Below are positions 1 to 64,000 of a DNA stretch of 64,000 nucleotides, in pieces. Position 1 is the first letter of the stretch; every line of letters begins with the position of its first letter. The DNA comes from Acholeplasmataceae bacterium (GTDB lineage Bacteria; Bacillota_I; Bacilli_A; Acholeplasmatales; Acholeplasmataceae). Position numbers and translations under genes: made by a program. The notes under the pieces are model-generated. The model was not told where the DNA came from, searched no databases, and was given only the letters and a program-made list of their open reading frames with translations. The stretch covers positions 736,001-800,000 of the forward strand of contig OY775910.1 of assembly GCA_963675245.1 (NCBI GenBank), written 5' to 3'.

Positions 1-374
1 TCATTGGTAATGGTGATGTTAAAGATGGTCCCTCAGCTAAACGTATGCTTGACTATACGGGTTGTGATGCGGTTATGATAGGCAGGGGTGCGTTAGGTAA
101 CCCCTGGGTCTTTAGAGAGATTGAAGCATACTTAAAAGATGGTACTATTTTAGAAAAACCATCCCTTGAAGAAATTAAGGAAATGATGTTAACACATCTT
201 GATTCTTTGGTTAAATTAAAAGGAGAAAAAGTAGCTTGTCTAGAGATGAGAAGTCATGGACCTTGGTACTTAAAAGGTATTCCTCATGCGAGTGATCTTA
301 GAGCAATTCTAAGCAGAACAAGTACACAAGAAGATTTTGTTAAGGCTGTAACTGATTTTTTTAACAGCCATTAA
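1..374 (+). CDS. dusB: tRNA-dihydrouridine synthase, 5'-truncated by window edge
   Basis: IGNGD...GCDAVMIGRGALGNPW Dus motifs; frame open from window start. Confidence 0.9.
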   Translation, partial: IGNGDVKDGPSAKRMLDYTGCDAVMIGRGALGNPWVFREIEAYLKDGTILEKPSLEEIKEMMLTHLDSLVKLKGEKVACLEMRSHGPWYLKGIPHASDLRAILSRTSTQEDFVKAVTDFFNSH

Positions 375-463
375 GGAAGCGTATCGAAGTGGTTATAACG
401 AGCTGCACTCGAAATGCAGTTGTCTGAAAGGACACGTGGGTTCGAATCCCACCGCTTCCGCCA
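375..463 (+). tRNA. tRNA-Ser(CGA)
   Basis: GGAAGCG/CGCTTCC acceptor stem, CTGCA-CTCGAAA-TGCAG anticodon arm, long variable arm, encoded CCA. Confidence 0.95.
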
Positions 464-473
464 GTTATCTGAT

Positions 474-500
474 AAAGGTTGCTCTAATAAGCAACTTTTT
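474..500 (+). terminator. Intrinsic terminator after tRNA-Ser
   Basis: AAAGGTTGC...GCAACTTTTT hairpin plus T-run. Confidence 0.7.
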
Positions 501-544
501 GTATATTTTACATGGTATAATAAAGAAAAAATATAGGTGGCATT

Positions 545-871
545 ATGACTTTGAATGAACTACAAACTTTAATCAAAAAATTCGTTGATGAAAGAAACAT
601 TGGAACAAGCACAGAAAACAGAATGCTAGATTTATTATCAGAATCAGGAGAGCTTGCAAAAGAAGTCTTAAAAGGATCTGATTATGGCAAAAGACTTTTT
701 ATAAAAAATAAAGCATTTGATGCTGAGTTCGGTGATGTGTTTTTTTCATTAGTCTGTTTAGCAAATCAAACAGATATTAATCTAGAAACATTAATTGTTA
801 ACGCCTTAGATAAATATGATAAGCGATTTAAAGAACATCATCACATCGGATCAGTGAATAAAAAGGGTTGA
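545..871 (+). CDS. MazG-like nucleotide pyrophosphohydrolase
   Basis: ESGELAKEV...EFGDVFF all-alpha NTP-PPase motif. Confidence 0.8.
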   Translation: MTLNELQTLIKKFVDERNIGTSTENRMLDLLSESGELAKEVLKGSDYGKRLFIKNKAFDAEFGDVFFSLVCLANQTDINLETLIVNALDKYDKRFKEHHHIGSVNKKG

Positions 872-957
872 GTATTGGCTCAAACCTTAAGTCACATTAA
901 GCATAATTTGTTATATTGCGATTATCATGATTTTAGAAGTAGATTGGAGGCATAAAT

Positions 958-1746
958 ATGAATAACATACCAAAGACGATCCATTATGTATGGGTGGGGG
1001 GCAAACCAAAACCAGCACACGTTGTGTCGTGCATCGAAAGTTGGAAAAAATTTTGTCCTGATTTTGAGATTATCGAATGGAATGAAAAGAATTTCAATGT
1101 TGATAATCATCCTTTTGTTAAACAAGCACTACAAGAAAAAAACTGGGCACTCATGTCTGATGTCATTCGCGTGTGGGCACTTCATGAGCATGGTGGCATC
1201 TATTTTGATACAGATATGGAACTTGTAGCACCTATAGGTGATTTACTAGAATACGACGCTTTTTTTTGTTACGAAGCACCTTATTGGTTTGGCAGTGCAG
1301 TTTTAGGTACCGTTAAAGAACATCCGATTTTCAAACGTGTACTGAAGAGATATGATCATATAAAACCTATTAAATTCCATACGAATCCTTTAACAGTACA
1401 TGCATTTACTGCAGCACTTAGATATGATTATGATTTTAAACCAATTGGTAAATCAAGAGAAGTAAAACCAAACATAGGGTTATTATCAAGTGATTATTTT
1501 TTCCCTCAACATTATATGTCTGGTAAATTAAAAATGTCAGACAATACCAGAGGCATTCATCATTATTTTGGATCGTGGCATTCAGCTGGTCAAAGTCGTG
1601 GTCAACGTTTTGCAAGGTTTTCCTATAGAGTTTTAGGTAAAAACATTTTTAGAATATTTGAACATATTATTGGCAATAGCTATTATAGGATATTAAAAAA
1701 AGAATATGGTTTAATGGACAAAGCGGGGATCAAACATGACAAATGA
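958..1746 (+). CDS. Glycosyltransferase, GT32/OCH1-like
   Basis: IPKTIHYVW, SDVIR, GGIYFDTD (DXD) motifs. Confidence 0.85.
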   Translation: MNNIPKTIHYVWVGGKPKPAHVVSCIESWKKFCPDFEIIEWNEKNFNVDNHPFVKQALQEKNWALMSDVIRVWALHEHGGIYFDTDMELVAPIGDLLEYDAFFCYEAPYWFGSAVLGTVKEHPIFKRVLKRYDHIKPIKFHTNPLTVHAFTAALRYDYDFKPIGKSREVKPNIGLLSSDYFFPQHYMSGKLKMSDNTRGIHHYFGSWHSAGQSRGQRFARFSYRVLGKNIFRIFEHIIGNSYYRILKKEYGLMDKAGIKHDK

Positions 1747-2665
1747 TATTATTGTAGCGAAACATATCAAGAAATATTTTGGTGATATAAAAGCTGTGGA
1801 TGACATCAGTTTCAATGTTAAAAGAGGCAGCCTTTTTGCATTTTTAGGATTGAATGGCGCTGGTAAAAGTACAACGATCAACATCTTATGTTCTATTCTT
1901 AAGAAGGATGAAGGAACGGTTATCATTGATGACCTTGATCTTGATAAGAACACTGCGAAGATTAAAGAAAAAATTGGCATTGTATTTCAGGGTTCTGTCC
2001 TAGATTTAAAATTAACGGTTTATCAAAATCTTATCTCAAGAGCAAGTCTTTATCGTATGTCGAAAAAAGAAGCGTTAGTACGTATTGAAGAACTCACGAA
2101 GCTTCTTGATTTAAAAGATTTATTACACCGTACATATGGTAAATTATCAGGTGGACAAAGAAGAAGAATCGATATTGCTAGAGCACTTATTCATCGCCCA
2201 CAAATTCTTTTTTTAGATGAACCAACAACGGGATTAGATCCTAATACACGTGTATCCGTTTGGGAAATATTAGAGCGACTTATGGGGCAACACGAATTGA
2301 CAATATTCTTAACAACACATTATATGGAAGAAGTTTTAAAAGCGGACAGAGTGGTTATCTTAGATGAAGGGAAAGTCATTGTTAACGATACACCTGATAA
2401 CCTGAAAACGGTATATACAAGCGACTTCATAAGAGTTATATCAGAAAAAGATAAAACTTTAGAAGCGTTATTTAAAGCACATAAAATGACGTATCACCAT
2501 CGAGGGCATGCGTACCATGTCGCGATTAAAACACCGATAGAAGGACTGGCGTTCATTAATGAACACCAGGACATGATCACTGATTTTGAAATATTAAAAG
2601 GAAATATGGATGATGTCTTTTTAAATGTGACAGGCAAGAAACTGGAGGTTGATGATCATGAATAA
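1736..2665 (+). CDS. ABC transporter ATP-binding protein (DrrA-like)
   Basis: GLNGAGKST, LSGGQ, LFLDEPT. Confidence 0.95.
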   Translation: MTNDIIVAKHIKKYFGDIKAVDDISFNVKRGSLFAFLGLNGAGKSTTINILCSILKKDEGTVIIDDLDLDKNTAKIKEKIGIVFQGSVLDLKLTVYQNLISRASLYRMSKKEALVRIEELTKLLDLKDLLHRTYGKLSGGQRRRIDIARALIHRPQILFLDEPTTGLDPNTRVSVWEILERLMGQHELTIFLTTHYMEEVLKADRVVILDEGKVIVNDTPDNLKTVYTSDFIRVISEKDKTLEALFKAHKMTYHHRGHAYHVAIKTPIEGLAFINEHQDMITDFEILKGNMDDVFLNVTGKKLEVDDHE

Positions 2666-3581
2666 ATCAATGACCTACGTATCTAGTTTGTATCAATTGG
2701 TAAAGAGAAATATCTTAGTCTACTTAAGAAATTCAACAACCGTTATATTTTCCTTAATGGCACCTGTTTTAATACTTGCAATCTATACCTTATTTATGGG
2801 TGATATCCAGGTGGATATGTTAGGTGGCGTGATTACTGAAGTGCCAAGTATTTCTGATGAAACAATGCGCACGATTGTCAATGTTTGGATGATACCTGGT
2901 ATTGTCGCGATCAGCTGTTTGACTGTCGCATTAAACGGCATGCTCGTCATGATCGAAGATAAAGAAAGAGGCACTGTCAATGATTTTACAGCTTCCCCTT
3001 TAAAGCCTGTTACTAGATTATTGAGTTATGTGATTGCTGCATTTATCTTAACGTTTGTTATCTGTTTAATATTTTTGTTAATCGGTTTGGCATATTTAGC
3101 TATAACGACAGGTATCTATTTTCAAGTGGTTGCTTTCTTTGAATTATTATTAATCTTATTATTATCTAGTCTTTCTGCGGTTTTAGGTTTAATGTGTGTG
3201 ATGACATTCTTTAAAACTATTATGGGTGTTTCTGCATTTACAGGAATATTTAGCGCATTGATTGGATTCTTAATTGGTGCATATCTACCAGTTAGCATGT
3301 TGCCTATTGGTATACAGAATTTAGCAAACTTAATGCCTGGATCGTATTCAACAGGATTATTTAGAAGAATCTTTATGGATACCATGTTTAGTCAGATAAG
3401 TGATTTAAGTCCATCATTTATAGAACAGATTAAAGATGTCTATTCATTTGAACTTGTTTTATTTGGACAATCAATTAGTAGAAGCGGTATGTATATTTAT
3501 CTAACCGGCTCTATTATCGTTTTCTTCTTTATATATTTGCTAATTGATGCAGTTAAAACAAAGGTTCTCTGTCAAGGATAG
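2658..3581 (+). CDS. ABC-2 type permease; last codons replaced by IS sequence
   Basis: Multiple hydrophobic helices, overlaps the ATPase gene; terminal VLCQG* read from IS end. Confidence 0.85.
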   Translation: MNKSMTYVSSLYQLVKRNILVYLRNSTTVIFSLMAPVLILAIYTLFMGDIQVDMLGGVITEVPSISDETMRTIVNVWMIPGIVAISCLTVALNGMLVMIEDKERGTVNDFTASPLKPVTRLLSYVIAAFILTFVICLIFLLIGLAYLAITTGIYFQVVAFFELLLILLLSSLSAVLGLMCVMTFFKTIMGVSAFTGIFSALIGFLIGAYLPVSMLPIGIQNLANLMPGSYSTGLFRRIFMDTMFSQISDLSPSFIEQIKDVYSFELVLFGQSISRSGMYIYLTGSIIVFFFIYLLIDAVKTKVLCQG

Positions 3582-5026
3582 GGGTACCGAATAAGTAAAT
3601 CAATGAAAAGCGTATTTTTAGGTGATTCATCTAAGTGCGCTTTTTCATTATGCACTTAACGTGTAATCTTTGTTGTAAAGAAAGAGTATTCTAGATCTAA
3701 ACCTGTTGAAATCACTAAAACCATAAGCTGTTCTTTTAATCACTTTAATAAAGTTATTAATCCCTTCAATGATACCGTTCGTCATCTTTTTACGTGTTTC
3801 AGGATGAAGGTCAAATGATTGAACGATTTCTTGACGCCAATTGATAAATGTTTTCTTAATATCTCTGAATTCTTTGGTGGTTGCGTGTCTGAGTAGATCA
3901 ATGAATTGATTGATAAAAGCCGGTGCCTCTTCATAAGATAATGTTTCTATGCTGGTTTGAAAGAGATCTTTAAGATGAAAAGCTTCTTTTAAATCCGGGT
4001 GAAGATTCGCTGCGATATCATGTATGACATAATCATTGACGTTTTGTTCTAAGAGATGATGGTAGTAATAAGTGTCATTCAAGTCGCTCGGTGACTTCAT
4101 CAAGAGCTTCCAATGCTTCTTCAATATCTTATAGTTAATGGAATCTTCAGTATATGTTTTCATGATACGTATTCTCACGGCGTTGAATGACCAATAGATA
4201 TATCTTAAGAAGTGGAAGGTATCGGCGATGATCCGTGCGTTAGGTAGATAAGCTTTCACGATATTTCGATAAGGTGCCCATAGGTCCATAATGACGTTTT
4301 TGACGTTACTGCGCTCTTCATAAGGGATTTGACTGAAATAGTTCTTTAACCAGTCTGTTCGTCTGTTTCTCATCACGTCTATCACTTTCTTGTTGATAGG
4401 ATCACAGATGACAAAGGCGTATTTGCCATAGCCGAGGTTGCGCTTTTTAAATTCATCAATACTGATCGTTTCAGATAGTTTTAACCTGCTCGGTTGGATG
4501 TGTTTATCGATATGTCTCATCGCTGTTGGCACAGAGACATTCAAACGTTTCGCGATGGCTGTATAGCTTTGTACATATTCAGCCTCTCTTAAGATATGAT
4601 GCTTCGTGACATTTGATATCTTATTGAAACGCTCAACGAACTGATTAGGTTCTGGGAACCGCTTGTGGCAGTGTTTACAGACATACCGTCTTCGTCTGTA
4701 TTTTAAATACACATGATAGCCATTGATCACACCATGTTTAATAACCCTATCTCTATAGTCATGAACTTTAGAGGTGTAACTCCCACAATGAGGACATAAT
4801 TGATAGCCTTGTGTGAATCTTAAATGCACATGCATATCATTGTTGATGGTCTCAATTTGTCTGATTTTTAAGTGCTCGTCTTCAATTCTTAATACTTTCT
4901 TGATATAATTGTCTTGCATAAGTAAACTCCTTATCAAAAGTGTGTGGTTACCTTTATTATAAGATTTACTTATGCTTTTTTATATCCCTTTATAAAATCA
5001 TCCACCCCTAACATAATTATAGAGCC
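3563..5026 (-). mobile_element. Complete ISL3-family insertion sequence (1464 bp)
   Basis: Imperfect 23-bp terminal IRs (GGTTCTCTGTCAAGGATAGGGGT / GGCTCTATAATTATGTTAGGGGT, 15/23) and 8-bp target duplication AAAACAAA at 3555-3562 and 5027-5034. Confidence 0.92.
3648..4919 (-). CDS. ISL3-family transposase
   Basis: CPHCG...RRRRYVCKHC zinc finger, ISIDEF, IMDLW, IADTFH, TNGIIEGINNFIKVIKRTAYGF; AAGGAG RBS before ATG at 4919. Confidence 0.95.
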   Translation of the reverse strand: MQDNYIKKVLRIEDEHLKIRQIETINNDMHVHLRFTQGYQLCPHCGSYTSKVHDYRDRVIKHGVINGYHVYLKYRRRRYVCKHCHKRFPEPNQFVERFNKISNVTKHHILREAEYVQSYTAIAKRLNVSVPTAMRHIDKHIQPSRLKLSETISIDEFKKRNLGYGKYAFVICDPINKKVIDVMRNRRTDWLKNYFSQIPYEERSNVKNVIMDLWAPYRNIVKAYLPNARIIADTFHFLRYIYWSFNAVRIRIMKTYTEDSINYKILKKHWKLLMKSPSDLNDTYYYHHLLEQNVNDYVIHDIAANLHPDLKEAFHLKDLFQTSIETLSYEEAPAFINQFIDLLRHATTKEFRDIKKTFINWRQEIVQSFDLHPETRKKMTNGIIEGINNFIKVIKRTAYGFSDFNRFRSRILFLYNKDYTLSA

Positions 5027-5048
5027 AAAACAAAAAACATAACATAAG

Positions 5049-5072
5049 AAAAGGCCATTAGATGGCCTTTTT
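5049..5072. terminator. Bidirectional terminator (hflX and original permease end)
   Basis: AAAAGGCCAT-TAG-ATGGCCTTTTT. Confidence 0.8.
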
Positions 5073-5078
5073 GTTTGA

Positions 5079-6308
5079 TCAATATTGATATTTTTTAAGT
5101 ATTGCGGCTTGTTCCGGTGTTAATATCACACGAACGGAAATACCGTCTTCCTGATATTCAGATGATAGGATGGTCGTTTTTTCTTTCAAGTCTGAATAGA
5201 TTTGTCCGTGATCAAACGGAATTTTTAAATTGACAATCTCACTTGATTTGAATAAATGTCCATAGATGGCATGAACAAGATCTTCAATATGTTCACCGGT
5301 TTTATTTGAAATAAACAAATAGTCATCAGTGAGAAAAGGTGTTTGTTTCACTAAATCTTTTTTAGTGAGCACCAATAAACGTTCAATGTCACTTGCACCC
5401 AATTCAGCAAGCACATGCTTAGTGACTTCAACACGTTTTTGGTTGTAATTTGCACCATCAACGATATGAAGAAGTAGATCAGCATTAACGACTTCACTTA
5501 GTGTGGACTCGAATGAATTAATTAATTCATGCGGTAGTTTGTCAATAAATCCGACAGTATCTACCAACAAAAAAGGTGGATAGTTTTTGTGTTGTAGTCG
5601 TTTTGATTTTGTTGAAAGTGTCGCGAACAACATATCTTTTTCAAACACTTCTTTATCATTGCTTAATAGGTGGTGCGATAGTCTATTCATCAATGAAGAC
5701 TTACCGGCATTTGTATAACCCACTAAAGCGACAATCGGTATTTGATTTTTAAGACGACGTTGTTGTGAAATTGTTTTTTCTTTTTTAATCTTGTCTAACT
5801 GAGTTTTAATTCTATGAATTTCAATCATTAATTTTCTACGATCTAACTCTAACTTCGTTTCACCTGGACCTTTGGCGTTATAGGTACCACCACCTTGTCT
5901 AGATAACACATCACCCATACCCTTAAGACGTGGTAACATGTATAACTTTTGAGCAAGGGAAACCTCTAAAACGGCTTCTTTGGTTTGTGCTCTTTCTGCA
6001 AAGATAGAAAGAATTAAGAAACTACGATCAATGACTTGAACATCTAACTCTTTTTCAAGATTACTTAACTGAGCAGGCGAAAGTGTGTCATCAAATATGA
6101 CGAGTTCCGCATGGCGTAACTCAATCGTTTTCTTTACCTCTTCAACTTTCCCACTCCCGATAAAATATTTTGGGGATATCGCTTTCGCGTTTTGTTCGAT
6201 TTTTTGGATGGTTGATATTGATAAAGCTAGCGCGAGTTCCTCTAGTTCGTCTAGATTACTTTCCATCACGCCAGGTATGTTTAAACCAACCAGTATGGCC
6301 TTATCCAT
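5079..6308 (-). CDS. hflX: GTPase HflX
   Basis: GPGETKLELDRR, GYTNAGKSS, LFATL, DTVGFI. Confidence 0.95.
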   Translation of the reverse strand: MDKAILVGLNIPGVMESNLDELEELALALSISTIQKIEQNAKAISPKYFIGSGKVEEVKKTIELRHAELVIFDDTLSPAQLSNLEKELDVQVIDRSFLILSIFAERAQTKEAVLEVSLAQKLYMLPRLKGMGDVLSRQGGGTYNAKGPGETKLELDRRKLMIEIHRIKTQLDKIKKEKTISQQRRLKNQIPIVALVGYTNAGKSSLMNRLSHHLLSNDKEVFEKDMLFATLSTKSKRLQHKNYPPFLLVDTVGFIDKLPHELINSFESTLSEVVNADLLLHIVDGANYNQKRVEVTKHVLAELGASDIERLLVLTKKDLVKQTPFLTDDYLFISNKTGEHIEDLVHAIYGHLFKSSEIVNLKIPFDHGQIYSDLKEKTTILSSEYQEDGISVRVILTPEQAAILKKYQY

Positions 6309-6507
6309 ATGATTACCTCTTTTCTGTTATTAAATTAGGCTGTAAATGCTCTTTTATTAATCATGGATATGACCCCTTTCTACCAAAATAACTATATCAC
6401 GAAAGCTTTTGATTGGCAATCGTTACTGATTGCTTTTAAACATTTAATGCACATGGTAGAATAGAAGTGAAAGAAGCGAATGATACTTGAATCAGGAGGC
6501 TGCCACC

Positions 6508-6978
6508 ATGGATATTAAGCGATTAAGACTTGACTCGTTTGCTGTTCTAGGTAAATTAGGGTCGACAAAAGATGGGGTAGGGTTTGTTCAACGTCTATGG
6601 AAAGATCTTGAAGATAACTTTCATGAAATCAAACATTTAGCATTAAAAGATCCCCATGATACATTTATGGGATTTTGGGGATTAATGAGTGATTTTGATA
6701 TGACGTTTCAACCTTGGAAAGATTTTAAAGAAGGTTATTATTTAGCAGGTGTTGAAATCGGACATGAAACCAAAGCACCTAAGGGGTGGACAAAGTGGGT
6801 TTATCCAGGTTATGAATACGCTGTAGTGTTGGTTGATGATGAATATCAAGCATGTATGGCTAAAGGTTTAGATTATTTGAAGCAAAATGAATTGACATTA
6901 GCTGGAGCGATCGTCGATTTCATGGATCCTAAAGATGGTGGACAACCATATATATATTTTCCAACGAAAAAATTATAA
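6508..6978 (+). CDS. GyrI-like small-molecule-binding domain protein
   Basis: GKLGST...LW...WGLMSD...YLAGVE...PKGWTKW...IYFP pattern; GGAGG RBS before ATG 6508. Confidence 0.7.
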   Translation: MDIKRLRLDSFAVLGKLGSTKDGVGFVQRLWKDLEDNFHEIKHLALKDPHDTFMGFWGLMSDFDMTFQPWKDFKEGYYLAGVEIGHETKAPKGWTKWVYPGYEYAVVLVDDEYQACMAKGLDYLKQNELTLAGAIVDFMDPKDGGQPYIYFPTKKL

Positions 6979-6994
6979 CAATAAAGGATGGTAA

Positions 6995-8587
6995 ATGATG
7001 GAAAACATTAGTGTCATTGGTAAGAGATTGGGATTACTCGATGAAGAATGTATCCCGTATGGTTTTGATAAAGCGAAGGTCGATTTATCTGTTTTGAAGC
7101 GACTTGAGAAAGCACCAAATGGTAAATTAATTTTAGTCACTGCGATTAATCCTACAAGAGCTGGAGAAGGAAAAACAACCACTTCAATCGGACTTGCCCA
7201 AGGGTTAACTGCGATTGGTAGAAAAGCTGTATTGGCGTTAAGAGAACCAAGTCTAGGACCAGTCTTTGGGTTAAAAGGTGGAGCGACAGGTGGAGGGCTT
7301 GCTTCTATCGTTCCTGAAGATGATATCAATCTTCATTTCACGGGAGATTTACATGCCATTACGGCGGCTAATAATTTATTATCTGCAGTCATTGATAACC
7401 ATATTTATCAAGGAAATGAACGACGTATTAAAACAGTTATTTGGAAACGTTGTATGGATATGAACGACCGTGCATTAAGAAAGATTGAAACACCAACGAG
7501 ACCTGATGGTTTTATAATTACAGCGGCAAGTGAGATTATGGCGATTTTGGCACTATCAAGCGATATCACGGATTTAAAAAATCGTATCAATCACATTATG
7601 ATAGGTTATAATGAGGACGAAAAACCGCTCTTCGTTTCTGATCTTGGTTGTGCGGATGCGATGACGTTATTATTAAAAGATGCAATCAAACCAAATATCG
7701 TTCAAACATTAGATGGAGTACCTGCGTTTGTACATGCTGGACCGTTTGCGAACATCGCACATGGATGTAATTCTATTTTAGCAACTAAGATGGCGTTAAA
7801 ACTCGGTGACTATGCTGTAACGGAAGCTGGGTTTGGTGCAGATTTAGGTATGGAAAAATTTTTAAACATTAAAACACCATATCTACCAAAACACCCAGAT
7901 TTAGTGGTGTTGGTAGCGACACTTCGTGCACTTAAACTTCATGGTAATGCGAAAGACTTTAAAGTAAAAGATGTAGGTGCGCTAAAAAAAGGCATTGAAC
8001 ATATTGAAAAACATATATCAAACATCAAGGGATTTGGTTTGAATTATGTCATTGCGTTAAATCATTTTGAAAGTGACGATCAAGAAGAACTTTCACTGAT
8101 TCTCGATTGGGCAAAAGAACATAACCACCCTATTGCATTATCTGACGGTTTCTTAAAAGGTGCTACAGGCATGGTTGAACTCGCGAAGCTCGTTGACGAA
8201 GAAAGTAACAAACCAAATCAATTTAAACATACATATCAAGAGGAAGATTCTATACAAGAAAAAATTGAGAAAGTAGCACAAAACATTTATGGAGCAAGCC
8301 GCGTTGTATTCTTTAAAAAAGCGAGAGAACAACTAGAAACGTATCAAGCATTAGGTTGGAATATGCCAGTATGTATGGCAAAAACACCATTATCACTATC
8401 AGGAGATGCTAGTGTTGTTGGTGTTCCAAAAGATTTTGTTTTAGAAATTACACAAGTTAAACCATCTATGGGAGCGGGATTCTTTGTTGCTCTCACAAAG
8501 GGTATTATGACAATGCCAGGTTTAAATAAAGCACCACGTGCACTTGATATGCGTGTGGATGAAAACGGAAATTTAATTGAGGGGTGA
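6995..8587 (+). CDS. fhs: Formate--tetrahydrofolate ligase
   Basis: AGEGKTTT, REPSLGPVFGLKGGATGGG, GPFANIAHGCNS. Confidence 0.97.
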   Translation: MMENISVIGKRLGLLDEECIPYGFDKAKVDLSVLKRLEKAPNGKLILVTAINPTRAGEGKTTTSIGLAQGLTAIGRKAVLALREPSLGPVFGLKGGATGGGLASIVPEDDINLHFTGDLHAITAANNLLSAVIDNHIYQGNERRIKTVIWKRCMDMNDRALRKIETPTRPDGFIITAASEIMAILALSSDITDLKNRINHIMIGYNEDEKPLFVSDLGCADAMTLLLKDAIKPNIVQTLDGVPAFVHAGPFANIAHGCNSILATKMALKLGDYAVTEAGFGADLGMEKFLNIKTPYLPKHPDLVVLVATLRALKLHGNAKDFKVKDVGALKKGIEHIEKHISNIKGFGLNYVIALNHFESDDQEELSLILDWAKEHNHPIALSDGFLKGATGMVELAKLVDEESNKPNQFKHTYQEEDSIQEKIEKVAQNIYGASRVVFFKKAREQLETYQALGWNMPVCMAKTPLSLSGDASVVGVPKDFVLEITQVKPSMGAGFFVALTKGIMTMPGLNKAPRALDMRVDENGNLIEG

Positions 8588-8591
8588 AGAG

Positions 8592-9443
8592 ATGATATTA
8601 CTTGATGGTAAAGGAACAGCAGAACGTATCAACGCGCAATTGAAGTTGCGTATTGAAGATGCAGAAAAAACATATGGAAGAAGACCAAAACTAGATGTGA
8701 TTTTAGTGGGTAATCATCCAGCAAGTCTTTCTTATATTCGTGGGAAAGAAAAAGCGAGCAAAAAAGTGGGTATGCTTTATGAATTGCATCATCTCGATGA
8801 AGATGTAACTCAAAAAGATTTAGAAGACTTGATTGATCAATTAAATGCTGATCCTAAAGTTGATGGTATGATATTACAACTACCTATTCCCGATCATTTG
8901 GATGAAATGTCTTTAATTAACCGCATTAGTAAAGATAAAGATGCCGATGGGTTTCACGTCATTAATCAAGGAAACATGTATCAAAAAAGAAAAGCGATAC
9001 ATCCAGCAACACCACAAGGCATTATGATGTTGTTAGATGCATATAACATTGATGTAAAAGGAATGAACGCGACAGTTATTGGACGTTCCAATATTGTTGG
9101 ATTTCCAGTTGCTAGATTATTGATGGATCGACACGCGACTATCACTGTATGCCATTCAAGAACGAAAGACATGAGTGAACATACAAAGAATGCTGATATT
9201 ATTGTTGCTGCAGTTGGGGTGCCTAAATTACTTAAGAAAGATATGGTTAAGCCAGGGGCAATCATTATTGATGTAGGTATTAATCGCGTTGAAGGAAAAC
9301 TTATTGGCGATGTTGATTTTGATAACTTGAAAGAGGTCGTTGGCTATATGACGCCAGTTCCCAAAGGCGTGGGTCCAATGACAATTTGTGCATTGATGGA
9401 TAATACATTTACGCTTTATCTTTCACATGAAAACAAGCATTAA
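8592..9443 (+). CDS. folD: Methylene-THF dehydrogenase/cyclohydrolase
   Basis: KDADGFH, PATPQG, GRSNIVG, TPVPKGVGPMT. Confidence 0.97.
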   Translation: MILLDGKGTAERINAQLKLRIEDAEKTYGRRPKLDVILVGNHPASLSYIRGKEKASKKVGMLYELHHLDEDVTQKDLEDLIDQLNADPKVDGMILQLPIPDHLDEMSLINRISKDKDADGFHVINQGNMYQKRKAIHPATPQGIMMLLDAYNIDVKGMNATVIGRSNIVGFPVARLLMDRHATITVCHSRTKDMSEHTKNADIIVAAVGVPKLLKKDMVKPGAIIIDVGINRVEGKLIGDVDFDNLKEVVGYMTPVPKGVGPMTICALMDNTFTLYLSHENKH

Positions 9444-9508
9444 TATTTTCATACATTTCTTCCTTTACAAACACCTTTAGTGGTTGCTATAATGGGGATG
9501 TATGAAGT

Positions 9509-9577
9509 GATCGTATATACCATCTAATAGGGGTGATGGTGTTTCTACCATAGTGCCGAAACATTATGACTACGATT
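9509..9577 (+). promoter_or_regulatory. Purine riboswitch aptamer, guanine-type (C at discriminator position)
   Basis: P1 GATCGTA/TACGATT, P2 ACCATC/GATGGT with AATAGG loop, GTTTCTAC junction, P3 CATAGTG/CATTATG with CCGAAA loop, J3/1 AC; TGCTATAAT promoter at about 9485-9493. Confidence 0.85.
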
Positions 9578-9665
9578 GAAACATTACATGTTATGTAACG
9601 TGGAGAAGAGCGAAGCTTTTTACAAAACAGGGGACCAGGACGATAAGTAACATCCGATGGTACCG

Positions 9666-9696
9666 AAAAAACATCCACTTTTCGGATGTTTTTTTA
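9666..9696 (+). terminator. Riboswitch expression-platform terminator
   Basis: AAAAAACATCC-ACTTTTC-GGATGTTTTTTT. Confidence 0.75.
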
Positions 9697-9747
9697 TCGG
9701 TTTTAAGTTAAAATAGGTGTGTAAACTAAATCAAAGGTGAAAAAAAT

Positions 9748-10278
9748 ATGAATATTTGGCATGACATTAGTAAAGAAAGAATTACACCAGATCATTTTGT
9801 TGCGTGTATTGAAATATCTAAAGGATCAAAGAAAAAGTATGAACTTGATAAAGAGACGGGCATGATTATTCTTGACCGTGTTCTTTTTACATCAACTCAT
9901 TACCCTGCAAATTATGGGTTTATTCCAAGAACATATGCAGACGATAATGACCCGCTTGATGTGCTAGTTTTATGTCAAGAAGACATTGAACCATTGTCAA
10001 TCGTGAGAGTTTATCCGATTGGTGTGATGAAGATGATTGACTCTGATGAAATCGATGAAAAAATCATCGCGATTCCATTTGGTGATCCATCACTCACACA
10101 ATACAAAGATATTAAAGAATTACCAAATCACTTATTATCTGAAATGAAACATTTCTTTGAAGTATACAAATCACTTGAAGGAAAAAGAACATACATTTTG
10201 GATGTTGAAGGTCCAAAAGCTGCAAAAGAAATCATTGCAAAAAGCATGAGAGTATACGAAGAAAAATTTGGGAAATAG
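9748..10278 (+). CDS. ppa: Family I inorganic pyrophosphatase
   Basis: KYELDK, YPANYGFIPRT, DNDPLDVLV. Confidence 0.95.
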   Translation: MNIWHDISKERITPDHFVACIEISKGSKKKYELDKETGMIILDRVLFTSTHYPANYGFIPRTYADDNDPLDVLVLCQEDIEPLSIVRVYPIGVMKMIDSDEIDEKIIAIPFGDPSLTQYKDIKELPNHLLSEMKHFFEVYKSLEGKRTYILDVEGPKAAKEIIAKSMRVYEEKFGK

Positions 10279-10289
10279 AGGTCAAACCG

Positions 10290-11006
10290 ATGGGAAGAGC
10301 ACATGAAGTTAGAAAGGTTGCGATGGAAAAAACCGCAGCTGCAAAATCAAAGTTATACGCAAAGTATGGTAAAGAAATATACATGGCAGCAAAAAGTGGT
10401 GAACCTGATCCTGATTTGAATCAAACGTTAAAACGATTGATTGAAAAAGCAAAGAAGGAACAAGTAACTGCGGATGTCATCAAGCGCGCGATTGAAAAAG
10501 CGAAAGGCGGCGGCGGCGAAGATTATTCTTCAGCACGTTATGAAGGATTTGGTCCTGGCTCAAGTATCGTAATTGTTGAATGCTTAACAGATAACGTGAA
10601 TAGAACGATTGCTGAGGTTAGAAACTGCTTCACAAAGACTGGTGGAAAAATCGGTGTAACAGGTTCTGCAACACACATGTTTAATCATCAAGCATTCTTC
10701 TCGGTAGCGAACATTACTGAAGATGAAGTACTTGAAATTTTAATTGAAAATGACATTGATGTATCTGATATTGAAAGTGACGAAGAAGGTGTTACAATCA
10801 TTGGCGAATCAACCGATTATAACAATATTAAAACAGCACTTTTAGATAGTAATCCAGAGATGGATATCACAACAGATGAAATCATGTGGTTACCAATGAT
10901 GGAAACAGAGTTAAACGATGAAGAAAAAGAGAAGTTTGAACGTCTTCTCGACTTACTCAATGAATTAGACGATGTTCAAGACGTTTATCACAATGTCGCT
11001 TTATAG
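10290..11006 (+). CDS. YebC/PmpR family protein
   Basis: YEGFGPG, ECLTDNVNRT, DDVQDVYHN. Confidence 0.95.
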   Translation: MGRAHEVRKVAMEKTAAAKSKLYAKYGKEIYMAAKSGEPDPDLNQTLKRLIEKAKKEQVTADVIKRAIEKAKGGGGEDYSSARYEGFGPGSSIVIVECLTDNVNRTIAEVRNCFTKTGGKIGVTGSATHMFNHQAFFSVANITEDEVLEILIENDIDVSDIESDEEGVTIIGESTDYNNIKTALLDSNPEMDITTDEIMWLPMMETELNDEEKEKFERLLDLLNELDDVQDVYHNVAL

Positions 11007-11018
11007 GTAAAATGTATG

Positions 11019-11047
11019 GGACTGCTACGCAGTCCTTTTTCTTTTTT
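11019..11047 (+). terminator. Intrinsic terminator
   Basis: GGACTGC-TAC-GCAGTCC plus T-run. Confidence 0.8.
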
Positions 11048-11153
11048 ATAGCATTTATAAGGTATGATTTATCGTTATGAAAACGTTACAAGATTTCTTT
11101 CATTTAAAAATTTATTATGTTATAATAATGTAGAATTGCGCGAGGAGGAACTC

Positions 11154-12407
11154 ATGAGCTTAAAATCATTTGATCCTGACATTCAAAGATATATCGAACT
11201 TGAAGAAAACAGACAGGAACACCACATCGAATTAATCGCATCTGAAAACTTTGTTTCAGAAGCCGTTTTGGAGGCTCAGGGATCTATTCTTACGAATAAA
11301 TATGCTGAAGGTTATCCTAATAAACGCTACTATGGCGGATGTGAGTTTGTCAATCTTGTTGAAGACGCCGCACGCGAACGATTGAAAGAACTTTTTAATG
11401 TGACATACGTAAATGTACAGCCACATTCTGGCTCTCAAGCAAACATGGCTGTATTTATGGCGCTTCTAGAACCAGGAGATACTATTTTAGGCATGGGCTT
11501 AAATGAAGGCGGACACTTAACGCATGGGTTCCATTTAAACTTTTCTGGTATGCTATACAACAGTAAGACATACGGTGTTTCGCATGATACTGAGTTAATC
11601 GATTATGATGATGTCAGAAGAATTGCATTAGACGTAAAACCTAAATTAATTATTGCAGGCGCATCTGCTTACTCAAGAACAATCGATTTTTCGAAGTTTA
11701 AGGAAATTGCAGATGAGGTAGGTGCTTATCTCATGGTGGATATGGCACATATTGCTGGATTGGTTGCTGCTAAAGTGCACCCATCTCCAATGCCTTATGC
11801 AGATGTCGTGACATCGACAACCCATAAAACATTACGTGGACCACGTGGCGGCATTATATTAACGAACAATGAACAGATCGCTAAAAAAATAGATCGTTCT
11901 GTTTTCCCGGGGATGCAAGGTGGACCACTTATGCATGTGATTGCTGCTAAGGCGGTTGCATTCAAAGAAGCCCTTACACCCGAGTTTGTTACATATCAAA
12001 CACAAGTTGTTAAAAATGCTAAAGCGTTAGCACAAGCATTTAAAGATTTGGGTTACCCGATTGTATCTGGAGGAACGGATAATCATCTCTTGACGATTAA
12101 CGTTAAAAAGAAATTTGGTATTACAGGTAAAGTTGCAGAGACGTTATTAAACAACATAGGTATTACTTGTAACAAAAACACACTACCAAATGATGATGAA
12201 AAACCAGCATACACAAGTGGTTTAAGATTAGGAACACCCGCTGTTACTACAAGGGGTTTTAAAGAACCTGAAATGATAATAACTGCGTCTCTCATTGATC
12301 GTGCTCTCACGCACAGAGACAACGAGAGTGAGCTAAAAAAAATACAAGAAGAAGTGTATAACATGACAGAAAAATTTCCATTATATAAGGGAGGAGCAAA
12401 AGCATGA
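11154..12407 (+). CDS. glyA: Serine hydroxymethyltransferase
   Basis: [38 protein letters not shown] before ATG 11154. Confidence 0.97.
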
Positions 12408-13702
12408 TTGCTAAAACAAGGCATATACCTGACGGTAAAAAAGAACTAAAAGCCTTGCCGATTGAACACTTTCTTGATTCTGAATATTTGTACTACCCTG
12501 TAACAAGTGCACGTTGTCCTGAAGGAGAAACGTGTGTTATTGGTGGTCAGTTTGTAAAAGTTGGAGAAGTGATTGGAACACGTAAAGGTGCCTTCTTTGA
12601 ACAACCAATGCATGCAACAGCGAGTGGTGAAGTCAAAGGTTATGAAAAACATGTCGATCAAAGTGGTAAACTTGTTGACTGTCTCATTGTTAAAAATGAT
12701 TTCAAATATGAGTTACATGAATCAATAACGGATAGAACAGATGCAGAAATTGACGCACTATCACGAGAAGATTTTGTCGATATCGCTCAAGAAGCTGGCT
12801 TAGTGGGATTAGGTGGAAGTGCGTTCCCAACGTATATTAAACTTCAAACAACTGATCCAATTGATACAGTTATCGCGAATGGTGTTGAATGTGAACCATA
12901 TTTAATAGCTGACTATGGACTCACAATGACAAACCCACTACCTATTCTTGAGGGTTTGATTTACGCGATGAAAGCGAGCCATGCGAAACATGGTATTATC
13001 GCGATAAAAAAGAAATACAACGAATTATATGAAAGATTGAATTTCTGTGTAAGACAATATAGAGATTTTGATATTAAGATTGTTAAAATAGGCAACTATT
13101 ACCCACAAGGTTGGGAATTAGAAGTGATTAAAAGTACGACTGGCATTAAAATTCCACAAGGTCAACTACTTTCTAAATATGGTATTTTAGAATTCAATGT
13201 GTCAACACTTGCGAGCCTTTATGCAGCTGTTAAACACAGACTACCCGTTTTAGAAAGACTCTTTACGATTAGTGGAGATGGCGTACATAATAAGAGTTTC
13301 AGAGCTAGAATTGGTACACCTATCCCTAAATTGATTGAACACGCAGGTGGGTATAAAAATCCAGAAATACCTAAAGTGTTGATTCTAGGTGGCCCAATGA
13401 TGGGTGTCAATGCAACTGATGACAATATCATCATGACGCATACCACGACAAGTTTGATTGTATTAAATGATAAACCCGAAAAAGAAGAACCATGTATTCA
13501 TTGTGCGTCATGTGTTTATTCATGTCCGGTAGATATTCAACCGACACAAATTATGAATGCATATAAAGCAAGAGATAAAGACATGATTCAAACGCTTGGC
13601 GTTAATAAATGTATTGAGTGTGGCCTTTGTGCATATGTCTGCCCATCTAAGATTCAATTGACAGATTATATGAGAAAAGCAAAGAGCTTCGCAAGAAAGT
13701 AG
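12404..13702 (+). CDS. rnfC: Rnf complex subunit C
   Basis: [32 protein letters not shown], two CxxCxxCxxxCP motifs. Confidence 0.92.
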
Positions 13703-13710
13703 GATGAAAT

Positions 13711-14781
13711 ATGACATTTGTTAAAAAAGAGAGTCCTTATATCCGCAAGGATACAAGCTCTAACAAGATGATGATTGACGTATTAATTGCGTTAATTCCT
13801 GTCACACTGTTCGCGATTTATCGTTTTCAGTTTGACGCCGTCATTCGCTTAATCGTTTCACTTGTTGTGATGATTGGGTTAGAGGCTATATCCGTTGCGA
13901 TAATGACAAGACCAAAGGGCGATAAGTTCTTTGAAAAACTTAAATCTCGTTTTGTGAACTATTCACTTACAAATTTGACTGCACCTGCAGTAAGTGCTGT
14001 TATATTTGCATTAATCGTGCCATCACAATTACCAATATATGCGGTTATCGTTGGTGCTGCATTTGCGATTATTATCGTGAAAATGGTGTTTGGTGGTTTA
14101 GGATCTAACATCTTCAATGTCGCTGCCGGTGGACGTGTATTTATTGGTATTGCCTTAGCAGGTATGTTCAGTGGTGCGTATACTGGTATAGATGCTTTAG
14201 CTGGTGCAACGCCGCTTGGTGCACTAGCAAATAATGATTTTGGATTCTTGTTGCACAGTTATACAATAGGTGACTTATTTATTGGTAACATTCCTGGTTC
14301 GATGGGAGAAATCAGTGCACTTGCTATCTTGTTAGGTCTTGCATATTTATTAATTAGAAGAACTGCCGATTGGCGCACTGTGGCTTCAACATTAGGTGTA
14401 TTTGTCATCTTAACATTATTTGTGGCATTAGCTAAATACCCCGACAATGTTGGCAATTTCATCTTATACAGTGTATTTTCTGGTGGTTTATTATTTGGTA
14501 TCACATTCATGGTGACAGATCCAGTAACATCTCCTGTTACGGGCCCTGGACGATTCTTATATGGTGCTTTAGTCGCATCTGTCATTGTTTTAATTCGTAA
14601 TTTTGGCTCTTATCCGGAAGGTGTAGCATTCGCTATTCTCTTCTCAAACATGTTTGTTCCACTTATTGATTTTGGTAAATGGTCAACCAATAAATGGAGA
14701 CCGTGGTTTATTGTGGGCTTAAGTGCCTTCATAATCGCGATGTGCTTCGTTGCATTCTTTGGCGCAGGAGGTAGTTTCTAA
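13711..14781 (+). CDS. rnfD: Rnf complex subunit D
   Basis: FGGLGSNIFN, AGATPL flavinylation motif, GSMGEIS, TDPVTSP, YPEGVAFA. Confidence 0.93.
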   Translation: MTFVKKESPYIRKDTSSNKMMIDVLIALIPVTLFAIYRFQFDAVIRLIVSLVVMIGLEAISVAIMTRPKGDKFFEKLKSRFVNYSLTNLTAPAVSAVIFALIVPSQLPIYAVIVGAAFAIIIVKMVFGGLGSNIFNVAAGGRVFIGIALAGMFSGAYTGIDALAGATPLGALANNDFGFLLHSYTIGDLFIGNIPGSMGEISALAILLGLAYLLIRRTADWRTVASTLGVFVILTLFVALAKYPDNVGNFILYSVFSGGLLFGITFMVTDPVTSPVTGPGRFLYGALVASVIVLIRNFGSYPEGVAFAILFSNMFVPLIDFGKWSTNKWRPWFIVGLSAFIIAMCFVAFFGAGGSF

Positions 14782-15761
14782 TGAAAAAATTCTTTGAACA
14801 AAACCCTCTCGTTCACTATACAATCGTACTCACGATCGTTGCCATCGCTTGTGGTTTAGTCATTGGTGGTATTAATGCGTGGACAGCACCTATCATTGAA
14901 GAAAATGCTTATAAAGCAAAAGTTGCTGCTTATCAATCTGTTTTACCTGATATGGATGAATTTACAGAATTAGACACGTCTAGTGATCCTGATAGCATTC
15001 AAGAAAAAGTAGAAGCGAAAGATTCAGATGGTATTGTGATTGGTTATATTATTAATATTAATCAAACAAATGGTTATGGTAATATGCAAATCGTTATGGC
15101 GATTGGTGCAGATGGTACGATTTTGTCTGCTGATTTCTTGCAACTAAATCAAACATTAAATTTACCTAATACAAGAGAAAATCTTCAAATGTATGTTGGG
15201 CAAAACATCAACGCACAACATAATTATGATTTCTTATCTGGTGCCACAAGAAGCTTAGAAACACTTACAGCGATGATGTTAGATGTTAATGAAGCGTTTG
15301 GCAATATTGATATTGAACCAACTGTAGATATCGAAGCAGAAAGACTTGAAAGATATCAAGGTTTATTATCAGATACAGCATCGTTTACAGAATTAGATGT
15401 ATCAACTGATCCTGATTCAATCGTGATTAAAGCTGAATTGAAAGATGCAAGTGATGCTGTCATTGGCTATGCAATTGAAGCATTTGATCATAACAATTTT
15501 GGCGATTTACAAATCGTGATTGTTACAGATACAGATGGTTTAATCGTAGGTGCTGAATTCGTCACTTACGCAAATAGTTATTTTGAAACTCAGATGAATG
15601 CCGTATTAGATGATCTTGTAGGTGATAATATCGCTAATGATTTAACAGATTATTTATTAACTGCACCATCATCAACAGATACAGTACCTTCAATGGAAGC
15701 TTTATTATCTGATGTTACTGCAGCATTTGACCATATTGATACGGAAGGAGCTGGTGCATAA
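14781..15761 (+). CDS. rnfG: RnfG-like membrane-anchored protein with duplicated FMN-binding domain
   Basis: N-terminal TM plus TAPIIE, NGYG, SGAT motif; internal repeat FTELD..SDPDSI / FTELD..TDPDSI. Confidence 0.75.
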   Translation: MKKFFEQNPLVHYTIVLTIVAIACGLVIGGINAWTAPIIEENAYKAKVAAYQSVLPDMDEFTELDTSSDPDSIQEKVEAKDSDGIVIGYIININQTNGYGNMQIVMAIGADGTILSADFLQLNQTLNLPNTRENLQMYVGQNINAQHNYDFLSGATRSLETLTAMMLDVNEAFGNIDIEPTVDIEAERLERYQGLLSDTASFTELDVSTDPDSIVIKAELKDASDAVIGYAIEAFDHNNFGDLQIVIVTDTDGLIVGAEFVTYANSYFETQMNAVLDDLVGDNIANDLTDYLLTAPSSTDTVPSMEALLSDVTAAFDHIDTEGAGA

Positions 15762-16735
15762 TGAAAAAACAAACACTATTCCTTATTATCGGTACGGCAG
15801 TGATGCTCGTTTTGGGGATTGCTTTAATCCTAACAGTTAATCTAACGACAACAAATGATCCAATAGAACTTCTCTTTGGTATGCCAGTAGAATTACGCGG
15901 CGAAACAGATGTTGAAGATTTCCCTGGTGGACAAAACTTCACCTATATCAAATCAAAGGCAATTGCATTCGATGATGAAAATGATAGAGTCGGTGTTGTC
16001 TATGATGTCGTGATTAGAAATGCATATTCATTAGATGTCACTGATTATTATGGTGAAATAGAATTATTAGTAGGTATTGATACAGATGATAAAGTCTTTG
16101 TCTCAATCGTAAGACTTGATCAATCATCTTGGACAGTGATGGGAATTCAAGCATACATTCTAGAAACATTCAATGGCATTGATTATCAAGATGTTGAAAC
16201 ATTACCAGAATTTGATGCTGCTAACCCAACTGCAGGTGCAACAGCTACTGATAGTACAGGTACCATCAAACAAGCAGTACTTGATGTCATTTATCTTCAT
16301 TATGATGTTAATGTAGATCCTTATTTAGGTGTACTTGGCGATGCATATACAACAGAAGTAGACACAACATTTACATCAACTGCACATGTCACAAACAAAT
16401 TGAATATCACATCATCAACAACTGTTCCTAATGGTGTCATTTATGTGGTTACTGGTTCTGGTGTGTATTATGAGGATTCATCAGCTTCAATTACATTATG
16501 GGTTATCGTTGATGAAAACGATCAAATTTATAAGATTTTAATGCCTGAAGAATTATATGGTCATTCACCATTTTTACATGATAATAATCTAGCATATTTA
16601 GATGGATTTATTGGTGATACGTTCGCAGAAGTAGCTGCTACAATGACAACTCTTGATGGGTCTACAGGCGCATCAAATACGAATGCAGTAATTCAAGAAC
16701 TGCTAACGGCACTTGTAAGTGAGGTGAGTAATTAA
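15761..16735 (+). CDS. Second membrane-anchored multi-FMN-binding domain protein
   Basis: N-terminal TM; TAGATAT and STGASNT candidate flavinylation motifs. Confidence 0.65.
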   Translation: MKKQTLFLIIGTAVMLVLGIALILTVNLTTTNDPIELLFGMPVELRGETDVEDFPGGQNFTYIKSKAIAFDDENDRVGVVYDVVIRNAYSLDVTDYYGEIELLVGIDTDDKVFVSIVRLDQSSWTVMGIQAYILETFNGIDYQDVETLPEFDAANPTAGATATDSTGTIKQAVLDVIYLHYDVNVDPYLGVLGDAYTTEVDTTFTSTAHVTNKLNITSSTTVPNGVIYVVTGSGVYYEDSSASITLWVIVDENDQIYKILMPEELYGHSPFLHDNNLAYLDGFIGDTFAEVAATMTTLDGSTGASNTNAVIQELLTALVSEVSN

Positions 16736-17463
16736 TGACAGAAGCTAAGAAGAAACCTGTAGGAAAAGCAAAAAGTACAGGTGAACAATCATTACTCCAA
16801 ATCTTTACTAAAGGATTTTGGAAAGAAAATGGTATCTTCGTTATGGCGCTTGGTTTATGTCCTGCGCTTGCTGTTACCTCAACGTTTGAAGGTGCGTTTG
16901 GTATGGGGATCCTCGTTATGATTATTCTAACGGCGACCAATACAACTGTTTCTCTGATTAGAAAATTCGTACCCGATACAGTACGTATTCCAACCTACGT
17001 TATTATTATCGCGACTGAAGTTACTGTCTTAAAGATGATGGTAGATGCATTCGCTCCAGATTTAGCAAATGTATTAGGCGTATTCATCGCGTTAATTACT
17101 GTTAACTGTATTGTATTTGGTAGAGCGGAATCATTCGCGTCTAAAAATACGGTTGTAAAATCAATGCTTGATGGTTTGGGAGTTGCTATTGGTTTTGCAT
17201 TCTCACTATCAATGATCGGATTTATACGTGAATTTATAGGTACAGGTGCGATTAAACTAGGTTACACATTACCACTAGGATTCCAATATACATTATTTGG
17301 CAATACCGTGCTTTCTGATTATGCGATTTCTGTACTCGTGAACCCACCAGGTGCATTCTTAACGATTGGTGTGTTGCTTGCTATCTTCACTTGGTATAAA
17401 CAAGCAAAGACTGTTAGAGATGCCATGAAAGCTAAAAAGTTAAGGGAGGCTAAAAAAGCATGA
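16735..17463 (+). CDS. rnfE: Rnf complex subunit E
   Basis: LGLCPALAVT, VRIP, LITVNCIVFGRAESFA, PPGAF. Confidence 0.95.
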   Translation: MTEAKKKPVGKAKSTGEQSLLQIFTKGFWKENGIFVMALGLCPALAVTSTFEGAFGMGILVMIILTATNTTVSLIRKFVPDTVRIPTYVIIIATEVTVLKMMVDAFAPDLANVLGVFIALITVNCIVFGRAESFASKNTVVKSMLDGLGVAIGFAFSLSMIGFIREFIGTGAIKLGYTLPLGFQYTLFGNTVLSDYAISVLVNPPGAFLTIGVLLAIFTWYKQAKTVRDAMKAKKLREAKKA

Positions 17464-18032
17464 GTTTACTTCTATTATTAATATCCTCCATCTTAATTAA
17501 CAATATCGTGTTGATGCAGTTCTTAGGATTATGTTCATTCTTCGGTGTCTCAACAAAGATGAAGTCAGTTGTTGGTATGGGATTAGCAGTTATCGTCGTT
17601 ATTACATTAGCAGCGGCGATTACTTGGCCACTATATTATTATGTTTTACAACCTTTAAATATCGCTTATATTGATACGATTGCGTTTATCTTAGTGATCG
17701 CATCACTCGTTCAATTAACTGAATTAGTGATTAAACGTGTCAGCCATTCTTTATATAAAGCACTTGGCGTCTATCTACCATTAATCGCGACGAATTGTGC
17801 GGTTTTAGGGGTAGCTTTACAAAACGTTGCAGTAGATAAAACTTATAGTGAAGCACTTGTTTATGGTGTTGGTTCAGCAATGGGTTATGCGTTTATTATT
17901 ATTGTGTTTGCTGCAATTAGAATCAGACTTGATTCAGCAAACGTTCCTAGAGCTGTCAAAGGCTTACCTATTGCATTTATTACAGCTAGTTTAATGGCGT
18001 TAGCGTTTATGGGACTAGGAGGCATGATTTAA
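17460..18032 (+). CDS. rnfA: Rnf complex subunit A
   Basis: NNIVLMQFLGLC, LGVYLPLIATNCAVLG. Confidence 0.95.
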   Translation: MSLLLLLISSILINNIVLMQFLGLCSFFGVSTKMKSVVGMGLAVIVVITLAAAITWPLYYYVLQPLNIAYIDTIAFILVIASLVQLTELVIKRVSHSLYKALGVYLPLIATNCAVLGVALQNVAVDKTYSEALVYGVGSAMGYAFIIIVFAAIRIRLDSANVPRAVKGLPIAFITASLMALAFMGLGGMI

Positions 18033-18262
18033 TGGATCTAGTACAATTTTTAATTTTGCTTGCTATTGTAGGCGGAGTGATCGGCTTATATGTAGCAACC
18101 ATGTATTTAAATAAAGCAGTTGCTATACCTGAAGACTGCAAACATGCGTATGACGAAGCACAAACATGTGGTGTTTGTGCATCTCATGGATCATGTACGA
18201 TTGCTGGAAGCGAAGATAAATTCCAAGACGCCATCGAATTCATGAAGGAGGTTAAATTATGA
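18032..18262 (+). CDS. Small membrane protein with four Cys, inside rnf operon
   Basis: TM helix then C...CGVCxxxxxC; overlaps both rnfA stop and next start. Confidence 0.7.
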   Translation: MDLVQFLILLAIVGGVIGLYVATMYLNKAVAIPEDCKHAYDEAQTCGVCASHGSCTIAGSEDKFQDAIEFMKEVKL

Positions 18263-18579
18263 TTGATTTATTTTTACCTCTCCTCATTTTAGGTGCGTTG
18301 GGTATTGTGATGGGAATTATCTTATCACTTGCCAATCGATTCTTAACGGTTGAAGAAGACCCAAGAATTGATGCTGTTGAAAAATTATTACCAAATTATA
18401 ATTGTGGTGCTTGTGGTACACCTGGTTGTCATGCATTTGCAGAAGGCATCATTATGGGTGAAGTGAAAAAACTTTCACGTTGTAAACCTGGTAAACCAGA
18501 TAAGCATTTCAATCCAATCTTAGAGTTCTTAAAAGATCATCCAAATGTTGATGGATCAAAGATTGATGTAAAGATCTAA
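18259..18579 (+). CDS. rnfB: Short RnfB (membrane anchor plus N-terminal Fe-S domain only)
   Basis: EEDPRI...LPNYNCGACGTPGC...C.PG; no ferredoxin domains. Confidence 0.85.
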   Translation: MIDLFLPLLILGALGIVMGIILSLANRFLTVEEDPRIDAVEKLLPNYNCGACGTPGCHAFAEGIIMGEVKKLSRCKPGKPDKHFNPILEFLKDHPNVDGSKIDVKI

Positions 18580-18604
18580 AGGACACATTGTTGTCCTTTT
18601 CTTT
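18578..18604 (+). terminator. Probable terminator after rnfB
   Basis: AAAGGACA-CATTGT-TGTCCTTTT. Confidence 0.6.
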
Positions 18605-18627
18605 GCAGGTATGAAAGAAGGGGTCTT

Positions 18628-19692
18628 ATGAAAAAAACATTAGTATTACTTATCGCAATATTCGGATTATTCCTTTTTTCTGCGTGCCAAGAAAGCACAC
18701 CGGATATCAAAGATTATACAAAATCGTTTATAAACGATTATATGGACACATATATTAGAATCGACTACGCGACTGATGATGCAGATTTAGCGGCTGAAAT
18801 CGCGTTAGGCGTTGAAGATATTCTCGCTCATTATCATGATTTAACAAACAATTATGAAGGACCGAGAGATGTGAATAACAGCCCTAATATTTATGAAATC
18901 AATCAGCGAATTGGTGAAACGATAGCGATTGATCCAGATTTATATGATATTTTAGTATTATCAGAAGAACTTAAAACATTGACAGACGGTTATTTTGATA
19001 TTGGCATTGGTAAACTAGTTGATTTATGGAAAGCTGAAATTGAGCATGGTTATGAGAATAATACGATGACCGAAATGGCATTTAATGCTGTCACTGCGGC
19101 ATCCGACGCACTTGATTTTTCTGGTAATGTGATTGATTTATCAGTTGATGGCTACATCACAACGGCTGGAGAACATTTAAAACTTGATTTAGGTGCGATT
19201 GCGAAAGGTTATGCGACACAAAAATTAAGAGAATATCTTATGGATAAAGAACTTGTATACTTCATGATTAATAGCGGCACAAGTTCATTTGTATTTGGAG
19301 AAAATAGAAATCGCGATACAGGTTTATATCATATTGGATTAGAAGATCCGATGAATACAGGTGTACCATATGGTGTGGTTTACGTTAAAAATACAAGTAT
19401 CACGACGAGTGGTAACTTTGTACAATATGTGATGTATAACGAGTTACGTTATCACCATATAGTTTCGCCACTTACAAAAAGACCAGAACAGTATTATCAC
19501 ACTCTGAGTTTAATCGCAGATGATGCAGGTGTGCTAGATGCATTATCTACGGCATTATTTTCTATGTCACCAAGTGTATTATCGTCTTGGTTAGAGGAGC
19601 ACCAAACGGATTTAGGATTAGAAGTGATTAGTTATAATTATGATTTAAGTATCTCAACATATCTCATTGATACGGTATTTGAGGAACAATAA
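18628..19692 (+). CDS. apbE: FAD:protein FMN transferase lipoprotein
   Basis: FSAC lipobox, GYFDI, LDLGAIAKGYA, TTSG, YHHI, DALSTALF. Confidence 0.92.
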   Translation: MKKTLVLLIAIFGLFLFSACQESTPDIKDYTKSFINDYMDTYIRIDYATDDADLAAEIALGVEDILAHYHDLTNNYEGPRDVNNSPNIYEINQRIGETIAIDPDLYDILVLSEELKTLTDGYFDIGIGKLVDLWKAEIEHGYENNTMTEMAFNAVTAASDALDFSGNVIDLSVDGYITTAGEHLKLDLGAIAKGYATQKLREYLMDKELVYFMINSGTSSFVFGENRNRDTGLYHIGLEDPMNTGVPYGVVYVKNTSITTSGNFVQYVMYNELRYHHIVSPLTKRPEQYYHTLSLIADDAGVLDALSTALFSMSPSVLSSWLEEHQTDLGLEVISYNYDLSISTYLIDTVFEEQ

Positions 19693-19693
19693 A

Positions 19694-20194
19694 ATGAAAC
19701 AATGGGGCTTAAAAACAAGAGATTTATTGTTAGCGGCAATTTTACTGCTATTAGCTGGTGGTGTTTTTATCACGATTAGGATTATCGCGTTGAATAGTGA
19801 CGCCTCATATGCTAATGTGTACTATGGCAGTTCAAATGAACCTATTGTTGAAGTTAATTTTGATTCAGGATTGGCACAAGTCAATTATGAGCAAAGTGTC
19901 CCAGAAAGTTATACCATCACTTATCCTTATATAGAAAACGGTCAAAATGATGCTGGTCATGCAGTGATTTGGGTGACATTGTTAGGTGACTATGAAATAG
20001 ATCATATAAGACAAGAATTGGTGATTGAATTTGATTTAGATCAAAAATCAATTCAAATTATAGAGGAAGAAAGTCCACAAAACATTTGTAGTAGACAAGG
20101 GATATCGACATCAGCACCACTCATTTGTCTACCCAATCGTGTCCGTGTAGAGTTTGTCACATCAGGTGATGTTGACATCGACTATTTGAGTTAG
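19694..20194 (+). CDS. NusG domain II-containing membrane protein
   Basis: TM then SPQNICSRQG...PLICLPNRV. Confidence 0.8.
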   Translation: MKQWGLKTRDLLLAAILLLLAGGVFITIRIIALNSDASYANVYYGSSNEPIVEVNFDSGLAQVNYEQSVPESYTITYPYIENGQNDAGHAVIWVTLLGDYEIDHIRQELVIEFDLDQKSIQIIEEESPQNICSRQGISTSAPLICLPNRVRVEFVTSGDVDIDYLS

Positions 20195-20197
20195 CCT

Positions 20198-20716
20198 ATG
20201 AACAGAAGAGAACAGACAAAGAAAATGGTGTTACTTGCTAATTTTCTAGCGATAGCCATTGTCTTAAACATTGTTGAATCGATGATTTCTATCATCCCCG
20301 TACCTGGTGCTAAAATAGGATTCGCTAATATTGTTACGTTGATTATTATCTATATATATGGGTACAAAGAAGCGACGACAGTAACCATACTTAGAATTTT
20401 ATTGGTGGCGTTGCTAAGCGGAAGACTCTTTGGTCCTACTTTTTGGTTAGGATTATCTGGATCAATATTATCCTTATCAGTGATGATTGTTATTCATAAA
20501 TTTAAATTATTCGGGACAGTTGGCGTGAGTGTTTTGGGTTCGTTTTTCCACAGTATAGGACAGATTATCGCAGGTATATTTGTGCTTGGTAGTGTCGCGG
20601 TTTTAACGTATTTACCCATCATGTTATTGATTAGTATACCGGCAGGTATTCTAACTGGGATGATCGCGGCTAAATTTGTCTCAGTTTGGACAGCAACACA
20701 CAACGAAAAAACCTAA
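20198..20716 (+). CDS. Gx transporter family (heptaprenyl diphosphate synthase component I-like)
   Basis: PVPGAKIGFAN, GVSVLGSFFHSIGQ. Confidence 0.85.
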   Translation: MNRREQTKKMVLLANFLAIAIVLNIVESMISIIPVPGAKIGFANIVTLIIIYIYGYKEATTVTILRILLVALLSGRLFGPTFWLGLSGSILSLSVMIVIHKFKLFGTVGVSVLGSFFHSIGQIIAGIFVLGSVAVLTYLPIMLLISIPAGILTGMIAAKFVSVWTATHNEKT

Positions 20717-20825
20717 TTTTTTGAAAGTGGAAACAAATGCTTGCACTCGTGTGGGCTTAATGATATAATGTATTCGCAAAACTTACTATGGCGGACAAAA
20801 AGCCATGGCGGAAGGAGACCAAACG

Positions 20826-21089
20826 ATGAAAAAAGGAATTCATCCAAATTTCAACGTTATTAAGGTAAAATGCTCAACTTGCGGGTTTGAACATGAAATC
20901 GGAACGACAATTAAAGATTTCAGAATTGATACATGTTCAAATTGCCATCCATTCTATACAGGACAACAAACGTTCGTTCAGGCAGCTGGACGTGTTGAAA
21001 GATTCAACAAGCGTTATGGCATTAACAGCAATCAGCAACAACCACAAAACGAAGAAAATACAGAAGCAGAAGTTAAAGAACAAGAATAA
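20826..21089 (+). CDS. rpmE: 50S ribosomal protein L31 (Zn-type) with Q/E-rich tail
   Basis: MKKGIHP, CSTC, CSNCHPFYTG, GRVERFNKRY. Confidence 0.95.
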   Translation: MKKGIHPNFNVIKVKCSTCGFEHEIGTTIKDFRIDTCSNCHPFYTGQQTFVQAAGRVERFNKRYGINSNQQQPQNEENTEAEVKEQE

Positions 21090-21139
21090 CGTGATATTAA
21101 TCACGTTTTTTCTTAAACAGAGGACAGAGGTGTCAGGGG

Positions 21140-21730
21140 ATGTATCATACATATAACAAAGGGTTTATTGAAGTTGTCTGTGGACCAATGTTTGCAGGTA
21201 AAACAGAAGAGTTGATTAGACGAATCAAAAGACTTGAATATGCGAAACAAAATGTACTCGTCTTTAAACCAGCTGTTGATGTTCGCTATGAAAAAGATGA
21301 AATTGTCTCACATAACCTATCTAAAAAACCATCCATCGTTGTAGGTACAAGTGGAGAAATTATGGATTATGTTCAAGAAGCAACGGACGCTGTTGTGATT
21401 GATGAAGCACAATTTTTTGATCACGGGATTGTTGATGTTGCTGAACATTTAGCAGATCGCGGAATTCGCGTGATTGTAGGCGGTTTAGATACTGACTTTA
21501 GAGGTGAACCATTTGGTGCAATGCCAGACTTGCTTGCTAGAGCTGAGTTTGTTACAAAACTCACTGCGATTTGTGTGAAGAGCGGGTTACCAGCAACAAG
21601 AACACAACGTATCATTAATGGTAGACCAGCGAATTATTCGGATCCTTTAGTGCTGATTGGCGCGACAGAGTCTTATGAACCAAGATCAAGACATTATCAT
21701 GAAGTCCCAGGAAAACCTAAAAAAGATTAA
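21140..21730 (+). CDS. tdk: Thymidine kinase
   Basis: GPMFAGKTEEL, IDEAQFF, GLDTDFRGEPF. Confidence 0.97.
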   Translation: MYHTYNKGFIEVVCGPMFAGKTEELIRRIKRLEYAKQNVLVFKPAVDVRYEKDEIVSHNLSKKPSIVVGTSGEIMDYVQEATDAVVIDEAQFFDHGIVDVAEHLADRGIRVIVGGLDTDFRGEPFGAMPDLLARAEFVTKLTAICVKSGLPATRTQRIINGRPANYSDPLVLIGATESYEPRSRHYHEVPGKPKKD

Positions 21731-22166
21731 ATTTATGACCGCTGCACTTAAAGAAGCACAAAAAGCATTTGAAAAAAATGAAGTGCCCGTTGGTGCAGTC
21801 GTCGTATATGATGGTAAAATCATTGCGAGAGGTCATAATAAAAGAGAAGGCGAACAGCTCATTCACGGCCATGCAGAATTTTTGGCAATGATGAAAGCTG
21901 CGAAAAAATTAGGCAGTTGGCGGTTAGAAGATTGTGACATATATGTGACGATGGAGCCGTGCCCAATGTGTGCTGGCGCGATGATTCAATCACGTGTTAG
22001 AAATGTTTTTTATGGTGTTAAGGATTATAAGTCTGGTGTCGCTGATAGTATCATGGAAATGTTTGACTTACCCTTTAATCATCATGTGCACGTTGAAGGA
22101 ATGATTATGGCAGAAGAAAGCGAAGCATTGTTAAAAAGGTTTTTCAAACAATTAAGACATAAATAG
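21699..22166 (+). CDS. tadA: tRNA adenosine(34) deaminase (start uncertain)
   Basis: EVPVGAV, HAE, EPCPMCAGA. Confidence 0.9.
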   Translation: MKSQENLKKIKFMTAALKEAQKAFEKNEVPVGAVVVYDGKIIARGHNKREGEQLIHGHAEFLAMMKAAKKLGSWRLEDCDIYVTMEPCPMCAGAMIQSRVRNVFYGVKDYKSGVADSIMEMFDLPFNHHVHVEGMIMAEESEALLKRFFKQLRHK

Positions 22167-22274
22167 CCCTTTTCGGGCATCATCACTCAATTGTAGCGTG
22201 TGAACCTGGTCAGGCCTTGATCGGAGCAGCCATAAGCACTTCTATGATGTGGGTGATGATGCCCGAGTAGGGCT
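22165..22274 (+). ncRNA. ffs: Small bacterial SRP RNA (4.5S-like)
   Basis: Long hairpin AGCCCT..TCGGGCATCATCAC / GTGATGATGCCCGA..AGGGCT with domain IV core GGTCAGG...GGAGCAGCC; follows tadA as in Firmicutes. Confidence 0.85.
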
Positions 22275-22370
22275 TTTATTATTTGAATAACCAATAAATC
22301 ATGTACTAACCAGATACTAAAGGTGTATACTATACAATGTAAGAAATAAAAAAATTCAAGATTTAGTGGG

Positions 22371-24701
22371 GTGCTTAAGGTGGGGAAAAAGTCTATTTGG
22401 TTAATCTTAATCATGATGTTTTTTTTAGTATCTTGCCAAAGTCAAATTTCTAGCATAGAAGATATCGATAACTATATTGAAAATTTTATGTCTCACAGTA
22501 ATCAATTTAATATTGATACAACAATTGATGCATCTATTACTGCTAACGGTGTTGAAACATCACTTACTGAAGAGATTGAAATGTTTATTCAAATAGAGCC
22601 ATACTACCTTACATATGTGGACGAAGGTATGACATATATAGAGTATATGGAAGACGACTTAATAAAAACAGCTTCGTATGATGAAATGTCACAAGTTGAA
22701 GGAAAATTTCTATATACATATTTAGAATATTTGCCTGATAATTATACAACATACGATATTGAATTAGATTTAAAAGACAATCATTATGATATAAAAAAGA
22801 CAAGACAGGGTTCATATGTCATAGAGGCTAACGTTAGAGATTTACTTTCAGAAAATGATTATGAATTAATTAATGCAATGATGGGCTCATTTCATTCAAC
22901 AGATGATTTTATAGAAGATGCTACTGCTAAAGCAGAGATTTTTTTATCAAGAAAAGAAATACGTTATATTGTGACAGTAAATATCGATATTGATGATTAT
23001 GATATTGCAGTGGAAGTTACAATGGACTTAAAAATTAGGTATGCATCATTTACAACAGTCGATGTTAGTGATACAACATTGTTTTTCCCTATCTCTTCTG
23101 GTGAAGGATCAGCTGTCATTGATGTTCACGAACATATATTATATCCTGCTCATCGAACAGGAGCAGTTAGTTACGATATTTATTTAGAGCCAGGTAAGTA
23201 TGTGTTTGATATCTTAGAAGAAGATTTTTCTGGAAGAAGAGTTCATGTTAATATCTATGACAAAAATACACTTGAAAGTGTATTAACTTTCGCAGACGTA
23301 TATAGTCCTACATACGATTTATATGAATCATCTATTAACACCTATTTCAATATCAATGAGGTGGGATATTACGAAATATTCATTGAGTATCCAGAATCAA
23401 ACATACCCGTAATTAGTCAACTTAAGGAGTATGAATATGATACAGATGGCACGATAAATCATGACTTAGTGGTTACTGAAAGTGGTACATATTACTACAA
23501 CATTGAAGGCCCATATGATTTCTTTTCTATCTATATTGACATACCTGGTTATACATATGTAGATATCACAAATTCAAACGGAAATAAGATGTATTTTACA
23601 GAATATGGCGAAGAAGAAATATATCATACATATAGTTTACACAATACACTTTCATATTTAAATCATGATCCACACAATATTTATATATTTGGTGACAACG
23701 CAATCAGTGGGACAGTTACTATTGAGTTAGAGCATTTAGATACAGCGGGTGAAATAGATTTTGACACAATGCCCGACATGCTAACAACGTTTGACATATA
23801 TTTACACACACAAAGTGACTTTATAGATCAATATTTAAAAGTTGAAATCATATCTCAAGGGTTTTATGAATTCTACTATGATATTATTGAAGGCTATCCA
23901 TTGATAAAAGATGCCCTGTATACTCAAAATGGAGAATTAGTAACAAACATCAATGAAGGCGAGATTGTACCACTAAGTATAGGAACATATTATTATTTAG
24001 TTTTGGGTGATAATTATGATGGTTACTACGGCATACGATATGATATGACATCAAAACATATTATCTCAAACGATTTGACAACACTTAATTCAATTGAAAC
24101 ACTTATAGGTAATTTAAATGACCTAAACTTAATTTGGGATTCAATAACAAGTAAAGATGACTATATTGTTTACAATTTTACATTGACAGAAGAAACAGAC
24201 GTTGTTATATCAAATGAAAGTGAATATCAATTGTATGCTGCTAGTGGAGAGAAGATTAGTTTAAATTTATATGATGCCACGTCGTATGGTGTTTACAGAT
24301 TAGATGCTGGAGACTACTTTGTTGGGGTGACGTTACCAAAAACATTTAATACAGATAATCTACCTTATGAGTATCATTTACTGCTTGGAGAATTAAATGT
24401 TCCTGGTTCTGAAAATGATACTTCAGTTTATCCATACTTTGAAATTTTAGAACCAAGAACCTGGGGAAATTCAATGCCAGATTATCTGGGAGATATTGAT
24501 GGTTATAAAATTATAGTTGACAAAGAAACAACATATGCTTTTACAGCTTATGAGTGGACAACAATTTTCAAAGGCAAACAACTGATTGCCACATTTTACA
24601 ACAGTGATACAATAACATTAGAACCTGGGATTTATTATGTCATTGGTGCGAGAAACCCAGAATATAATCCTTGGCACTTATACTATGATATTGTGGCGTA
24701 A
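22371..24701 (+). CDS. Large acidic Tyr-rich surface lipoprotein, function unknown
   Basis: LVSC lipobox; recurring 'L.PG.YY' beta-sandwich-like segments; start may be GTG 22380. Confidence 0.75.
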   Translation: MLKVGKKSIWLILIMMFFLVSCQSQISSIEDIDNYIENFMSHSNQFNIDTTIDASITANGVETSLTEEIEMFIQIEPYYLTYVDEGMTYIEYMEDDLIKTASYDEMSQVEGKFLYTYLEYLPDNYTTYDIELDLKDNHYDIKKTRQGSYVIEANVRDLLSENDYELINAMMGSFHSTDDFIEDATAKAEIFLSRKEIRYIVTVNIDIDDYDIAVEVTMDLKIRYASFTTVDVSDTTLFFPISSGEGSAVIDVHEHILYPAHRTGAVSYDIYLEPGKYVFDILEEDFSGRRVHVNIYDKNTLESVLTFADVYSPTYDLYESSINTYFNINEVGYYEIFIEYPESNIPVISQLKEYEYDTDGTINHDLVVTESGTYYYNIEGPYDFFSIYIDIPGYTYVDITNSNGNKMYFTEYGEEEIYHTYSLHNTLSYLNHDPHNIYIFGDNAISGTVTIELEHLDTAGEIDFDTMPDMLTTFDIYLHTQSDFIDQYLKVEIISQGFYEFYYDIIEGYPLIKDALYTQNGELVTNINEGEIVPLSIGTYYYLVLGDNYDGYYGIRYDMTSKHIISNDLTTLNSIETLIGNLNDLNLIWDSITSKDDYIVYNFTLTEETDVVISNESEYQLYAASGEKISLNLYDATSYGVYRLDAGDYFVGVTLPKTFNTDNLPYEYHLLLGELNVPGSENDTSVYPYFEILEPRTWGNSMPDYLGDIDGYKIIVDKETTYAFTAYEWTTIFKGKQLIATFYNSDTITLEPGIYYVIGARNPEYNPWHLYYDIVA

Positions 24702-24712
24702 TTTATAAAGTT

Positions 24713-24755
24713 AAAACAGAAGATTTATTATATGAACGATAAATCTTCTGTTTTT
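24713..24755 (+). terminator. Intrinsic terminator
   Basis: AAAACAGAAGATTTAT...ATAAATCTTCTGTTTTT. Confidence 0.8.
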
Positions 24756-24850
24756 ATGATGAAATCATAACATTTCACGCCTTTTACTTTACGCTTGCGA
24801 GTATGATGATGTTATAATGATTATGACGTAAAATAACGGAGGAAACATAT

Positions 24851-25519
24851 ATGAGATTAAACCCTAAAGTATTTAAGGCACTTACAGGCGATCCTTTCGC
24901 TGTGCAAGAGATTGATGGCCAAAGAGTGGAATTCCATTATATGGACGATACACCATATCTCGAACAATATACGGCACGTGGTCGTTTCGCGATTTGGACA
25001 TCAGACGGTAAAGGAAATTATAAAGTTCTTATTCAAAGTCAATATTATGAAGCATTGAAACCATTTTATGAACAAGGTGTTAATAAAATTTGGTTAGGTT
25101 TTTTATCAAAAGTTGGCACGATGAGCAGAAAAGTAAACATGTTATTCTTAATTCCAACAATGGTTGTTTACGCGATTGCAGTTGTGTTGTTCTCAATTTT
25201 CTGGGAAGAACAAATTATGATCTTATTGATTGTCATGCTCGCAAGCGTTATTGTTACTAACATGTTTCAAAGCAGATATGTTAACAAGAAAGTAAAAGAA
25301 GAAAACAACAACACACAAGAAGCAATTAAAGCATATGTGGGAGAAGAAGAATTCTCAGCATTAGTTAAAAACCAAGAAACATTCTTTGCTGAATATTTTA
25401 AGACCGAAGAAGTTCAGCCTGAAACACCTGCTGAAAGTGAAGAACAAGAAGTGATTGAAGCAGACATAGAACCATCTGAAACAAATAGTAATGAAGAGGA
25501 CGATTCAAATGACAAATAA
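24851..25519 (+). CDS. Hypothetical two-TM membrane protein with acidic tail
   Basis: GGAGG RBS, TGTTATAAT promoter, overlaps tkt start. Confidence 0.8.
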   Translation: MRLNPKVFKALTGDPFAVQEIDGQRVEFHYMDDTPYLEQYTARGRFAIWTSDGKGNYKVLIQSQYYEALKPFYEQGVNKIWLGFLSKVGTMSRKVNMLFLIPTMVVYAIAVVLFSIFWEEQIMILLIVMLASVIVTNMFQSRYVNKKVKEENNNTQEAIKAYVGEEEFSALVKNQETFFAEYFKTEEVQPETPAESEEQEVIEADIEPSETNSNEEDDSNDK

Positions 25520-27461
25520 GGCAATAGATGCAATCAGATTTTTAGCTGTTGATGCCATCAATAAGGCAAACAGCGGACACCCAGGTATTGTTTTAGGATC
25601 TGCACCAATGGCATATCAACTTTTCACAGAACACTTAAACATTGACGTTAAGAATCCTAAATGGATCAACCGTGACCGTTTTGTATTATCTGCTGGTCAT
25701 GGCTCAATGTTACTATATGCATTAAACCATCTTGTTGGATATAAAGTATCCATGGAAGATATAAAGAATTTTAGACAAATTGGAAAAACACCAGGACATC
25801 CTGAATATGGACATACTGAAGGTGTAGAAACAACTTCTGGACCATTAGGCCAAGGGATTAGTAATGCTGTCGGTATGGCGTTAGCTGAAACACATTTAGC
25901 CGCTAGATTTAATAAAGAAAATTTCCCAATCATCAATCATTACACATATGCTTTATGTGGTGATGGTGATCTTCAAGAAGGGGTTGCTTTAGAAGCAGTA
26001 AGTCTTGCAGGACATTTAGGGTTAGGCAAACTCATTGTTTTATATGATTCAAATGATATCCAATTAGACGGACCAACCAAATGGGCAATAAGCGAAGATA
26101 AAAAAGGTAAGTTTGAGGCATTAGGCTGGCAATATATCCTAGTAAAAGATGGCAATGATTTAGTTGCTTTACAAAAGGCGATTAGAAAAGCGAAAAGAGA
26201 AACAGAAAAACCAACACTCATCGAAGTGAAGACAGTCATTGGTTATGGTACCAGTTTAGCGGGCACTTCGGCTGTACATGGTGCAGCGATTGGTGAAGAA
26301 AAAGCTGATGAAATGCGCAAAAATTTAGGGTGGGAATTTCCACCGTTTGAAATACCTAGTGAGATTTATAATTTATATCGTCGCAAGGTAACATTGCGTG
26401 GACAACGTGTTCATCGTCGTTGGAAGAAACTTTTAAGTGAATATCGTTCTTCTTATCCAAATGAAGCAGCATTACTAGATTCATTTTTGGACGGTCACGT
26501 GACGGTTAATCTTGATGATTATGCAAACATCATGAATGTTGATAAAGAAGCGACTCGTGCGACGAGTGGCAAAATGATTAATGCATTATCATCTAAGTAT
26601 TTGAATTTGATTGGTGGATCTGCAGATTTAACCGCTTCTACAAAAGCGAAAGGTGCAGATGGGCATTTTAATAAGGAAAACAGATTAGCAAGAAACGTAA
26701 ACTTCGGTGTCAGAGAACACGCGATGGGTGCGATTGCTAATGGTATGGTTTTACATGGCGGGTTAAAAGTGTTTACGGGTGCGTTCTTCGTATTCAGTGA
26801 TTACATGAAACCAGCTATACGCTTAGCAGCGATTATGCAAATCCCTACGATTTTTGTCTTCTCACATGATACAATCGCAGTTGGAGAAGATGGACCAACG
26901 CACGAACCTATTGAACAATTAGCTGGTTTACGTGCAATTCCCGGGCTTAATGTGATTCGTCCTGCAGATGCGAAAGAAGTTGCTGCTGCATGGAAAGTCG
27001 CGATGGAATCAACAAGCACACCTACTGCTATTATCTTAACAAGACAAGGTATTAAAAACCATGCCTCTTCAAGTTATGAAGGGCTTGTTAAAGGTGCTTA
27101 TGTGGTATCTCCTGAAAAAGAAACTATCGATGGTATTTTATTAGCTGCTGGATCAGAAGTTGATTTAGCGTTAGAAGCGAAAAAGTTATTATCAGCAGAA
27201 GGTAAAGACATTAGAGTTGTTAGCATGCCTTCGCACTATTTCTTTGAAAAACAAACAAAGAAATATCAAAAACAAATTTTACCTGGACGTGCAAAAGTGG
27301 TTGCGGTAGAAATGGGTTCAAGACAGTCTTGGTATAAATATGCAAAAGATGTTTATGGCTTAGATGAGTTTGGTGTAAGTGCGCCACAAGATGTTGCACT
27401 TAAGCATTTCCATTTCACACCGGAAGAACTTGCAGCATATGCAAAAAAGGTATTTAAGTAA
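25509..27461 (+). CDS. tkt: Transketolase
   Basis: [39 protein letters not shown]. Confidence 0.97.
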
Positions 27462-27472
27462 GAAGTGATTTT

Positions 27473-29335
27473 ATGATTTACGATGGTATCATCGTTGGCG
27501 CTGGTCACGCAGGTGTAGAAGCTGCACTTGCCATGGCACGCATGAATAAGCATACAATACTCATTACAGGCAACCTGAACAAGGTTGCTTCTTTGCCTTG
27601 TAACCCCTCTATTGGTGGTCCTGCTAAAGGGATTGTTGTAAGAGAAATTGACGCACTCGGTGGCCAAATGGCTAAAAGTGCGGATCAAGGGCAAATTCAA
27701 ATCAAGATGTTAAATGCATCTAAAGGACCTGCTGTAAGAGCGTTACGCGCACAAATTGATAAATTAATGTATCCAAAAATTATGTTAGATGTGTTAAAAA
27801 ATACTGAAAACCTGACCCTATTAGAAGAACTCGTTGACCAAATGATCGTTGAAGATAATCGTGTCACCGGTGTTATATTAAAGAATGGTGAAAAGGTTTA
27901 TGGAAAAACAGTTATTCTAACGACAGGTACATATCTTGCAAGTAATATTTTAATTGGTAAAGAAAAGACAACCAGTGGGCCACATGGTGAACCGACGACA
28001 TTTGGTATATCTGGTCAATTAAAAGAATTGGGATTTGAAGTAGTTCGTTTAAAGACGGGCACACCACAACGCATCGCGATTGATTCGATCGATCCATCAA
28101 AAATGGTCGTTCAACCTGGCGATGAGATGGCATGGACATTCAGCTATGATAATCATTATCAGGATGAAAACCCGCAAAAGGTTTGTTATTTAACACACAC
28201 CACACCAGAAACACACGAGATCATTAATGAACACTTAACTGAATCTGCGATGTATGGTGGTATTGTTGAAGGTGTTGGACCAAGATATTGTCCATCCATT
28301 GAAGATAAAGTGGTTCGCTTTTCTGATAAGAACAGACACCAAATCTTTATTGAACCGGAAAGTTTATCTTTAGATGAATTATATGTTCAAGGTTTTTCAA
28401 CAAGTCTTCCAAGAGATGTTCAAGAAGAAATGATTAGAACTATCCCTGGATTAGAAAACGTTAAGATTATAAGGTACGCGTACGCGATAGAGTATGACGC
28501 AATTAATCCTATTCAATTAAACGCGACGTTAGAAACAAAACGTATTGAAAACTTATTTTGTGCGGGACAAATCAATGGCACAAGTGGTTATGAAGAAGCA
28601 GCTGGTCAAGGTTTAATGGCAGGTATTAATGCTGCGTTAAAGTTAGACCATAAAGAGCCACTTGTCTTAGAAAGACATGAAGCGTATATTGGTGTTTTAA
28701 TTGATGACCTAGTTACTAAAGGAACAGTAGAACCATATCGCTTGTTTACATCACGTGCTGAACATCGTCTTTTATTAAGACATGATAATGCAGATATCAG
28801 ACTTCGCGATTATGGCTATCAAATCGGTTTAGTGGATGAACAGACCTATCAATCGTATCTCGCTAAAAAAGACGCAATAAGTGCTTTATATGAAGACGTA
28901 AATACGTATCGCGTGTTGCCAACGGATGATAACAATCATTATTTAACATCTCGTGGCTCTGCGAAGATATTTGAAGCGATGACGATTGCTGATTTACTTA
29001 AGCGACCTGAGTTTAATCGTCAAGATATTGTTCACTTTCTGGGTGATCGATATGAAGAGGATATTTTAGAACAAGTTGAAATTGATATTAAATATGATGG
29101 TTATATCAAGAAGGCACTAAGAGAAGCTGAACGTATGACACGTTTGGAACATAAACTAATACCTGCTGATATTGATTATCATGATATTAACAATCTTTCC
29201 TCTGAGAGCCGTGAAAAATTATTAAAGATTAACCCTAGAACCATTGGTCAGGCATCACGAATATCAGGTGTTAATCCTGCAGATATATCGGTGTTAGTTG
29301 TTTATATTGAAGCGGGGATGAGAAAACGTGTTTAA
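27473..29335 (+). CDS. mnmG: tRNA U34 carboxymethylaminomethyl modification enzyme
   Basis: [41 protein letters not shown]. Confidence 0.97.
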
Positions 29336-30023
29336 AAATGATGTATTAGAAGGATTGGAAATTGAACTATCCGATCAACAATTAAAAATGTTTGATTTGT
29401 ATTATGAACAACTGATTGCTTATAACGAACATACAAATTTAACGAGAATCACAGAGCGAAATGAAGTGAATATCAAACATTTTTATGATTCACTTACATT
29501 GGCGAAAACGCTCGATTTGACAGCGGTTCGTTCACTTTGTGATATGGGTGCGGGTGCTGGTTTTCCAAGTATCCCTTTGAAATTTATTTATCCTCATTTA
29601 AACATTACAATTATTGATTCACTTGGAAAACGGATTGTCTTTTTAAAACAACTGATTGAAACACTTGATTTAAGAGATGTTAATCTTGTCTATGATCGTA
29701 TTGAAAAGCATGCCGAAAACCATCAAGAGGTTTTTGATGTTGTGGTCGCGAGAGCACTTGGCAGCTTACCATTGATTTTAGAAATGGGGATTCCCATGTT
29801 AAAAACAAAAGGGAAGCTGGTTGCTTATAAAGGACATAATTATGAATCAGAGTTATTAGACAGCAAAAAAACATTGTTAAAACTAGGCTCTAAGTTAATC
29901 GAAGAAGAACGCTACGACTTGCCTAATGATATGGGGCATCGTGTGCACTTAGTTGTTGAAAAAATGAAGCATGTCCACGGTTATCCAAGAAGCTTTGCTA
30001 TCATGAAGAAAAAGCCTCTTTAA
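29328..30023 (+). CDS. rsmG: 16S rRNA m7G methyltransferase
   Basis: [23 protein letters not shown]. Confidence 0.95.
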
Positions 30024-30037
30024 ACGTATAGGTGATA

Positions 30038-30232
30038 ATGATGAAAATCGATTTAAACGATATCTTGGTCACGAAGAAAAAACATGTCTGTGGTTCGGAC
30101 AGGTGGATTGTGACACGTATTGGCGCGGAAGTGAAAATTAAATGTGAAAAGTGTGGACGAGAAGTGATGTTTTTCAAACCAACACTTGAAAAAAGAATCA
30201 AGGCTATTGAGAAGGTTAATACGGCCGAGTAA
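30038..30232 (+). CDS. DUF951 (YyzM-like) protein
   Basis: KKKHVCGS..W...RIGA..KIKC..CGR. Confidence 0.85.
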   Translation: MMKIDLNDILVTKKKHVCGSDRWIVTRIGAEVKIKCEKCGREVMFFKPTLEKRIKAIEKVNTAE

Positions 30233-30346
30233 AACCATTAAATTCATTCAATTTAACGTGTATAATCTAAAAACTCACAAAAAGTTGAGAAAAGCAGTTG
30301 ATATTTTAAGCATGTTAAGTTAGAATATATAAGCAAGCCCAAAATT

Positions 30347-30430
30347 GGAGGGGTAGCGAAGTGGCTAAACGCGGCAGACTGTAAATCTGTTCCCTAGGGT
30401 TCGGCAGTTCGAATCTGCCCCCCTCCACCA
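30347..30430 (+). tRNA. tRNA-Tyr(GTA)
   Basis: GGAGGGG acceptor, CTGTAAA loop, CCA. Confidence 0.95.
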
Positions 30431-30484
30431 TTCTATTTTTGCAAGGCCTTGTTAAAGCAAATTGATATAATTGCACCAAGTGTA

Positions 30485-30559
30485 TTGACAGGGTTCTTTC
30501 ATCATGATAGAATATTAAAGCACGCGTGAGAACGCATGCAATAAAGGTCTTTGAAAACT
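30485..30559 (+). promoter_or_regulatory. rRNA operon promoter and boxA
   Basis: TTGACA-17-TAGAAT; TCTTTGAAAAC boxA, complementary to the post-16S spacer (processing stem). Confidence 0.75.
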
Positions 30560-30660
30560 GAATGATGATGAGCGTAATAGTCGCTTTATGGAGATAAAGC
30601 GACAGAGTTAAAAAGAAACTCAAAAAACAATAAAGAGCTATTAACAAACAAACTATAAAT

Positions 30661-32179
<1,519 letters not shown>

Positions 32180-32293
32180 AAGGAGAAAGGCGAGTCGTAA
32201 CAGACTCATTACAATTCTCACTTATGGGTATTCGCAAGAAGACCTGTAAACATTACACTCATCATATTCAGTTTCCAAAGACCCTTAACATAT

Positions 32294-32370
<77 letters not shown>

Positions 32371-32414
32371 TATAATGATTTATACGGTTTACCCTTTTTT
32401 AGTCACAAAAAAAA

Positions 32415-32490
32415 GGGGCCTTAGCTCAGCTGGGAGAGCGCCTGCTTTGCACGCAGGAGGTCAGGGGTTCGAGCCCCCTAGGCTCCACCA
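32415..32490 (+). tRNA. tRNA-Ala(TGC)
   Basis: Spacer tRNA, TTTGCAC loop, CCA. Confidence 0.97.
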
Positions 32491-32587
32491 ATATTAAAGA
32501 TCTTTGAAAAGTAGATAAAAGCTGTCATAAAAAAGAAAAGTTGTTTTTAAGGCAAAACAACGTGTTGATTATTCTAACGAATAACAA

Positions 32588-35437
<2,850 letters not shown>

Positions 35438-35579
35438 TAGTTTTGAAAAAACGAATAGCACGAGGGTTTTCCTAAGGAAAGCCAGTGCACAAGTTAACAA
35501 TGAAAGCCTTATAGACAACAAACTCTTGATTTTCCTAGTGAAAAACAAGTATGACAGCATTTATCTAGTTTTGAAGGAT

Positions 35580-35691
35580 TGTCTGGTGGCGATGGCGAAG
35601 TGGACACACCTGTTCCCATCCCGAACACAGCAGTTAAGCACTTCTGCGCCGACGATAGCACTAAGGTGCGAAAATAGGACGCTGCCAGGCA
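35580..35691 (+). rRNA. rrf: 5S rRNA
   Basis: TCTGGTGGC...CCCATCCCGAAC...GCTGCCAGGC. Confidence 0.95.
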
Positions 35692-35709
35692 TTTCTTTAA
35701 TAATTAAAT

Positions 35710-35785
35710 GGGAGTTTAGCTCAGTTGGGAGAGCATCTGCCTTACAAGCAGAGGGTCAGCGGTTCGAGCCCGTTAACTCCCACCA
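35710..35785 (+). tRNA. tRNA-Val(TAC)
   Basis: Cloverleaf, CTTACAA loop. Confidence 0.95.
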
Positions 35786-35792
35786 TTTAATT

Positions 35793-35868
35793 GCCGAAAT
35801 AGCTCAATCGGTAGAGCAACTGACTTGTAATCAGTAGGTTGCGGGTTCAATTCCTGTTTTCGGCACCA
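35793..35868 (+). tRNA. tRNA-Thr(TGT)
   Basis: Cloverleaf, CTTGTAA loop. Confidence 0.95.
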
Positions 35869-35874
35869 CTTTTC

Positions 35875-35950
35875 GACCCGTTAGCTCAGTCGGTAGAGCA
35901 CTTGACTTTTAATCAAGGTGTCGAAGGTTCGATTCCTTCACGGGTCACCA
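35875..35950 (+). tRNA. tRNA-Lys(TTT)
   Basis: Cloverleaf, CTTTTAA loop. Confidence 0.95.
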
Positions 35951-35957
35951 CTTTTAT

Positions 35958-36045
35958 GCCCGGATGGTGAAATCGGTAGACACGAAGGACTTAAAATCCT
36001 TTGAGCGATGAGCTCGTGTCGGTTCAAGTCCGACTCCGGGTACCA
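35958..36045 (+). tRNA. tRNA-Leu(TAA)
   Basis: Long variable arm, CTTAAAA loop. Confidence 0.95.
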
Positions 36046-36048
36046 ACC

Positions 36049-36124
36049 GGGGCCTTAGCTCAGCTGGGAGAGCGCCTGCTTTGCACGCAGGAGGTCAGGG
36101 GTTCGATCCCCCTAGGCTCCACCA
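36049..36124 (+). tRNA. tRNA-Ala(TGC)
   Basis: Near-identical to the spacer copy. Confidence 0.95.
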
Positions 36125-36165
36125 AGAGATGCCTTATGCATCCCTAGTAAAACAAACAATTGAAT

Positions 36166-36243
36166 GGCGGTGTAGCTCAGCTGGTTTAGAGCGTACGGCT
36201 CATACCCGTAAGGTCGAGGGTTCAAGTCCCCCCGCCGCTACCA
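36166..36243 (+). tRNA. tRNA-Met(CAT), elongator
   Basis: GGCGGTG acceptor, CTCATAC loop. Confidence 0.9.
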
Positions 36244-36248
36244 ACTAG

Positions 36249-36325
36249 GGACCCGTAGCTCAGTTGGTTAGAGCAGCCGGCTCATAACCGGCCGGTCGTA
36301 GGTTCGAATCCTACCGGGTCCACCA
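36249..36325 (+). tRNA. tRNA(CAT), probable Ile2
   Basis: GGACCCG acceptor, CCGG-CTCATAA-CCGG arm typical of Firmicutes Ile2. Confidence 0.85.
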
Positions 36326-36365
36326 TTCATTATTTTAAATAGATAAAGCTTATGTTATAATAGTT

Positions 36366-36456
36366 GGAGGAATACCCAAGTCTGGCTGAAGGGACTGGTC
36401 TTGAAAACCAGCAGGCTGTCAAAGGCGCGGGGGTTCGAATCCCTCTTCCTCCGCCA
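36366..36456 (+). tRNA. tRNA-Ser(TGA)
   Basis: Long variable arm, CTTGAAA loop. Confidence 0.95.
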
Positions 36457-36490
36457 CTAAGAAATTCCTTTAACTAAAGTTTAAATATAT

Positions 36491-36567
<77 letters not shown>

Positions 36568-36576
36568 AAAAAATTC

Positions 36577-36652
36577 GGTCCGGTGGTGTAGGGGTTAACA
36601 TGCCTGCCTGTCACGCAGGAGATCGCGGGTTCAATTCCCGTCCGGACCGCCA
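36577..36652 (+). tRNA. tRNA-Asp(GTC)
   Basis: Cloverleaf, CTGTCAC loop. Confidence 0.95.
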
Positions 36653-36657
36653 TACTT

Positions 36658-36733
36658 GGCTCTGTAGCTCAGTCGGTAGAGCAAAGGACTGAAAATCCTT
36701 GTGTCGGCAGTTCAATTCTGCCCGGAGCCACCA
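36658..36733 (+). tRNA. tRNA-Phe(GAA), anchor (R0) of the cassette array
   Basis: GGCTCTG/CGGAGCC acceptor, AAGGA-CTGAAAA-TCCTT anticodon arm, CCA. Confidence 0.97.
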
Positions 36734-36747
36734 TGGAGACCTTAAAT

Positions 36748-36774
36748 AAGCCATTTATAGTGGCTTTTTCTTTT
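36748..36774 (+). terminator. Terminator of the rRNA/tRNA operon, copied in array repeats
   Basis: AAGCCATT-TAT-AGTGGCTT-TTTCTTTT. Confidence 0.85.
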
Positions 36775-36864
36775 ATAAAACGCTTAAAAGTCAATCATTT
36801 GATTATATATTGTCTAGATTAATTAAACAATGGTATAATAAAAGAAAATTGTTGGTGGGGATTT

Positions 36865-37416
36865 ATGAAAAAAATTCTAATAGTTTTATTGTTTATTTTT
36901 TTGCTAACTGGTTGTGCTAAACAACGAACGGAAAATATTGTTGAAGATTTAAATGAGAGCAGTAATTTTGAATATGGCTTATTAATAGAAGTCACTAGTG
37001 ATATTAAAACTCATTTCAATATTAGTCCCGGTTTTGGAGTATATACACTTTTTGATTCATCCATTGAAATAGATATTCAGCAGGAAAGCATTCTAAGTTA
37101 TATAGATGAATATGAAACAACCACATATGATGTAACAGCATATCCAGATTATTCTGATGGTGGAGAATATATTACAATGATTTGGACGACCGATCCAGAT
37201 GTTCATATTTATGACTTATCTGTAGGTGATTCATATACTGAAGAGGAACTAAGTGAATATATGTTATCTTTAGGATTCACTCGAACAAACGATTCAGAAA
37301 ATATATTTATGTATAATAAAGAGCGATTAAATATTTCGATCTTCGTTGAGAGTAACATCATCACGAAGATGTATGTAAGAGTAGATATTACTAATAGATG
37401 GAATATTCAGTATTAA
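36865..37416 (+). CDS. Cassette 1: hypothetical lipoprotein
   Basis: MKK plus hydrophobic stretch plus LTGC lipobox. Confidence 0.8.
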   Translation: MKKILIVLLFIFLLTGCAKQRTENIVEDLNESSNFEYGLLIEVTSDIKTHFNISPGFGVYTLFDSSIEIDIQQESILSYIDEYETTTYDVTAYPDYSDGGEYITMIWTTDPDVHIYDLSVGDSYTEEELSEYMLSLGFTRTNDSENIFMYNKERLNISIFVESNIITKMYVRVDITNRWNIQY

Positions 37417-37440
37417 TTAATAGAATGAATTAGTAAAAGT

Positions 37441-37538
37441 TGCTTGAAACGACTGAAAATCCTTGTGTCGGCAGTTCAATTCTGCCCGGAGCCACCATGG
37501 AGACCTTAAATAAGCCATTGATAGTGGCTTTTTCTTTT
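37441..37538 (+). repeat. R1: full repeat (TGCTTGAAAC, tRNA-Phe 3' half, terminator)
   Basis: Identical to 36687 onward through CCA and GGAGACCTTAAATAAGCCATT; one change in terminator loop. Confidence 0.97.
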
Positions 37539-37633
37539 GTATATGGGGAAGCTTGTCCTTGTATTAACCAAGTATTGTCCTCATTTGAAACTAATGCTAT
37601 AATTAAATTAATTAACACATGGGGGTAGAATTG

Positions 37634-38110
37634 ATGAAAAAAATAATTTTAATTTTTTTTGCAACATTCGTAGTTTTATTTATGTCAGCATGTAAACCAT
37701 ATACATATAACGGAAAAGAAATCGAGTCATTAAAATTCGTTGATATTGATTATTTTGGAGACTATAGACATGAATCAATCATTGATCTACAAAATGGAGA
37801 AGTACTCCACAGACAGTACTCGCCTGAAATCCCAACCCCAGATTATGAAATAGATTTTACATTTGATACTTCCGAAGTTGATTCTTTTTTGGATGAGTTT
37901 GGTTCATCAGGCATATTCAATTTAAAAGAAGAATATCATACAATCTATCATGTTGATGATGGTGGCGGATGGATATTTACAATTTATTATTCAGATGGAA
38001 CCGAAAAAACATCTACAGGAGATAATTATTGGTTAACGAAAGTTTTTGAAAAAGCAGGAACAGCGACTATCAATTTATACGGAGATAATTTATTTGATCC
38101 AGTACACTAG
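37634..38110 (+). CDS. Cassette 2: hypothetical lipoprotein
   Basis: MKK...MSAC lipobox; DDGGGW...Y.DG..K...GDN segment. Confidence 0.8.
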   Translation: MKKIILIFFATFVVLFMSACKPYTYNGKEIESLKFVDIDYFGDYRHESIIDLQNGEVLHRQYSPEIPTPDYEIDFTFDTSEVDSFLDEFGSSGIFNLKEEYHTIYHVDDGGGWIFTIYYSDGTEKTSTGDNYWLTKVFEKAGTATINLYGDNLFDPVH

Positions 38111-38127
38111 TCGATATATAGTTTGGC

Positions 38128-38224
38128 AGTATGAAACGACTGAAAATTCTTGTGTCAGCGGTTCAATTCTGCCCGGAGCCACCATGGAGACCTTAAATAA
38201 GCCATTTATGATGGCTATTTCTTA
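38128..38224 (+). repeat. R2: full repeat with several substitutions
   Basis: AGTATGAAACGACTGAAAATTCTTGTGTCAGCGGTTCAATTCTGCCCGGAGCCACCA...AAGCCATT..ATGGCT. Confidence 0.95.
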
Positions 38225-38268
38225 TTGAAGATGATATAATCAAAATATGATTTCAGGGGGTTACACTT

Positions 38269-38811
38269 ATGAAGAAGACTATTATATTTTTCATGATGAT
38301 ATTAATTTGTGTATTACTTTATTCTTGTAATGGATATAATAATTTAATGTATGATCACTTGAGTGATTTGAATAATTATATATCAGTTACGGGAACGATA
38401 GAAAATATAGTATTTTTTGATGCAGATTGGAATGAATTGAATTGGGATTTATCTGATGATGATATTCCGGATTTATATGAACACTTATGCATATATATCA
38501 AGTTTTACTCTGAAGATGACTATCTGCAATTCACAGGAACATCAAATATTCCCGAAAATTTTGAGTATCAGTCAGTATCTATAATGTTTGATATGATTAA
38601 AACAAATATTGAAATATTAAACGAGAATAGCTTTTTTAAAGAATCGATGATTGATGAAGAAGTTTCAATAGTTACTTCAAATTGGATATATATGGATACA
38701 AATTTTTTTCAAATAGTTGGGCTGAGCTTTGAGGAGATTTCCTACCTTGATCCAGAAGAAGGGTTAAATAATTATAGTACTTATATGGAAGACAATAGTT
38801 CATTGTTTTAG
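38269..38811 (+). CDS. Cassette 3: hypothetical acidic lipoprotein
   Basis: MKK...LYSC lipobox. Confidence 0.75.
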   Translation: MKKTIIFFMMILICVLLYSCNGYNNLMYDHLSDLNNYISVTGTIENIVFFDADWNELNWDLSDDDIPDLYEHLCIYIKFYSEDDYLQFTGTSNIPENFEYQSVSIMFDMIKTNIEILNENSFFKESMIDEEVSIVTSNWIYMDTNFFQIVGLSFEEISYLDPEEGLNNYSTYMEDNSSLF

Positions 38812-38821
38812 AAAGAAAGGG

Positions 38822-38919
38822 TACGTGTAACGACTGAAAATCCTTGTGTCGGCAGTTCAATTCTGCCCTGAGCAACCACGGAGACCTTAAATAAGCCATT
38901 TGTGATGGCTTATTCTTTT
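38822..38919 (+). repeat. R3: full repeat
   Basis: TACGTGTAACGACTGAAAATCC...CCCTGAGCAACCACGGAGACC...terminator. Confidence 0.95.
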
Positions 38920-39008
38920 GTAAATTCAGTAAAAGTCCTTTTGCTTACTACGTTTTGTCGAAAACTAAATAGTAATGATATAATTAAAGAAAACTTTTTG
39001 GGGATCAC

Positions 39009-39512
39009 ATGAAAATAGAATATTTTATGATTGAACTTAAAGACATTTTAAAATCCTATTACTGTATATGGTATTTTTCTGAAAATAGCGAAAAGGATTT
39101 TTTAGTTAAAAGCAACAATAAGATTGCCGTATTTGATTATATTGAATCTGTAATTTTATATGCAAGTGTGAATAATATTGGATTATTGGATGAAAAACAG
39201 CATGCAATATACGATTTAAATTATATTCAAGATTTAGTTAATGGAAAAACATCTCACATTGATTGTAGCGATATACTTGATTTTTGGAATATAGTTGATG
39301 CAATATGTAATACACTGAATATTGTTTTCATTGGATTGGAACATAGATTTGATAAACTGTATGATAAATTATTCAGAGGATGTAATACAATATTAAATAA
39401 AGAAATATACACACCTCAATGGAGTAAAAGCGAAATTAATCAGATAAAAAAGTTATTGACAGAATTCCTATTGATTATTAGCAATGTGTTAAAAGGTGCA
39501 CGAAACGACTGA
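39009..39512 (+). CDS. Cassette 4: hypothetical protein, stop codon lies inside R4
   Basis: GGGG RBS; ORF ends ...GARND-TGA within GACTGA. Confidence 0.75.
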   Translation: MKIEYFMIELKDILKSYYCIWYFSENSEKDFLVKSNNKIAVFDYIESVILYASVNNIGLLDEKQHAIYDLNYIQDLVNGKTSHIDCSDILDFWNIVDAICNTLNIVFIGLEHRFDKLYDKLFRGCNTILNKEIYTPQWSKSEINQIKKLLTEFLLIISNVLKGARND

Positions 39513-39594
39513 AATTCCTTGTGTCGGCAGTTCAATTCTGCCCGGAGCAACCACGGAGATCTTAAATAAGCCATTGATAGTGGCTTTTTCTTTT
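39497..39594 (+). repeat. R4: full repeat
   Basis: TGCACGAAACGACTGAAATTCC...GAGCAACCACGGAGATC...terminator. Confidence 0.95.
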
Positions 39595-39682
39595 GGAGAA
39601 TCATCAATAATCCCTTTGTCAACAATGCCTTGTCTAATTTTCATGAATAATATATAATTAAATAAAAAAGTGGGGAGTATAT

Positions 39683-39988
39683 ATGACACCAGAGATGGAA
39701 AAACTTTACAACAGTCTTAGTACGGTTAAAGTTAAAAATGTTGCACAAGCATATGATTATTTAGGTAACGAAGTAAATGGGCTTGATATGGATCATAAAT
39801 TGTCGTTTGAGATGACTCTAGAAGCTTTAAAGAACGTCAATAAAGATTATAAATTATTAAAAAAATATTATAAAGGTAAAATCGATACTAATCTTGAAAG
39901 TGTTTATACTAAGTATCCAGAAGATTCAGAAGAATATTTCTTTTTAAAGTGCTTAATTAGATTGACTGAATATAATGTCACGAGATAG
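39683..39988 (+). CDS. Cassette 5: hypothetical protein
   Basis: GGGGAG RBS, fills the interval between repeats. Confidence 0.75.
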   Translation: MTPEMEKLYNSLSTVKVKNVAQAYDYLGNEVNGLDMDHKLSFEMTLEALKNVNKDYKLLKKYYKGKIDTNLESVYTKYPEDSEEYFFLKCLIRLTEYNVTR

Positions 39989-40003
39989 AGGGTTTGACAT
40001 TTG

Positions 40004-40026
40004 TGTATGAAACGACTGAAAATCTT
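40004..40026 (+). repeat. R5: truncated repeat (core only)
   Basis: TGTATGAAACGACTGAAAATCTT. Confidence 0.9.
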
Positions 40027-40055
40027 TATATTTACTCGTAAAAGGGGAAGTTAAA

Positions 40056-40370
40056 ATGATATTGTCTGAAAAAACAGATTTAAGTTTCTTTCACGACTCA
40101 AGAGTTGGTGAGATTAATTATAATTATGCGAGCAAATCTTTAATTTTTCACTTGTGTTTAGATAGTTCATCATCAATTAGAAGAGAAGTTGAACTCAAAG
40201 CTAACATTGTTTTTTCTGTAGAATTAAATTCGATAGAGCCTTGGGGACCAGGAATATACATAAATGAGGTCACATTAGAAGATAAAATAGAATTTAAAAG
40301 GCTATCAATAATAATAAATTCAGGAGATATATTTGTTATTGATGCAAATTTATTTGAAATAATTATTTAA
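40056..40370 (+). CDS. Cassette 6: hypothetical protein
   Basis: AAGGGG RBS; FHDS...SGD.F.I.A pattern reminiscent of small immunity-type proteins. Confidence 0.7.
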   Translation: MILSEKTDLSFFHDSRVGEINYNYASKSLIFHLCLDSSSSIRREVELKANIVFSVELNSIEPWGPGIYINEVTLEDKIEFKRLSIIINSGDIFVIDANLFEIII

Positions 40371-40372
40371 CA

Positions 40373-40400
40373 TGCATGAAACGACTGAAAATCCTTGTGT
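40373..40400 (+). repeat. R6: truncated repeat
   Basis: TGCATGAAACGACTGAAAATCCTTGTGT running into TATAAT. Confidence 0.92.
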
Positions 40401-40455
40401 TATAATTATATAATTTAATAACAGGAACAAAAAACTAAGTAAGGAAGAAAATGTC

Positions 40456-40854
40456 ATGAAAACATTAAAGGATATTGAAATTAAGGATTTCAATGAAAGT
40501 AATCTCATTAGATTTAAAAATATAAATATTGATGAAGATACCGAAGTTTACAATGTCACCATGCATGTTTTTGTTAAGAATAATTTTCTACAATGCATAT
40601 CAGAATCATTGACTTTTCATTCTAAAGAACTGTTAACATTTTTTGATAACTGCAAAGACATTTATGATAAATTGACCGGAAACACAACTATTGAATCGAT
40701 AGAAAACAAAAAATGTATATTGACATTGAAAGCAATAAGCAAAGGATATATTGAAATATCTGGAACAATAGAGCAATTAATTGGTTCAAACAAGTGCGAA
40801 TTTACTCTACTTTTTGATCAAACATGTCTCAAGGATAAATTTAACATATCATAG
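40456..40854 (+). CDS. Cassette 7: possible WapI-like immunity protein
   Basis: L.G...IES.E...L.L.....GYIEISG.I...N..EF....DQT.L pattern, recognised from memory. Confidence 0.5.
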   Translation: MKTLKDIEIKDFNESNLIRFKNINIDEDTEVYNVTMHVFVKNNFLQCISESLTFHSKELLTFFDNCKDIYDKLTGNTTIESIENKKCILTLKAISKGYIEISGTIEQLIGSNKCEFTLLFDQTCLKDKFNIS

Positions 40855-40885
40855 AATTCTCAAATTATTATATTAGTGAAGTTGT

Positions 40886-40980
40886 TGCAGGAAACGACTG
40901 AAAATCCTTGTGTCGACAGTTCAATTCTGCCTGGAGCCACCATGGAGACCTTAAATAAGCCATTCAATATGGCTTTTTTT
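40886..40980 (+). repeat. R7: full repeat
   Basis: TGCAGGAAACGACTGAAAATCCTTGTGTCGACAGTTCAATTCTGCCTGGAGCCACCA...terminator. Confidence 0.95.
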
Positions 40981-41032
40981 ATTTCACTTTGATATAATTT
41001 AGTTAAGTAAATACGCAATTGGGGAGAAAAAT

Positions 41033-41455
41033 ATGATTAAATTCAGTTTTGTTAAATCAATCAAAAATGATTATGCTTTATTTGGTTCTGCAATAGTAGT
41101 AATACTGTTAATACCCTTTGTAGTTTATAATATTGTAAAAGGTGAATTTAATGCTGTATATGTTTTTGGATCAATAGATTTGTGCTTTATATTTTTATTT
41201 TTATGGCGGTTACTTGTAATCAAATCATATTTTAATGATTCTATAGAATTAGAAGGAACAATAACTAAAATTTGGTTTTATAAAGATAGAGGAAGAGTGG
41301 AATTTTACTATAAAATCGAAACCCGTGAATTTGGAAAGGGACATGCAATAATGAAGACAAAAGCTACTTTAGCATTAAATAAAGGCCAAAAAGTCAAACT
41401 ACTAATTAAAAATAGAAATCACCAGAAAGCAATTATTGCTGACTTGTATTCGTAG
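41033..41455 (+). CDS. Cassette 8: two-TM membrane protein (DUF3592-like)
   Basis: Two TM helices, then G.IT...RVEFYY...GQKV.L....N. Confidence 0.65.
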   Translation: MIKFSFVKSIKNDYALFGSAIVVILLIPFVVYNIVKGEFNAVYVFGSIDLCFIFLFLWRLLVIKSYFNDSIELEGTITKIWFYKDRGRVEFYYKIETREFGKGHAIMKTKATLALNKGQKVKLLIKNRNHQKAIIADLYS

Positions 41456-41478
41456 AAACATACAATATTTTATTTATG

Positions 41479-41500
41479 AGTATTAAACGGCAGAAAATTC
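41479..41500 (+). repeat. R7b: decayed core-only repeat
   Basis: TTAAACGGCAGAAAATTC vs TGAAACGACTGAAAATCC, 14/18, sitting between two ORFs. Confidence 0.55.
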
Positions 41501-41530
41501 AGTATTTTTGTGGAGAAACCAAATAGAATA

Positions 41531-41824
41531 ATGCAAAAGACTGATTATCGAAAAGAATTGCTTATTGAATTTTCTTTCCTTGATATTGACAAAAAAAGAG
41601 ATTATTCCTTATACAGACCTCATCTTGTTGTACAAGGAGATTCAGAATATTTAGGTATAGCGTTTTATGCTGATACCATAAAAAAAGAAGGAAATAAATA
41701 TACAGCAAGAATTCATTGCATATATGAAGGTGTAAATTATAATAAACTACTCTCAAATGTTTTATTTGAAATAAGGGAGGGACCCATTATTTTAGCTAAA
41801 GGAAGGGTATTGAAGGAATTATAA
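41531..41824 (+). CDS. Cassette 9: hypothetical protein resembling EF-Tu domain III (start may be GTG 41510)
   Basis: YRPHLVV...FEIREG..ILAKGRV resembles EF-Tu C-terminal YRPQF...FAIREGGRTVGAG. Confidence 0.6.
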   Translation: MQKTDYRKELLIEFSFLDIDKKRDYSLYRPHLVVQGDSEYLGIAFYADTIKKEGNKYTARIHCIYEGVNYNKLLSNVLFEIREGPIILAKGRVLKEL

Positions 41825-41840
41825 TCTAACGTCACCGGTT

Positions 41841-41927
41841 TGTATGAAACGACTGAAAATCCTTGTGTCGGCAGTTCAATTAACCAAGGAGACCTAAAAT
41901 AAGCCATTCTATGTGGCTTTTTCTTTT
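41841..41927 (+). repeat. R8: repeat with net 11-bp internal deletion
   Basis: GTTCAATT-AACCAA-GGAGACC replaces GTTCAATT-CTGCCCGGAGCCACCAT-GGAGACC. Confidence 0.93.
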
Positions 41928-42016
41928 ATATAAAGGGAGATTGTCGTTCTATCGATTGTATCTTGTTCAACTTTAATGAATAGTGTTATAATTAAAGAAA
42001 ATATTGGAGGGCCAAT

Positions 42017-42325
42017 ATGAACAAATATGTTAAGGGTTTAACATTTGAAAACATTATTGGTAAGTTAATTTTGGTTGGTATTACATACGAAAACAAAAAC
42101 GGTGATGTGTTGAGTTATAGACAATTTCATGGACGAGTTATACAAGCAGATTCAATTAAAGGTATAACAATTAAAAACGAAAGTAATCAAACATATAATT
42201 TACCACCAGATTTAAATTATTTTATAGTTGCTAAACCAGGTGAATATCGAGAAAAAGAATCGGGGATAGTCATTAGTGATCCAGATTATATCACCCAATG
42301 GATTTCAACACAATCAGACACATAA
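42017..42325 (+). CDS. Cassette 10: conserved hypothetical protein
   Basis: GGAGG RBS; GK.ILVGITY...QFHG...LPPD...A.PGEYR...DPDY...W. Confidence 0.8.
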   Translation: MNKYVKGLTFENIIGKLILVGITYENKNGDVLSYRQFHGRVIQADSIKGITIKNESNQTYNLPPDLNYFIVAKPGEYREKESGIVISDPDYITQWISTQSDT

Positions 42326-42361
42326 TTATTACTCATTGTATTATAATAACTTTATGAATAG

Positions 42362-42455
42362 AGTTTGAAACGACTGAAAATCCTTGTGTCGGCAGTTCAA
42401 TTCTGCCCGGAACCACCATGGAGAACTTAAATAAGCCATTTCGATGGCTTTTTTT
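42362..42455 (+). repeat. R9: full repeat
   Basis: AGTTTGAAACGACTGAAAATCC...CCCGGAACCACCATGGAGAAC...AAGCCATTTCGATGGCTT. Confidence 0.95.
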
Positions 42456-42709
42456 ATGACTGATTAGGGATGATTCTTGTCATGACTCACACTTGTTATC
42501 ATGAATAGATTAGTGCTATAATAATAGTTAATTGGTAATCGATAACTTAAACATATTTATCACAAGCAAAAGTGAATCATAATAATAAGAGTTATTGTTT
42601 CATTTCAACTCAATATAGACACGCATGTATAACTTCAGGGGACAGCATGGACATGGTGTTTTTTATTTAAGGATTTCATCCATATATGATAAGAACGGAA
42701 GGAGAACAT

Positions 42710-45700
42710 ATGAAAGGATCAAAACTATTCAATAGGGGGTTTTCTCTAAAACTACTCATGTTTTTAACGATGTGTTGTTTGATGTTACTTGTATCACCAA
42801 TTATTATTGTTGCTACTAAAAGTACACTAGTCACATCTTTTACCAGCAATTATAATGACCAAAATGAAGTCTATCAAGCGGCTAATGCATTTAACGAAGC
42901 GCTTGTTGAAGAAGGAATTGTGCTTCTAAAAAACGAGAATCAAGCATTACCGTTAGCTGCTGGATCTAAAGTTAATGTTCTGGGTAAGAATTCTCATGAT
43001 ATCGATCTTGGAAACACAACCATAGGTTCAATAAATTATGATGAAGCATTCATATCACCAATGACGTTATATGAGAGTCTGGAAGCAGTTGGTTATATAC
43101 TTAATCCTGACCTAATATCTTTCTACGAAAATGATAATTTATCAGGTACTGGTAGACATGTGTCAAATCTTGGCATATGGCCAGTACCAATCTCAATTGG
43201 TGAAACACCTCAAGAAAACTACTCACAAAGCCTATTAAGTACTTATGCTGATTATTCGGATGCATCTATTGTTGTATTCACCAGAATAGGTGGTATAGGG
43301 TTTGATTTGCCAACCACCATGACAGATGCTTTGGGTGATCCAGATGTCGGATCAGAAGAAGGAGACCATTACCTTGAGTTAAATTTGAATGAAGAGGCGT
43401 TATTATTATCACTCGAAAGTGATCCTAGCGTTAGTAAGGTCATTGTGATCATCAATGCTAGTCAACCGATGGAACTTGGCTTTTTAAACGATTCTGAGAC
43501 GTATTCTAAAATTAAAGCTGCGCTTTGGGTTGGAGGACCAGGAGTATCTGGTGTATCTGCCATTGGTCGTGTATTGGTTGGTGATATTAATCCATCAGGA
43601 CATCTTGTAGATACGTATATAACAGATTTTAAAACCGATCCAACATGGTTTAATTTAGTGAATCGTGAAAATAAAAACAGATATGGCATGATGATTGATG
43701 ATATGTTCACAGAAACGAATGTCAGTTTTGTCGATTATGAAGAGGGAATTTATGGTGGTTATCGTTATTGGGAAACTGCGGGTTTTGACGCCAATGACAA
43801 CTGGAGTTGGTATGACAATCATGTTGTCTATCCATTTGGTTATGGATTGAGTTATTCGACATTTAATTGGGAACTTGTTGGTTCACCTATTTTTCCAGAA
43901 ACACTCACAGTTGATTCAAGCATTTCAATAACCATTAGGGTTACGAATACTAGCAGTGTACCGGGCAAGGACGTTGTTCAACTATACTATACACCACCTT
44001 ATTATGATGGTGGTATTGAAAAATCATATATCAGGTTGGCTGATTTTGAAAAAACACCGTTGTTAAATCCTTCAGAATCAGCAGATATTACATTGACAGT
44101 TTCATTAAAGGATCTCGCATCATATGATTATCAGGATGCGAACAACGATGGATTTATAGGGTATGAACTTGAGGCGGGTAGTTATATCTTTAATGTCTTA
44201 CAAAATGCGAATATCCGTTCAACAAATGGTGTTTCAGATATGACCTTAGTCGTACCAGTGGCACCAGGAAATGGTGCAACTTCAGGACAGACTGGACTTC
44301 ATTTTGCCTATGATGAAGTCACGGGACACGAGATTGAAAATCTATTTAATGATGTATCACAAAAAGCGCTTAATGGACAGTTGGATAATCTTAACACACA
44401 AGCAGTTAAGGATAGCGGCGGTGTGATGCATGTGATGAGTCGTGCTACGGCTAAAGGAGGGCTATCTGGAACCATACCAATAGAATACCCAAGTGATGCT
44501 GATCGAACTATCACACAAACGTTTATTGATAACGGAAATATACCAGTAGATACCACATCACGTAATGTCGCAGATATCACACAACCATGGTATCAGACAA
44601 CATATCCAATTCAAGCTGAAAGTGAAACGGGCACTGTATCCGTTTTACTAAAAGATTTGATTGGTTTAGATTATAATGATCCACTATGGGAAACATTTAT
44701 GAATCAAATGACCTATCAAGAAATGGCGACATTAATTGGTGATGGTACATTCCATACGATACCGATATCAAGGTTAGGTAAGCCATGGTCCATTGAACTT
44801 AGTGGGACAACTGGCTTGATTCCAAGACAAGAGACGACGACGTTAGAATCTATGAATGAGGCAATTGCATGTGTTTATGCAACACAACCCGTTGTAGCGG
44901 CTACTTGGAATAAATCGTTGGTTTATGATTTCGGTGAAATGGTTGGTGAAGAATCTATTTGGGGTAATACTGAATTTGCTTATTCGGGTATTTATGCTCC
45001 AGGATTAAATATCCATCGATCACCATTTTCAGGACGCAACTTTGAATATTATAGTGAAGACGCTGTTCTATCAGCTAAGATTGCTAAAGCATTTTCGTCT
45101 GGTGCTTACTCAAAAGGACTTAGTACAATTATGAATCATCTTGTCTTAAATGAGCAAGAAACAAATCGAGAAGGACTCACTTCATGGGTGGATGAACAAA
45201 CATTGCGTGAAATATATTTATACCCATTTGAAAAAGTAATAAAAAATGGACAAACACATGGCGCGATGGTTTCTTATAGTAAGATTGGTAATACATGGAC
45301 CAGTACGAGTTATGCATTACTCACAGAACTTTTGAAAGATGAATGGGGATATGAAGGCATGATCATGACGGATTGGGTGACATATTCATCCAAAATGGAA
45401 TGGATGATTCGTGCAGGTGTTGATCTATTATTAACCGGAAATGAACCGGCGGTTTTAAATTATGAAGGTGAGGATTTAACGGCCACTCAAGCATGGGCAT
45501 TACGTAATGCATCAAAAGATGTTTTGTTCTATGTTGCAAATAGTAATGCTATGATTCCGAGATTATACTATGAAGGTGAATCATCTGAAGTCGAAGATTT
45601 CACAAGAGGAGTAGCGTATACACTTGATGTTTCTGGTGTACAGACAAATTATGAATTAGACACACCATTAAGTGTGACCTATACTGCTGAAGGATTACCT

Positions 45701-47095
45701 AATGAACTACTAATGGATCCTTCGACTGGTATTCTTACTGGCACACTGCCTGTAGCCAATCCTAGCCAGTGGTGGAATACGCCACCAACTTCTTATACAT
45801 TTACAGTAACGGTAACAGTCCCCGAAGGTACAACAATCAATACGTCCATATCAAAGGAATTTACGATTCATCAAGCGAGTATGCAAGAAATATATCTTCT
45901 TGATACAGCTACAGTAGGTGAAACTTATTATTCAGATGCTATTAGAGTTTCATCAAGTATTCCCGTTGATGCTACTGATATTATGTTCGAAATAGATCCC
46001 GGATTAGCGCTTTATAATTTGGTTGTCAGAGAACCATCTCAACCATTACCAGATGGTTTGGTTATGAATCCGGATGGTACGATTACCGGCATACCAACAA
46101 CACCAAGTGAACCGGTCGATATTACGGTTCAAGTGACTGCACCTGGATTTGTTACCACATATATTACAAGAACCATATCTGTGCGACCTGCAGATCCAAA
46201 AATCGTAATGAATAATGTGATATTACCTAAAGCTGAAGTCAATCAAACATATCAAGCAATTTTTGTAGCAACCGGTAGCGATGAGATTACTTTCACATCA
46301 GATGAAATACCTATAGGTTTAGCTCTAAATCCAAACGGCACACTTTCTGGCACCCCTGAAGAAGTAGGAACACACATGTTTCATGTAACAGCATCTGCAA
46401 TCGATATGGTTCCAGTTTCCGCTGTTGTCGTTCTTGTTGTCTACGACACCATCGAAATTTCTAGTTTAACATTCCAAGATAAGTTACTAGAATCTGGACA
46501 AGTTGGTATATCATATAACGCTTTATTATCTGCTAGTGGTGCTGACGATATTGTCTTTACATCACATGATTTGCCACCTGGAATCACATTAAATGATAAC
46601 GGAACTCTAACAGGAATTCCAACAGAGGCTGGTGTGTATTTATTTCACGTAACAGCAACCGCGTCAGGTATGCCATCGAGTGAGGCTATCATGTGCCTTA
46701 GCATTACTGAAACAGAGATCATTTTACCTGTAATTACATTAAACCACATTGAATTAGACGCTGGTGAAGTTGGGTCAGCATATAGTGCAACAATTACAGC
46801 AAGTGGTGCAACAAATATCATATTCTCTACAGAAGATCAGTTACCAACAGGGTTGACTTTATCAACAGATGGCATACTTTCAGGTACACCAACCGATGCA
46901 GGCACATATATATTTAAAGTGACAGCATCAGCTGATGGAACAACAGAAGCTACTGCATTTATTGCCATTCAAATCAATCCAATCGTAGCATCATCAACGG
47001 GTTGTGGGTCAACAATAAATATGTCGGCTGCAATCGTGTCTTTTATGTTAATTATGATAGCTTGTGCCTACTTAGTAAGTAGGAAAACATACTAA
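42710..47095 (+). CDS. Cassette 11: secreted, membrane-anchored GH3 beta-glucosidase-like protein with He_PIG-type Ig repeats
   Basis: Signal peptide, EEGIVLLKN, NPSGHLVDT, YPFGYGLSY, GKDVVQLY, GRNFEYYSED, MTDW nucleophile, repeated LP.GL.L..GT.SGTP, C-terminal TM; GGAG RBS before ATG 42710. Confidence 0.9.
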   Translation: MKGSKLFNRGFSLKLLMFLTMCCLMLLVSPIIIVATKSTLVTSFTSNYNDQNEVYQAANAFNEALVEEGIVLLKNENQALPLAAGSKVNVLGKNSHDIDLGNTTIGSINYDEAFISPMTLYESLEAVGYILNPDLISFYENDNLSGTGRHVSNLGIWPVPISIGETPQENYSQSLLSTYADYSDASIVVFTRIGGIGFDLPTTMTDALGDPDVGSEEGDHYLELNLNEEALLLSLESDPSVSKVIVIINASQPMELGFLNDSETYSKIKAALWVGGPGVSGVSAIGRVLVGDINPSGHLVDTYITDFKTDPTWFNLVNRENKNRYGMMIDDMFTETNVSFVDYEEGIYGGYRYWETAGFDANDNWSWYDNHVVYPFGYGLSYSTFNWELVGSPIFPETLTVDSSISITIRVTNTSSVPGKDVVQLYYTPPYYDGGIEKSYIRLADFEKTPLLNPSESADITLTVSLKDLASYDYQDANNDGFIGYELEAGSYIFNVLQNANIRSTNGVSDMTLVVPVAPGNGATSGQTGLHFAYDEVTGHEIENLFNDVSQKALNGQLDNLNTQAVKDSGGVMHVMSRATAKGGLSGTIPIEYPSDADRTITQTFIDNGNIPVDTTSRNVADITQPWYQTTYPIQAESETGTVSVLLKDLIGLDYNDPLWETFMNQMTYQEMATLIGDGTFHTIPISRLGKPWSIELSGTTGLIPRQETTTLESMNEAIACVYATQPVVAATWNKSLVYDFGEMVGEESIWGNTEFAYSGIYAPGLNIHRSPFSGRNFEYYSEDAVLSAKIAKAFSSGAYSKGLSTIMNHLVLNEQETNREGLTSWVDEQTLREIYLYPFEKVIKNGQTHGAMVSYSKIGNTWTSTSYALLTELLKDEWGYEGMIMTDWVTYSSKMEWMIRAGVDLLLTGNEPAVLNYEGEDLTATQAWALRNASKDVLFYVANSNAMIPRLYYEGESSEVEDFTRGVAYTLDVSGVQTNYELDTPLSVTYTAEGLPNELLMDPSTGILTGTLPVANPSQWWNTPPTSYTFTVTVTVPEGTTINTSISKEFTIHQASMQEIYLLDTATVGETYYSDAIRVSSSIPVDATDIMFEIDPGLALYNLVVREPSQPLPDGLVMNPDGTITGIPTTPSEPVDITVQVTAPGFVTTYITRTISVRPADPKIVMNNVILPKAEVNQTYQAIFVATGSDEITFTSDEIPIGLALNPNGTLSGTPEEVGTHMFHVTASAIDMVPVSAVVVLVVYDTIEISSLTFQDKLLESGQVGISYNALLSASGADDIVFTSHDLPPGITLNDNGTLTGIPTEAGVYLFHVTATASGMPSSEAIMCLSITETEIILPVITLNHIELDAGEVGSAYSATITASGATNIIFSTEDQLPTGLTLSTDGILSGTPTDAGTYIFKVTASADGTTEATAFIAIQINPIVASSTGCGSTINMSAAIVSFMLIMIACAYLVSRKTY

Positions 47096-47192
47096 AATCA
47101 TAAAAAAGAAGACTACATGGAAGTTGATTTGTCATAAAAGATAGTGCTATCAATTTTCTTATAGATAGTTTAATCTTTACCAGATACATCTA

Positions 47193-47285
47193 GGTAGAGA
47201 AAAAAATCCTTGTGTCGGCTGTTCAATTTCGCCTAGAGCCACCACGGAAATCTTGAATAAGCCATTTGAAATGGCTTTTTCTTTT
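47193..47285 (+). repeat. R10: degenerate repeat lacking the GACTG core
   Basis: AAAATCCTTGTGTCGGCTGTTCAATTTCGCCTAGAGCCACCACGGAAATCTTGAATAAGCCATTTGAAATGGCTTTTT. Confidence 0.9.
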
Positions 47286-47325
47286 GTGTGTTATACTCAA
47301 ACTATAACCAATAAAGGGTGATTAT

Positions 47326-47877
47326 ATGTCTTTATATAATAAACATTATCAAAAACAAAATTATTTTGGTGAACCATATCCTGAGTTACTCGAATATTTT
47401 AATAAACTTGATAGAGAATTAACTGTGTTGGATTTAGGATGTGGTCAAGGTCGAGATGTTTTAGGTATTGGAAAAATGGGGTTTAGTGTTGTCGGTATTG
47501 ATCTATCAGAAGTAGGGATTAATCAACTTAATCAGTATGCTAAAAATGAAAATCTAAATGTCAAAGGAATTGTTTGTGATTTGGACAGATTTGATCAAGT
47601 GAGTGAGTTTGATATTGTGTTATTAGATTCCATGTTTCACTTTTATAAAAATGACATTGATATTGAAACGGCAAGATTGCATCGAATATTGAATAGCATA
47701 AAACCAAATGGTATTGTTATAATTGTTTTACAAGAAAATAAGTTTAGAATTAATTACTTAAAAAGTATCATATTAAGTGATTTATATCATTTTGTTATTG
47801 ATGTAGAAGAGCATCTGATTTACAAAGAAGTAAATAGTAAGTTTTATATGATTTCTGTTCAAAAAATCAACTATTAG
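47326..47877 (+). CDS. Cassette 12: class I SAM-dependent methyltransferase (TehB-like)
   Basis: VLDLGCGQGRD, VVGIDLS, FDIV, KPNG. Confidence 0.9.
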   Translation: MSLYNKHYQKQNYFGEPYPELLEYFNKLDRELTVLDLGCGQGRDVLGIGKMGFSVVGIDLSEVGINQLNQYAKNENLNVKGIVCDLDRFDQVSEFDIVLLDSMFHFYKNDIDIETARLHRILNSIKPNGIVIIVLQENKFRINYLKSIILSDLYHFVIDVEEHLIYKEVNSKFYMISVQKINY

Positions 47878-47953
47878 TATAAAATTACTAAATTTTCATG
47901 TGTTCGAAATTCAAGAATATAAAGCTTCAGTGTAGAAGCTTTAAAAAAGCCAT
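47877..47953 (+). repeat. R11: highly decayed repeat
   Basis: 47877-47914 aligns ungapped 26/38 with GTATGAAACGACTG...GTTCAA; CTTTAAAAAAGCCAT follows. Confidence 0.55.
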
Positions 47954-47991
47954 GCTATAATAAATTTACTTAGTTATTATAAGGAGAATAT

Positions 47992-48285
47992 ATGAAAAAA
48001 GCTGTCTTGATATTAACGATTATCGATTGGCTGATCTTAGGGTTTTTACTTTATTTTGCTGGTTCAATCATTGTAACTGTTGCTAATAACAATGATGGTT
48101 GGGCAACACTTGCTTTAGCCGTTGTATCCTTATATTCATTTTTTGGTATGATTATCTTATGTATCCCAATGGTTATACTTGTGAAGAAATTGACTTTAAA
48201 AGAAACGAAAATATATTTCTATTCAACACTAGGTAATGTATTATTAACGGTAATCATGTTCTCGATCGCTTTGCTATTTTCATAA
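47992..48285 (+). CDS. Small three-TM membrane protein
   Basis: AAGGAG RBS, TGCTATAAT upstream, hydrophobic. Confidence 0.75.
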   Translation: MKKAVLILTIIDWLILGFLLYFAGSIIVTVANNNDGWATLALAVVSLYSFFGMIILCIPMVILVKKLTLKETKIYFYSTLGNVLLTVIMFSIALLFS

Positions 48286-48314
48286 ACACGATATTTAAAA
48301 TGATTCATACATCA

Positions 48315-48341
48315 CTTAAAAAAGCCACTCATGTGGCTTTT
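48315..48341 (+). terminator. Array-type terminator remnant (R12)
   Basis: CTTAAAAAAGCCACTCATGTGGCTTTT resembles CTTAAATAAGCCATT...GTGGCTTTT. Confidence 0.65.
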
Positions 48342-48474
48342 AGTCTGTAATTTTTGAATAAAACTATAAATTAAAGTGGTGTTATAATCTATTCTTTTTT
48401 AAAATGAAAATGTAAAGATGTCGTAGTATAATGAGAGTATCTAGTGGTCGCGATGATAAAAGGAGAATATAATT

Positions 48475-48915
48475 ATGAGTCAAGGTATAAAACATTTTCG
48501 AAAATTTGATTTTTCAGGGATTAAATTTATTTGTTTTCTAGCAATTGAATTAATCATTATTGTGGGTGGCACGATTTATTTGACAATTATTTCTGAAAAT
48601 ATGACACTTGCCTTAATTGTACTTGTGTTTTCTTTTCTGATTGCAATTGTTATAACAATGTTGGGGTTGTTTTTAACCACGATAACAAGGATTAATCTGT
48701 CATATATAGTGATTCATATTGCTCTAGCATACCCGGTCATCCGTGCATGGCTGGATATGATACAAGAAGAAGACTGGTTGCAAGTACTTGTTGATTTTTT
48801 GGTGCTATCACCCATGTTAGGTGGCTTGCTGCTGAGTTTACCATTGATACTAGTTTTTAGAAAAAAAACTGCAGCAAAACAAACAGTTAGTAAAATTGAA
48901 GAAATAGACAATTAA
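48475..48915 (+). CDS. Four-TM membrane protein
   Basis: AAGGAG RBS, hydrophobic helices. Confidence 0.75.
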   Translation: MSQGIKHFRKFDFSGIKFICFLAIELIIIVGGTIYLTIISENMTLALIVLVFSFLIAIVITMLGLFLTTITRINLSYIVIHIALAYPVIRAWLDMIQEEDWLQVLVDFLVLSPMLGGLLLSLPLILVFRKKTAAKQTVSKIEEIDN

Positions 48916-48937
48916 GCCACGCTTTGTGGCTTTTTTT
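48913..48937 (+). terminator. Array-type terminator remnant (R13)
   Basis: TAAGCCAC-GCTTT-GTGGCTTTTTTT. Confidence 0.65.
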
Positions 48938-49039
48938 GAATCATAAGATGTGATTTTTGCAATTAATCTTTTAAATATGGCATTTATTAGACATTTTTGA
49001 TATCCTTAATTTAGACACAAACGTCCATGGAGGGGTCAT

Positions 49040-49390
49040 ATGTTTCAAGTTATTGTGGATGTATTATCAAGCGATTTAATATATAACATTTTAGAGGCGT
49101 TGTTGATATTTAATGTCATTTTAGTTTATGTTACGTACATCGATATGCAAATCAATGACCGTATTTTTATTATTAAACTCATCTTTAAAAAACGACAATT
49201 TGATTGGAAAAAAATGAATCAAAAATTTAATATATTACTCATTCTAATGATTGTAACAACCTTTTTTATACCGTTTTTATTGATGATATTTTATGATATA
49301 AGAGCGCTAATGTCTGTCGTTGTAATCGGGTATTTCGCGAGTATAATCTTATATAGTCTATATATTGTAAAATCATCAACTGTATTATAA
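49040..49390 (+). CDS. Hypothetical membrane protein
   Basis: GGAGG RBS, three hydrophobic segments. Confidence 0.7.
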   Translation: MFQVIVDVLSSDLIYNILEALLIFNVILVYVTYIDMQINDRIFIIKLIFKKRQFDWKKMNQKFNILLILMIVTTFFIPFLLMIFYDIRALMSVVVIGYFASIILYSLYIVKSSTVL

Positions 49391-49405
49391 GAAGAGGAGA
49401 TTATT

Positions 49406-49789
49406 ATGCCACATCTAATATATATTATGGGTGCCTATTTGTTTTATATAATATCGATTATGGTTCATGTGTTAGTCATTAATAAAAAAATTGATTACAC
49501 ACAAATCAATGGTGGAAGAAGCGAATCTTTTGAAGCACAATATAAAATATCGATTGTTAGCATCGTTATTTTAGTAATCGGTTTTGTTATCATTATCGTA
49601 TATAATGTTTACCCACCAATCACGAAGACATACTTTAGTGTCATTTTAATGGGGTTGATGTCGTTATATTGGTTATTAGGTTTTGTGATGCAATTATTAG
49701 GTACTTCATTTGAAAGAACATATTTAACACCGGTTCTATTGCTAGGATTTGTGTCGCATGTGATGTTATTGATTGAGTACTTTATGTAA
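49406..49789 (+). CDS. Hypothetical four-TM membrane protein
   Basis: GAGGAG RBS; INGGR and QLLGT.FER motifs. Confidence 0.75.
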   Translation: MPHLIYIMGAYLFYIISIMVHVLVINKKIDYTQINGGRSESFEAQYKISIVSIVILVIGFVIIIVYNVYPPITKTYFSVILMGLMSLYWLLGFVMQLLGTSFERTYLTPVLLLGFVSHVMLLIEYFM

Positions 49790-49792
49790 GGA

Positions 49793-50581
49793 GTGATTGA
49801 CATGGATGTTAAGTATTGTTTGATTACTGGTGCAGCAGGAGGATTCGGAAAAGCATATACACATACGCTAATTGAACGGGGATACACGCTCATCTTAACG
49901 GATTTCAATGCTGATCATTTGAATGCCTTAAAAGAGGAATGTCAAAGGCGTTATGGAAAAGAGGTTACAACCTTTATTTCAGATATTAGACAAGATGGTG
50001 GTATGCAAAACATATGGCATTATTTAATGCTAAATGATATTAAACTATCGCTTGTCGTGAATACCGTAGGTTTGGAAATTGAAGGGTTATTCAGCGATTT
50101 AAAACCTGAACATATGTCAAACATCGTTAAGACGAATGTTGTTGGTTTTACGAATGTCATTGCATATAGTTTATTATATAAAGCTGAAAAGATGGAGATC
50201 ATTAATTTTGGCTCAATGGCGGGATTTTATGCAATGCCATTTAAAGCCGTATATGCAGCATCAAAGGCCTATATCATTAGTCTGTCAAGAGCACTTCATT
50301 TGGAATTAAAAACAGATGGTGTATCGATATTAGTTGTATGTCCTGCAGGTGTACCAACTAGACAAGAAGTCATTGATCGTATTAAACGACAAGGTGTTTA
50401 TGGTAAGTTGACAACATCTAAGGTGGATGAAGTAGTTAACAAATCCATTATGTTGGTTCGAAAGGGAAAAGCGGTATATGTTCCAAAATGTTTCAATCGG
50501 TTCTTAGTATTTATCACAAAATTATTACCTAGTCTATTGGCAAGTAAGTTAATTGCTAAAAGATGGACGCCAAAAGATTAA
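49793..50581 (+). CDS. Short-chain dehydrogenase/reductase (DltE-like)
   Basis: ITGAAGGFG, S...YAASK catalytic motif; start may be ATG 49802. Confidence 0.9.
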   Translation: MIDMDVKYCLITGAAGGFGKAYTHTLIERGYTLILTDFNADHLNALKEECQRRYGKEVTTFISDIRQDGGMQNIWHYLMLNDIKLSLVVNTVGLEIEGLFSDLKPEHMSNIVKTNVVGFTNVIAYSLLYKAEKMEIINFGSMAGFYAMPFKAVYAASKAYIISLSRALHLELKTDGVSILVVCPAGVPTRQEVIDRIKRQGVYGKLTTSKVDEVVNKSIMLVRKGKAVYVPKCFNRFLVFITKLLPSLLASKLIAKRWTPKD

Positions 50582-50593
50582 AAAACGGGGGTT

Positions 50594-51514
50594 ATGATGG
50601 TTAAATATAAAAAAATAATCAGTGTCATATTAATGGGGTTGTTGTGTCTTGTTTTGATGCCCGTAAGTTATGGTGATATGGGACCAAAGCCAACAACGGA
50701 TGTTGAAATTATTGGTTTGGATGAACCATACTATTTTGATTTACTCGCTTATTACGATGAGGAAGACGTTATTGTACTTGATGATAATCAAATCATTGAA
50801 AGAATTGATTATGATTACTATCTAGATGATTTTCCTAGTGTTTTGAATGGTTACCGAGATGAAGATGGGTTTGGATCATATACACTTTATAGCTTTGCAC
50901 CACATACTATTAGGCAAAATGACAATGTTTATCATTGTGGTTATTATATGCCACCTGATGTTTTTAAAATTGTGTTAGTCTTAGAGTCAGGTGATATGAT
51001 TGTCTCAGACATAATAGAAAAAGAATTGTTTGCTGCATATATTACGTTTGATCTAAGTGATTTTTCGATCACTCAATCAGATAGTGAAGCGTACAACGAT
51101 ATTATGATTTATTATCCAGGTGATCTCGCAGAAGAAAGCATACCAGTTGGGGCAGTCATTATTCAAGTGGTTGTCACAGTGGTTTTAACGATTTTGGTTG
51201 AAGGGCTTATTTTATTTGCGTTTGGTTATCGATCTAAAAAGTCGTTCTTGCTCATTTTATATGTCAATCTTGCGACACAAGTATTATTGTATCTAGCCAT
51301 TGATATAAGCTATTTATATGCGAACTTCTTTGGATTCTTTGGCGCATTATTCTTAGGTGAAGCAGTCGTATTTATTGCAGAAGCGATTCTTTATGGTACA
51401 CTTCTAAAGGAACATTCAAAAACAAAGGCTGTGATATACGCAATTGTTGCTAATCTTGTCAGTTTAGTAGGTGGTATATTGAGTGCGATGTTCCTTCTAT
51501 CCTTGATGATATAA
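50594..51514 (+). CDS. Membrane protein with signal peptide and DMGPKP N-terminus
   Basis: Signal peptide, acidic extracellular domain, four C-terminal TM helices. Confidence 0.8.
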   Translation: MMVKYKKIISVILMGLLCLVLMPVSYGDMGPKPTTDVEIIGLDEPYYFDLLAYYDEEDVIVLDDNQIIERIDYDYYLDDFPSVLNGYRDEDGFGSYTLYSFAPHTIRQNDNVYHCGYYMPPDVFKIVLVLESGDMIVSDIIEKELFAAYITFDLSDFSITQSDSEAYNDIMIYYPGDLAEESIPVGAVIIQVVVTVVLTILVEGLILFAFGYRSKKSFLLILYVNLATQVLLYLAIDISYLYANFFGFFGALFLGEAVVFIAEAILYGTLLKEHSKTKAVIYAIVANLVSLVGGILSAMFLLSLMI

Positions 51515-51579
51515 TCAAATCATTATCAAATATTTAAACATTTTGTTAAAATTGATAAATAAATAGTTAGGAGTAGCAT

Positions 51580-51762
51580 ATGTTTGAGTATAAAGTGATT
51601 AAAGACATCTATAATTATTCAGAACAACCTCATGATTATGAACGCTTTGAGGAAAAATTGAATGAATTGGCTAAAGAGGGATGGCGTGTTGTATCAGCCC
51701 AAGCAGTGAGTGATAGTTTTACGCACTTAACATGTTTTGCAGTTTTAGAAAGAAACGCATAA
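51580..51762 (+). CDS. DUF4177-like small protein
   Basis: MFEYKV...EEKLNELAKEGWRVV...LER. Confidence 0.8.
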   Translation: MFEYKVIKDIYNYSEQPHDYERFEEKLNELAKEGWRVVSAQAVSDSFTHLTCFAVLERNA

Positions 51763-51831
51763 GAACACGCTAATTGGCGTGTTTTTTCTTGCATTTAAAA
51801 AGAAGTATGTTATCATAATATTAACCAATTG

Positions 51832-51846
51832 TTTTGAACATCAAAA
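51832..51846. promoter_or_regulatory. Palindromic operator, FabT-like
   Basis: TTTTGA-ACA-TCAAAA between the TTGCAT/TGTTATCAT promoter and the degV RBS. Confidence 0.6.
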
Positions 51847-51866
51847 TAAAATAAGGGAGAATATTT

Positions 51867-52718
51867 ATGAGTAAGATTGGAATTATCGTTTGTGGGAATT
51901 CGGGTGTCGATTACATGAAGCTTGATTACCCAGTCAGATTGATTCGTTCGACATTAAATTTGGATGGAAAAGAATATGAAGATTATGTCGATATTCAAGC
52001 AAAAGAGTTTTATGAAATTTTAGAAAACAATCCTGATGTTGATCTTTCAACATCACAAACATCAACCGGAAAAATAGCACACGTTTATGAAGAAATGAAA
52101 GCTGAAGGATATACTGATATTTTAGTCATCGTTATTTCAGCTAAACTAAGTGGTACATATCAAGGTGCATTATTGGCGAAAGATATGGTTGATGGTGTAA
52201 ACATCTTTGTCCTGGATTCAAGAAGTGTATCATATGGAGAGGCGTATTTAGTAGAAGAATCCATTCGTATGATTGGCGAGGGCATGTCCGTGATTGATAT
52301 ATATGATGAACTTGAGCACATTCGTGATCACATTTATCTATATGTATTAGTCGATACACTTAAATTCTTGGTTAAGAATGGCCGCTTATCTGCGACTTCT
52401 GGCTTTTTAGGAACACTGTTAAAGATTAAACCACTCTTACAAGTTCAAAAAGATGGTAGTTTGGTACCTTATGAAAAGATTAGAACGACAAGAAAAGCTA
52501 GATCTCGATTATTAGAAATTATTGAACATGACATTACAGGAAAAAATGTTATAATATTTATAGCATATACGAACAATAAAGACGATGCTGAAGCCCTAAA
52601 ACAGGATATTCAAGATAAGAGACCAGATGTTTCAATTCGCATTGTACCACTTACGCCTGTTGTTGGTGCACACGCTGGTCCAGGTACCCTTGGTGTCGGT
52701 TATATTGTTTTGCAATAA
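51867..52718 (+). CDS. DegV/FakB fatty acid-binding protein
   Basis: STSQ, ISAKLSGTYQ, LDS, NGRLS, LLKIKP, VVGAHAGPG. Confidence 0.93.
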   Translation: MSKIGIIVCGNSGVDYMKLDYPVRLIRSTLNLDGKEYEDYVDIQAKEFYEILENNPDVDLSTSQTSTGKIAHVYEEMKAEGYTDILVIVISAKLSGTYQGALLAKDMVDGVNIFVLDSRSVSYGEAYLVEESIRMIGEGMSVIDIYDELEHIRDHIYLYVLVDTLKFLVKNGRLSATSGFLGTLLKIKPLLQVQKDGSLVPYEKIRTTRKARSRLLEIIEHDITGKNVIIFIAYTNNKDDAEALKQDIQDKRPDVSIRIVPLTPVVGAHAGPGTLGVGYIVLQ

Positions 52719-52733
52719 CTGGGAGGTTGTTTG

Positions 52734-53171
52734 ATGGTAGACCCTAAACAAGTCATTAATGAGTTACTTGTTGATGTTTTTAATCACATTCTAAGCATAG
52801 AATCAGAAACACTTAAAAAAAGAGGGATTAGACTTTCAATGACAGAAGTTCATGTCTTAGAAGCTATCCGCAGTACTGACGTACCCATTATGGGTCATAT
52901 CGCTCAGAAATTAAGAGTGACTTTAGGTACGCTCACAACATCAATCAATGTGCTTGTAAGAAAAGGCTTTGTCTATCGATACAGAGATGATAACGATCGC
53001 AGAAAGGTCTATATTAAACTAAACCAAACAGCATACGATGTCTTAAAAATTCACGATGATTTCCATGATGAAATGATAGAATCGCTGTTCAAAGACCTTG
53101 AACTTGAAAAAGATGAAGTCTTGATGAAATCACTGGAAAACATTAGTAATTATTTCAAAAAGAGATATTAA
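52734..53171 (+). CDS. MarR-family regulator, FabT-like
   Basis: INELLV.VFN.IL.IE, VTLGTLTTSIN.L.RKG, DRR.V, H..FH..M. Confidence 0.85.
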   Translation: MVDPKQVINELLVDVFNHILSIESETLKKRGIRLSMTEVHVLEAIRSTDVPIMGHIAQKLRVTLGTLTTSINVLVRKGFVYRYRDDNDRRKVYIKLNQTAYDVLKIHDDFHDEMIESLFKDLELEKDEVLMKSLENISNYFKKRY

Positions 53172-53253
53172 AAATAAGGCGTTTAAACGCCTTTTTCTTT
53201 TCCGTGACTCATGATATAATAGTTTCGGTTATATGTTTGTATGGAGGATTATT

Positions 53254-54186
53254 ATGCGTAACTTTGTTTATGGTGTTGATGTTGGTGGAACTGCTATAAA
53301 AATTGGGCTTTTCACGATCGGCATGCACCATGTTGAAAAAATAGAATTAAACACACCTAAAGAAGACCACGACACATCTGTTTTTGATATGATTATCGAA
53401 GGGATTAATATCCTTAATCAAAAAAACGGATTAAAGTTCAATGATATCGTTGGTATTGGTGTAGCAGTACCTTGCCCTATTAAAGGTGGGTATGTTGAAA
53501 AGTGTCCAAATTTATCATGGTATCAAATTAACCTCACTGAAAACTTTAAAAAGTGGGTACCAGAAGGTGTCATCGTAAGATTTGCTAATGATGCGAATAT
53601 TGCCGCCCTTGGTGAAAAATCCATGCTTTATGACATGTTTAGTGATGTTGTCTTAGTTACACTTGGTACAGGTGTTGGTGGTGGTGTGATTGTTGATGGT
53701 CACATGATTGAAGGCGCTAGGGGATCTGGCGGTGAAGTCGGACACATGAAGGTGTTTGAAACCAACGAAGTATGTGGATGTGGATCATCTGGTTGTTTAG
53801 AACAAATTGCTGGCACAAAAGGCATTTTGAATTATACAAAAGATATGATTGAAGCACATCCTGAATCAGTCTTAAAAGGAAAAGAATTTACAGTTAAAGA
53901 TGTATTTGACGCAGCTAAGCAAGGTGATAAAGCAGCAATGTATACATTCGAACGTGTCACTGATGCGTTAGCACTCGCTTTGGCGAATATCGCAATCGTC
54001 ATTGAACCGGAAATATTCATTATCGGTGGTGGTGTATCAAAAGCAGGTAATTTCTTATTAGAGTCTATTCAAGAAAAGTATAAAAAGATTGCAAGATTTA
54101 ATACAGGAGAAATAAAGTTTGCGTTAGCTGTTACTGGTAATAATGCTGGTATCATTGGGGCAGCTTTAATGATCATAGAATCTTAA
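53254..54186 (+). CDS. glcK: ROK-family glucokinase
   Basis: GVDVGGT, NDANIAALGE, TLGTGVGGG, GEVGH, CGCGSSGCLE. Confidence 0.88.
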   Translation: MRNFVYGVDVGGTAIKIGLFTIGMHHVEKIELNTPKEDHDTSVFDMIIEGINILNQKNGLKFNDIVGIGVAVPCPIKGGYVEKCPNLSWYQINLTENFKKWVPEGVIVRFANDANIAALGEKSMLYDMFSDVVLVTLGTGVGGGVIVDGHMIEGARGSGGEVGHMKVFETNEVCGCGSSGCLEQIAGTKGILNYTKDMIEAHPESVLKGKEFTVKDVFDAAKQGDKAAMYTFERVTDALALALANIAIVIEPEIFIIGGGVSKAGNFLLESIQEKYKKIARFNTGEIKFALAVTGNNAGIIGAALMIIES

Positions 54187-54206
54187 TCATTATTCGGGGG
54201 GATAAA

Positions 54207-55628
54207 ATGAAGCATATAGATGATAGTTATAGGTCACGAACACATATTGTGGTTATTGGTGACCTTTTTTCTTACCAAATTCAAGAACATCGTTTTGATG
54301 TCGTTGTGAGTCGTGTATTGGATAACATTGATACCATGCTAAACAATCACGCTTTAATGGACACTTTATTTGGTGGAGATGGTATTGATTCTTATGACAG
54401 GATTGTCATGTTTAAAAGCATATTTGATGTGAAGAAAATTAAATGTTTGATATATGAGAAACAAAAAGAAGCCATGCATGTTGGTATCATCAACATTATG
54501 AAAGAAATCTTAGATGATTTAGTATCCGTATGTCATGGTGCAACAAGTATAATCGAGGATCAAATACTACTTGATACATATAGAATTATACTTCATGAAG
54601 TAACGGTAGATGAAGTAGATGATTTATGGATAAAATTAAACACTTTTGATGTGAGATTTCTCTATCAATTAGATGATAAAATATTGGGATTCATTTTACC
54701 AAAAGCATGTATTAAGGCGCATGATTTAATGATTGCGAAGATGCTGAATATAGGGTTGATTGAAGATATACCTATTAAGCCGTTTGAACAGGACATCAGG
54801 GCTGATGCTCCTTATCATATGAACGATTTAAACGTGTATATGGAGGTAGCGGGTAACAGACATATTAAACGAATTAATCATAGCTTTTATAAGGGCATCT
54901 TTTATCATAGTGAATATGACATCATTCTCAAAGGGTTAATGATTTCAGATGAAGAGATTTATCATATGTATAGCACGTTATTCAGTGAAGTTGGTCACAC
55001 ACCTATTTTAATGAAAATTCCTACATTTACAGATCATTTTAATTTAATGATAGATCACACATTGAAAACGGAGGTTAATCAATTTTCTTTTTCACATTTA
55101 GGTCTTAAAAATTGGATATCAGGATTGGCAAAAGCCATCCAAAGATATCACCCTCATTTGGTATTTATTATTCCTCAGTTAAATAGCAAACACGATCTTG
55201 ATTTTTGGGACCATGAAATCAATGTGTTATTTATGCATTTGAAACACGATTATCAAGTAGGGATGACCATTGAAACAGAAGCGGCACTTCAGTATTGTGA
55301 AGACTTCGAGAAGTTAGAACCAGCTATTTTACTATTGGATGAGCTAATGAGCGAATATAGTGACAAACAAAATAATAAGCATATATTTCATGGCGAGTTG
55401 CGCTTCTTGATTGATGATTTGAAAGATGCACATACTATTTTTCGTTTAAAACAGATTAAATCACATATTATATCAGGTGAGGTATTAAAAGATAAAAACA
55501 CACTACGAAAGTTGATTAACATGGGGTTTAAAGAATTCGCATTAACAATCGATCAATTATGTGATGCAAGTACTGTTTTCGAGAAATGGGAAAAATCAAG
55601 AGGTAAATACAGCAAAAAGAAGAGTTAA
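54207..55628 (+). CDS. Highly divergent PTS enzyme I / PEP-utilising enzyme-like protein
   Basis: [14 protein letters not shown] resembles TSH.AI.AR.L.IP; VGMTIET resembles IGMMIET; ISGE...LINMGFKEF resembles MCGE...LLGLGLDEF. Confidence 0.55.
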
Positions 55629-55671
55629 TCAAAATATTTTTAAAGAATATGAGGTTTATATTATAAAAGGG

Positions 55672-55836
55672 TTGCAATTACCCTTTTTATTTTATATAAT
55701 AGTAACGCTCGTGCGTATGCAGGAGAAGGCTGTGAAATGGGAGGTTGCCGGCACGCGGATAGCCGTTGTCTATGTAGCTGGGGTATTTCCATGGAGCAAG
55801 TCTATACATGATTATAGGCGAAAGGAGCTTAAAAGA
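55672..55836 (+). promoter_or_regulatory. S10 operon promoter and Firmicutes-type S10 leader RNA
   Basis: TTGCAA-17-TATAAT; GGAGGTTGC..CAC, ATTTCC..GGAG..GTCTAT leader motifs. Confidence 0.7.
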
Positions 55837-56145
55837 ATGGCAAAAGATGTTATTAAAATTCGTTTAAAGGCTTACGATCACAGATTATTAGATCAAGCTG
55901 CGAAGAAGATTGTTGACAGTGCAATCCGTACTGGTGCAGAGGTACAAGGACCAATTCCACTACCGACACAAAAAGAAATCTTCACGATCTTACGTTCACC
56001 ACACAAATATAAAGACTCACGTGAACAATTTGAACGTAGAACACACAAGCGCTTAATCCAAATTATTGATCCAAATCCAAAAACGATTAGTGCCTTGATG
56101 GATATTGATTTACCATCAGGTATTGACATTGTCTTAAAGAAATAA
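55837..56145 (+). CDS. rpsJ: 30S ribosomal protein S10
   Basis: [38 protein letters not shown]. Confidence 0.97.
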
Positions 56146-56181
56146 GACCAAAAGGCAAAATAAATTAAGAGAGGTAAAAAA

Positions 56182-56820
56182 ATGGCCAAAGGAATCTTAG
56201 GTAGAAAATTGGGCATGACACAAGTCTTCGACGAAAACGGTGTGTTAGTTCCAGTAACCGTAATAGACGTGGCTGACAATGTTGTTCTTCAACAAAAGAA
56301 TGTTGAAACAGACGGATACGTCGCAACACAAGTCGGTTTCGATACTAAACGGGAAAAATTAAGTAACAAGCCTGAATTAGGGCACGTGAAAAAAGCTAAT
56401 ACAGCACCTAAGCGCTTCGTAAAAGAACTCCGCTTTGATGAAGGGCTTGAAAATGAGTTGCTAAGTATAGCGGTCGGCGCGCCAGTTAGTATTGAATTAT
56501 TTAAAGCAGGCGAAACAGTTGATGTTCAAGGAACGTCAAAAGGTAAAGGGTTCGCAGGTAGTATTAAACGACACAATCAACATCGTGGACCGATGGCACA
56601 TGGTTCTAGATACCATCGTGGACCTGGTTCAATGGGACCTATCAAAGGTAACATGAAGGGTAAAAACCTTCCAGGACAAATGGGACACGAAACAGTGACC
56701 ATTCAAAACTTAAAAATTGTTAATGTTGATGTTGAAAATCAAGTGTTGTTAATCAGCGGAAGCATCCCAGGTCCTAAAAAAGGATTTGTCGTTGTTAAAT
56801 CTGCTGTGAAGGGTAATTAG
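56182..56820 (+). CDS. rplC: 50S ribosomal protein L3
   Basis: [16 protein letters not shown]. Confidence 0.97.
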
Positions 56821-56831
56821 GAGGAACGATC

Positions 56832-57461
56832 ATGCCAAAAACAGTTTTATTAAATCAAGCAGGCAAAAAGGTCGCTGACCTTACATTATCTGATTACATA
56901 TTCGGCATTGAACCACATCAACAAGTTCTTTATGAAGTTGTTAACGCACAACGTGCAGCAATGAGACAAGGAACACATGATGTTAAGAACCGCGGCGAAG
57001 TCAGCGGTGGTGGTAGAAAGCCATGGCGTCAAAAGGGTACAGGTCGTGCTCGCCAAGGATCTACACGTTCACCACAATGGCGTCACGGTGGTGTTGTCTT
57101 CGGACCTACACCTAGAGGTTATGCAGTTAAGTTAAATCAAAAGGTTAGACAACTTGGATTACGCTCAGCGTTATCTTATCAATTTGAAAATGATCAATTG
57201 AAAGTTGTTGATGCGATTGATTTTGAAGCACCTAAAACAAAAGCATTTGTTGGATTCTTAAATGATCTTGGTGTTGAAGGTAAAGTTTTAGTCGTTGGTA
57301 AAGATTTTAGTGATGCAGTTATGTTAGCGTCAAGAAACGTACCAACAGTTAAGCTTGTTGAGGCTTCACATGTTAGCGTCTATGACCTCTTGAATTGCAA
57401 TGCGCTTGTTGTAACTAAAGATGCGGTTGCAGCATTTGAGGAGGTATTAGGTAATGACTAA
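56832..57461 (+). CDS. rplD: 50S ribosomal protein L4
   Basis: KPWRQKGTGRARQG. Confidence 0.97.
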   Translation: MPKTVLLNQAGKKVADLTLSDYIFGIEPHQQVLYEVVNAQRAAMRQGTHDVKNRGEVSGGGRKPWRQKGTGRARQGSTRSPQWRHGGVVFGPTPRGYAVKLNQKVRQLGLRSALSYQFENDQLKVVDAIDFEAPKTKAFVGFLNDLGVEGKVLVVGKDFSDAVMLASRNVPTVKLVEASHVSVYDLLNCNALVVTKDAVAAFEEVLGND

Positions 57462-57741
57462 GTATTATGATATTTTGAAGGCTCCTATTATTACGGAGCA
57501 AACAACAAAACTTATCGAAGGTTTTAATAAGTACACATTCAAAGTTGCAAGAACTGCGAATAAAGTTGAAATTAAAAAAGCAGTTGAAGTAATCTTCAAT
57601 GTTAATGTCATTTCAGTTAATACAATCAATATGAAACCTAAGAAAAAACGTGTTGGTAAGTATGAAGGGTACACACAAGCTTATAAAAAAGCGGTTGTAC
57701 AGTTAGCAGAAGGCCAAAAGATTGATGCCTTCACAATCTAA
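57454..57741 (+). CDS. rplW: 50S ribosomal protein L23
   Basis: PIITE, ANKVEIKKAVE, KKAVV.L. Confidence 0.97.
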   Translation: MTKYYDILKAPIITEQTTKLIEGFNKYTFKVARTANKVEIKKAVEVIFNVNVISVNTINMKPKKKRVGKYEGYTQAYKKAVVQLAEGQKIDAFTI

Positions 57742-57769
57742 GTGAAGAACTAGAGGAGGTTTAACCGAA

Positions 57770-58600
57770 ATGGCGGTTAAAAAATACAAAGCGACCACTA
57801 ATGGTCGTCGTAACATGAGCGTATTAACCTACGACGAAATCACAACTTCAACTCCTGAAAAATCACTACTAGAACCATTTTCTAAATCGGGCGGCAGAAA
57901 TGCGCAAGGTAAGATTACCGTTAGACATATTGGCGGTGGTCATAAAAGAAAATATCGTGTAATTGATTTCAAAAGAAGAAAAGATAATATTATTGGTAAA
58001 GTGGCAACGATCGAATACGATCCAAACCGCACAGCTAATATTGCGTTAATTAACTATGTAGATGGTGAAAAACGCTATATCATCGCACCTCAGGGATTGG
58101 TAGTTGGCCAGGAAATTCTTTCTGGTGAGCACGTCGATATTAAAGTTGGTAATGCAATGCCAATTATGAACATTCCAGTAGGTACGATTATTCACAATAT
58201 CGAACTAAGTCCTGGTAAAGGTGGACAAATCGCACGTAGTGCTGGCGCGTCTGCACAAATTCTAGGTCGTGAAGAAAAGTATGTATTAGTTCGTTTACAA
58301 TCTGGCGAAGTTAGAAAGATCTTAGGCACATGCCGTGCAACGATTGGCGTTGTTGGTAATGAGTCATGGGAACTTGTTAACATCGGTAAAGCAGGCCGTA
58401 AACGTCATATGGGCGTTAAGCCAACAGTTAGAGGATCAGTCATGAATCCAAACGATCACCCTCACGGTGGTGGTGAAGGTCGTGCACCGATCGGTAGAAA
58501 GTCACCGATGACACCTTGGGGCAAAAAAGCTCGTGGTGTTAAGACGAGAGACAGCAAAAAAGCTTCGAATGACTTAATCATTCGTCGCCGTACGAAATAG
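57770..58600 (+). CDS. rplB: 50S ribosomal protein L2
   Basis: [19 protein letters not shown]. Confidence 0.98.
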
Positions 58601-58613
58601 GAGGAAATGAGAC

Positions 58614-58895
58614 ATGGCACGTTCAATTAAAAAAGGACCATTCTGTGATCATCACTTACTTGAAAAAGTTCGCAAACAAAATGCAGCTAATGAAAAGAAA
58701 GTTATTCAAACTTGGTCACGCCGTTCGACGATTTTCCCTGATTTCATCGGACACACTATCGCTGTCTATAATGGCAAATCGCATGTTCCTGTCTACGTTA
58801 CTGAAGACATGGTAGGTCACAAGTTAGGTGAATTCGCACCTACACGTACATATCATGGACACAGTAAAGAAGATAAGAAAGCTAAGAAGAATTAA
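58614..58895 (+). CDS. rpsS: 30S ribosomal protein S19
   Basis: [17 protein letters not shown]. Confidence 0.98.
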
Positions 58896-58906
58896 TTGGA
58901 GGAGAA

Positions 58907-59245
58907 ATGATGGAAACGAAAGCAACAGCTAAAACCGTTCGCATTGCTCCACGTAAAGCACGTCTAGTCATTGACTTGATTCGTGGTCGCGACGTTAAAG
59001 AAGCGAAAGCCGTATTAATGTTCACACCACGTGGTGCATCACCAATTATTTTAAAGGTGTTAAACAGTGCGATAGCGAACGCAGAAAATAACGATAATGC
59101 AAATGTTGACAATTTATATGTCAAAGAATGTTATGTATCTGAAGGTGTACGTCTAAAGAGACTTTTGCCACGTGCAAAGGGTCAGGGCGACATCATTAAG
59201 AAGAGAACAAGCCACATCACTGTTGTTGTGGCAGAAAGAGAGTAG
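58907..59245 (+). CDS. rplV: 50S ribosomal protein L22
   Basis: [22 protein letters not shown]. Confidence 0.97.
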
Positions 59246-59255
59246 AGGTGAGCAC

Positions 59256-60029
59256 ATGGGTCAAAAAGTACATCCAGTAGGCATGCGTGTTGGCATTATC
59301 CGTAATTGGGATTCTAGATGGTATGCAGAAAAAGGTAATGTTCCTGCACTCGTCAAAGAAGACGCTGACATCCGTAAGTATATCAACACATTTTATAAAA
59401 AAGCAGCCGTTTCTCACGTCGAAATCGAACGCGTTAAAGGTAAAGGCGGTAAAGACCGTGTGAAAATCACACTACATACTGCTAAGCCTGGTATGGTCAT
59501 TGGCCGTGATGGCGTGATCAAAAAAGAAGCAGTTGGAAAACTTGAAAAACTAACTGATAAGGAAATCGTCTTATCAATTATAGAAGTGTCACACCCTGAA
59601 AGAGTTGCAACATTAGTTGCACAAAGCATTGCAGAACAACTAGAAAATCGTGCATCATTCAGACGTGTACAAAAAATTGCGATTCAACGTGCATTAAAGA
59701 GCGGCGCTAAAGGTGTTAAAACACTTGTAGCTGGTCGTCTTGGCGGTGCTGAAATCGCACGTAGTGAAGGCTATTCAGAAGGACAAGTACCACTACACAC
59801 TTTACGTGCAGACATTGATTATGCAACTGCAGAAGCACACACAACTTATGGTGTTTTAGGTATTAAAGTATGGATCTATAATGGTGAAGTATTACCTGGA
59901 CAAACACGTGAAGAAAACTTAAAGAAACAATTAGAACGCGTACCACGCGGCGGCGGAAATCGTCGTGGCAAACGCGGCGGCGGTAATAGCAACAATCAAA
60001 ACCGCGGTAACAAAGGAGGCAATAATTAA
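59256..60029 (+). CDS. rpsC: 30S ribosomal protein S3
   Basis: [30 protein letters not shown]. Confidence 0.97.
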
Positions 60030-60031
60030 TC

Positions 60032-60448
60032 ATGTTAATGCCTAAGAGAACAAAATTCCGTCGTCCTCATCGTGTCAGCTATGAAGGTAAGGCAAAAGGT
60101 CGTAACGAAATCCTTAATGGTGACTTCGCATTAGTCGCTTTAGAAGGTGCTTGGATTACAAACCGCCAAATCGAAGCTGCACGTATCGCGATGACGAGAC
60201 ATATGAAGAGATTGGGAAAAGTTTGGATTAATATTTTCCCGCATTTGGCAAAAACCAAAAAACCACTTGAAGTGCGTATGGGTTCCGGTAAAGGTGCTCC
60301 AGATCACTGGGTGGCAGTCGTCAAAGTTGGTAAGATTATGTTTGAAATCAATGGTGTAAGTGAAGAAATCGCAAGAGAAGCACTTCGCCTAGCTTCACAT
60401 AAACTCCCTATTAAGACGAAAATTGTCAAAAGAGGTGAGCAAGCATGA
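60032..60448 (+). CDS. rplP: 50S ribosomal protein L16
   Basis: [15 protein letters not shown]. Confidence 0.98.
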
Positions 60449-60636
60449 CGAAAGCTAAAGAACTAAGAAAGGTCAGTACACCTGATCTTGAAAAAAGAAT
60501 CGTTGAGTTGAAGAAAGAATTATTCAACTTACGCTTTCAGCTTGCAGTAGGACAACTTGAAAATACAGCGCGTATTAGTCAAGTTAAGAAGTCAATCGCA
60601 CAGATGAAAACTATCATCGGCGAACGTACGGAATAA
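60445..60636 (+). CDS. rpmC: 50S ribosomal protein L29
   Basis: [11 protein letters not shown]. Confidence 0.97.
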
Positions 60637-60646
60637 GGAGGATACC

Positions 60647-60907
60647 ATGGAACGTAATGCTAGAAAAGTGTTCACTGGAGTTGTGACTTCCGATAAAATG
60701 GATAAAACGATATCTGTTGAGGTAACTACATACAAAAAAGACCGTCTTTATGGGAAACGTGTTAAGGTATCCAAAAAATTCCATGCACACGATGAACAAG
60801 GTTTAGCAGTAATTGGGGACACCGTTATTATTCAAGAAACACGTCCACTTTCCAAAACTAAACGTTTCCGTTTAGTTAAAGTCGTTGCTAAAGCCGACTT
60901 GGTTTAA
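60647..60907 (+). CDS. rpsQ: 30S ribosomal protein S17
   Basis: [16 protein letters not shown]. Confidence 0.97.
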
Positions 60908-60921
60908 GGAGGAAATAAGCT

Positions 60922-61290
60922 ATGATACAACAGGAAACTAGAATGATGGTTGCTGATAACACTGGTGCTAAAGAAGTCTTAGTTATTAAGGTTTTAGGTG
61001 GTACTGGTCGTCGTTATGCGAATATCGGTGATATCGTCATTGTTACAGTTAAAAAAGCCACACCTGCGGGTATGGTTAAAAAGAGCGAAGTCCTTAAGGC
61101 TGTCGTCGTAAGAACTAAAAAAGGATTACGTCGTGCAGACGGATCTTATATTAAATTTGATGAAAACGCAGCAGTCATCATTCGTGATGATTTGACACCA
61201 CGTGGCACGAGAATCTTCGGTCCAGTGGCAAGAGAGTTAAGAGAAAAGAACTTTATGAAGATCGTTTCTTTAGCTCCAGAAGTACTATAA
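60922..61290 (+). CDS. rplN: 50S ribosomal protein L14
   Basis: [20 protein letters not shown]. Confidence 0.98.
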
Positions 61291-61297
61291 GGAGGTC

Positions 61298-61645
61298 ATG
61301 TCTATGTACATCAAAGCTGGAGATACAGTTGCAGTGATCGCAGGACGTGATCAATTCGCAGTTGATAAAAAGGGTAAAAAGACGAGAAAGACCGGCCGCG
61401 TCTTAAAAGTATTCCCAAACACAGATCGTGTAATCGTTGAGGGTGTTAATATGATGAAAAAACATCAACGTCCAACCAACGCAAATGATAAAGGCGGTAT
61501 TATTGACAGAGAAGCGCCAATCCATGTTTCAAATGTAGCGCTAATCGACCCTAAAACAGGTTTACCAACAAGAGTTGGTTATAAAGTTGTTGAAGGTAAG
61601 AAGGTTCGCTTCGCTAAAAAATCTGGCGAAGTCCTTGATAAATAG
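61298..61645 (+). CDS. rplX: 50S ribosomal protein L24
   Basis: [24 protein letters not shown]. Confidence 0.97.
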
Positions 61646-61653
61646 GAGGTTTG

Positions 61654-62196
61654 ATGATGAGCGTAATTCAAGATAAATATGAAAAAGTAGTCAAACCCGA
61701 ATTAATTAAATCATTCGACTATTCATCAATTATGGAAGTTCCTAAAATTGAAAAGATTGTCGTAAATATGGGTATTGGCGATGCTGTATTCAATCCAAAA
61801 GTATTGGATGATGCAGTCGTTGAATTAGAACAACTTACTGGACAGAAGCCAGTCATCACTAAAGCAAGCAAATCAATCTCTAACTTCAAGTTAAGAGAAG
61901 GCATGCCAATTGGTGCTAAAGTGACACTTCGCGGTAAGAGAATGTATTACTTCCTTGAAAAGTTAATTAATGTTGCGCTTCCACGCGTGCGTGACTTTAG
62001 AGGAATTAGTTCAAATTCATTTGATGGCCGCGGTAACTATACAGTTGGTATCAGAGAACAAATTATTTTCCCTGAAATCAGCCTTGATAAAGTTAAAAAA
62101 GTTCGCGGTATGGATATTGTTATTGTAACAACGGCTAAGAGTGACCAAGAAGGTAGAGCATTATTGTCTGCACTTGGTATGCCGTTTAAGAAGTAG
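61654..62196 (+). CDS. rplE: 50S ribosomal protein L5
   Basis: [23 protein letters not shown]. Confidence 0.97.
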
Positions 62197-62206
62197 GAGG
62201 CGTATT

Positions 62207-62476
62207 ATGGCAAAAAAAGCAATGATCATTAAAAATGAGAAAAGACGTCAAGTTGCTGAACGTTATCGTGAAAAAATTGCAGAACTTAAAGCTAAAGGTG
62301 ACTATGAAGCACTTGCTAAGCTTCCAAGAAATGCATCAATGACACGTGTACGTAATCGCGATGCTATTGATGGACGTCCACGTGCCTATATGCGCAAGTT
62401 TGGCTTATCTCGCTTGAAGTTCCGTGACTTAGCTCACAAAGGTGAACTTCCAGGCGTTAAAAAAGCAAGTTGGTAA
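62207..62476 (+). CDS. rpsN: 30S ribosomal protein S14, 89-aa Zn-independent type
   Basis: MAKKAMI...LPRNAS..R.RNRD..DGRPR...[11 protein letters not shown]; no Cys. Confidence 0.95.
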
Positions 62477-62491
62477 GAAGGAGGAACTAAC

Positions 62492-62890
62492 ATGGTTATG
62501 ACTGATCCAATTGCTGATATGCTAACGCGTATCAGAAATGCTAACAGAATGCGTCATGCAGTTGTTGAGATGCCGGCTTCAAGACTTAAATCAGACATTT
62601 TGGCTGTTTTAAAGAAAGAAGGGTTCATCGTCAACTACCAAACTGAACAAGATGGAGCATTTAGCAAAATTGTTGTCACATTAAAGTACACAGACACTAA
62701 AGAACGTGTTATTAAAGGATTAAAGCGGATATCGAAACCAGGCCTTCGCATCTACACAAATGTAGGTGATTTACCAAAGGTGCTTAATGGTTTAGGTGTT
62801 GCATTAATCTCAACATCAAAAGGTATTATGACAGATCGTGAAGCGCGCTTGGCCCAAGTTGGTGGCGAAGTATTAGCGTACGTCTGGTAA
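62492..62890 (+). CDS. rpsH: 30S ribosomal protein S8
   Basis: [19 protein letters not shown]. Confidence 0.98.
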
Positions 62891-62905
62891 TAGAAGGAGG
62901 AAATT

Positions 62906-63445
62906 ATGTCACGCATAGGTAATAAGGTGATTCAAGTTCCTGCTGGCGTTACCGTCACGATTAGTCCTGAAAACTTTGTTGAAGTTAAAGGACCTAAAGG
63001 TCAACTTGAATCTCAATTCAATCAATCATTAAAGATGACGTTAAATGGTACTGAACTTTTAGTTGAAAGACCAAATAACGATATCTTTACAAGAAAAATC
63101 CATGGCACAACAAGAGCATTATTAAATAATATGGTCGAAGGTGTCACAAATGGATTTAAGAAACAATTAGAAATCCGCGGTGTTGGTTACCGTGCACAAT
63201 TGCAAGGTAACACAGTCGTTCTTCAAATGGGATTCTCACATCCTGTGGAATTACCAATCCCTGAAGGTGTTACGGTTACACTACCTAAAAACACTGATGT
63301 GATCGTTGAAGGTATCGACAAACAAGTCGTCGGAGAGTTTGCAGCAAAAATTAGAAGCGTTAAAAAACCAGAACCTTACCTCGGAAAAGGTATTCGCTAT
63401 GTTGGTGAATATGTCTACCGTAAGGCTGGTAAAACTGCTAAATAA
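62906..63445 (+). CDS. rplF: 50S ribosomal protein L6
   Basis: [22 protein letters not shown]. Confidence 0.98.
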
Positions 63446-63460
63446 GGAGATGAATGATTT

Positions 63461-63814
63461 ATGATAAAAAAACAATCTAAGAATGTCTCACGTCATAAGC
63501 GTCATCTTCGTATTCGCAAAACCATAAAAGGTACTGCAGAACGTCCAAGACTTTCAGTCTATCGTTCTAATACGGCGATTTATACGCAATTAATTGACGA
63601 TGTGAATCAAACAACATTATTCGCGGCTGATAGTCGTGAAGCAGGTCTTGCACATTCAAATGTTGAATCTGCAAAGGCAGTAGGTAAGCTCATCGCAGAG
63701 AAGGCTTTAGCTAAAGGCATTGAACAAGTAGTATTTGATCGTAGTGGTTATTTATACCATGGTCGTATTAAAGCACTTGCTGATGCTGCACGCGAAGCTG
63801 GACTCAAATTTTAA
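63461..63814 (+). CDS. rplR: 50S ribosomal protein L18
   Basis: [21 protein letters not shown]. Confidence 0.98.
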
Positions 63815-63828
63815 GGGAGGCAAACGAC

Positions 63829-64000
63829 ATGGCAAAAAATTATAAACGTAATGATGAACCACAAGAAAAGCAATACGAAGAACGCGTCGTTGCCATTAAC
63901 CGTGTAACGAAAGTTGTTAAAGGTGGACGTCGTTTCCGCTTTGCAGCACTCGTTGTAATTGGTAATGGTCAAGGCCAAGTAGGATTTGGTACTGGTAAAG
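63829..64000 (+). CDS. rpsE: 30S ribosomal protein S5, 3'-truncated by window edge
   Basis: [23 protein letters not shown]. Confidence 0.95.

Follow-up and report, generated by a model that had tools for sequence, protein, structure and literature searches.

Mostly single-gene cassettes in a row beside the only tRNA-Phe gene of an Acholeplasmataceae genome, probably built by site-specific recombination in trans

The window, the whole stretch of 64,000 nucleotides analysed here, contains tRNA-Phe(GAA) on the + strand (36658–36733), which ARAGORN finds to be the sole tRNA-Phe gene in the genome of this small, wall-less bacterium. It forms the end of an rRNA-tRNA operon and closes a run of 11 consecutive tRNA genes that starts with tRNA-Val at 35710. 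About a dozen units, mostly of one gene each, follow on its 3' side, and its anticodon-loop-to-3'-end fragment recurs there in 9–10 further direct copies, as an earlier note, made from the letters alone, had claimed. A direct-repeat search placed the cores at 37451, 38138, 38832, 39507, 40014, 40383, 40896, 41851, and 42372, with a degenerate copy at about 47198. The identity of the displaced copies with the tRNA begins at GACTGAAAATCC; the copies at 40014 and 40383 retain the core alone, and the one at 41851 is missing 11 nt of the T arm. Along the series of eight displaced copies, identity to the tRNA 3' half is 49, 46, 46, 46, 47, 36, 48, and 38 of 49, and the fall-off with distance is not monotonic. 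The primary attachment site is tRNA-Phe itself, and the region of crossover is in its anticodon loop (36687–36698).

These repeats are exclusive to the array locus and far above chance. The exact 12-mer GACTGAAAATCC occurs seven times within a 5.7 kb stretch of the array and is absent elsewhere on both strands of the 1,626,300-bp genome; all eight matches to the 19-nt spacer motif (at most 2 mismatches) likewise lie inside the locus, so that the whole-genome search proposed in the earlier note confined the repeat to one place in 1.63 Mb. A terminator scan called 18 sites, compared to 4.6 +/- 2.3 in shuffled sequences, and 10 of the 18 are + strand copies of the recurrent AAGCCATT..GGCTTTTT hairpin. 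The weaker remnants that had been suggested are of uneven standing: at 41489 there is plausibly a degenerate core (AAACGGCAGAAAATTC), the hairpin at 48913 is a terminator with the stem type of the array repeat, the similar one at 48315 went uncalled in the scan, and 47886 is marginal.

All of the units are on the + strand, and the listing of open reading frames bears out one co-oriented ORF per interval. Cassette 1 (36687–37450) has the tRNA 3' half as its head, followed by a terminator (36748–36766), a promoter-like sequence (36810–36839), a lipoprotein gene (36865–37416, 183 aa), and the right arm TTGCTTGAAAC; over 613 nt, its gene and right arm match a cassette of a genus-g5 array (L285/L202) at 80.3% identity, and the homology starts at the start codon and reaches into the next core. 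Cassette 2 (37451–38137), with a full head (49/49), and cassette 3 (38138–38831), with a head of 46/49, carry lipoprotein-like genes at 37619–38110 and 38269–38811. Cassette 4 (38832–39506; head 46/49) has a gene at 39009–39512 whose stop codon is a TGA within the next core, and the atlas look-alikes of its protein are unnamed clusters. Cassette 5 (39507–40013; head 46/49; gene 39683–39988, 101 aa) is also the first cassette of the relative G006, with 94% amino acid identity for the protein and 92.1% nucleotide identity (477/518) core to core; the homology ends at the next core. The core genes flanking the array are only 78.5–82.8% identical between the two genomes.

Cassettes 6 and 7 are headless. 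The former (40014–40382) consists of the core and then a ribosome-binding site and a gene (40056–40370), and a short-read contig from the source sample covers it (39566–40962). The latter (40383–40895) encodes a WapI-family immunity-like protein (40456–40854); the Pfam WapI match has an E-value of 1.5e-4, short of the cut-off, the atlas score is 0.94, and 18 of the 30 atlas matches are in WapI clusters. In a groundwater run, cassette 7 alone is present at 99% identity (a 515-nt contig, 40407–40921, with 5 differences), whereas the DegV-region contig of the same run is only about 85% identical. Cassette 8 (40896–41488; head 47/49) carries a membrane-protein gene (41033–41455) and ends at the degenerate core at 41489, which is the left boundary of cassette 9 (41489–41850; gene 41510–41824). 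Cassette 10 (41851–42371), the head of which has the 11-nt T-arm deletion, has a gene at 42017–42325; a similar small ORF, judged by its N-terminus and unscored, is found in the G120 array.

The large unit 11 (42372–47197; head 48/49) has a long leader and a gene (42686–47095) for a surface protein of 1469 aa with GH3 and He_PIG Ig domains. Unit 12 (47198–47990) begins with the degenerate tRNA-Phe copy (38/49), the left flank of which is like the tRNA D arm and unlike TGCATGAAAC; it has a terminator (47259–47277) and a SAM methyltransferase gene (47326–47877), the product of which shares 57% amino acid identity with that of a cassette gene in L154. The distal tail of the variable region (47991–49405) contains three small membrane-protein genes (47992–48285, 48475–48915, and 49040–49390) and hairpins of the repeat's stem type without cores, and from 49406 on synteny is conserved again. 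The methyltransferase is the single PADLOC match among 21 proteins and the only one with significant NCBIfam matches; immunity-like proteins number one (cassette 7) among the ten cassette proteins between 36865 and 42325.

The window contains no tyrosine recombinase (PF00589), as had been noted; the six in the genome are all at least 190 kb away, the genome has no serine recombinase, and no cassette protein in the window matches a recombinase family. One of the five genomic copies of ISL3 lies within the window, at about 3687–4466.

Genes stop 34, 27, 20, 25, 12, 41, and 46 nt before the next core. The motif TGYATGAAAC, proposed as the end of each unit, is exact at three of nine junctions (40014, 40383, and 41851) and not at the others; the shorter ATGAAAC joined to GACTG is exact at four (38138, 40014, 40383, and 41851), the remaining junctions having 1–3 mismatches. 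Across metagenomes and relatives, the junction consensus is TGCATGAAAC joined to GACTGAAAATCCATgtgTc, although part of the conservation inside the motif used for searching follows from the search itself. The minimal site is not the repeat of some 95 bp first suggested but about 29 bp, in which the non-tRNA right arm TGCATGAAAC abuts the core GACTGAAAATCC(A/T)TGTGTC. Conservation of this 10-nt arm extends across genera; there are also junctions of a second flavour, in which TGCAGTTTTG is joined to GACTG.

The exact 22-nt junction was found in 119 metagenome stretches, or 86 loci once redundancy is removed. At least two junctions are present in 43 of these loci, with up to 11 per locus; all 213 junctions point the same way within their own locus and have a median spacing of 736 bp (n = 127). 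Wherever a locus reaches tRNAs (7/7), the array lies 3' of a tRNA-Phe that closes a tRNA cluster. Such arrays also exist in seven species representatives from two Acholeplasmataceae genera, again always 3' of tRNA-Phe where the boundary is visible. Among the 141 cassettes of a census, 128 have their longest ORF in the common orientation, and 98 contain exactly one + strand ORF of at least 50 aa. The earlier format of tRNA half, terminator, promoter, and gene for every unit does not hold, since the T arm is kept in only about 35–45 of the 141, and two cassettes in the window are headless; most cassettes outside genomes G000 and G006 have the core of about 29 bp alone in common. None of 148 cargo ORFs matches a recombinase family.

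The comparison of cassette content between relatives, which the earlier note had called for, reveals a variable interval between conserved flanks: it measures 12.7 kb in this genome and about 5 kb in G006, which has five cassettes; in the close relative G005, which has none, it measures about 1.2 kb. The neighbours of homologous cassettes were unrelated in 16 of 16 evaluable comparisons. Two blocks shared by loci L151 and L187 run core to core, one of 727 nt with 98.5% identity and one of 264 nt with 100%; the corresponding cassettes stand as A-B in one locus and as B-X-A in the other, an observation that comes from short-read metagenome contigs, possibly chimeric at repeats. Further core-to-core blocks link L153 with L232 (97%) and L141 with L144 (88%). 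In contigs from the source sample, all cassettes are at chromosomal depth, and there is no sign of a circle, an excision junction, or polymorphism, rare forms being invisible to contigs. Judged from genomes and metagenomes together, the proposal of cassette-like assortment between tRNA-Phe-derived att boundaries, with no recombinase in the array, is supported: the cassettes behave as discrete units that assort independently.

The search for a tyrosine recombinase that co-occurs with the arrays yielded a clade of small integrases adjoining tRNA-Phe in relatives (support 100/99; association with tRNA-Phe in 7/8 rows). They are carried by elements of 2.8–6.2 kb, and two of the three examined encode a rolling-circle Rep, of the G2P or CRESS type. 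In L204, the order is tRNA-Phe, integrase, G2P-type Rep, XRE regulator, a small ORF, and then an array-type junction. The same junction thus ends separate small elements and cassettes, which supports the idea of a recombinase in trans. Only one of the 86 metagenome array loci contains a tyrosine recombinase, and it belongs to the tRNA-targeting clade. This genome has no member of the tRNA-Phe clade, so any recombinase must act in trans; its own small integrases, R993 and R128, belong to a different clade and are encoded in islands of their own, at tRNA-Gln and tRNA-Lys. Since no cognate integrase was found in G000, G006, G116, G120, or G142 (E<=1e-25), the arrays of these genomes may be frozen. 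The left arm at the end of the G132 integrase element differs, and there is the second junction flavour; one integrase may not recognise all sites.

The explanation we favour, and hold to be probable, is that integrase-less mini mobile elements have accreted as an array at the single tRNA-Phe, and been reshuffled there, through site-specific recombination in trans. Each unit ends in a non-tRNA right arm (consensus TGCATGAAAC) joined to an anticodon-loop core, and the head of some units re-supplies the tRNA 3' half, a terminator, and a promoter, so that insertion at the tRNA would regenerate the essential gene and the head would insulate the cargo from rRNA-operon read-through. The sites would be made and recombined by the small integrases of the clade, with crossover in the anticodon loop of tRNA-Phe, and these integrases would travel on tiny elements separate from the cassettes. 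Recombination between any two cores would excise one or several cassettes, and the resulting circle could re-insert at the tRNA or at an internal core; the outcome would be an integron-like gain, loss, and reshuffling of single genes. Three points of this account are presumed: action of the clade integrase on cassette cores, circularisation of the cassettes, and an adaptive value of the cargo. The earlier picture of serial insertion at tRNA-Phe needs revision for the headless cassettes: tRNA-Phe being single-copy, these could not each have entered there alone, and they must have entered at internal cores or inside multi-cassette units. In the absence of a clade integrase, the array here would be a passive store until a helper element arrives.

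An alternative, which we consider unlikely, is erosion in place, whereby each unit is the last remaining gene of a separate full integrase-bearing element; such elements would have integrated serially at tRNA-Phe and then shed their integrase and replication genes through deletions, and the units would never have moved as cassettes. Full elements of this kind do sit at tRNA-Phe in relatives, this genome lacks the integrase, the distal copies are degenerate, and a review of integrative and mobilisable elements gives, in its account of CIMEs, this very route to them (PMC5704250). Moreover, in G123 a cargo gene separates the head from the integrase, and what a deletion left there would look like a cassette. 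However, erosion leaves unexplained the core-to-core blocks with 0/16 neighbours shared, the A-B versus B-X-A order at 98.5–100% identity, and the uniform one-gene format of 141 cassettes at a median spacing of 736 bp; nor would it make cassettes more alike between genomes than their flanking core genes.

Less probable still is homologous recombination, in which heads of 97–175 nt would be portable homology through which cassettes are swapped by transformation and RecA, or lost and duplicated by unequal crossing-over, with no site-specific recombinase. The heads in G000 and G006 are indeed long and 85–100% alike, and neither genome has the cognate integrase (E<=1e-25), but most other cassettes share only the core of about 29 bp, breakpoints fall at cores even in headless cassettes, the 10-nt arm is conserved across genera with all junctions strictly co-oriented, and the same junction ends the integrase-bearing element L204. 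The dif modules of Acinetobacter plasmids are moved by XerC/XerD, and a dif-like reading of the junction would fit its length (an 11+7+11 layout) and the fact that some array MAGs have only two Xer-like recombinases (G116: 2 PF00589 hits at 81% completeness). This reading is very improbable: the likely dif of this genome, at position 1,494,095 by the XerD-like gene and the GC-skew maximum, is unlike the junction, which is tRNA-derived and tied to a tRNA-targeting integrase clade.

The accretion array favoured here has relatives among known systems. CIMEs of streptococci, as the review describes them, have attL and attR but no integration genes, occur in tandem at a tRNA 3' end, and can be mobilised through the integrase of a neighbouring element (PMC5704250). 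The cassettes likewise have att flanks and neither integration nor transfer genes, their junction type is that of the L204 right end, and the G123 layout makes a CIME-like origin by deletion from a larger element plausible. CIME tandems, however, comprise few units on the kilobase scale, derived from conjugative elements, whereas arrays of the present type comprise as many as 11 units or more, most of them a single gene of about 0.7 kb, often with the 29-bp core as their sole common sequence, and helpers with a rolling-circle Rep and no conjugation genes in the loci examined. Tycheposon islands of Prochlorococcus, according to their published description, grow at their tRNA-proximal end by repeated tyrosine-recombinase integration, leaving partial tRNAs scattered and cargo behind (10.1101/2020.12.28.424599). 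The array shares these features, but tycheposons are described as integrase-bearing and kilobase-scale, in islands mostly without clear boundaries, whereas here nearly each gene is bounded by an att core; the host phylum and the replication module also differ, tycheposons being defined by a tyrosine recombinase of their own clade with a primase/helicase-type module and the helper elements here carrying HUH Rep genes of the G2P or CRESS type. Islander islands, as reported, show a regenerated tDNA and a displaced 3' fragment in direct orientation around an anticodon-centred crossover, require an integrase in each island, have size peaks of 13.6 and 39.9 kb, and include only 4 tandems of three or more among 3,919 islands (PMC4383910). 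The array has the intact tDNA and directly oriented fragments but no integrase, and with about ten units under 1 kb it would be filtered out by the Islander pipeline.

The array resembles sedentary chromosomal integrons in its long row of co-oriented, mostly single-ORF, independently assorting cassettes of unknown function with a site after each, in cassette-level shuffling, and in a tyrosine recombinase as the presumed engine. It differs in having no IntI alongside (no PF00589 in the window and any tyrosine recombinase in 1/86 loci) and no attI, the recombinase being on a separate small replicon; many cassettes have their own promoter and terminator, and the tRNA-derived core of about 29 bp is of the duplex type, with no folded attC, since reading the junction sequence revealed no extended palindrome. 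The rAID-1 arrays of Bacteroidales are described as having a non-IntI tyrosine recombinase, small-gene arrays with repetitive intergenic sequences 'reminiscent of integrons', and immunity-gene cargo (10.1101/471110). Their XerD-like recombinase is in cis at the 5' end and they have no tRNA anchor, whereas the array has the anchor, no recombinase in cis, and only cassette 7 as immunity-like.

Integrons are the textbook platform for stockpiling and reshuffling single genes, largely in Gram-negative lineages. The layout seen here has the workings of an integron, but its starting material is a tRNA integration site. A bolder reading, to which we give slightly less than an even chance, is an independent invention of the integron principle, in which the tRNA-Phe loop would be the primary and each 29-bp core a secondary capture site. 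Cassettes would circularise and re-insert under a trans-acting, tRNA-Phe-specific integrase supplied by very small integrase-plus-Rep replicons, like plasmids or ssDNA viruses, which are gained and lost; Acholeplasmataceae genera of lakes, groundwater, and the sea would draw, by horizontal transfer, on one pool of cassettes (immunity proteins, lipoproteins, acetyltransferases, Fic proteins, and nucleases); and the same integrase family would build a two-cassette tRNA-Arg array and a five-unit tRNA-Lys array in this genome.

The array provides a defined 29-bp site and a candidate integrase of 288 aa, which are directly testable, and it exposes a blind spot, as island finders that demand an integrase per island throw out such arrays. 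Via the junction, the flexible gene pool of uncultured Acholeplasmataceae can be read straight from metagenomes. If true, integron logic can arise from an ordinary tRNA-targeting integrase, and there would be an integron-like platform in wall-less relatives of the Bacillota with genomes of 1–2 Mb, which otherwise have few routes for gene exchange.

In the window, an rRNA operon is followed by a tRNA cluster that is closed by tRNA-Phe(GAA) at 36658-36733. From the anticodon loop of this tRNA onwards, its sequence recurs downstream as a direct repeat consisting of the core GACTGAAAATCC, the T arm, the acceptor, and CCA and, after a spacer of 14 nt, a hairpin terminator. Full copies, all in direct orientation, have their cores at 37451, 38138, 38832, 39507, 40896, 41851, and 42372; the copies at 40014 and 40383 are reduced to the core (“headless”), that at 41489 is a degenerate core, and a degenerate full copy lies near 47198. 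Each core-to-core interval, or cassette, contains one co-oriented ORF, which encodes 101-183 aa, except where a 1469-aa GH3/Ig surface protein is encoded (42686-47095) and in the tail past 47198. The array is thus as the earlier note described it, with tRNA-Phe-derived direct repeats, one co-oriented ORF per interval, and no recombinase in the window: the six tyrosine recombinases of the genome are all encoded outside it, and no serine recombinase was found in the genome. An ISL3-family transposase gene, one of five genome copies, lies at about 3687-4466 and is unrelated to the array. As for the confinement of the repeat, an exact 12-mer from it has seven copies in the locus and none in the rest of the complete 1,626,300-bp chromosome, both strands included, and all eight genome matches to the spacer motif fall in this locus. 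Terminator-like sites number 18 (4.6 +/- 2.3 in shuffled sequence), ten of them belonging to the repeat. The GC content of the proximal array is 29.3%, against 33.9% for the genome, which places it within the lowest 3.6% of windows.

The alignment of 14 heads, i.e., the starts of headed units, from this genome (G000) and its congener G006 showed that about 97 nt, corresponding to the tRNA 3' half, the spacer, and the terminator, are almost invariant, and that these are followed by a looser stretch in which a promoter-like element (TTGTC...TGnTATAAT) and a G-rich RBS occur. At the right end of every window unit, a non-tRNA motif close to TGCATGAAAC abuts the next core, the two forming a junction. 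The ORF of cassette 4 runs through this right arm and stops at a TGA within the next core (39495-39512); an open frame of at least 60 codons ending on the core TGA occurs at just three junctions across all arrays. The most distal full copy (47187-47296) has a left flank resembling a tRNA D arm (GGTAGAG), lacks about 7 nt before the loop, and has no TGCATGAAAC arm; it may be left over from another type of element or from a duplicated tRNA. A gradient of decay from proximal to distal copies was considered and set aside, being weak at best and non-monotonic. In the source sample, one short-read contig (39566-40962) runs across both headless units, at 40014 and 40383; the contigs of this sample are short, and the order of the headed cassettes is beyond their reach.

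In eight congeners, the flanks of the locus are kept, with the rRNA-tRNA operon upstream and DegV-like and ribosomal protein genes downstream. What lies between tRNA-Phe and the downstream flank measures 12.7 kb in G000, about 5 kb in G006, where there are five displaced copies, and about 1.2 kb in G005, where there are no cassettes. A groundwater contig (run X6) apparently joins the tRNA-Phe end (36734) to the DegV-like gene (51965), as a relative with an empty site would; with just 30 nt on one side and unknown letters in between, this join is weak. Window cassette 5 (39507-40013) corresponds to the first cassette of G006 with 92.1% nucleotide identity (477/518), the homology ending at the next core, in a background where identity between the two genomes is 78.5-82.8% for the adjacent core genes and 90% for the ribosomal protein block. 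Cassette 1 is 80.3% identical over 613 nt, from start codon to core, to a cassette in an array of another genus, g5. A 515-nt groundwater contig contains cassette 7 alone (40407-40921) with five differences, neighbouring bins being nearly empty, and in the DegV-region contig of the same run 19 of 129 positions differ. Extra depth for single cassettes was sought in run X1 and none was seen; run X4, from the same strain, has a depth of about 3 and is uninformative. Read joints with a side of 30 nt or less, or with unknown letters between (e.g., 36705 to 40373, 38405 to 40513, and 36034 to 49275), were discounted as unreliable.

The exact 22-nt junction was found in 119 metagenome stretches, representing 86 loci once redundancy is removed. 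Two or more junctions (maximum 11) are present in 43 of these, all 213 junctions being co-oriented within their locus, and the spacing has a median of 736 bp (n = 127; 10th-90th percentile, 405-1849 bp). In all seven loci that contain tRNAs, the array lies behind a tRNA-Phe that closes the tRNA cluster. The consensus of 207 unique displaced sites is TGCATGAAAC followed by GACTGAAAATCCATgtgTc, conservation being lost past about +19 and, inside the searched motif, being partly forced by the search itself. A recognisable T arm is retained in just 35-45 of 141 cassettes (the stricter test undercounts); therefore, the minimal common site is about 29 bp, and not the 95-bp block of G000, the repeat of the earlier note. 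With up to two mismatches allowed, the junction pattern matched 36 of 307 genomes in the order (reversed control, 3). Co-located arrays are present in genus g1, in G000 and G006, and in genus g5, in G116, G120, and G142 and, more weakly, G139 and G141. A viral collection gave no match to the exact junction; six viral contigs with a tRNA-Phe-type attP belong to other taxa and are without the TGCATGAAAC arm. A second flavour of junction, TGCAGTTTTG followed by GACTGAAAATCC, alternates with the first inside the same arrays (L283, L284, and L077; e.g., L284:2315); the searches were seeded with the TGCATGAAAC type, so the counts say nothing about the share of the other. Records of SAR86, Chlamydiae, Bacteroidota, and Verrucomicrobia (L057, L072, L060/L061, L027, L029, and others) likewise have displaced 3' halves just 0.1-2 kb behind tRNA-Phe, some of them in tandem, and the conserved left arm is particular to each group. 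Outside the Acholeplasmataceae, short units anchored at tRNA-Phe may be common.

A complete element behind tRNA-Phe was seen at one of the 86 loci, L204, in the order tRNA-Phe, terminator, 288-aa tyrosine integrase (PF00589), REP_ORF2-G2P rolling-circle Rep, XRE regulator, and 75-aa ORF, terminating in TGCATGAAAC followed by GACTGAAAATCC. Six species representatives have relatives of its integrase, with identities of 35-69%; the integrase adjoins tRNA-Phe in G123, G020, G191, and G194, and in G132 it lies inside a 6.2-kb element between tRNA-Phe and the displaced half, with a different left arm. When 37 small integrases are placed in a tree, the L204 group forms a clade (support 100/99) in which seven of the eight members are tied to tRNA-Phe, and sister clades adjoin tRNA-Arg, Gln, Lys, Cys, Gly, or Glu. 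The element of G123, an Acholeplasmataceae MAG, combines a CRESS-type Rep (Viral_Rep and S3 helicase domains) with the integrase (L251:652-3312), an unusual pairing for such a Rep. The recombinase in trans that the earlier note supposed is supported in part: the L204 element, with an integrase of this clade, ends in the same junction as the cassettes, but an integrase is present at just one locus in 86. In the array-bearing G006, G116, G120, and G142, whose PF00589 counts are 5, 2, 7, and 3, no relative of the L204 integrase matched at E<=1e-25; mobile elements are often missing from MAGs. Nor was a relative found in the viral collection. The Rep families PF23343 and PF02407 were not found in the G000 genome, the blank for PF02407 being weak since its control matched nowhere.

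Two small integrases of G000 itself, R993 and R128, were rejected as helpers in trans: they are 27-32% identical to that of L204, belong to another clade, and sit in their own tRNA-Gln and tRNA-Lys islands. The former (C1:990416-995299) is a 4.8-kb element with tRNA-Gln at one boundary and a displaced fragment of it at the other, and it also carries a phage-replisome-organiser-like gene. The other island (C1:121853-151809) has, behind tRNA-Lys, five 45-nt copies of the displaced 3' fragment, of which four are 100% identical, delimiting tandem units of 17, 4.6, 3.1, 2.6, and 2.3 kb, the first of which holds R128 and a restriction-modification-like gene set. Behind tRNA-Arg, which is on the minus strand (C1:311102-312724), two displaced fragments lie about 0.7-0.85 kb apart; each extends from the anticodon loop to the 3' end, includes the terminator, and precedes one co-oriented gene (166 and 222 aa), which is the single-gene cassette layout at a second tRNA.

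In a census of 141 core-to-core units, the longest ORF was co-oriented in 128, exactly one plus-strand ORF of at least 50 aa was present in 98, and median ORF coverage was 71%. Eighteen pairs of homologous cargo genes (at least 50% aa identity) on different contigs allowed 16 of 36 neighbour comparisons to be made, and in all 16 the neighbours were unrelated. Blocks of DNA homology between contigs coincide with core-to-core intervals: L151 740-1466 matches L187 2231-2957 (98.5% identity) and L151 2059-2322 matches L187 1992-2255 (100%), and, on these short-read metagenome contigs, L187 reads A-B and L151 reads B-X-A. One cassette is common to L153 and L232 (97%), and one to L141 and L144 (88%).

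These observations bear on how the arrays arose. Probably, cassettes are moved between sites sharing the core by an integrase of the tRNA-Phe clade, supplied in trans by small integrase-plus-Rep replicons. Erosion in place of full elements would account for the existence of such elements and for the degenerate distal copies, but it leaves unexplained core-to-core blocks with unrelated neighbours and permuted order, and we regard it as unlikely. RecA-driven exchange via the heads seems less likely still, since most cassettes share only about 29 bp and the conserved non-tRNA arm would have no explanation. An origin as Xer/dif modules was rejected on the sequence of the site and deserves hardly any credence.

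As regards cargo, 100 of 148 distinct ORFs from the metagenome arrays have no Pfam family at E<=1e-3, and no recombinase was found among the 148 by Pfam. Assigned families include six GNAT acetyltransferases, four Fic proteins, two HNH nucleases, and two methyltransferases, together with a barnase-type ribonuclease, DMP19, YccF, Big_14 and LRR surface proteins, and an MFS transporter. The genes of window cassettes 1-3 resemble lipoprotein genes, and the product of cassette 7 (40383-40895) is predicted to be WapI-immunity-like (Pfam E=1.5e-4, below the cut-off; Atlas score 0.94). NCBIfam and PADLOC searches of 14 window and seven G006 proteins gave significant matches for a methyltransferase alone, and these tools and Atlas look-alikes assigned no function to the small proteins of cassettes 4-6 and 8-10.

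The array works like an integron, yet has no IntI, attI, or attC (the last judged by reading the sequence), and hence falls outside that class. It fits the formal definition of CIMEs, from which it differs in scale, regularity, and type of helper. The nearest known systems are CIME accretion tandems (PMC5704250), tycheposon islands (10.1101/2020.12.28.424599), integrons, rAID-1 clusters (10.1101/471110), and Islander-type tRNA islands (PMC4383910); the last include 4 tandems of at least three among 3,919, and every island must contain an integrase to be counted. No description of such arrays was found in the literature searched, subscription journals lying outside its coverage.

What the sequences demonstrate is the anatomy and distribution of the arrays, the behaviour of their units, and the tie between the integrase clade and tRNA-Phe. 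In the mechanism that we favour, a tyrosine integrase of the tRNA-Phe clade, targeting the anticodon loop, would recombine sites that share the core; we infer that it would catalyse this on the cassette cores themselves, via circular intermediates. Headed units landing in tRNA-Phe would regenerate the tRNA. This gene is single-copy (1 of 42 tRNAs) and, therefore, a lone headless unit inserting there would destroy an essential gene; headless units would instead enter at internal cores or ride along with a headed unit. Recombination between any two cores would delete or release cassettes. In view of the TGCAGTTTTG flavour, in which that arm precedes GACTG, and of the divergent left arm of the G132 element, one integrase may not recognise every site. 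The cargo would presumably confer some benefit. The small integrase-plus-Rep replicons, as the source of the integrase, would usually be absent from array-bearing genomes, and the arrays would therefore persist there as passive stores.

Follow-up and report, generated by a model that had tools for sequence, protein, structure and literature searches.

A conserved arm beside the tRNA-Phe anticodon-loop core marks a candidate integrase site bounding gene cassettes in Mycoplasmatota

The window analysed here is a stretch of 64,000 nucleotides from an Acholeplasmataceae bacterium, in which an intact tRNA-Phe(GAA) gene identified by ARAGORN (36658..36733, + strand; core GACTGAAAATCC at 36687-36698) forms the anchor (attB/attL side) of an array of ten cassettes, with 11 ORFs all on the + strand and nine direct sites as bounds. 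The gene is followed by a tail with a terminator-like hairpin (36734..36775, + strand; TGGAGACCTTAAATAAGCCATT..TGGCTTTTT) that recurs after every long repeat, so that the tail would be part of the mobile unit. Cassette 0 encodes a 183-aa lipoprotein (36865..37416) and shares 80% identity over 613 bp with a cassette of a related genome (G169), while cassettes 1 and 2 encode lipoprotein-like proteins of 158 aa (37634..38110) and 180 aa (38269..38811). The 167-aa ORF of cassette 3 (39009..39512) has its TGA stop within the core of the fourth site (R4), and cassette 4, with a 101-aa ORF (39683..39988), is over its entire length (39503-40034) 91.5% identical to the first cassette after tRNA-Phe in another relative (G006). 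Cassettes 5 (40056..40370, 104 aa) and 6 (40456..40854, 132 aa) follow, the latter with a weak match to a WapI-like immunity family that is below cut-off (E 1.5e-4). Cassette 7 carries two ORFs (41033..41824), for a 140-aa membrane-like protein (41033-41455) and a 104-aa protein (41510-41824), and cassette 8 carries one of 102 aa (42017..42325). The tRNA 3' half and terminator of the last repeat end at ~42456 and are followed by a chromosomal 1469-aa gene at 42686. No recombinase gene was found near the array in this genome.

All nine sites lie on the + strand and are given here from −10 to +18. The long form, which in R1 (37441..37469; tgcttgaaac-GACTGAAAATCC-TTGTGTC) continues over the tRNA 3' half and the terminator as far as ~37537, is also found in R2 (38128..38156; agtatgaaac-GACTGAAAATTC-TTGTGTC), R3 (38822..38850; tacgtgtaac-GACTGAAAATCC-TTGTGTC), R4 (39497..39525; tgcacgaaac-GACTGAAATTCC-TTGTGTC), R7 (40886..40914; tgcaggaaac-GACTGAAAATCC-TTGTGTC) and the last site, R9 (42362..42390; agtttgaaac-GACTGAAAATCC-TTGTGTC). 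R5 (40004..40032; tgtatgaaac-GACTGAAAATCT-TTATATT) and R6 (40373..40401; tgcatgaaac-GACTGAAAATCC-TTGTGTT) are short forms without tRNA 3' half or terminator, and R8 (41841..41869; tgtatgaaac-GACTGAAAATCC-TTGTGTC) retains the terminator with the T-arm part internally deleted, a loss also seen in the alignment of copies. In that alignment, repeat identity extends from tRNA position 30 (GACTG...) through CCACCA into the tail in six of the nine copies. GACTG starts at 37451, 38138, 38832, 39507, 40014, 40383, 40896, 41851 and 42372 in R1-R9, respectively, and the nine decamers 5' of it are exactly as the initial annotation had listed them. Its central observation was also borne out: a TGYATGAAAC-like sequence precedes GACTGAAAATCC in all nine repeats and is absent from the tRNA-Phe gene, which reads tagagcaaag at this place. 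Within the decamer, all nine copies have C at −1 (G in the tRNA), A at −2 and −3, G at −5 and a pyrimidine at −8, while 8/9 have A at −4 and 8/9 have G at −9; conservation among the window copies stops at −10 with none further left, and only R6 carries the exact consensus left arm. A second tRNA-Phe with the motif was searched for, and ARAGORN found a single tRNA-Phe among the 42 tRNA genes of this genome; hence no other tRNA-Phe bears it. Allowing at most one mismatch, GACTGAAAATC matched 14 times in the window against 1.88 expected, while GAAACGACTGAAAATYC with up to two mismatches gave 12 forward, 0 reverse and 0 control matches, nine of the 12 being R1-R9. The exact 12-mer GACTGAAAATCC occurs seven times in the whole 1.63 Mb genome (one tRNA gene and six in the array), and its reversed control does not occur in it.

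Homologous arrays in other genomes retain the motif, whose loss there would have spoken against the proposal. A logo was built from 188 sites across genomes with a search pattern that excluded positions −10 to −8. Between −10 and +18 the information content was high, falling to nearly zero on either side, and positions −10 to −8, which the pattern did not cover, still reached 0.9-1.9 bits. The conserved span is 29 bp, which fits 11+7+11, with the consensus TGCATGAAAC-GACTGAAAATCC-(T/A)TGTGTC, in whose two arms 5/11 positions match when read from the consensus, a weak symmetry. In Mycoplasmatota bacterium WC30, one of 42 exact 12-mer cores is the tRNA and exact GAAAC precedes 38 of the 41 others; the left arm TGCATGAAAC is exact in 40/51 WC30 sites versus 1/9 in this genome. 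Right-arm position +12 tracks the host tRNA-Phe, being T in this genome (9/9) and G006 (4/4) and A in WC30 (47/51) and MAG22 (5/5), while the left arm is unchanged across genomes. Two details of the initial annotation held in this genome but not in every other: the G-to-C change at −1, described as fixed, is present in 9/9 copies here but G067 keeps G in 3/6 sites, and the AAnGA/TCCTT dyad is reduced in WC30, where the right side is TCCAT, to GA/TC plus one outer pair. Short sites without the tRNA 3' half form the majority (122/188), the long ones numbering 66. A second left-arm class, TGCAnTTTTG, also exists.

At four loci of relatives, an element of 2.9-4.5 kb lies 3' of tRNA-Phe with a Xer-like tyrosine integrase in each, and a CRESS-type Rep is present in two of the four. 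The layout comprises tRNA-Phe, the tail, an antisense integrase, Rep or another ORF, an HTH gene and TGCATGAAAC joined to the core; it was found in full in WC30 (L138), MAG22 (L146) and a metagenome (L219), and the contig of G163 (L150) has the same layout up to its end short of the far junction. All three loci reaching the far end show TGCATGAAAC-GACTGAAAATCC there. In G163, a near-identical tail of the R1/R4 version, one base from the 36734..36775 copy, lies between tRNA-Phe and integrase. The integrases of WC30, MAG22 and G163 are 64-67% identical to each other, that of L219 is 69% identical to the G163 integrase, and three more genomes have an integrase homologue (36-37%) directly adjoining tRNA-Phe. 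Pfam recognised Phage_integrase with a SAM-like N-terminal domain, and Viral_Rep with an S3 helicase. The element integrase has no arm-binding domain, which suits a short, simple site, and its closest model is XerA: the five associated recombinases (275-295 aa) scored 133-170 bits with XerA as best model, under its 220 cut-off, and 50-95 bits against the integron integrase model TIGR02249, with a cut-off of 265. No integrase orthologue, Rep or remnant of either was found anywhere in the genome under study, the array included, and no serine recombinase was found in it; its best match to the associated integrase is ~31% identical and lies inside its own element at tRNA-Gln. The associated integrase is likewise missing from the assemblies of most array-bearing relatives (G006, G067, G159 and G169). 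One of 107 metagenome loci with the exact 22-mer also has a full integrase, and a second locus (L242) carries part of another, different tyrosine recombinase. The viral contigs and metagenome loci examined contained no free circular form.

The sites also coincide with the ends of shared cassettes. A 607-bp cassette is identical at 636/640 positions between two WC30 arrays, with homology that begins and stops at the sites, and among 159 site-to-site intervals, nine pairs from different arrays or genomes matched over their full length, four of them with exactly equal lengths. Arrays occupy ~nine loci in WC30, most of them away from tRNA-Phe, and resemble that of this genome in their co-oriented, mostly single-ORF cassettes ending in a site. 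Within an array all sites point the same way, as is required for excision. Short sites without the tRNA 3' half bound cassettes as well. Cassette cargo in relatives includes lipoproteins, a toxin-antitoxin pair, a Pycsar-like pair and an aminoglycoside nucleotidyltransferase, and many cassettes have their own terminator and promoter.

Combined with the far-junction and cassette-boundary results, these patterns suggest that TGYATGAAAC is probably the element-side arm of a double-stranded ~29 bp att site used by a family of Xer-like tyrosine integrases, which would also stack the cassettes when supplied in trans. The comparisons show the motif, its conservation, its place at the ends of elements and cassettes, and an association with the integrase that is one of position. 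The proposal of a cassette-side recombinase arm beside an anticodon-loop overlap is favoured by every comparative test applied to the sequences, namely the constant left arm, the far junctions of integrase elements, the cassette ends at sites and the 29-bp span. An 11-bp arm on each side of a 7-bp overlap would account for the span, and this overlap would match the tRNA-Phe anticodon loop give or take one base. Integrases are known to target sublocations at the anticodon loop that have flanking symmetry, and ~19 bp around the loop sufficed for ICEAfe1 (10.1101/2020.11.02.365908). In the mechanism that we infer, including recombinase binding, crossover position and mobilisation in trans, the site would be used by small Xer-like integrases on the 2.9-4.5 kb elements, some additionally with a CRESS-type rolling-circle Rep, that enter the tRNA-Phe anticodon loop in Mycoplasmatota. 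Each element or cassette would arrive with a copy of the tRNA 3' half and a terminator, so that integration would rebuild the tRNA, and the far junction after integration would consist of TGCATGAAAC and core. Integrase-less units of 0.4-1.4 kb, usually with one gene, would carry the same site, be stacked head to tail by a reaction supplied in trans, and be excisable or movable as site-to-site units in an integron-like manner. Because neither integrase orthologue nor Rep is found in this genome, its ten-cassette array is an integrase-less stack, comparable to the CALINs of integrons. With its partly degenerate sites, the array may now be inactive unless an incoming element brings an integrase.

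We considered whether the repeats of this genome could instead be only scars of integrase elements that inserted serially and lost integrase and Rep by deletion, in which case the left arm would be common by descent and single-gene units would never have been mobile alone. Such a history is in line with the lack of integrase orthologue and Rep in this genome, with its degenerate left arms (1/9 exact vs 40/51 in WC30) and with the serial integration of tycheposons, which pushes older elements outward (10.1101/2020.12.28.424599). However, no integrase or Rep remnant was found in the whole genome, array included, and scars do not explain equal-length cassettes common to arrays and distant genomes with homology that stops at sites, the predominance of short sites without the tRNA 3' half (122/188), or WC30 arrays at ~nine loci mostly not at tRNA-Phe; we consider it unlikely. 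Rather less credible to us is that the sites are substrates of host XerC/XerD-like recombinases, as in IMEX or the pdif modules of Acinetobacter plasmids, with the neighbouring integrases irrelevant to cassette movement. Two Xer-like genes are indeed the only tyrosine recombinases common to all array genomes, and ~29 bp is the size of a dif site, but this model leaves aside that the site marks the far junction of tRNA-Phe-adjacent integrase elements at three loci and that the host tRNA sequence itself makes up its right arm. Scanning naively for palindromes near the skew extremes gave noise and singled out no chromosomal dif site, whose XerC and XerD half-sites would flank a 6-bp spacer.

The initial annotation had also offered a site acting as a folded single strand, similar to integron attC, through the hairpin TGAA-A-CGAC ... 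GTCG-GCAG-TTCA, to be examined by covariation. Most of the eight pairs can form in the long repeats, and all eight in 38/66 of these and in three of the nine copies here. By contrast, the 3' side of this hairpin is the variable loop, T-stem and T-loop of the tRNA, and is conserved because of tRNA constraints; it is absent from 122/188 sites, only two of these 122 could form all eight pairs, and these short sites still delimit cassettes. Among the 66 long sites, changes within the five commonest pair types per position were one-sided, with none compensatory. The hairpin alternative is not supported, and we regard it as highly improbable. The duplex att site used by Xer-like integrases remains the reading that we prefer.

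Small-genome wall-less bacteria are thought to have few routes of gene gain. To our knowledge, integrons are not known from wall-less bacteria; our literature search found no report of them there, nor a description of the present cassette system. On a broader reading, for and against which we see the balance as even, Mycoplasmatota (Acholeplasmataceae, Izemoplasmatales and relatives) would possess an integron-like gene capture of independent origin, in which a 29-bp duplex site composed of the tRNA-Phe anticodon arm and the fixed arm TGCATGAAAC would let Xer-like integrases, carried by small episomes that encode a Rep, stack and excise one-gene cassettes and exchange them across orders, leaving integrase-less stores to be remobilised by an incoming episome. 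This would represent a second answer to the integron problem, reached independently, would account for part of the accessory gene pool of wall-less bacteria, and would provide a compact pair of tyrosine recombinase and site. As a simple, sequence-defined cassette system, it combines a short site with a candidate integrase, and its carrier WC30 is both cultured and fully sequenced.

Similar to integrons and CALINs, the arrays line up cassettes head to tail and in one orientation, mostly with a single gene and a bounding recombination site each, with a tyrosine recombinase at one array end in some genomes and integrase-less arrays in others, and their cassettes are common to arrays and taxa with cargo of mostly small proteins without known function. 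The integron attC is a folded site of 57-141 nt, whereas the site here is a 29-bp duplex type with no conserved hairpin. The integrase is XerA/Xer-like and, at 75-95 bits, stays below the integron-integrase cut-off of 265, so it does not classify as IntI-type, and it travels on a small episome-like element, sometimes with Rep. The anchor is a tRNA gene rebuilt by every long cassette, and a terminator and promoter come with many of the cassettes. Integrons keep the integrase beside the array with an attI site; this genome has none there, and in WC30 it lies between tRNA-Phe and the first site.

Like tycheposons and other anticodon-loop elements (10.1101/2020.12.28.424599 and 10.1101/2020.11.02.365908), the system has an integrase adjoining the tRNA, a replication module with cargo, and partial tRNA copies that mark older insertions; the integrase sits inside the att-bounded element in WC30, MAG22, G163 and L219 and has no orthologue in this genome. 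The units differ from tycheposons in being 0.4-1.4 kb long with one gene, no integrase and an intact two-armed site each, in the prevalence of short sites without tRNA sequence, and in the many non-tRNA loci of WC30 arrays. The site-specific accretion of CIMEs and streptococcal ICEs (see also PMC5704250 and PMC6323972) offers a further parallel: DNA lacking an integrase lies between att sites like those of a relative that has one, stands in tandem with this relative, and is presumed mobile once integrase is supplied. In the present system, integrase elements and cassettes alike are bounded by one left arm and core. CIMEs are few per site and viewed as decayed ICEs or IMEs, whereas dozens of one-gene units stand in arrays here and would be exchanged across orders. 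Xer/dif modules (IMEX, pdif) share ~28 bp sites that bound small gene modules with no dedicated recombinase gene nearby, but the present sites are direct repeats on the tRNA anticodon arm and fall at the att junctions of elements that bear an integrase. Taken together, the system appears as a variant of the integron, cis-mobilizable element and tycheposon kinds.

The tRNA-Phe(GAA) gene at 36658-36733, the last gene of a tRNA cluster, is followed by nine direct repeats (R1-R9), whose GACTG motifs start at 37451, 38138, 38832, 39507, 40014, 40383, 40896, 41851 and 42372. Numbering each site from the start of GACTG, we found the ten bases preceding it to be exactly those listed in the initial annotation, with tagagcaaag as the tRNA counterpart. 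These ten bases form a left arm with the consensus TGCATGAAAC, in which C at −1, A at −2 and −3, G at −5 and a pyrimidine at −8 are present in all nine copies and G at −9 in eight, and no sequence common to the nine copies was found further left than −10. To the right of the core, six repeats (R1-R4, R7 and R9) contain the whole tRNA 3' half and then a tail, TGGAGACCTTAAATAAGCCATT..TGGCTTTTT, which scores as a terminator, while R8 has lost part of the T-arm and R5 and R6 end after about 18-20 bases. Eight such hairpins lie on the plus strand, and a terminator scan counting both strands gave ten terminator-like sites compared with 1.7 expected. The exact 12-mer core shared by the sites and the tRNA-Phe gene, GACTGAAAATCC, occurs seven times in the 1.63-Mb genome, the array accounting for six copies and the tRNA gene for the other (reversed control, 0). 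The competing source that had been named for the motif, a second tRNA-Phe gene carrying it, is not there: the genome's 42 tRNA genes include a single tRNA-Phe.

Each site-to-site unit (cassette) in the window contains one co-oriented ORF of 101-183 aa, with two ORFs in one interval. The predicted products are three lipoprotein-like proteins, a membrane protein, a weak WapI-like match and unknowns; for these cassette proteins PADLOC returned no match, PHROGs returned signal-peptide-level matches only, and Pfam returned sub-threshold matches only, including WapI at E 1.5e-4. One cassette ORF of 167 aa has its stop codon inside the core (GACTGA, 39510-39512). Many sites of Mycoplasmatota bacterium WC30 themselves open spurious ORFs starting MHETTENP..., which could mislead gene callers.

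To follow the site among relatives, a first search pattern consisting of core and right arm, with the left arm excluded, was applied to 151 genomes of the same family. It recovered multi-copy arrays in a genome of the same genus (G006) and in several of another genus (G067, G104, G159 and G169). The left arm is nevertheless found in the flanks of these relatives' arrays, as in ttgcatgaaac, gtgcatgaaat and atgcatgaaac, bearing out the prediction that the motif would be conserved in homologous arrays. Across the eleven fetched loci, ATGAAAC with at most two mismatches precedes 10 of 22 non-tRNA cores, for which a uniform chance estimate is about 1%. A 19-mer allowing up to two mismatches was present in 36 of 307 genomes of the order and in 27 of 171 of the own family, with three matches in all for the reversed control and 0 matches in viral contigs. 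An exact scan of one genome per species returned 97 stretches, with WC30 (complete, 2.01 Mb), Izemoplasmatales, Mariniplasma and 'Tenericutes' assemblies among the carriers and a few single matches in unrelated phyla that were taken as chance; an exact 22-mer returned 119 stretches in a metagenome scan. The cleanest unbiased figure comes from WC30, where one of 42 exact cores is tRNA-Phe and an exact GAAAC precedes 38 of the other 41. The WC30 cores are grouped in about nine arrays, with all sites co-oriented within each array.

We then delimited the site using 256 distinct core contexts, 18 of which are true tRNA-Phe genes, while 188 of the remainder have the left arm at two mismatches or fewer. 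In these 188 sites information content is concentrated between −10 and +18 and is approximately zero beyond, and the T, G and C at −10 to −8 hold 0.9-1.9 bits though absent from every search pattern. The resulting 29-bp span would fit the expectation for two 11-bp arms and a 7-bp overlap, and its centre is within a base of that of the anticodon loop. The right arm tracks the tRNA-Phe of the host: position +12 is T in the sites of hosts whose tRNA-Phe carries T there (9/9 in the window genome, 4/4 in G006) and A in those of hosts carrying A (47/51 in WC30, 5/5 in MAG22, a further relative), with G067 being mixed (3 vs 3). The left arm is alike across all hosts compared, and TGCATGAAAC is exact in 40 of 51 WC30 sites. 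The C at −1, which the initial annotation regarded as fixed, is so in all nine window copies but is not universal, as G occupies this position in three of six G067 sites; given this mixture, one might speculate that the left cut falls at or to the left of −1. A second class of left arm, TGCAnTTTTG, is seen directly before GACTGAAAATCC at nine or more sites in other genomes (loci L096, L020, L062, L063 and L068) and may be the arm for a different integrase clade.

In relatives, the far ends of integrase-bearing elements coincide with this site. Reading away from tRNA-Phe, WC30 has an IS200-like transposase gene, then a 288-aa tyrosine recombinase in antisense, then a 111-aa ORF and an HTH gene, and next the first TGCATGAAAC/core site, after which come more than 12 cassettes. 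The order in MAG22 is tRNA-Phe, an antisense 286-aa integrase, a 303-aa Viral_Rep protein, an HTH gene, two small ORFs and a ctgcatgaaac/GACTGAAAATCC junction, with two more cassettes beyond it. Metagenome locus L219 has the same layout within 2.85 kb. In G163, from the family's other genus, the tRNA-Phe tail is identical to those of R1 and R4; beyond it lie an antisense 282-aa integrase and a Rep bearing an S3 helicase domain, and the contig ends before the far junction. The integrases of WC30, MAG22 and G163 are 64-67% identical in pairwise comparison, that of L219 is 69% identical to that of G163, and homologues of 36-37% identity directly adjoin tRNA-Phe in three genomes of a further genus. 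They possess SAM-like N-terminal and catalytic domains and no arm-binding domain; their best model is archaeal XerA, with a score below its cut-off, they are far under the integron-integrase cut-off, and their nearest solved structures are XerA, IntI4, XerD and XerH. By Pfam, no recombinase was detected near the relatives' arrays in 71 of the 143 ORFs of at least 180 aa, those nearest the sites in 23 loci, and in a tblastn search of all loci with ten tyrosine recombinases, only WC30 and MAG22 gave matches. The metagenome loci contained the integrase in one case and a fragment of another recombinase in a second, and viral contigs contained no relative of the integrase.

Two further features of these loci were seen. 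The WC30 transposase gene between tRNA-Phe and the integrase (L138:4678-5145) is of the IS200-like Y1 type, and an ORF at the far end of a second WC30 array (L142:15386-15853) has the same first 30 residues. In MAG22, a 289-aa tyrosine recombinase adjoins a tRNA-Phe 3' half (L148:2639-3800) whose left flank, ..aggaccgatg, is neither tRNA nor TGCATGAAAC, and this may be another element type at the same tRNA position.

Cassettes also behave as discrete units in sequence comparison. A 607-bp cassette is identical at 636 of 640 positions between two WC30 arrays 220 kb apart, with homology running exactly from one site to the next and with different neighbours. The fifth window cassette (39503-40034) corresponds to the first after tRNA-Phe in G006 (91.5% over 532 bp), and the first window cassette matches one of G169 (80% over 613 bp). 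Among 159 distinct site-to-site intervals, nine full-length homologue pairs were found in another array or genome; four are exactly equal in length (607, 369, 564 and 824 bp), and the equal-length pairs connect WC30, Izemoplasmatales, Mariniplasma and 'Tenericutes' records at 76-99% identity. Among the products of relatives' cassettes are many lipoproteins, HNH, GNAT and Fic/RhuM proteins, an ANT(6)-type nucleotidyltransferase, a MazE-type antitoxin pair, and a Pycsar-like cyclase together with its effector.

In one related genome, the end of an ANT(6)-type streptomycin adenylyltransferase gene abuts a site (L031:11018-11863), and a Pycsar-like cyclase, a PycTM effector and a hydrolase precede another (L034:2581-3788). 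A module of about 2.1 kb, 91% identical, is present in different chromosomal contexts of two genera (L039:8480-10560; L028:9560-11800, minus strand). It consists of a MazE-like antitoxin, an 88-aa partner, an HTH membrane protein, a TGCATGAAAC/core site and a conserved non-coding stretch of about 270 nt with a terminator at its end, placing the site internal to the shared block rather than at its ends. The conserved non-coding stretch after the site in the G151/G077 module had no match in Rfam. A 515-nt contig of a groundwater metagenome run matches cassette 40407-40921 with 5 differences, and a marine run holds 41908-42616 nearly unchanged. No RNA data set was among the sequencing runs listed as matching. 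Terminal repeats suggestive of circles were not found at the metagenome loci, Logan contigs break at repeats and are thus uninformative on excision, and the joint of 36705 to 40373 in sequencing runs has only 20 letters on one side, too weak for use.

The window genome encodes six tyrosine recombinases, all far from the array, and no serine recombinase was found in it. It contains no orthologue of the relatives' integrase, the best match (about 31%) being the integrase of a 4.8-kb element in the tRNA-Gln(TTG) anticodon loop (G000:C1:990415-995299, outside the window; partial tRNA copy at about 990415), nor was a Rep found. In this element the tyrosine recombinase (293 aa) is encoded in antisense at a distance of about 1 kb from the tRNA, and there is also a gene resembling a phage-type replisome organiser. 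A tandem series at the tRNA-Lys(CTT) anticodon loop (G000:C1:121853-151800, also outside) has five partial 3' halves at 139187, 143815, 146904, 149501 and 151763; a restriction-modification system and a 290-aa tyrosine recombinase occupy its first interval (17 kb), a similar HTH gene follows three of the copies, and the left arms have no clear common motif. The recombinases TR3 and TR4 are unlikely array integrases, having their own elements at tRNA-Lys(CTT) and tRNA-Gln(TTG) with left arms unrelated to TGCATGAAAC. Two of the six are XerC/XerD-like by context and score. Action of the host Xer recombinases on the sites is a rival reading that we consider quite unlikely; it does not account for the presence of the same site at the far end of elements that carry an integrase, and no chromosomal dif site was identified when looked for in the window genome.

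That the repeats are only scars would fit the absence of the integrase from the window genome. However, such a reading misfits the equal-length shared cassettes, the short sites and the arrays away from tRNA-Phe, and is in our judgement improbable. The single-stranded hairpin, offered by the initial annotation as the alternative to a recombinase arm, fares worst and is barely credible: two thirds of the sites (122/188) are short, lacking the remaining tRNA and with it the 3' side of the hairpin, and only 2 of these can form all eight pairs. Where present, the 3' side belongs to the tRNA and is conserved on that account, and no compensatory change was seen in 66 long sites among the five commonest pair types at each position. 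By contrast, the proposal that the motif is a cassette-side recombinase arm is supported by the sequence pattern, its extent, the host-independent left arm, the place at element and cassette boundaries, and gene order.

We therefore favor the motif as the element-side arm of a simple 29-bp att site, which would be the substrate of the tRNA-Phe-adjacent integrase family; binding by this integrase, the position of crossover and mobilisation in trans are inferred. Arrays would grow by repeated site-specific insertion, and units could be lost or exchanged through recombination between direct sites. Long cassettes would bring a spare tRNA 3' half and terminator, so that insertion restores the tRNA gene, while short cassettes would be confined to internal sites, as R5 and R6 are. 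The window array may be an old store whose upkeep has ended, because of the degeneracy of its left arms, of which one in nine is exact as against 40 of 51 in WC30.

Anticodon-loop integration with flanking symmetry was reportedly described by Williams in 2002. Integrase-less att-flanked DNA is the concept of the CIME, and a pCRESS classification exists for bacterial plasmid relatives of CRESS Reps. Integration of this kind at the anticodon loop is presented as established in 10.1101/2020.11.02.365908, tycheposons are described as inserting serially at tRNA genes and leaving partial tRNAs behind (10.1101/2020.12.28.424599), and CRESS Reps are reported to have bacterial plasmid relatives (PMC8780604). 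A literature search, mostly at the abstract level, found no description of tRNA-Phe-derived cassette sites in Mollicutes or Mycoplasmatota. Set against the known systems, this one combines dozens of single-gene units, each with an intact two-armed 29-bp site and most lacking tRNA sequence, with arrays at many loci, exchange that extends across orders and an integrase unrelated to IntI. The working resembles that of an integron, yet two defining integron features, a hairpin-type site and an integron-integrase score, are absent. With anticodon-loop integration, serial tRNA insertion and CIMEs already known, it is the combination of features that sets this system apart.
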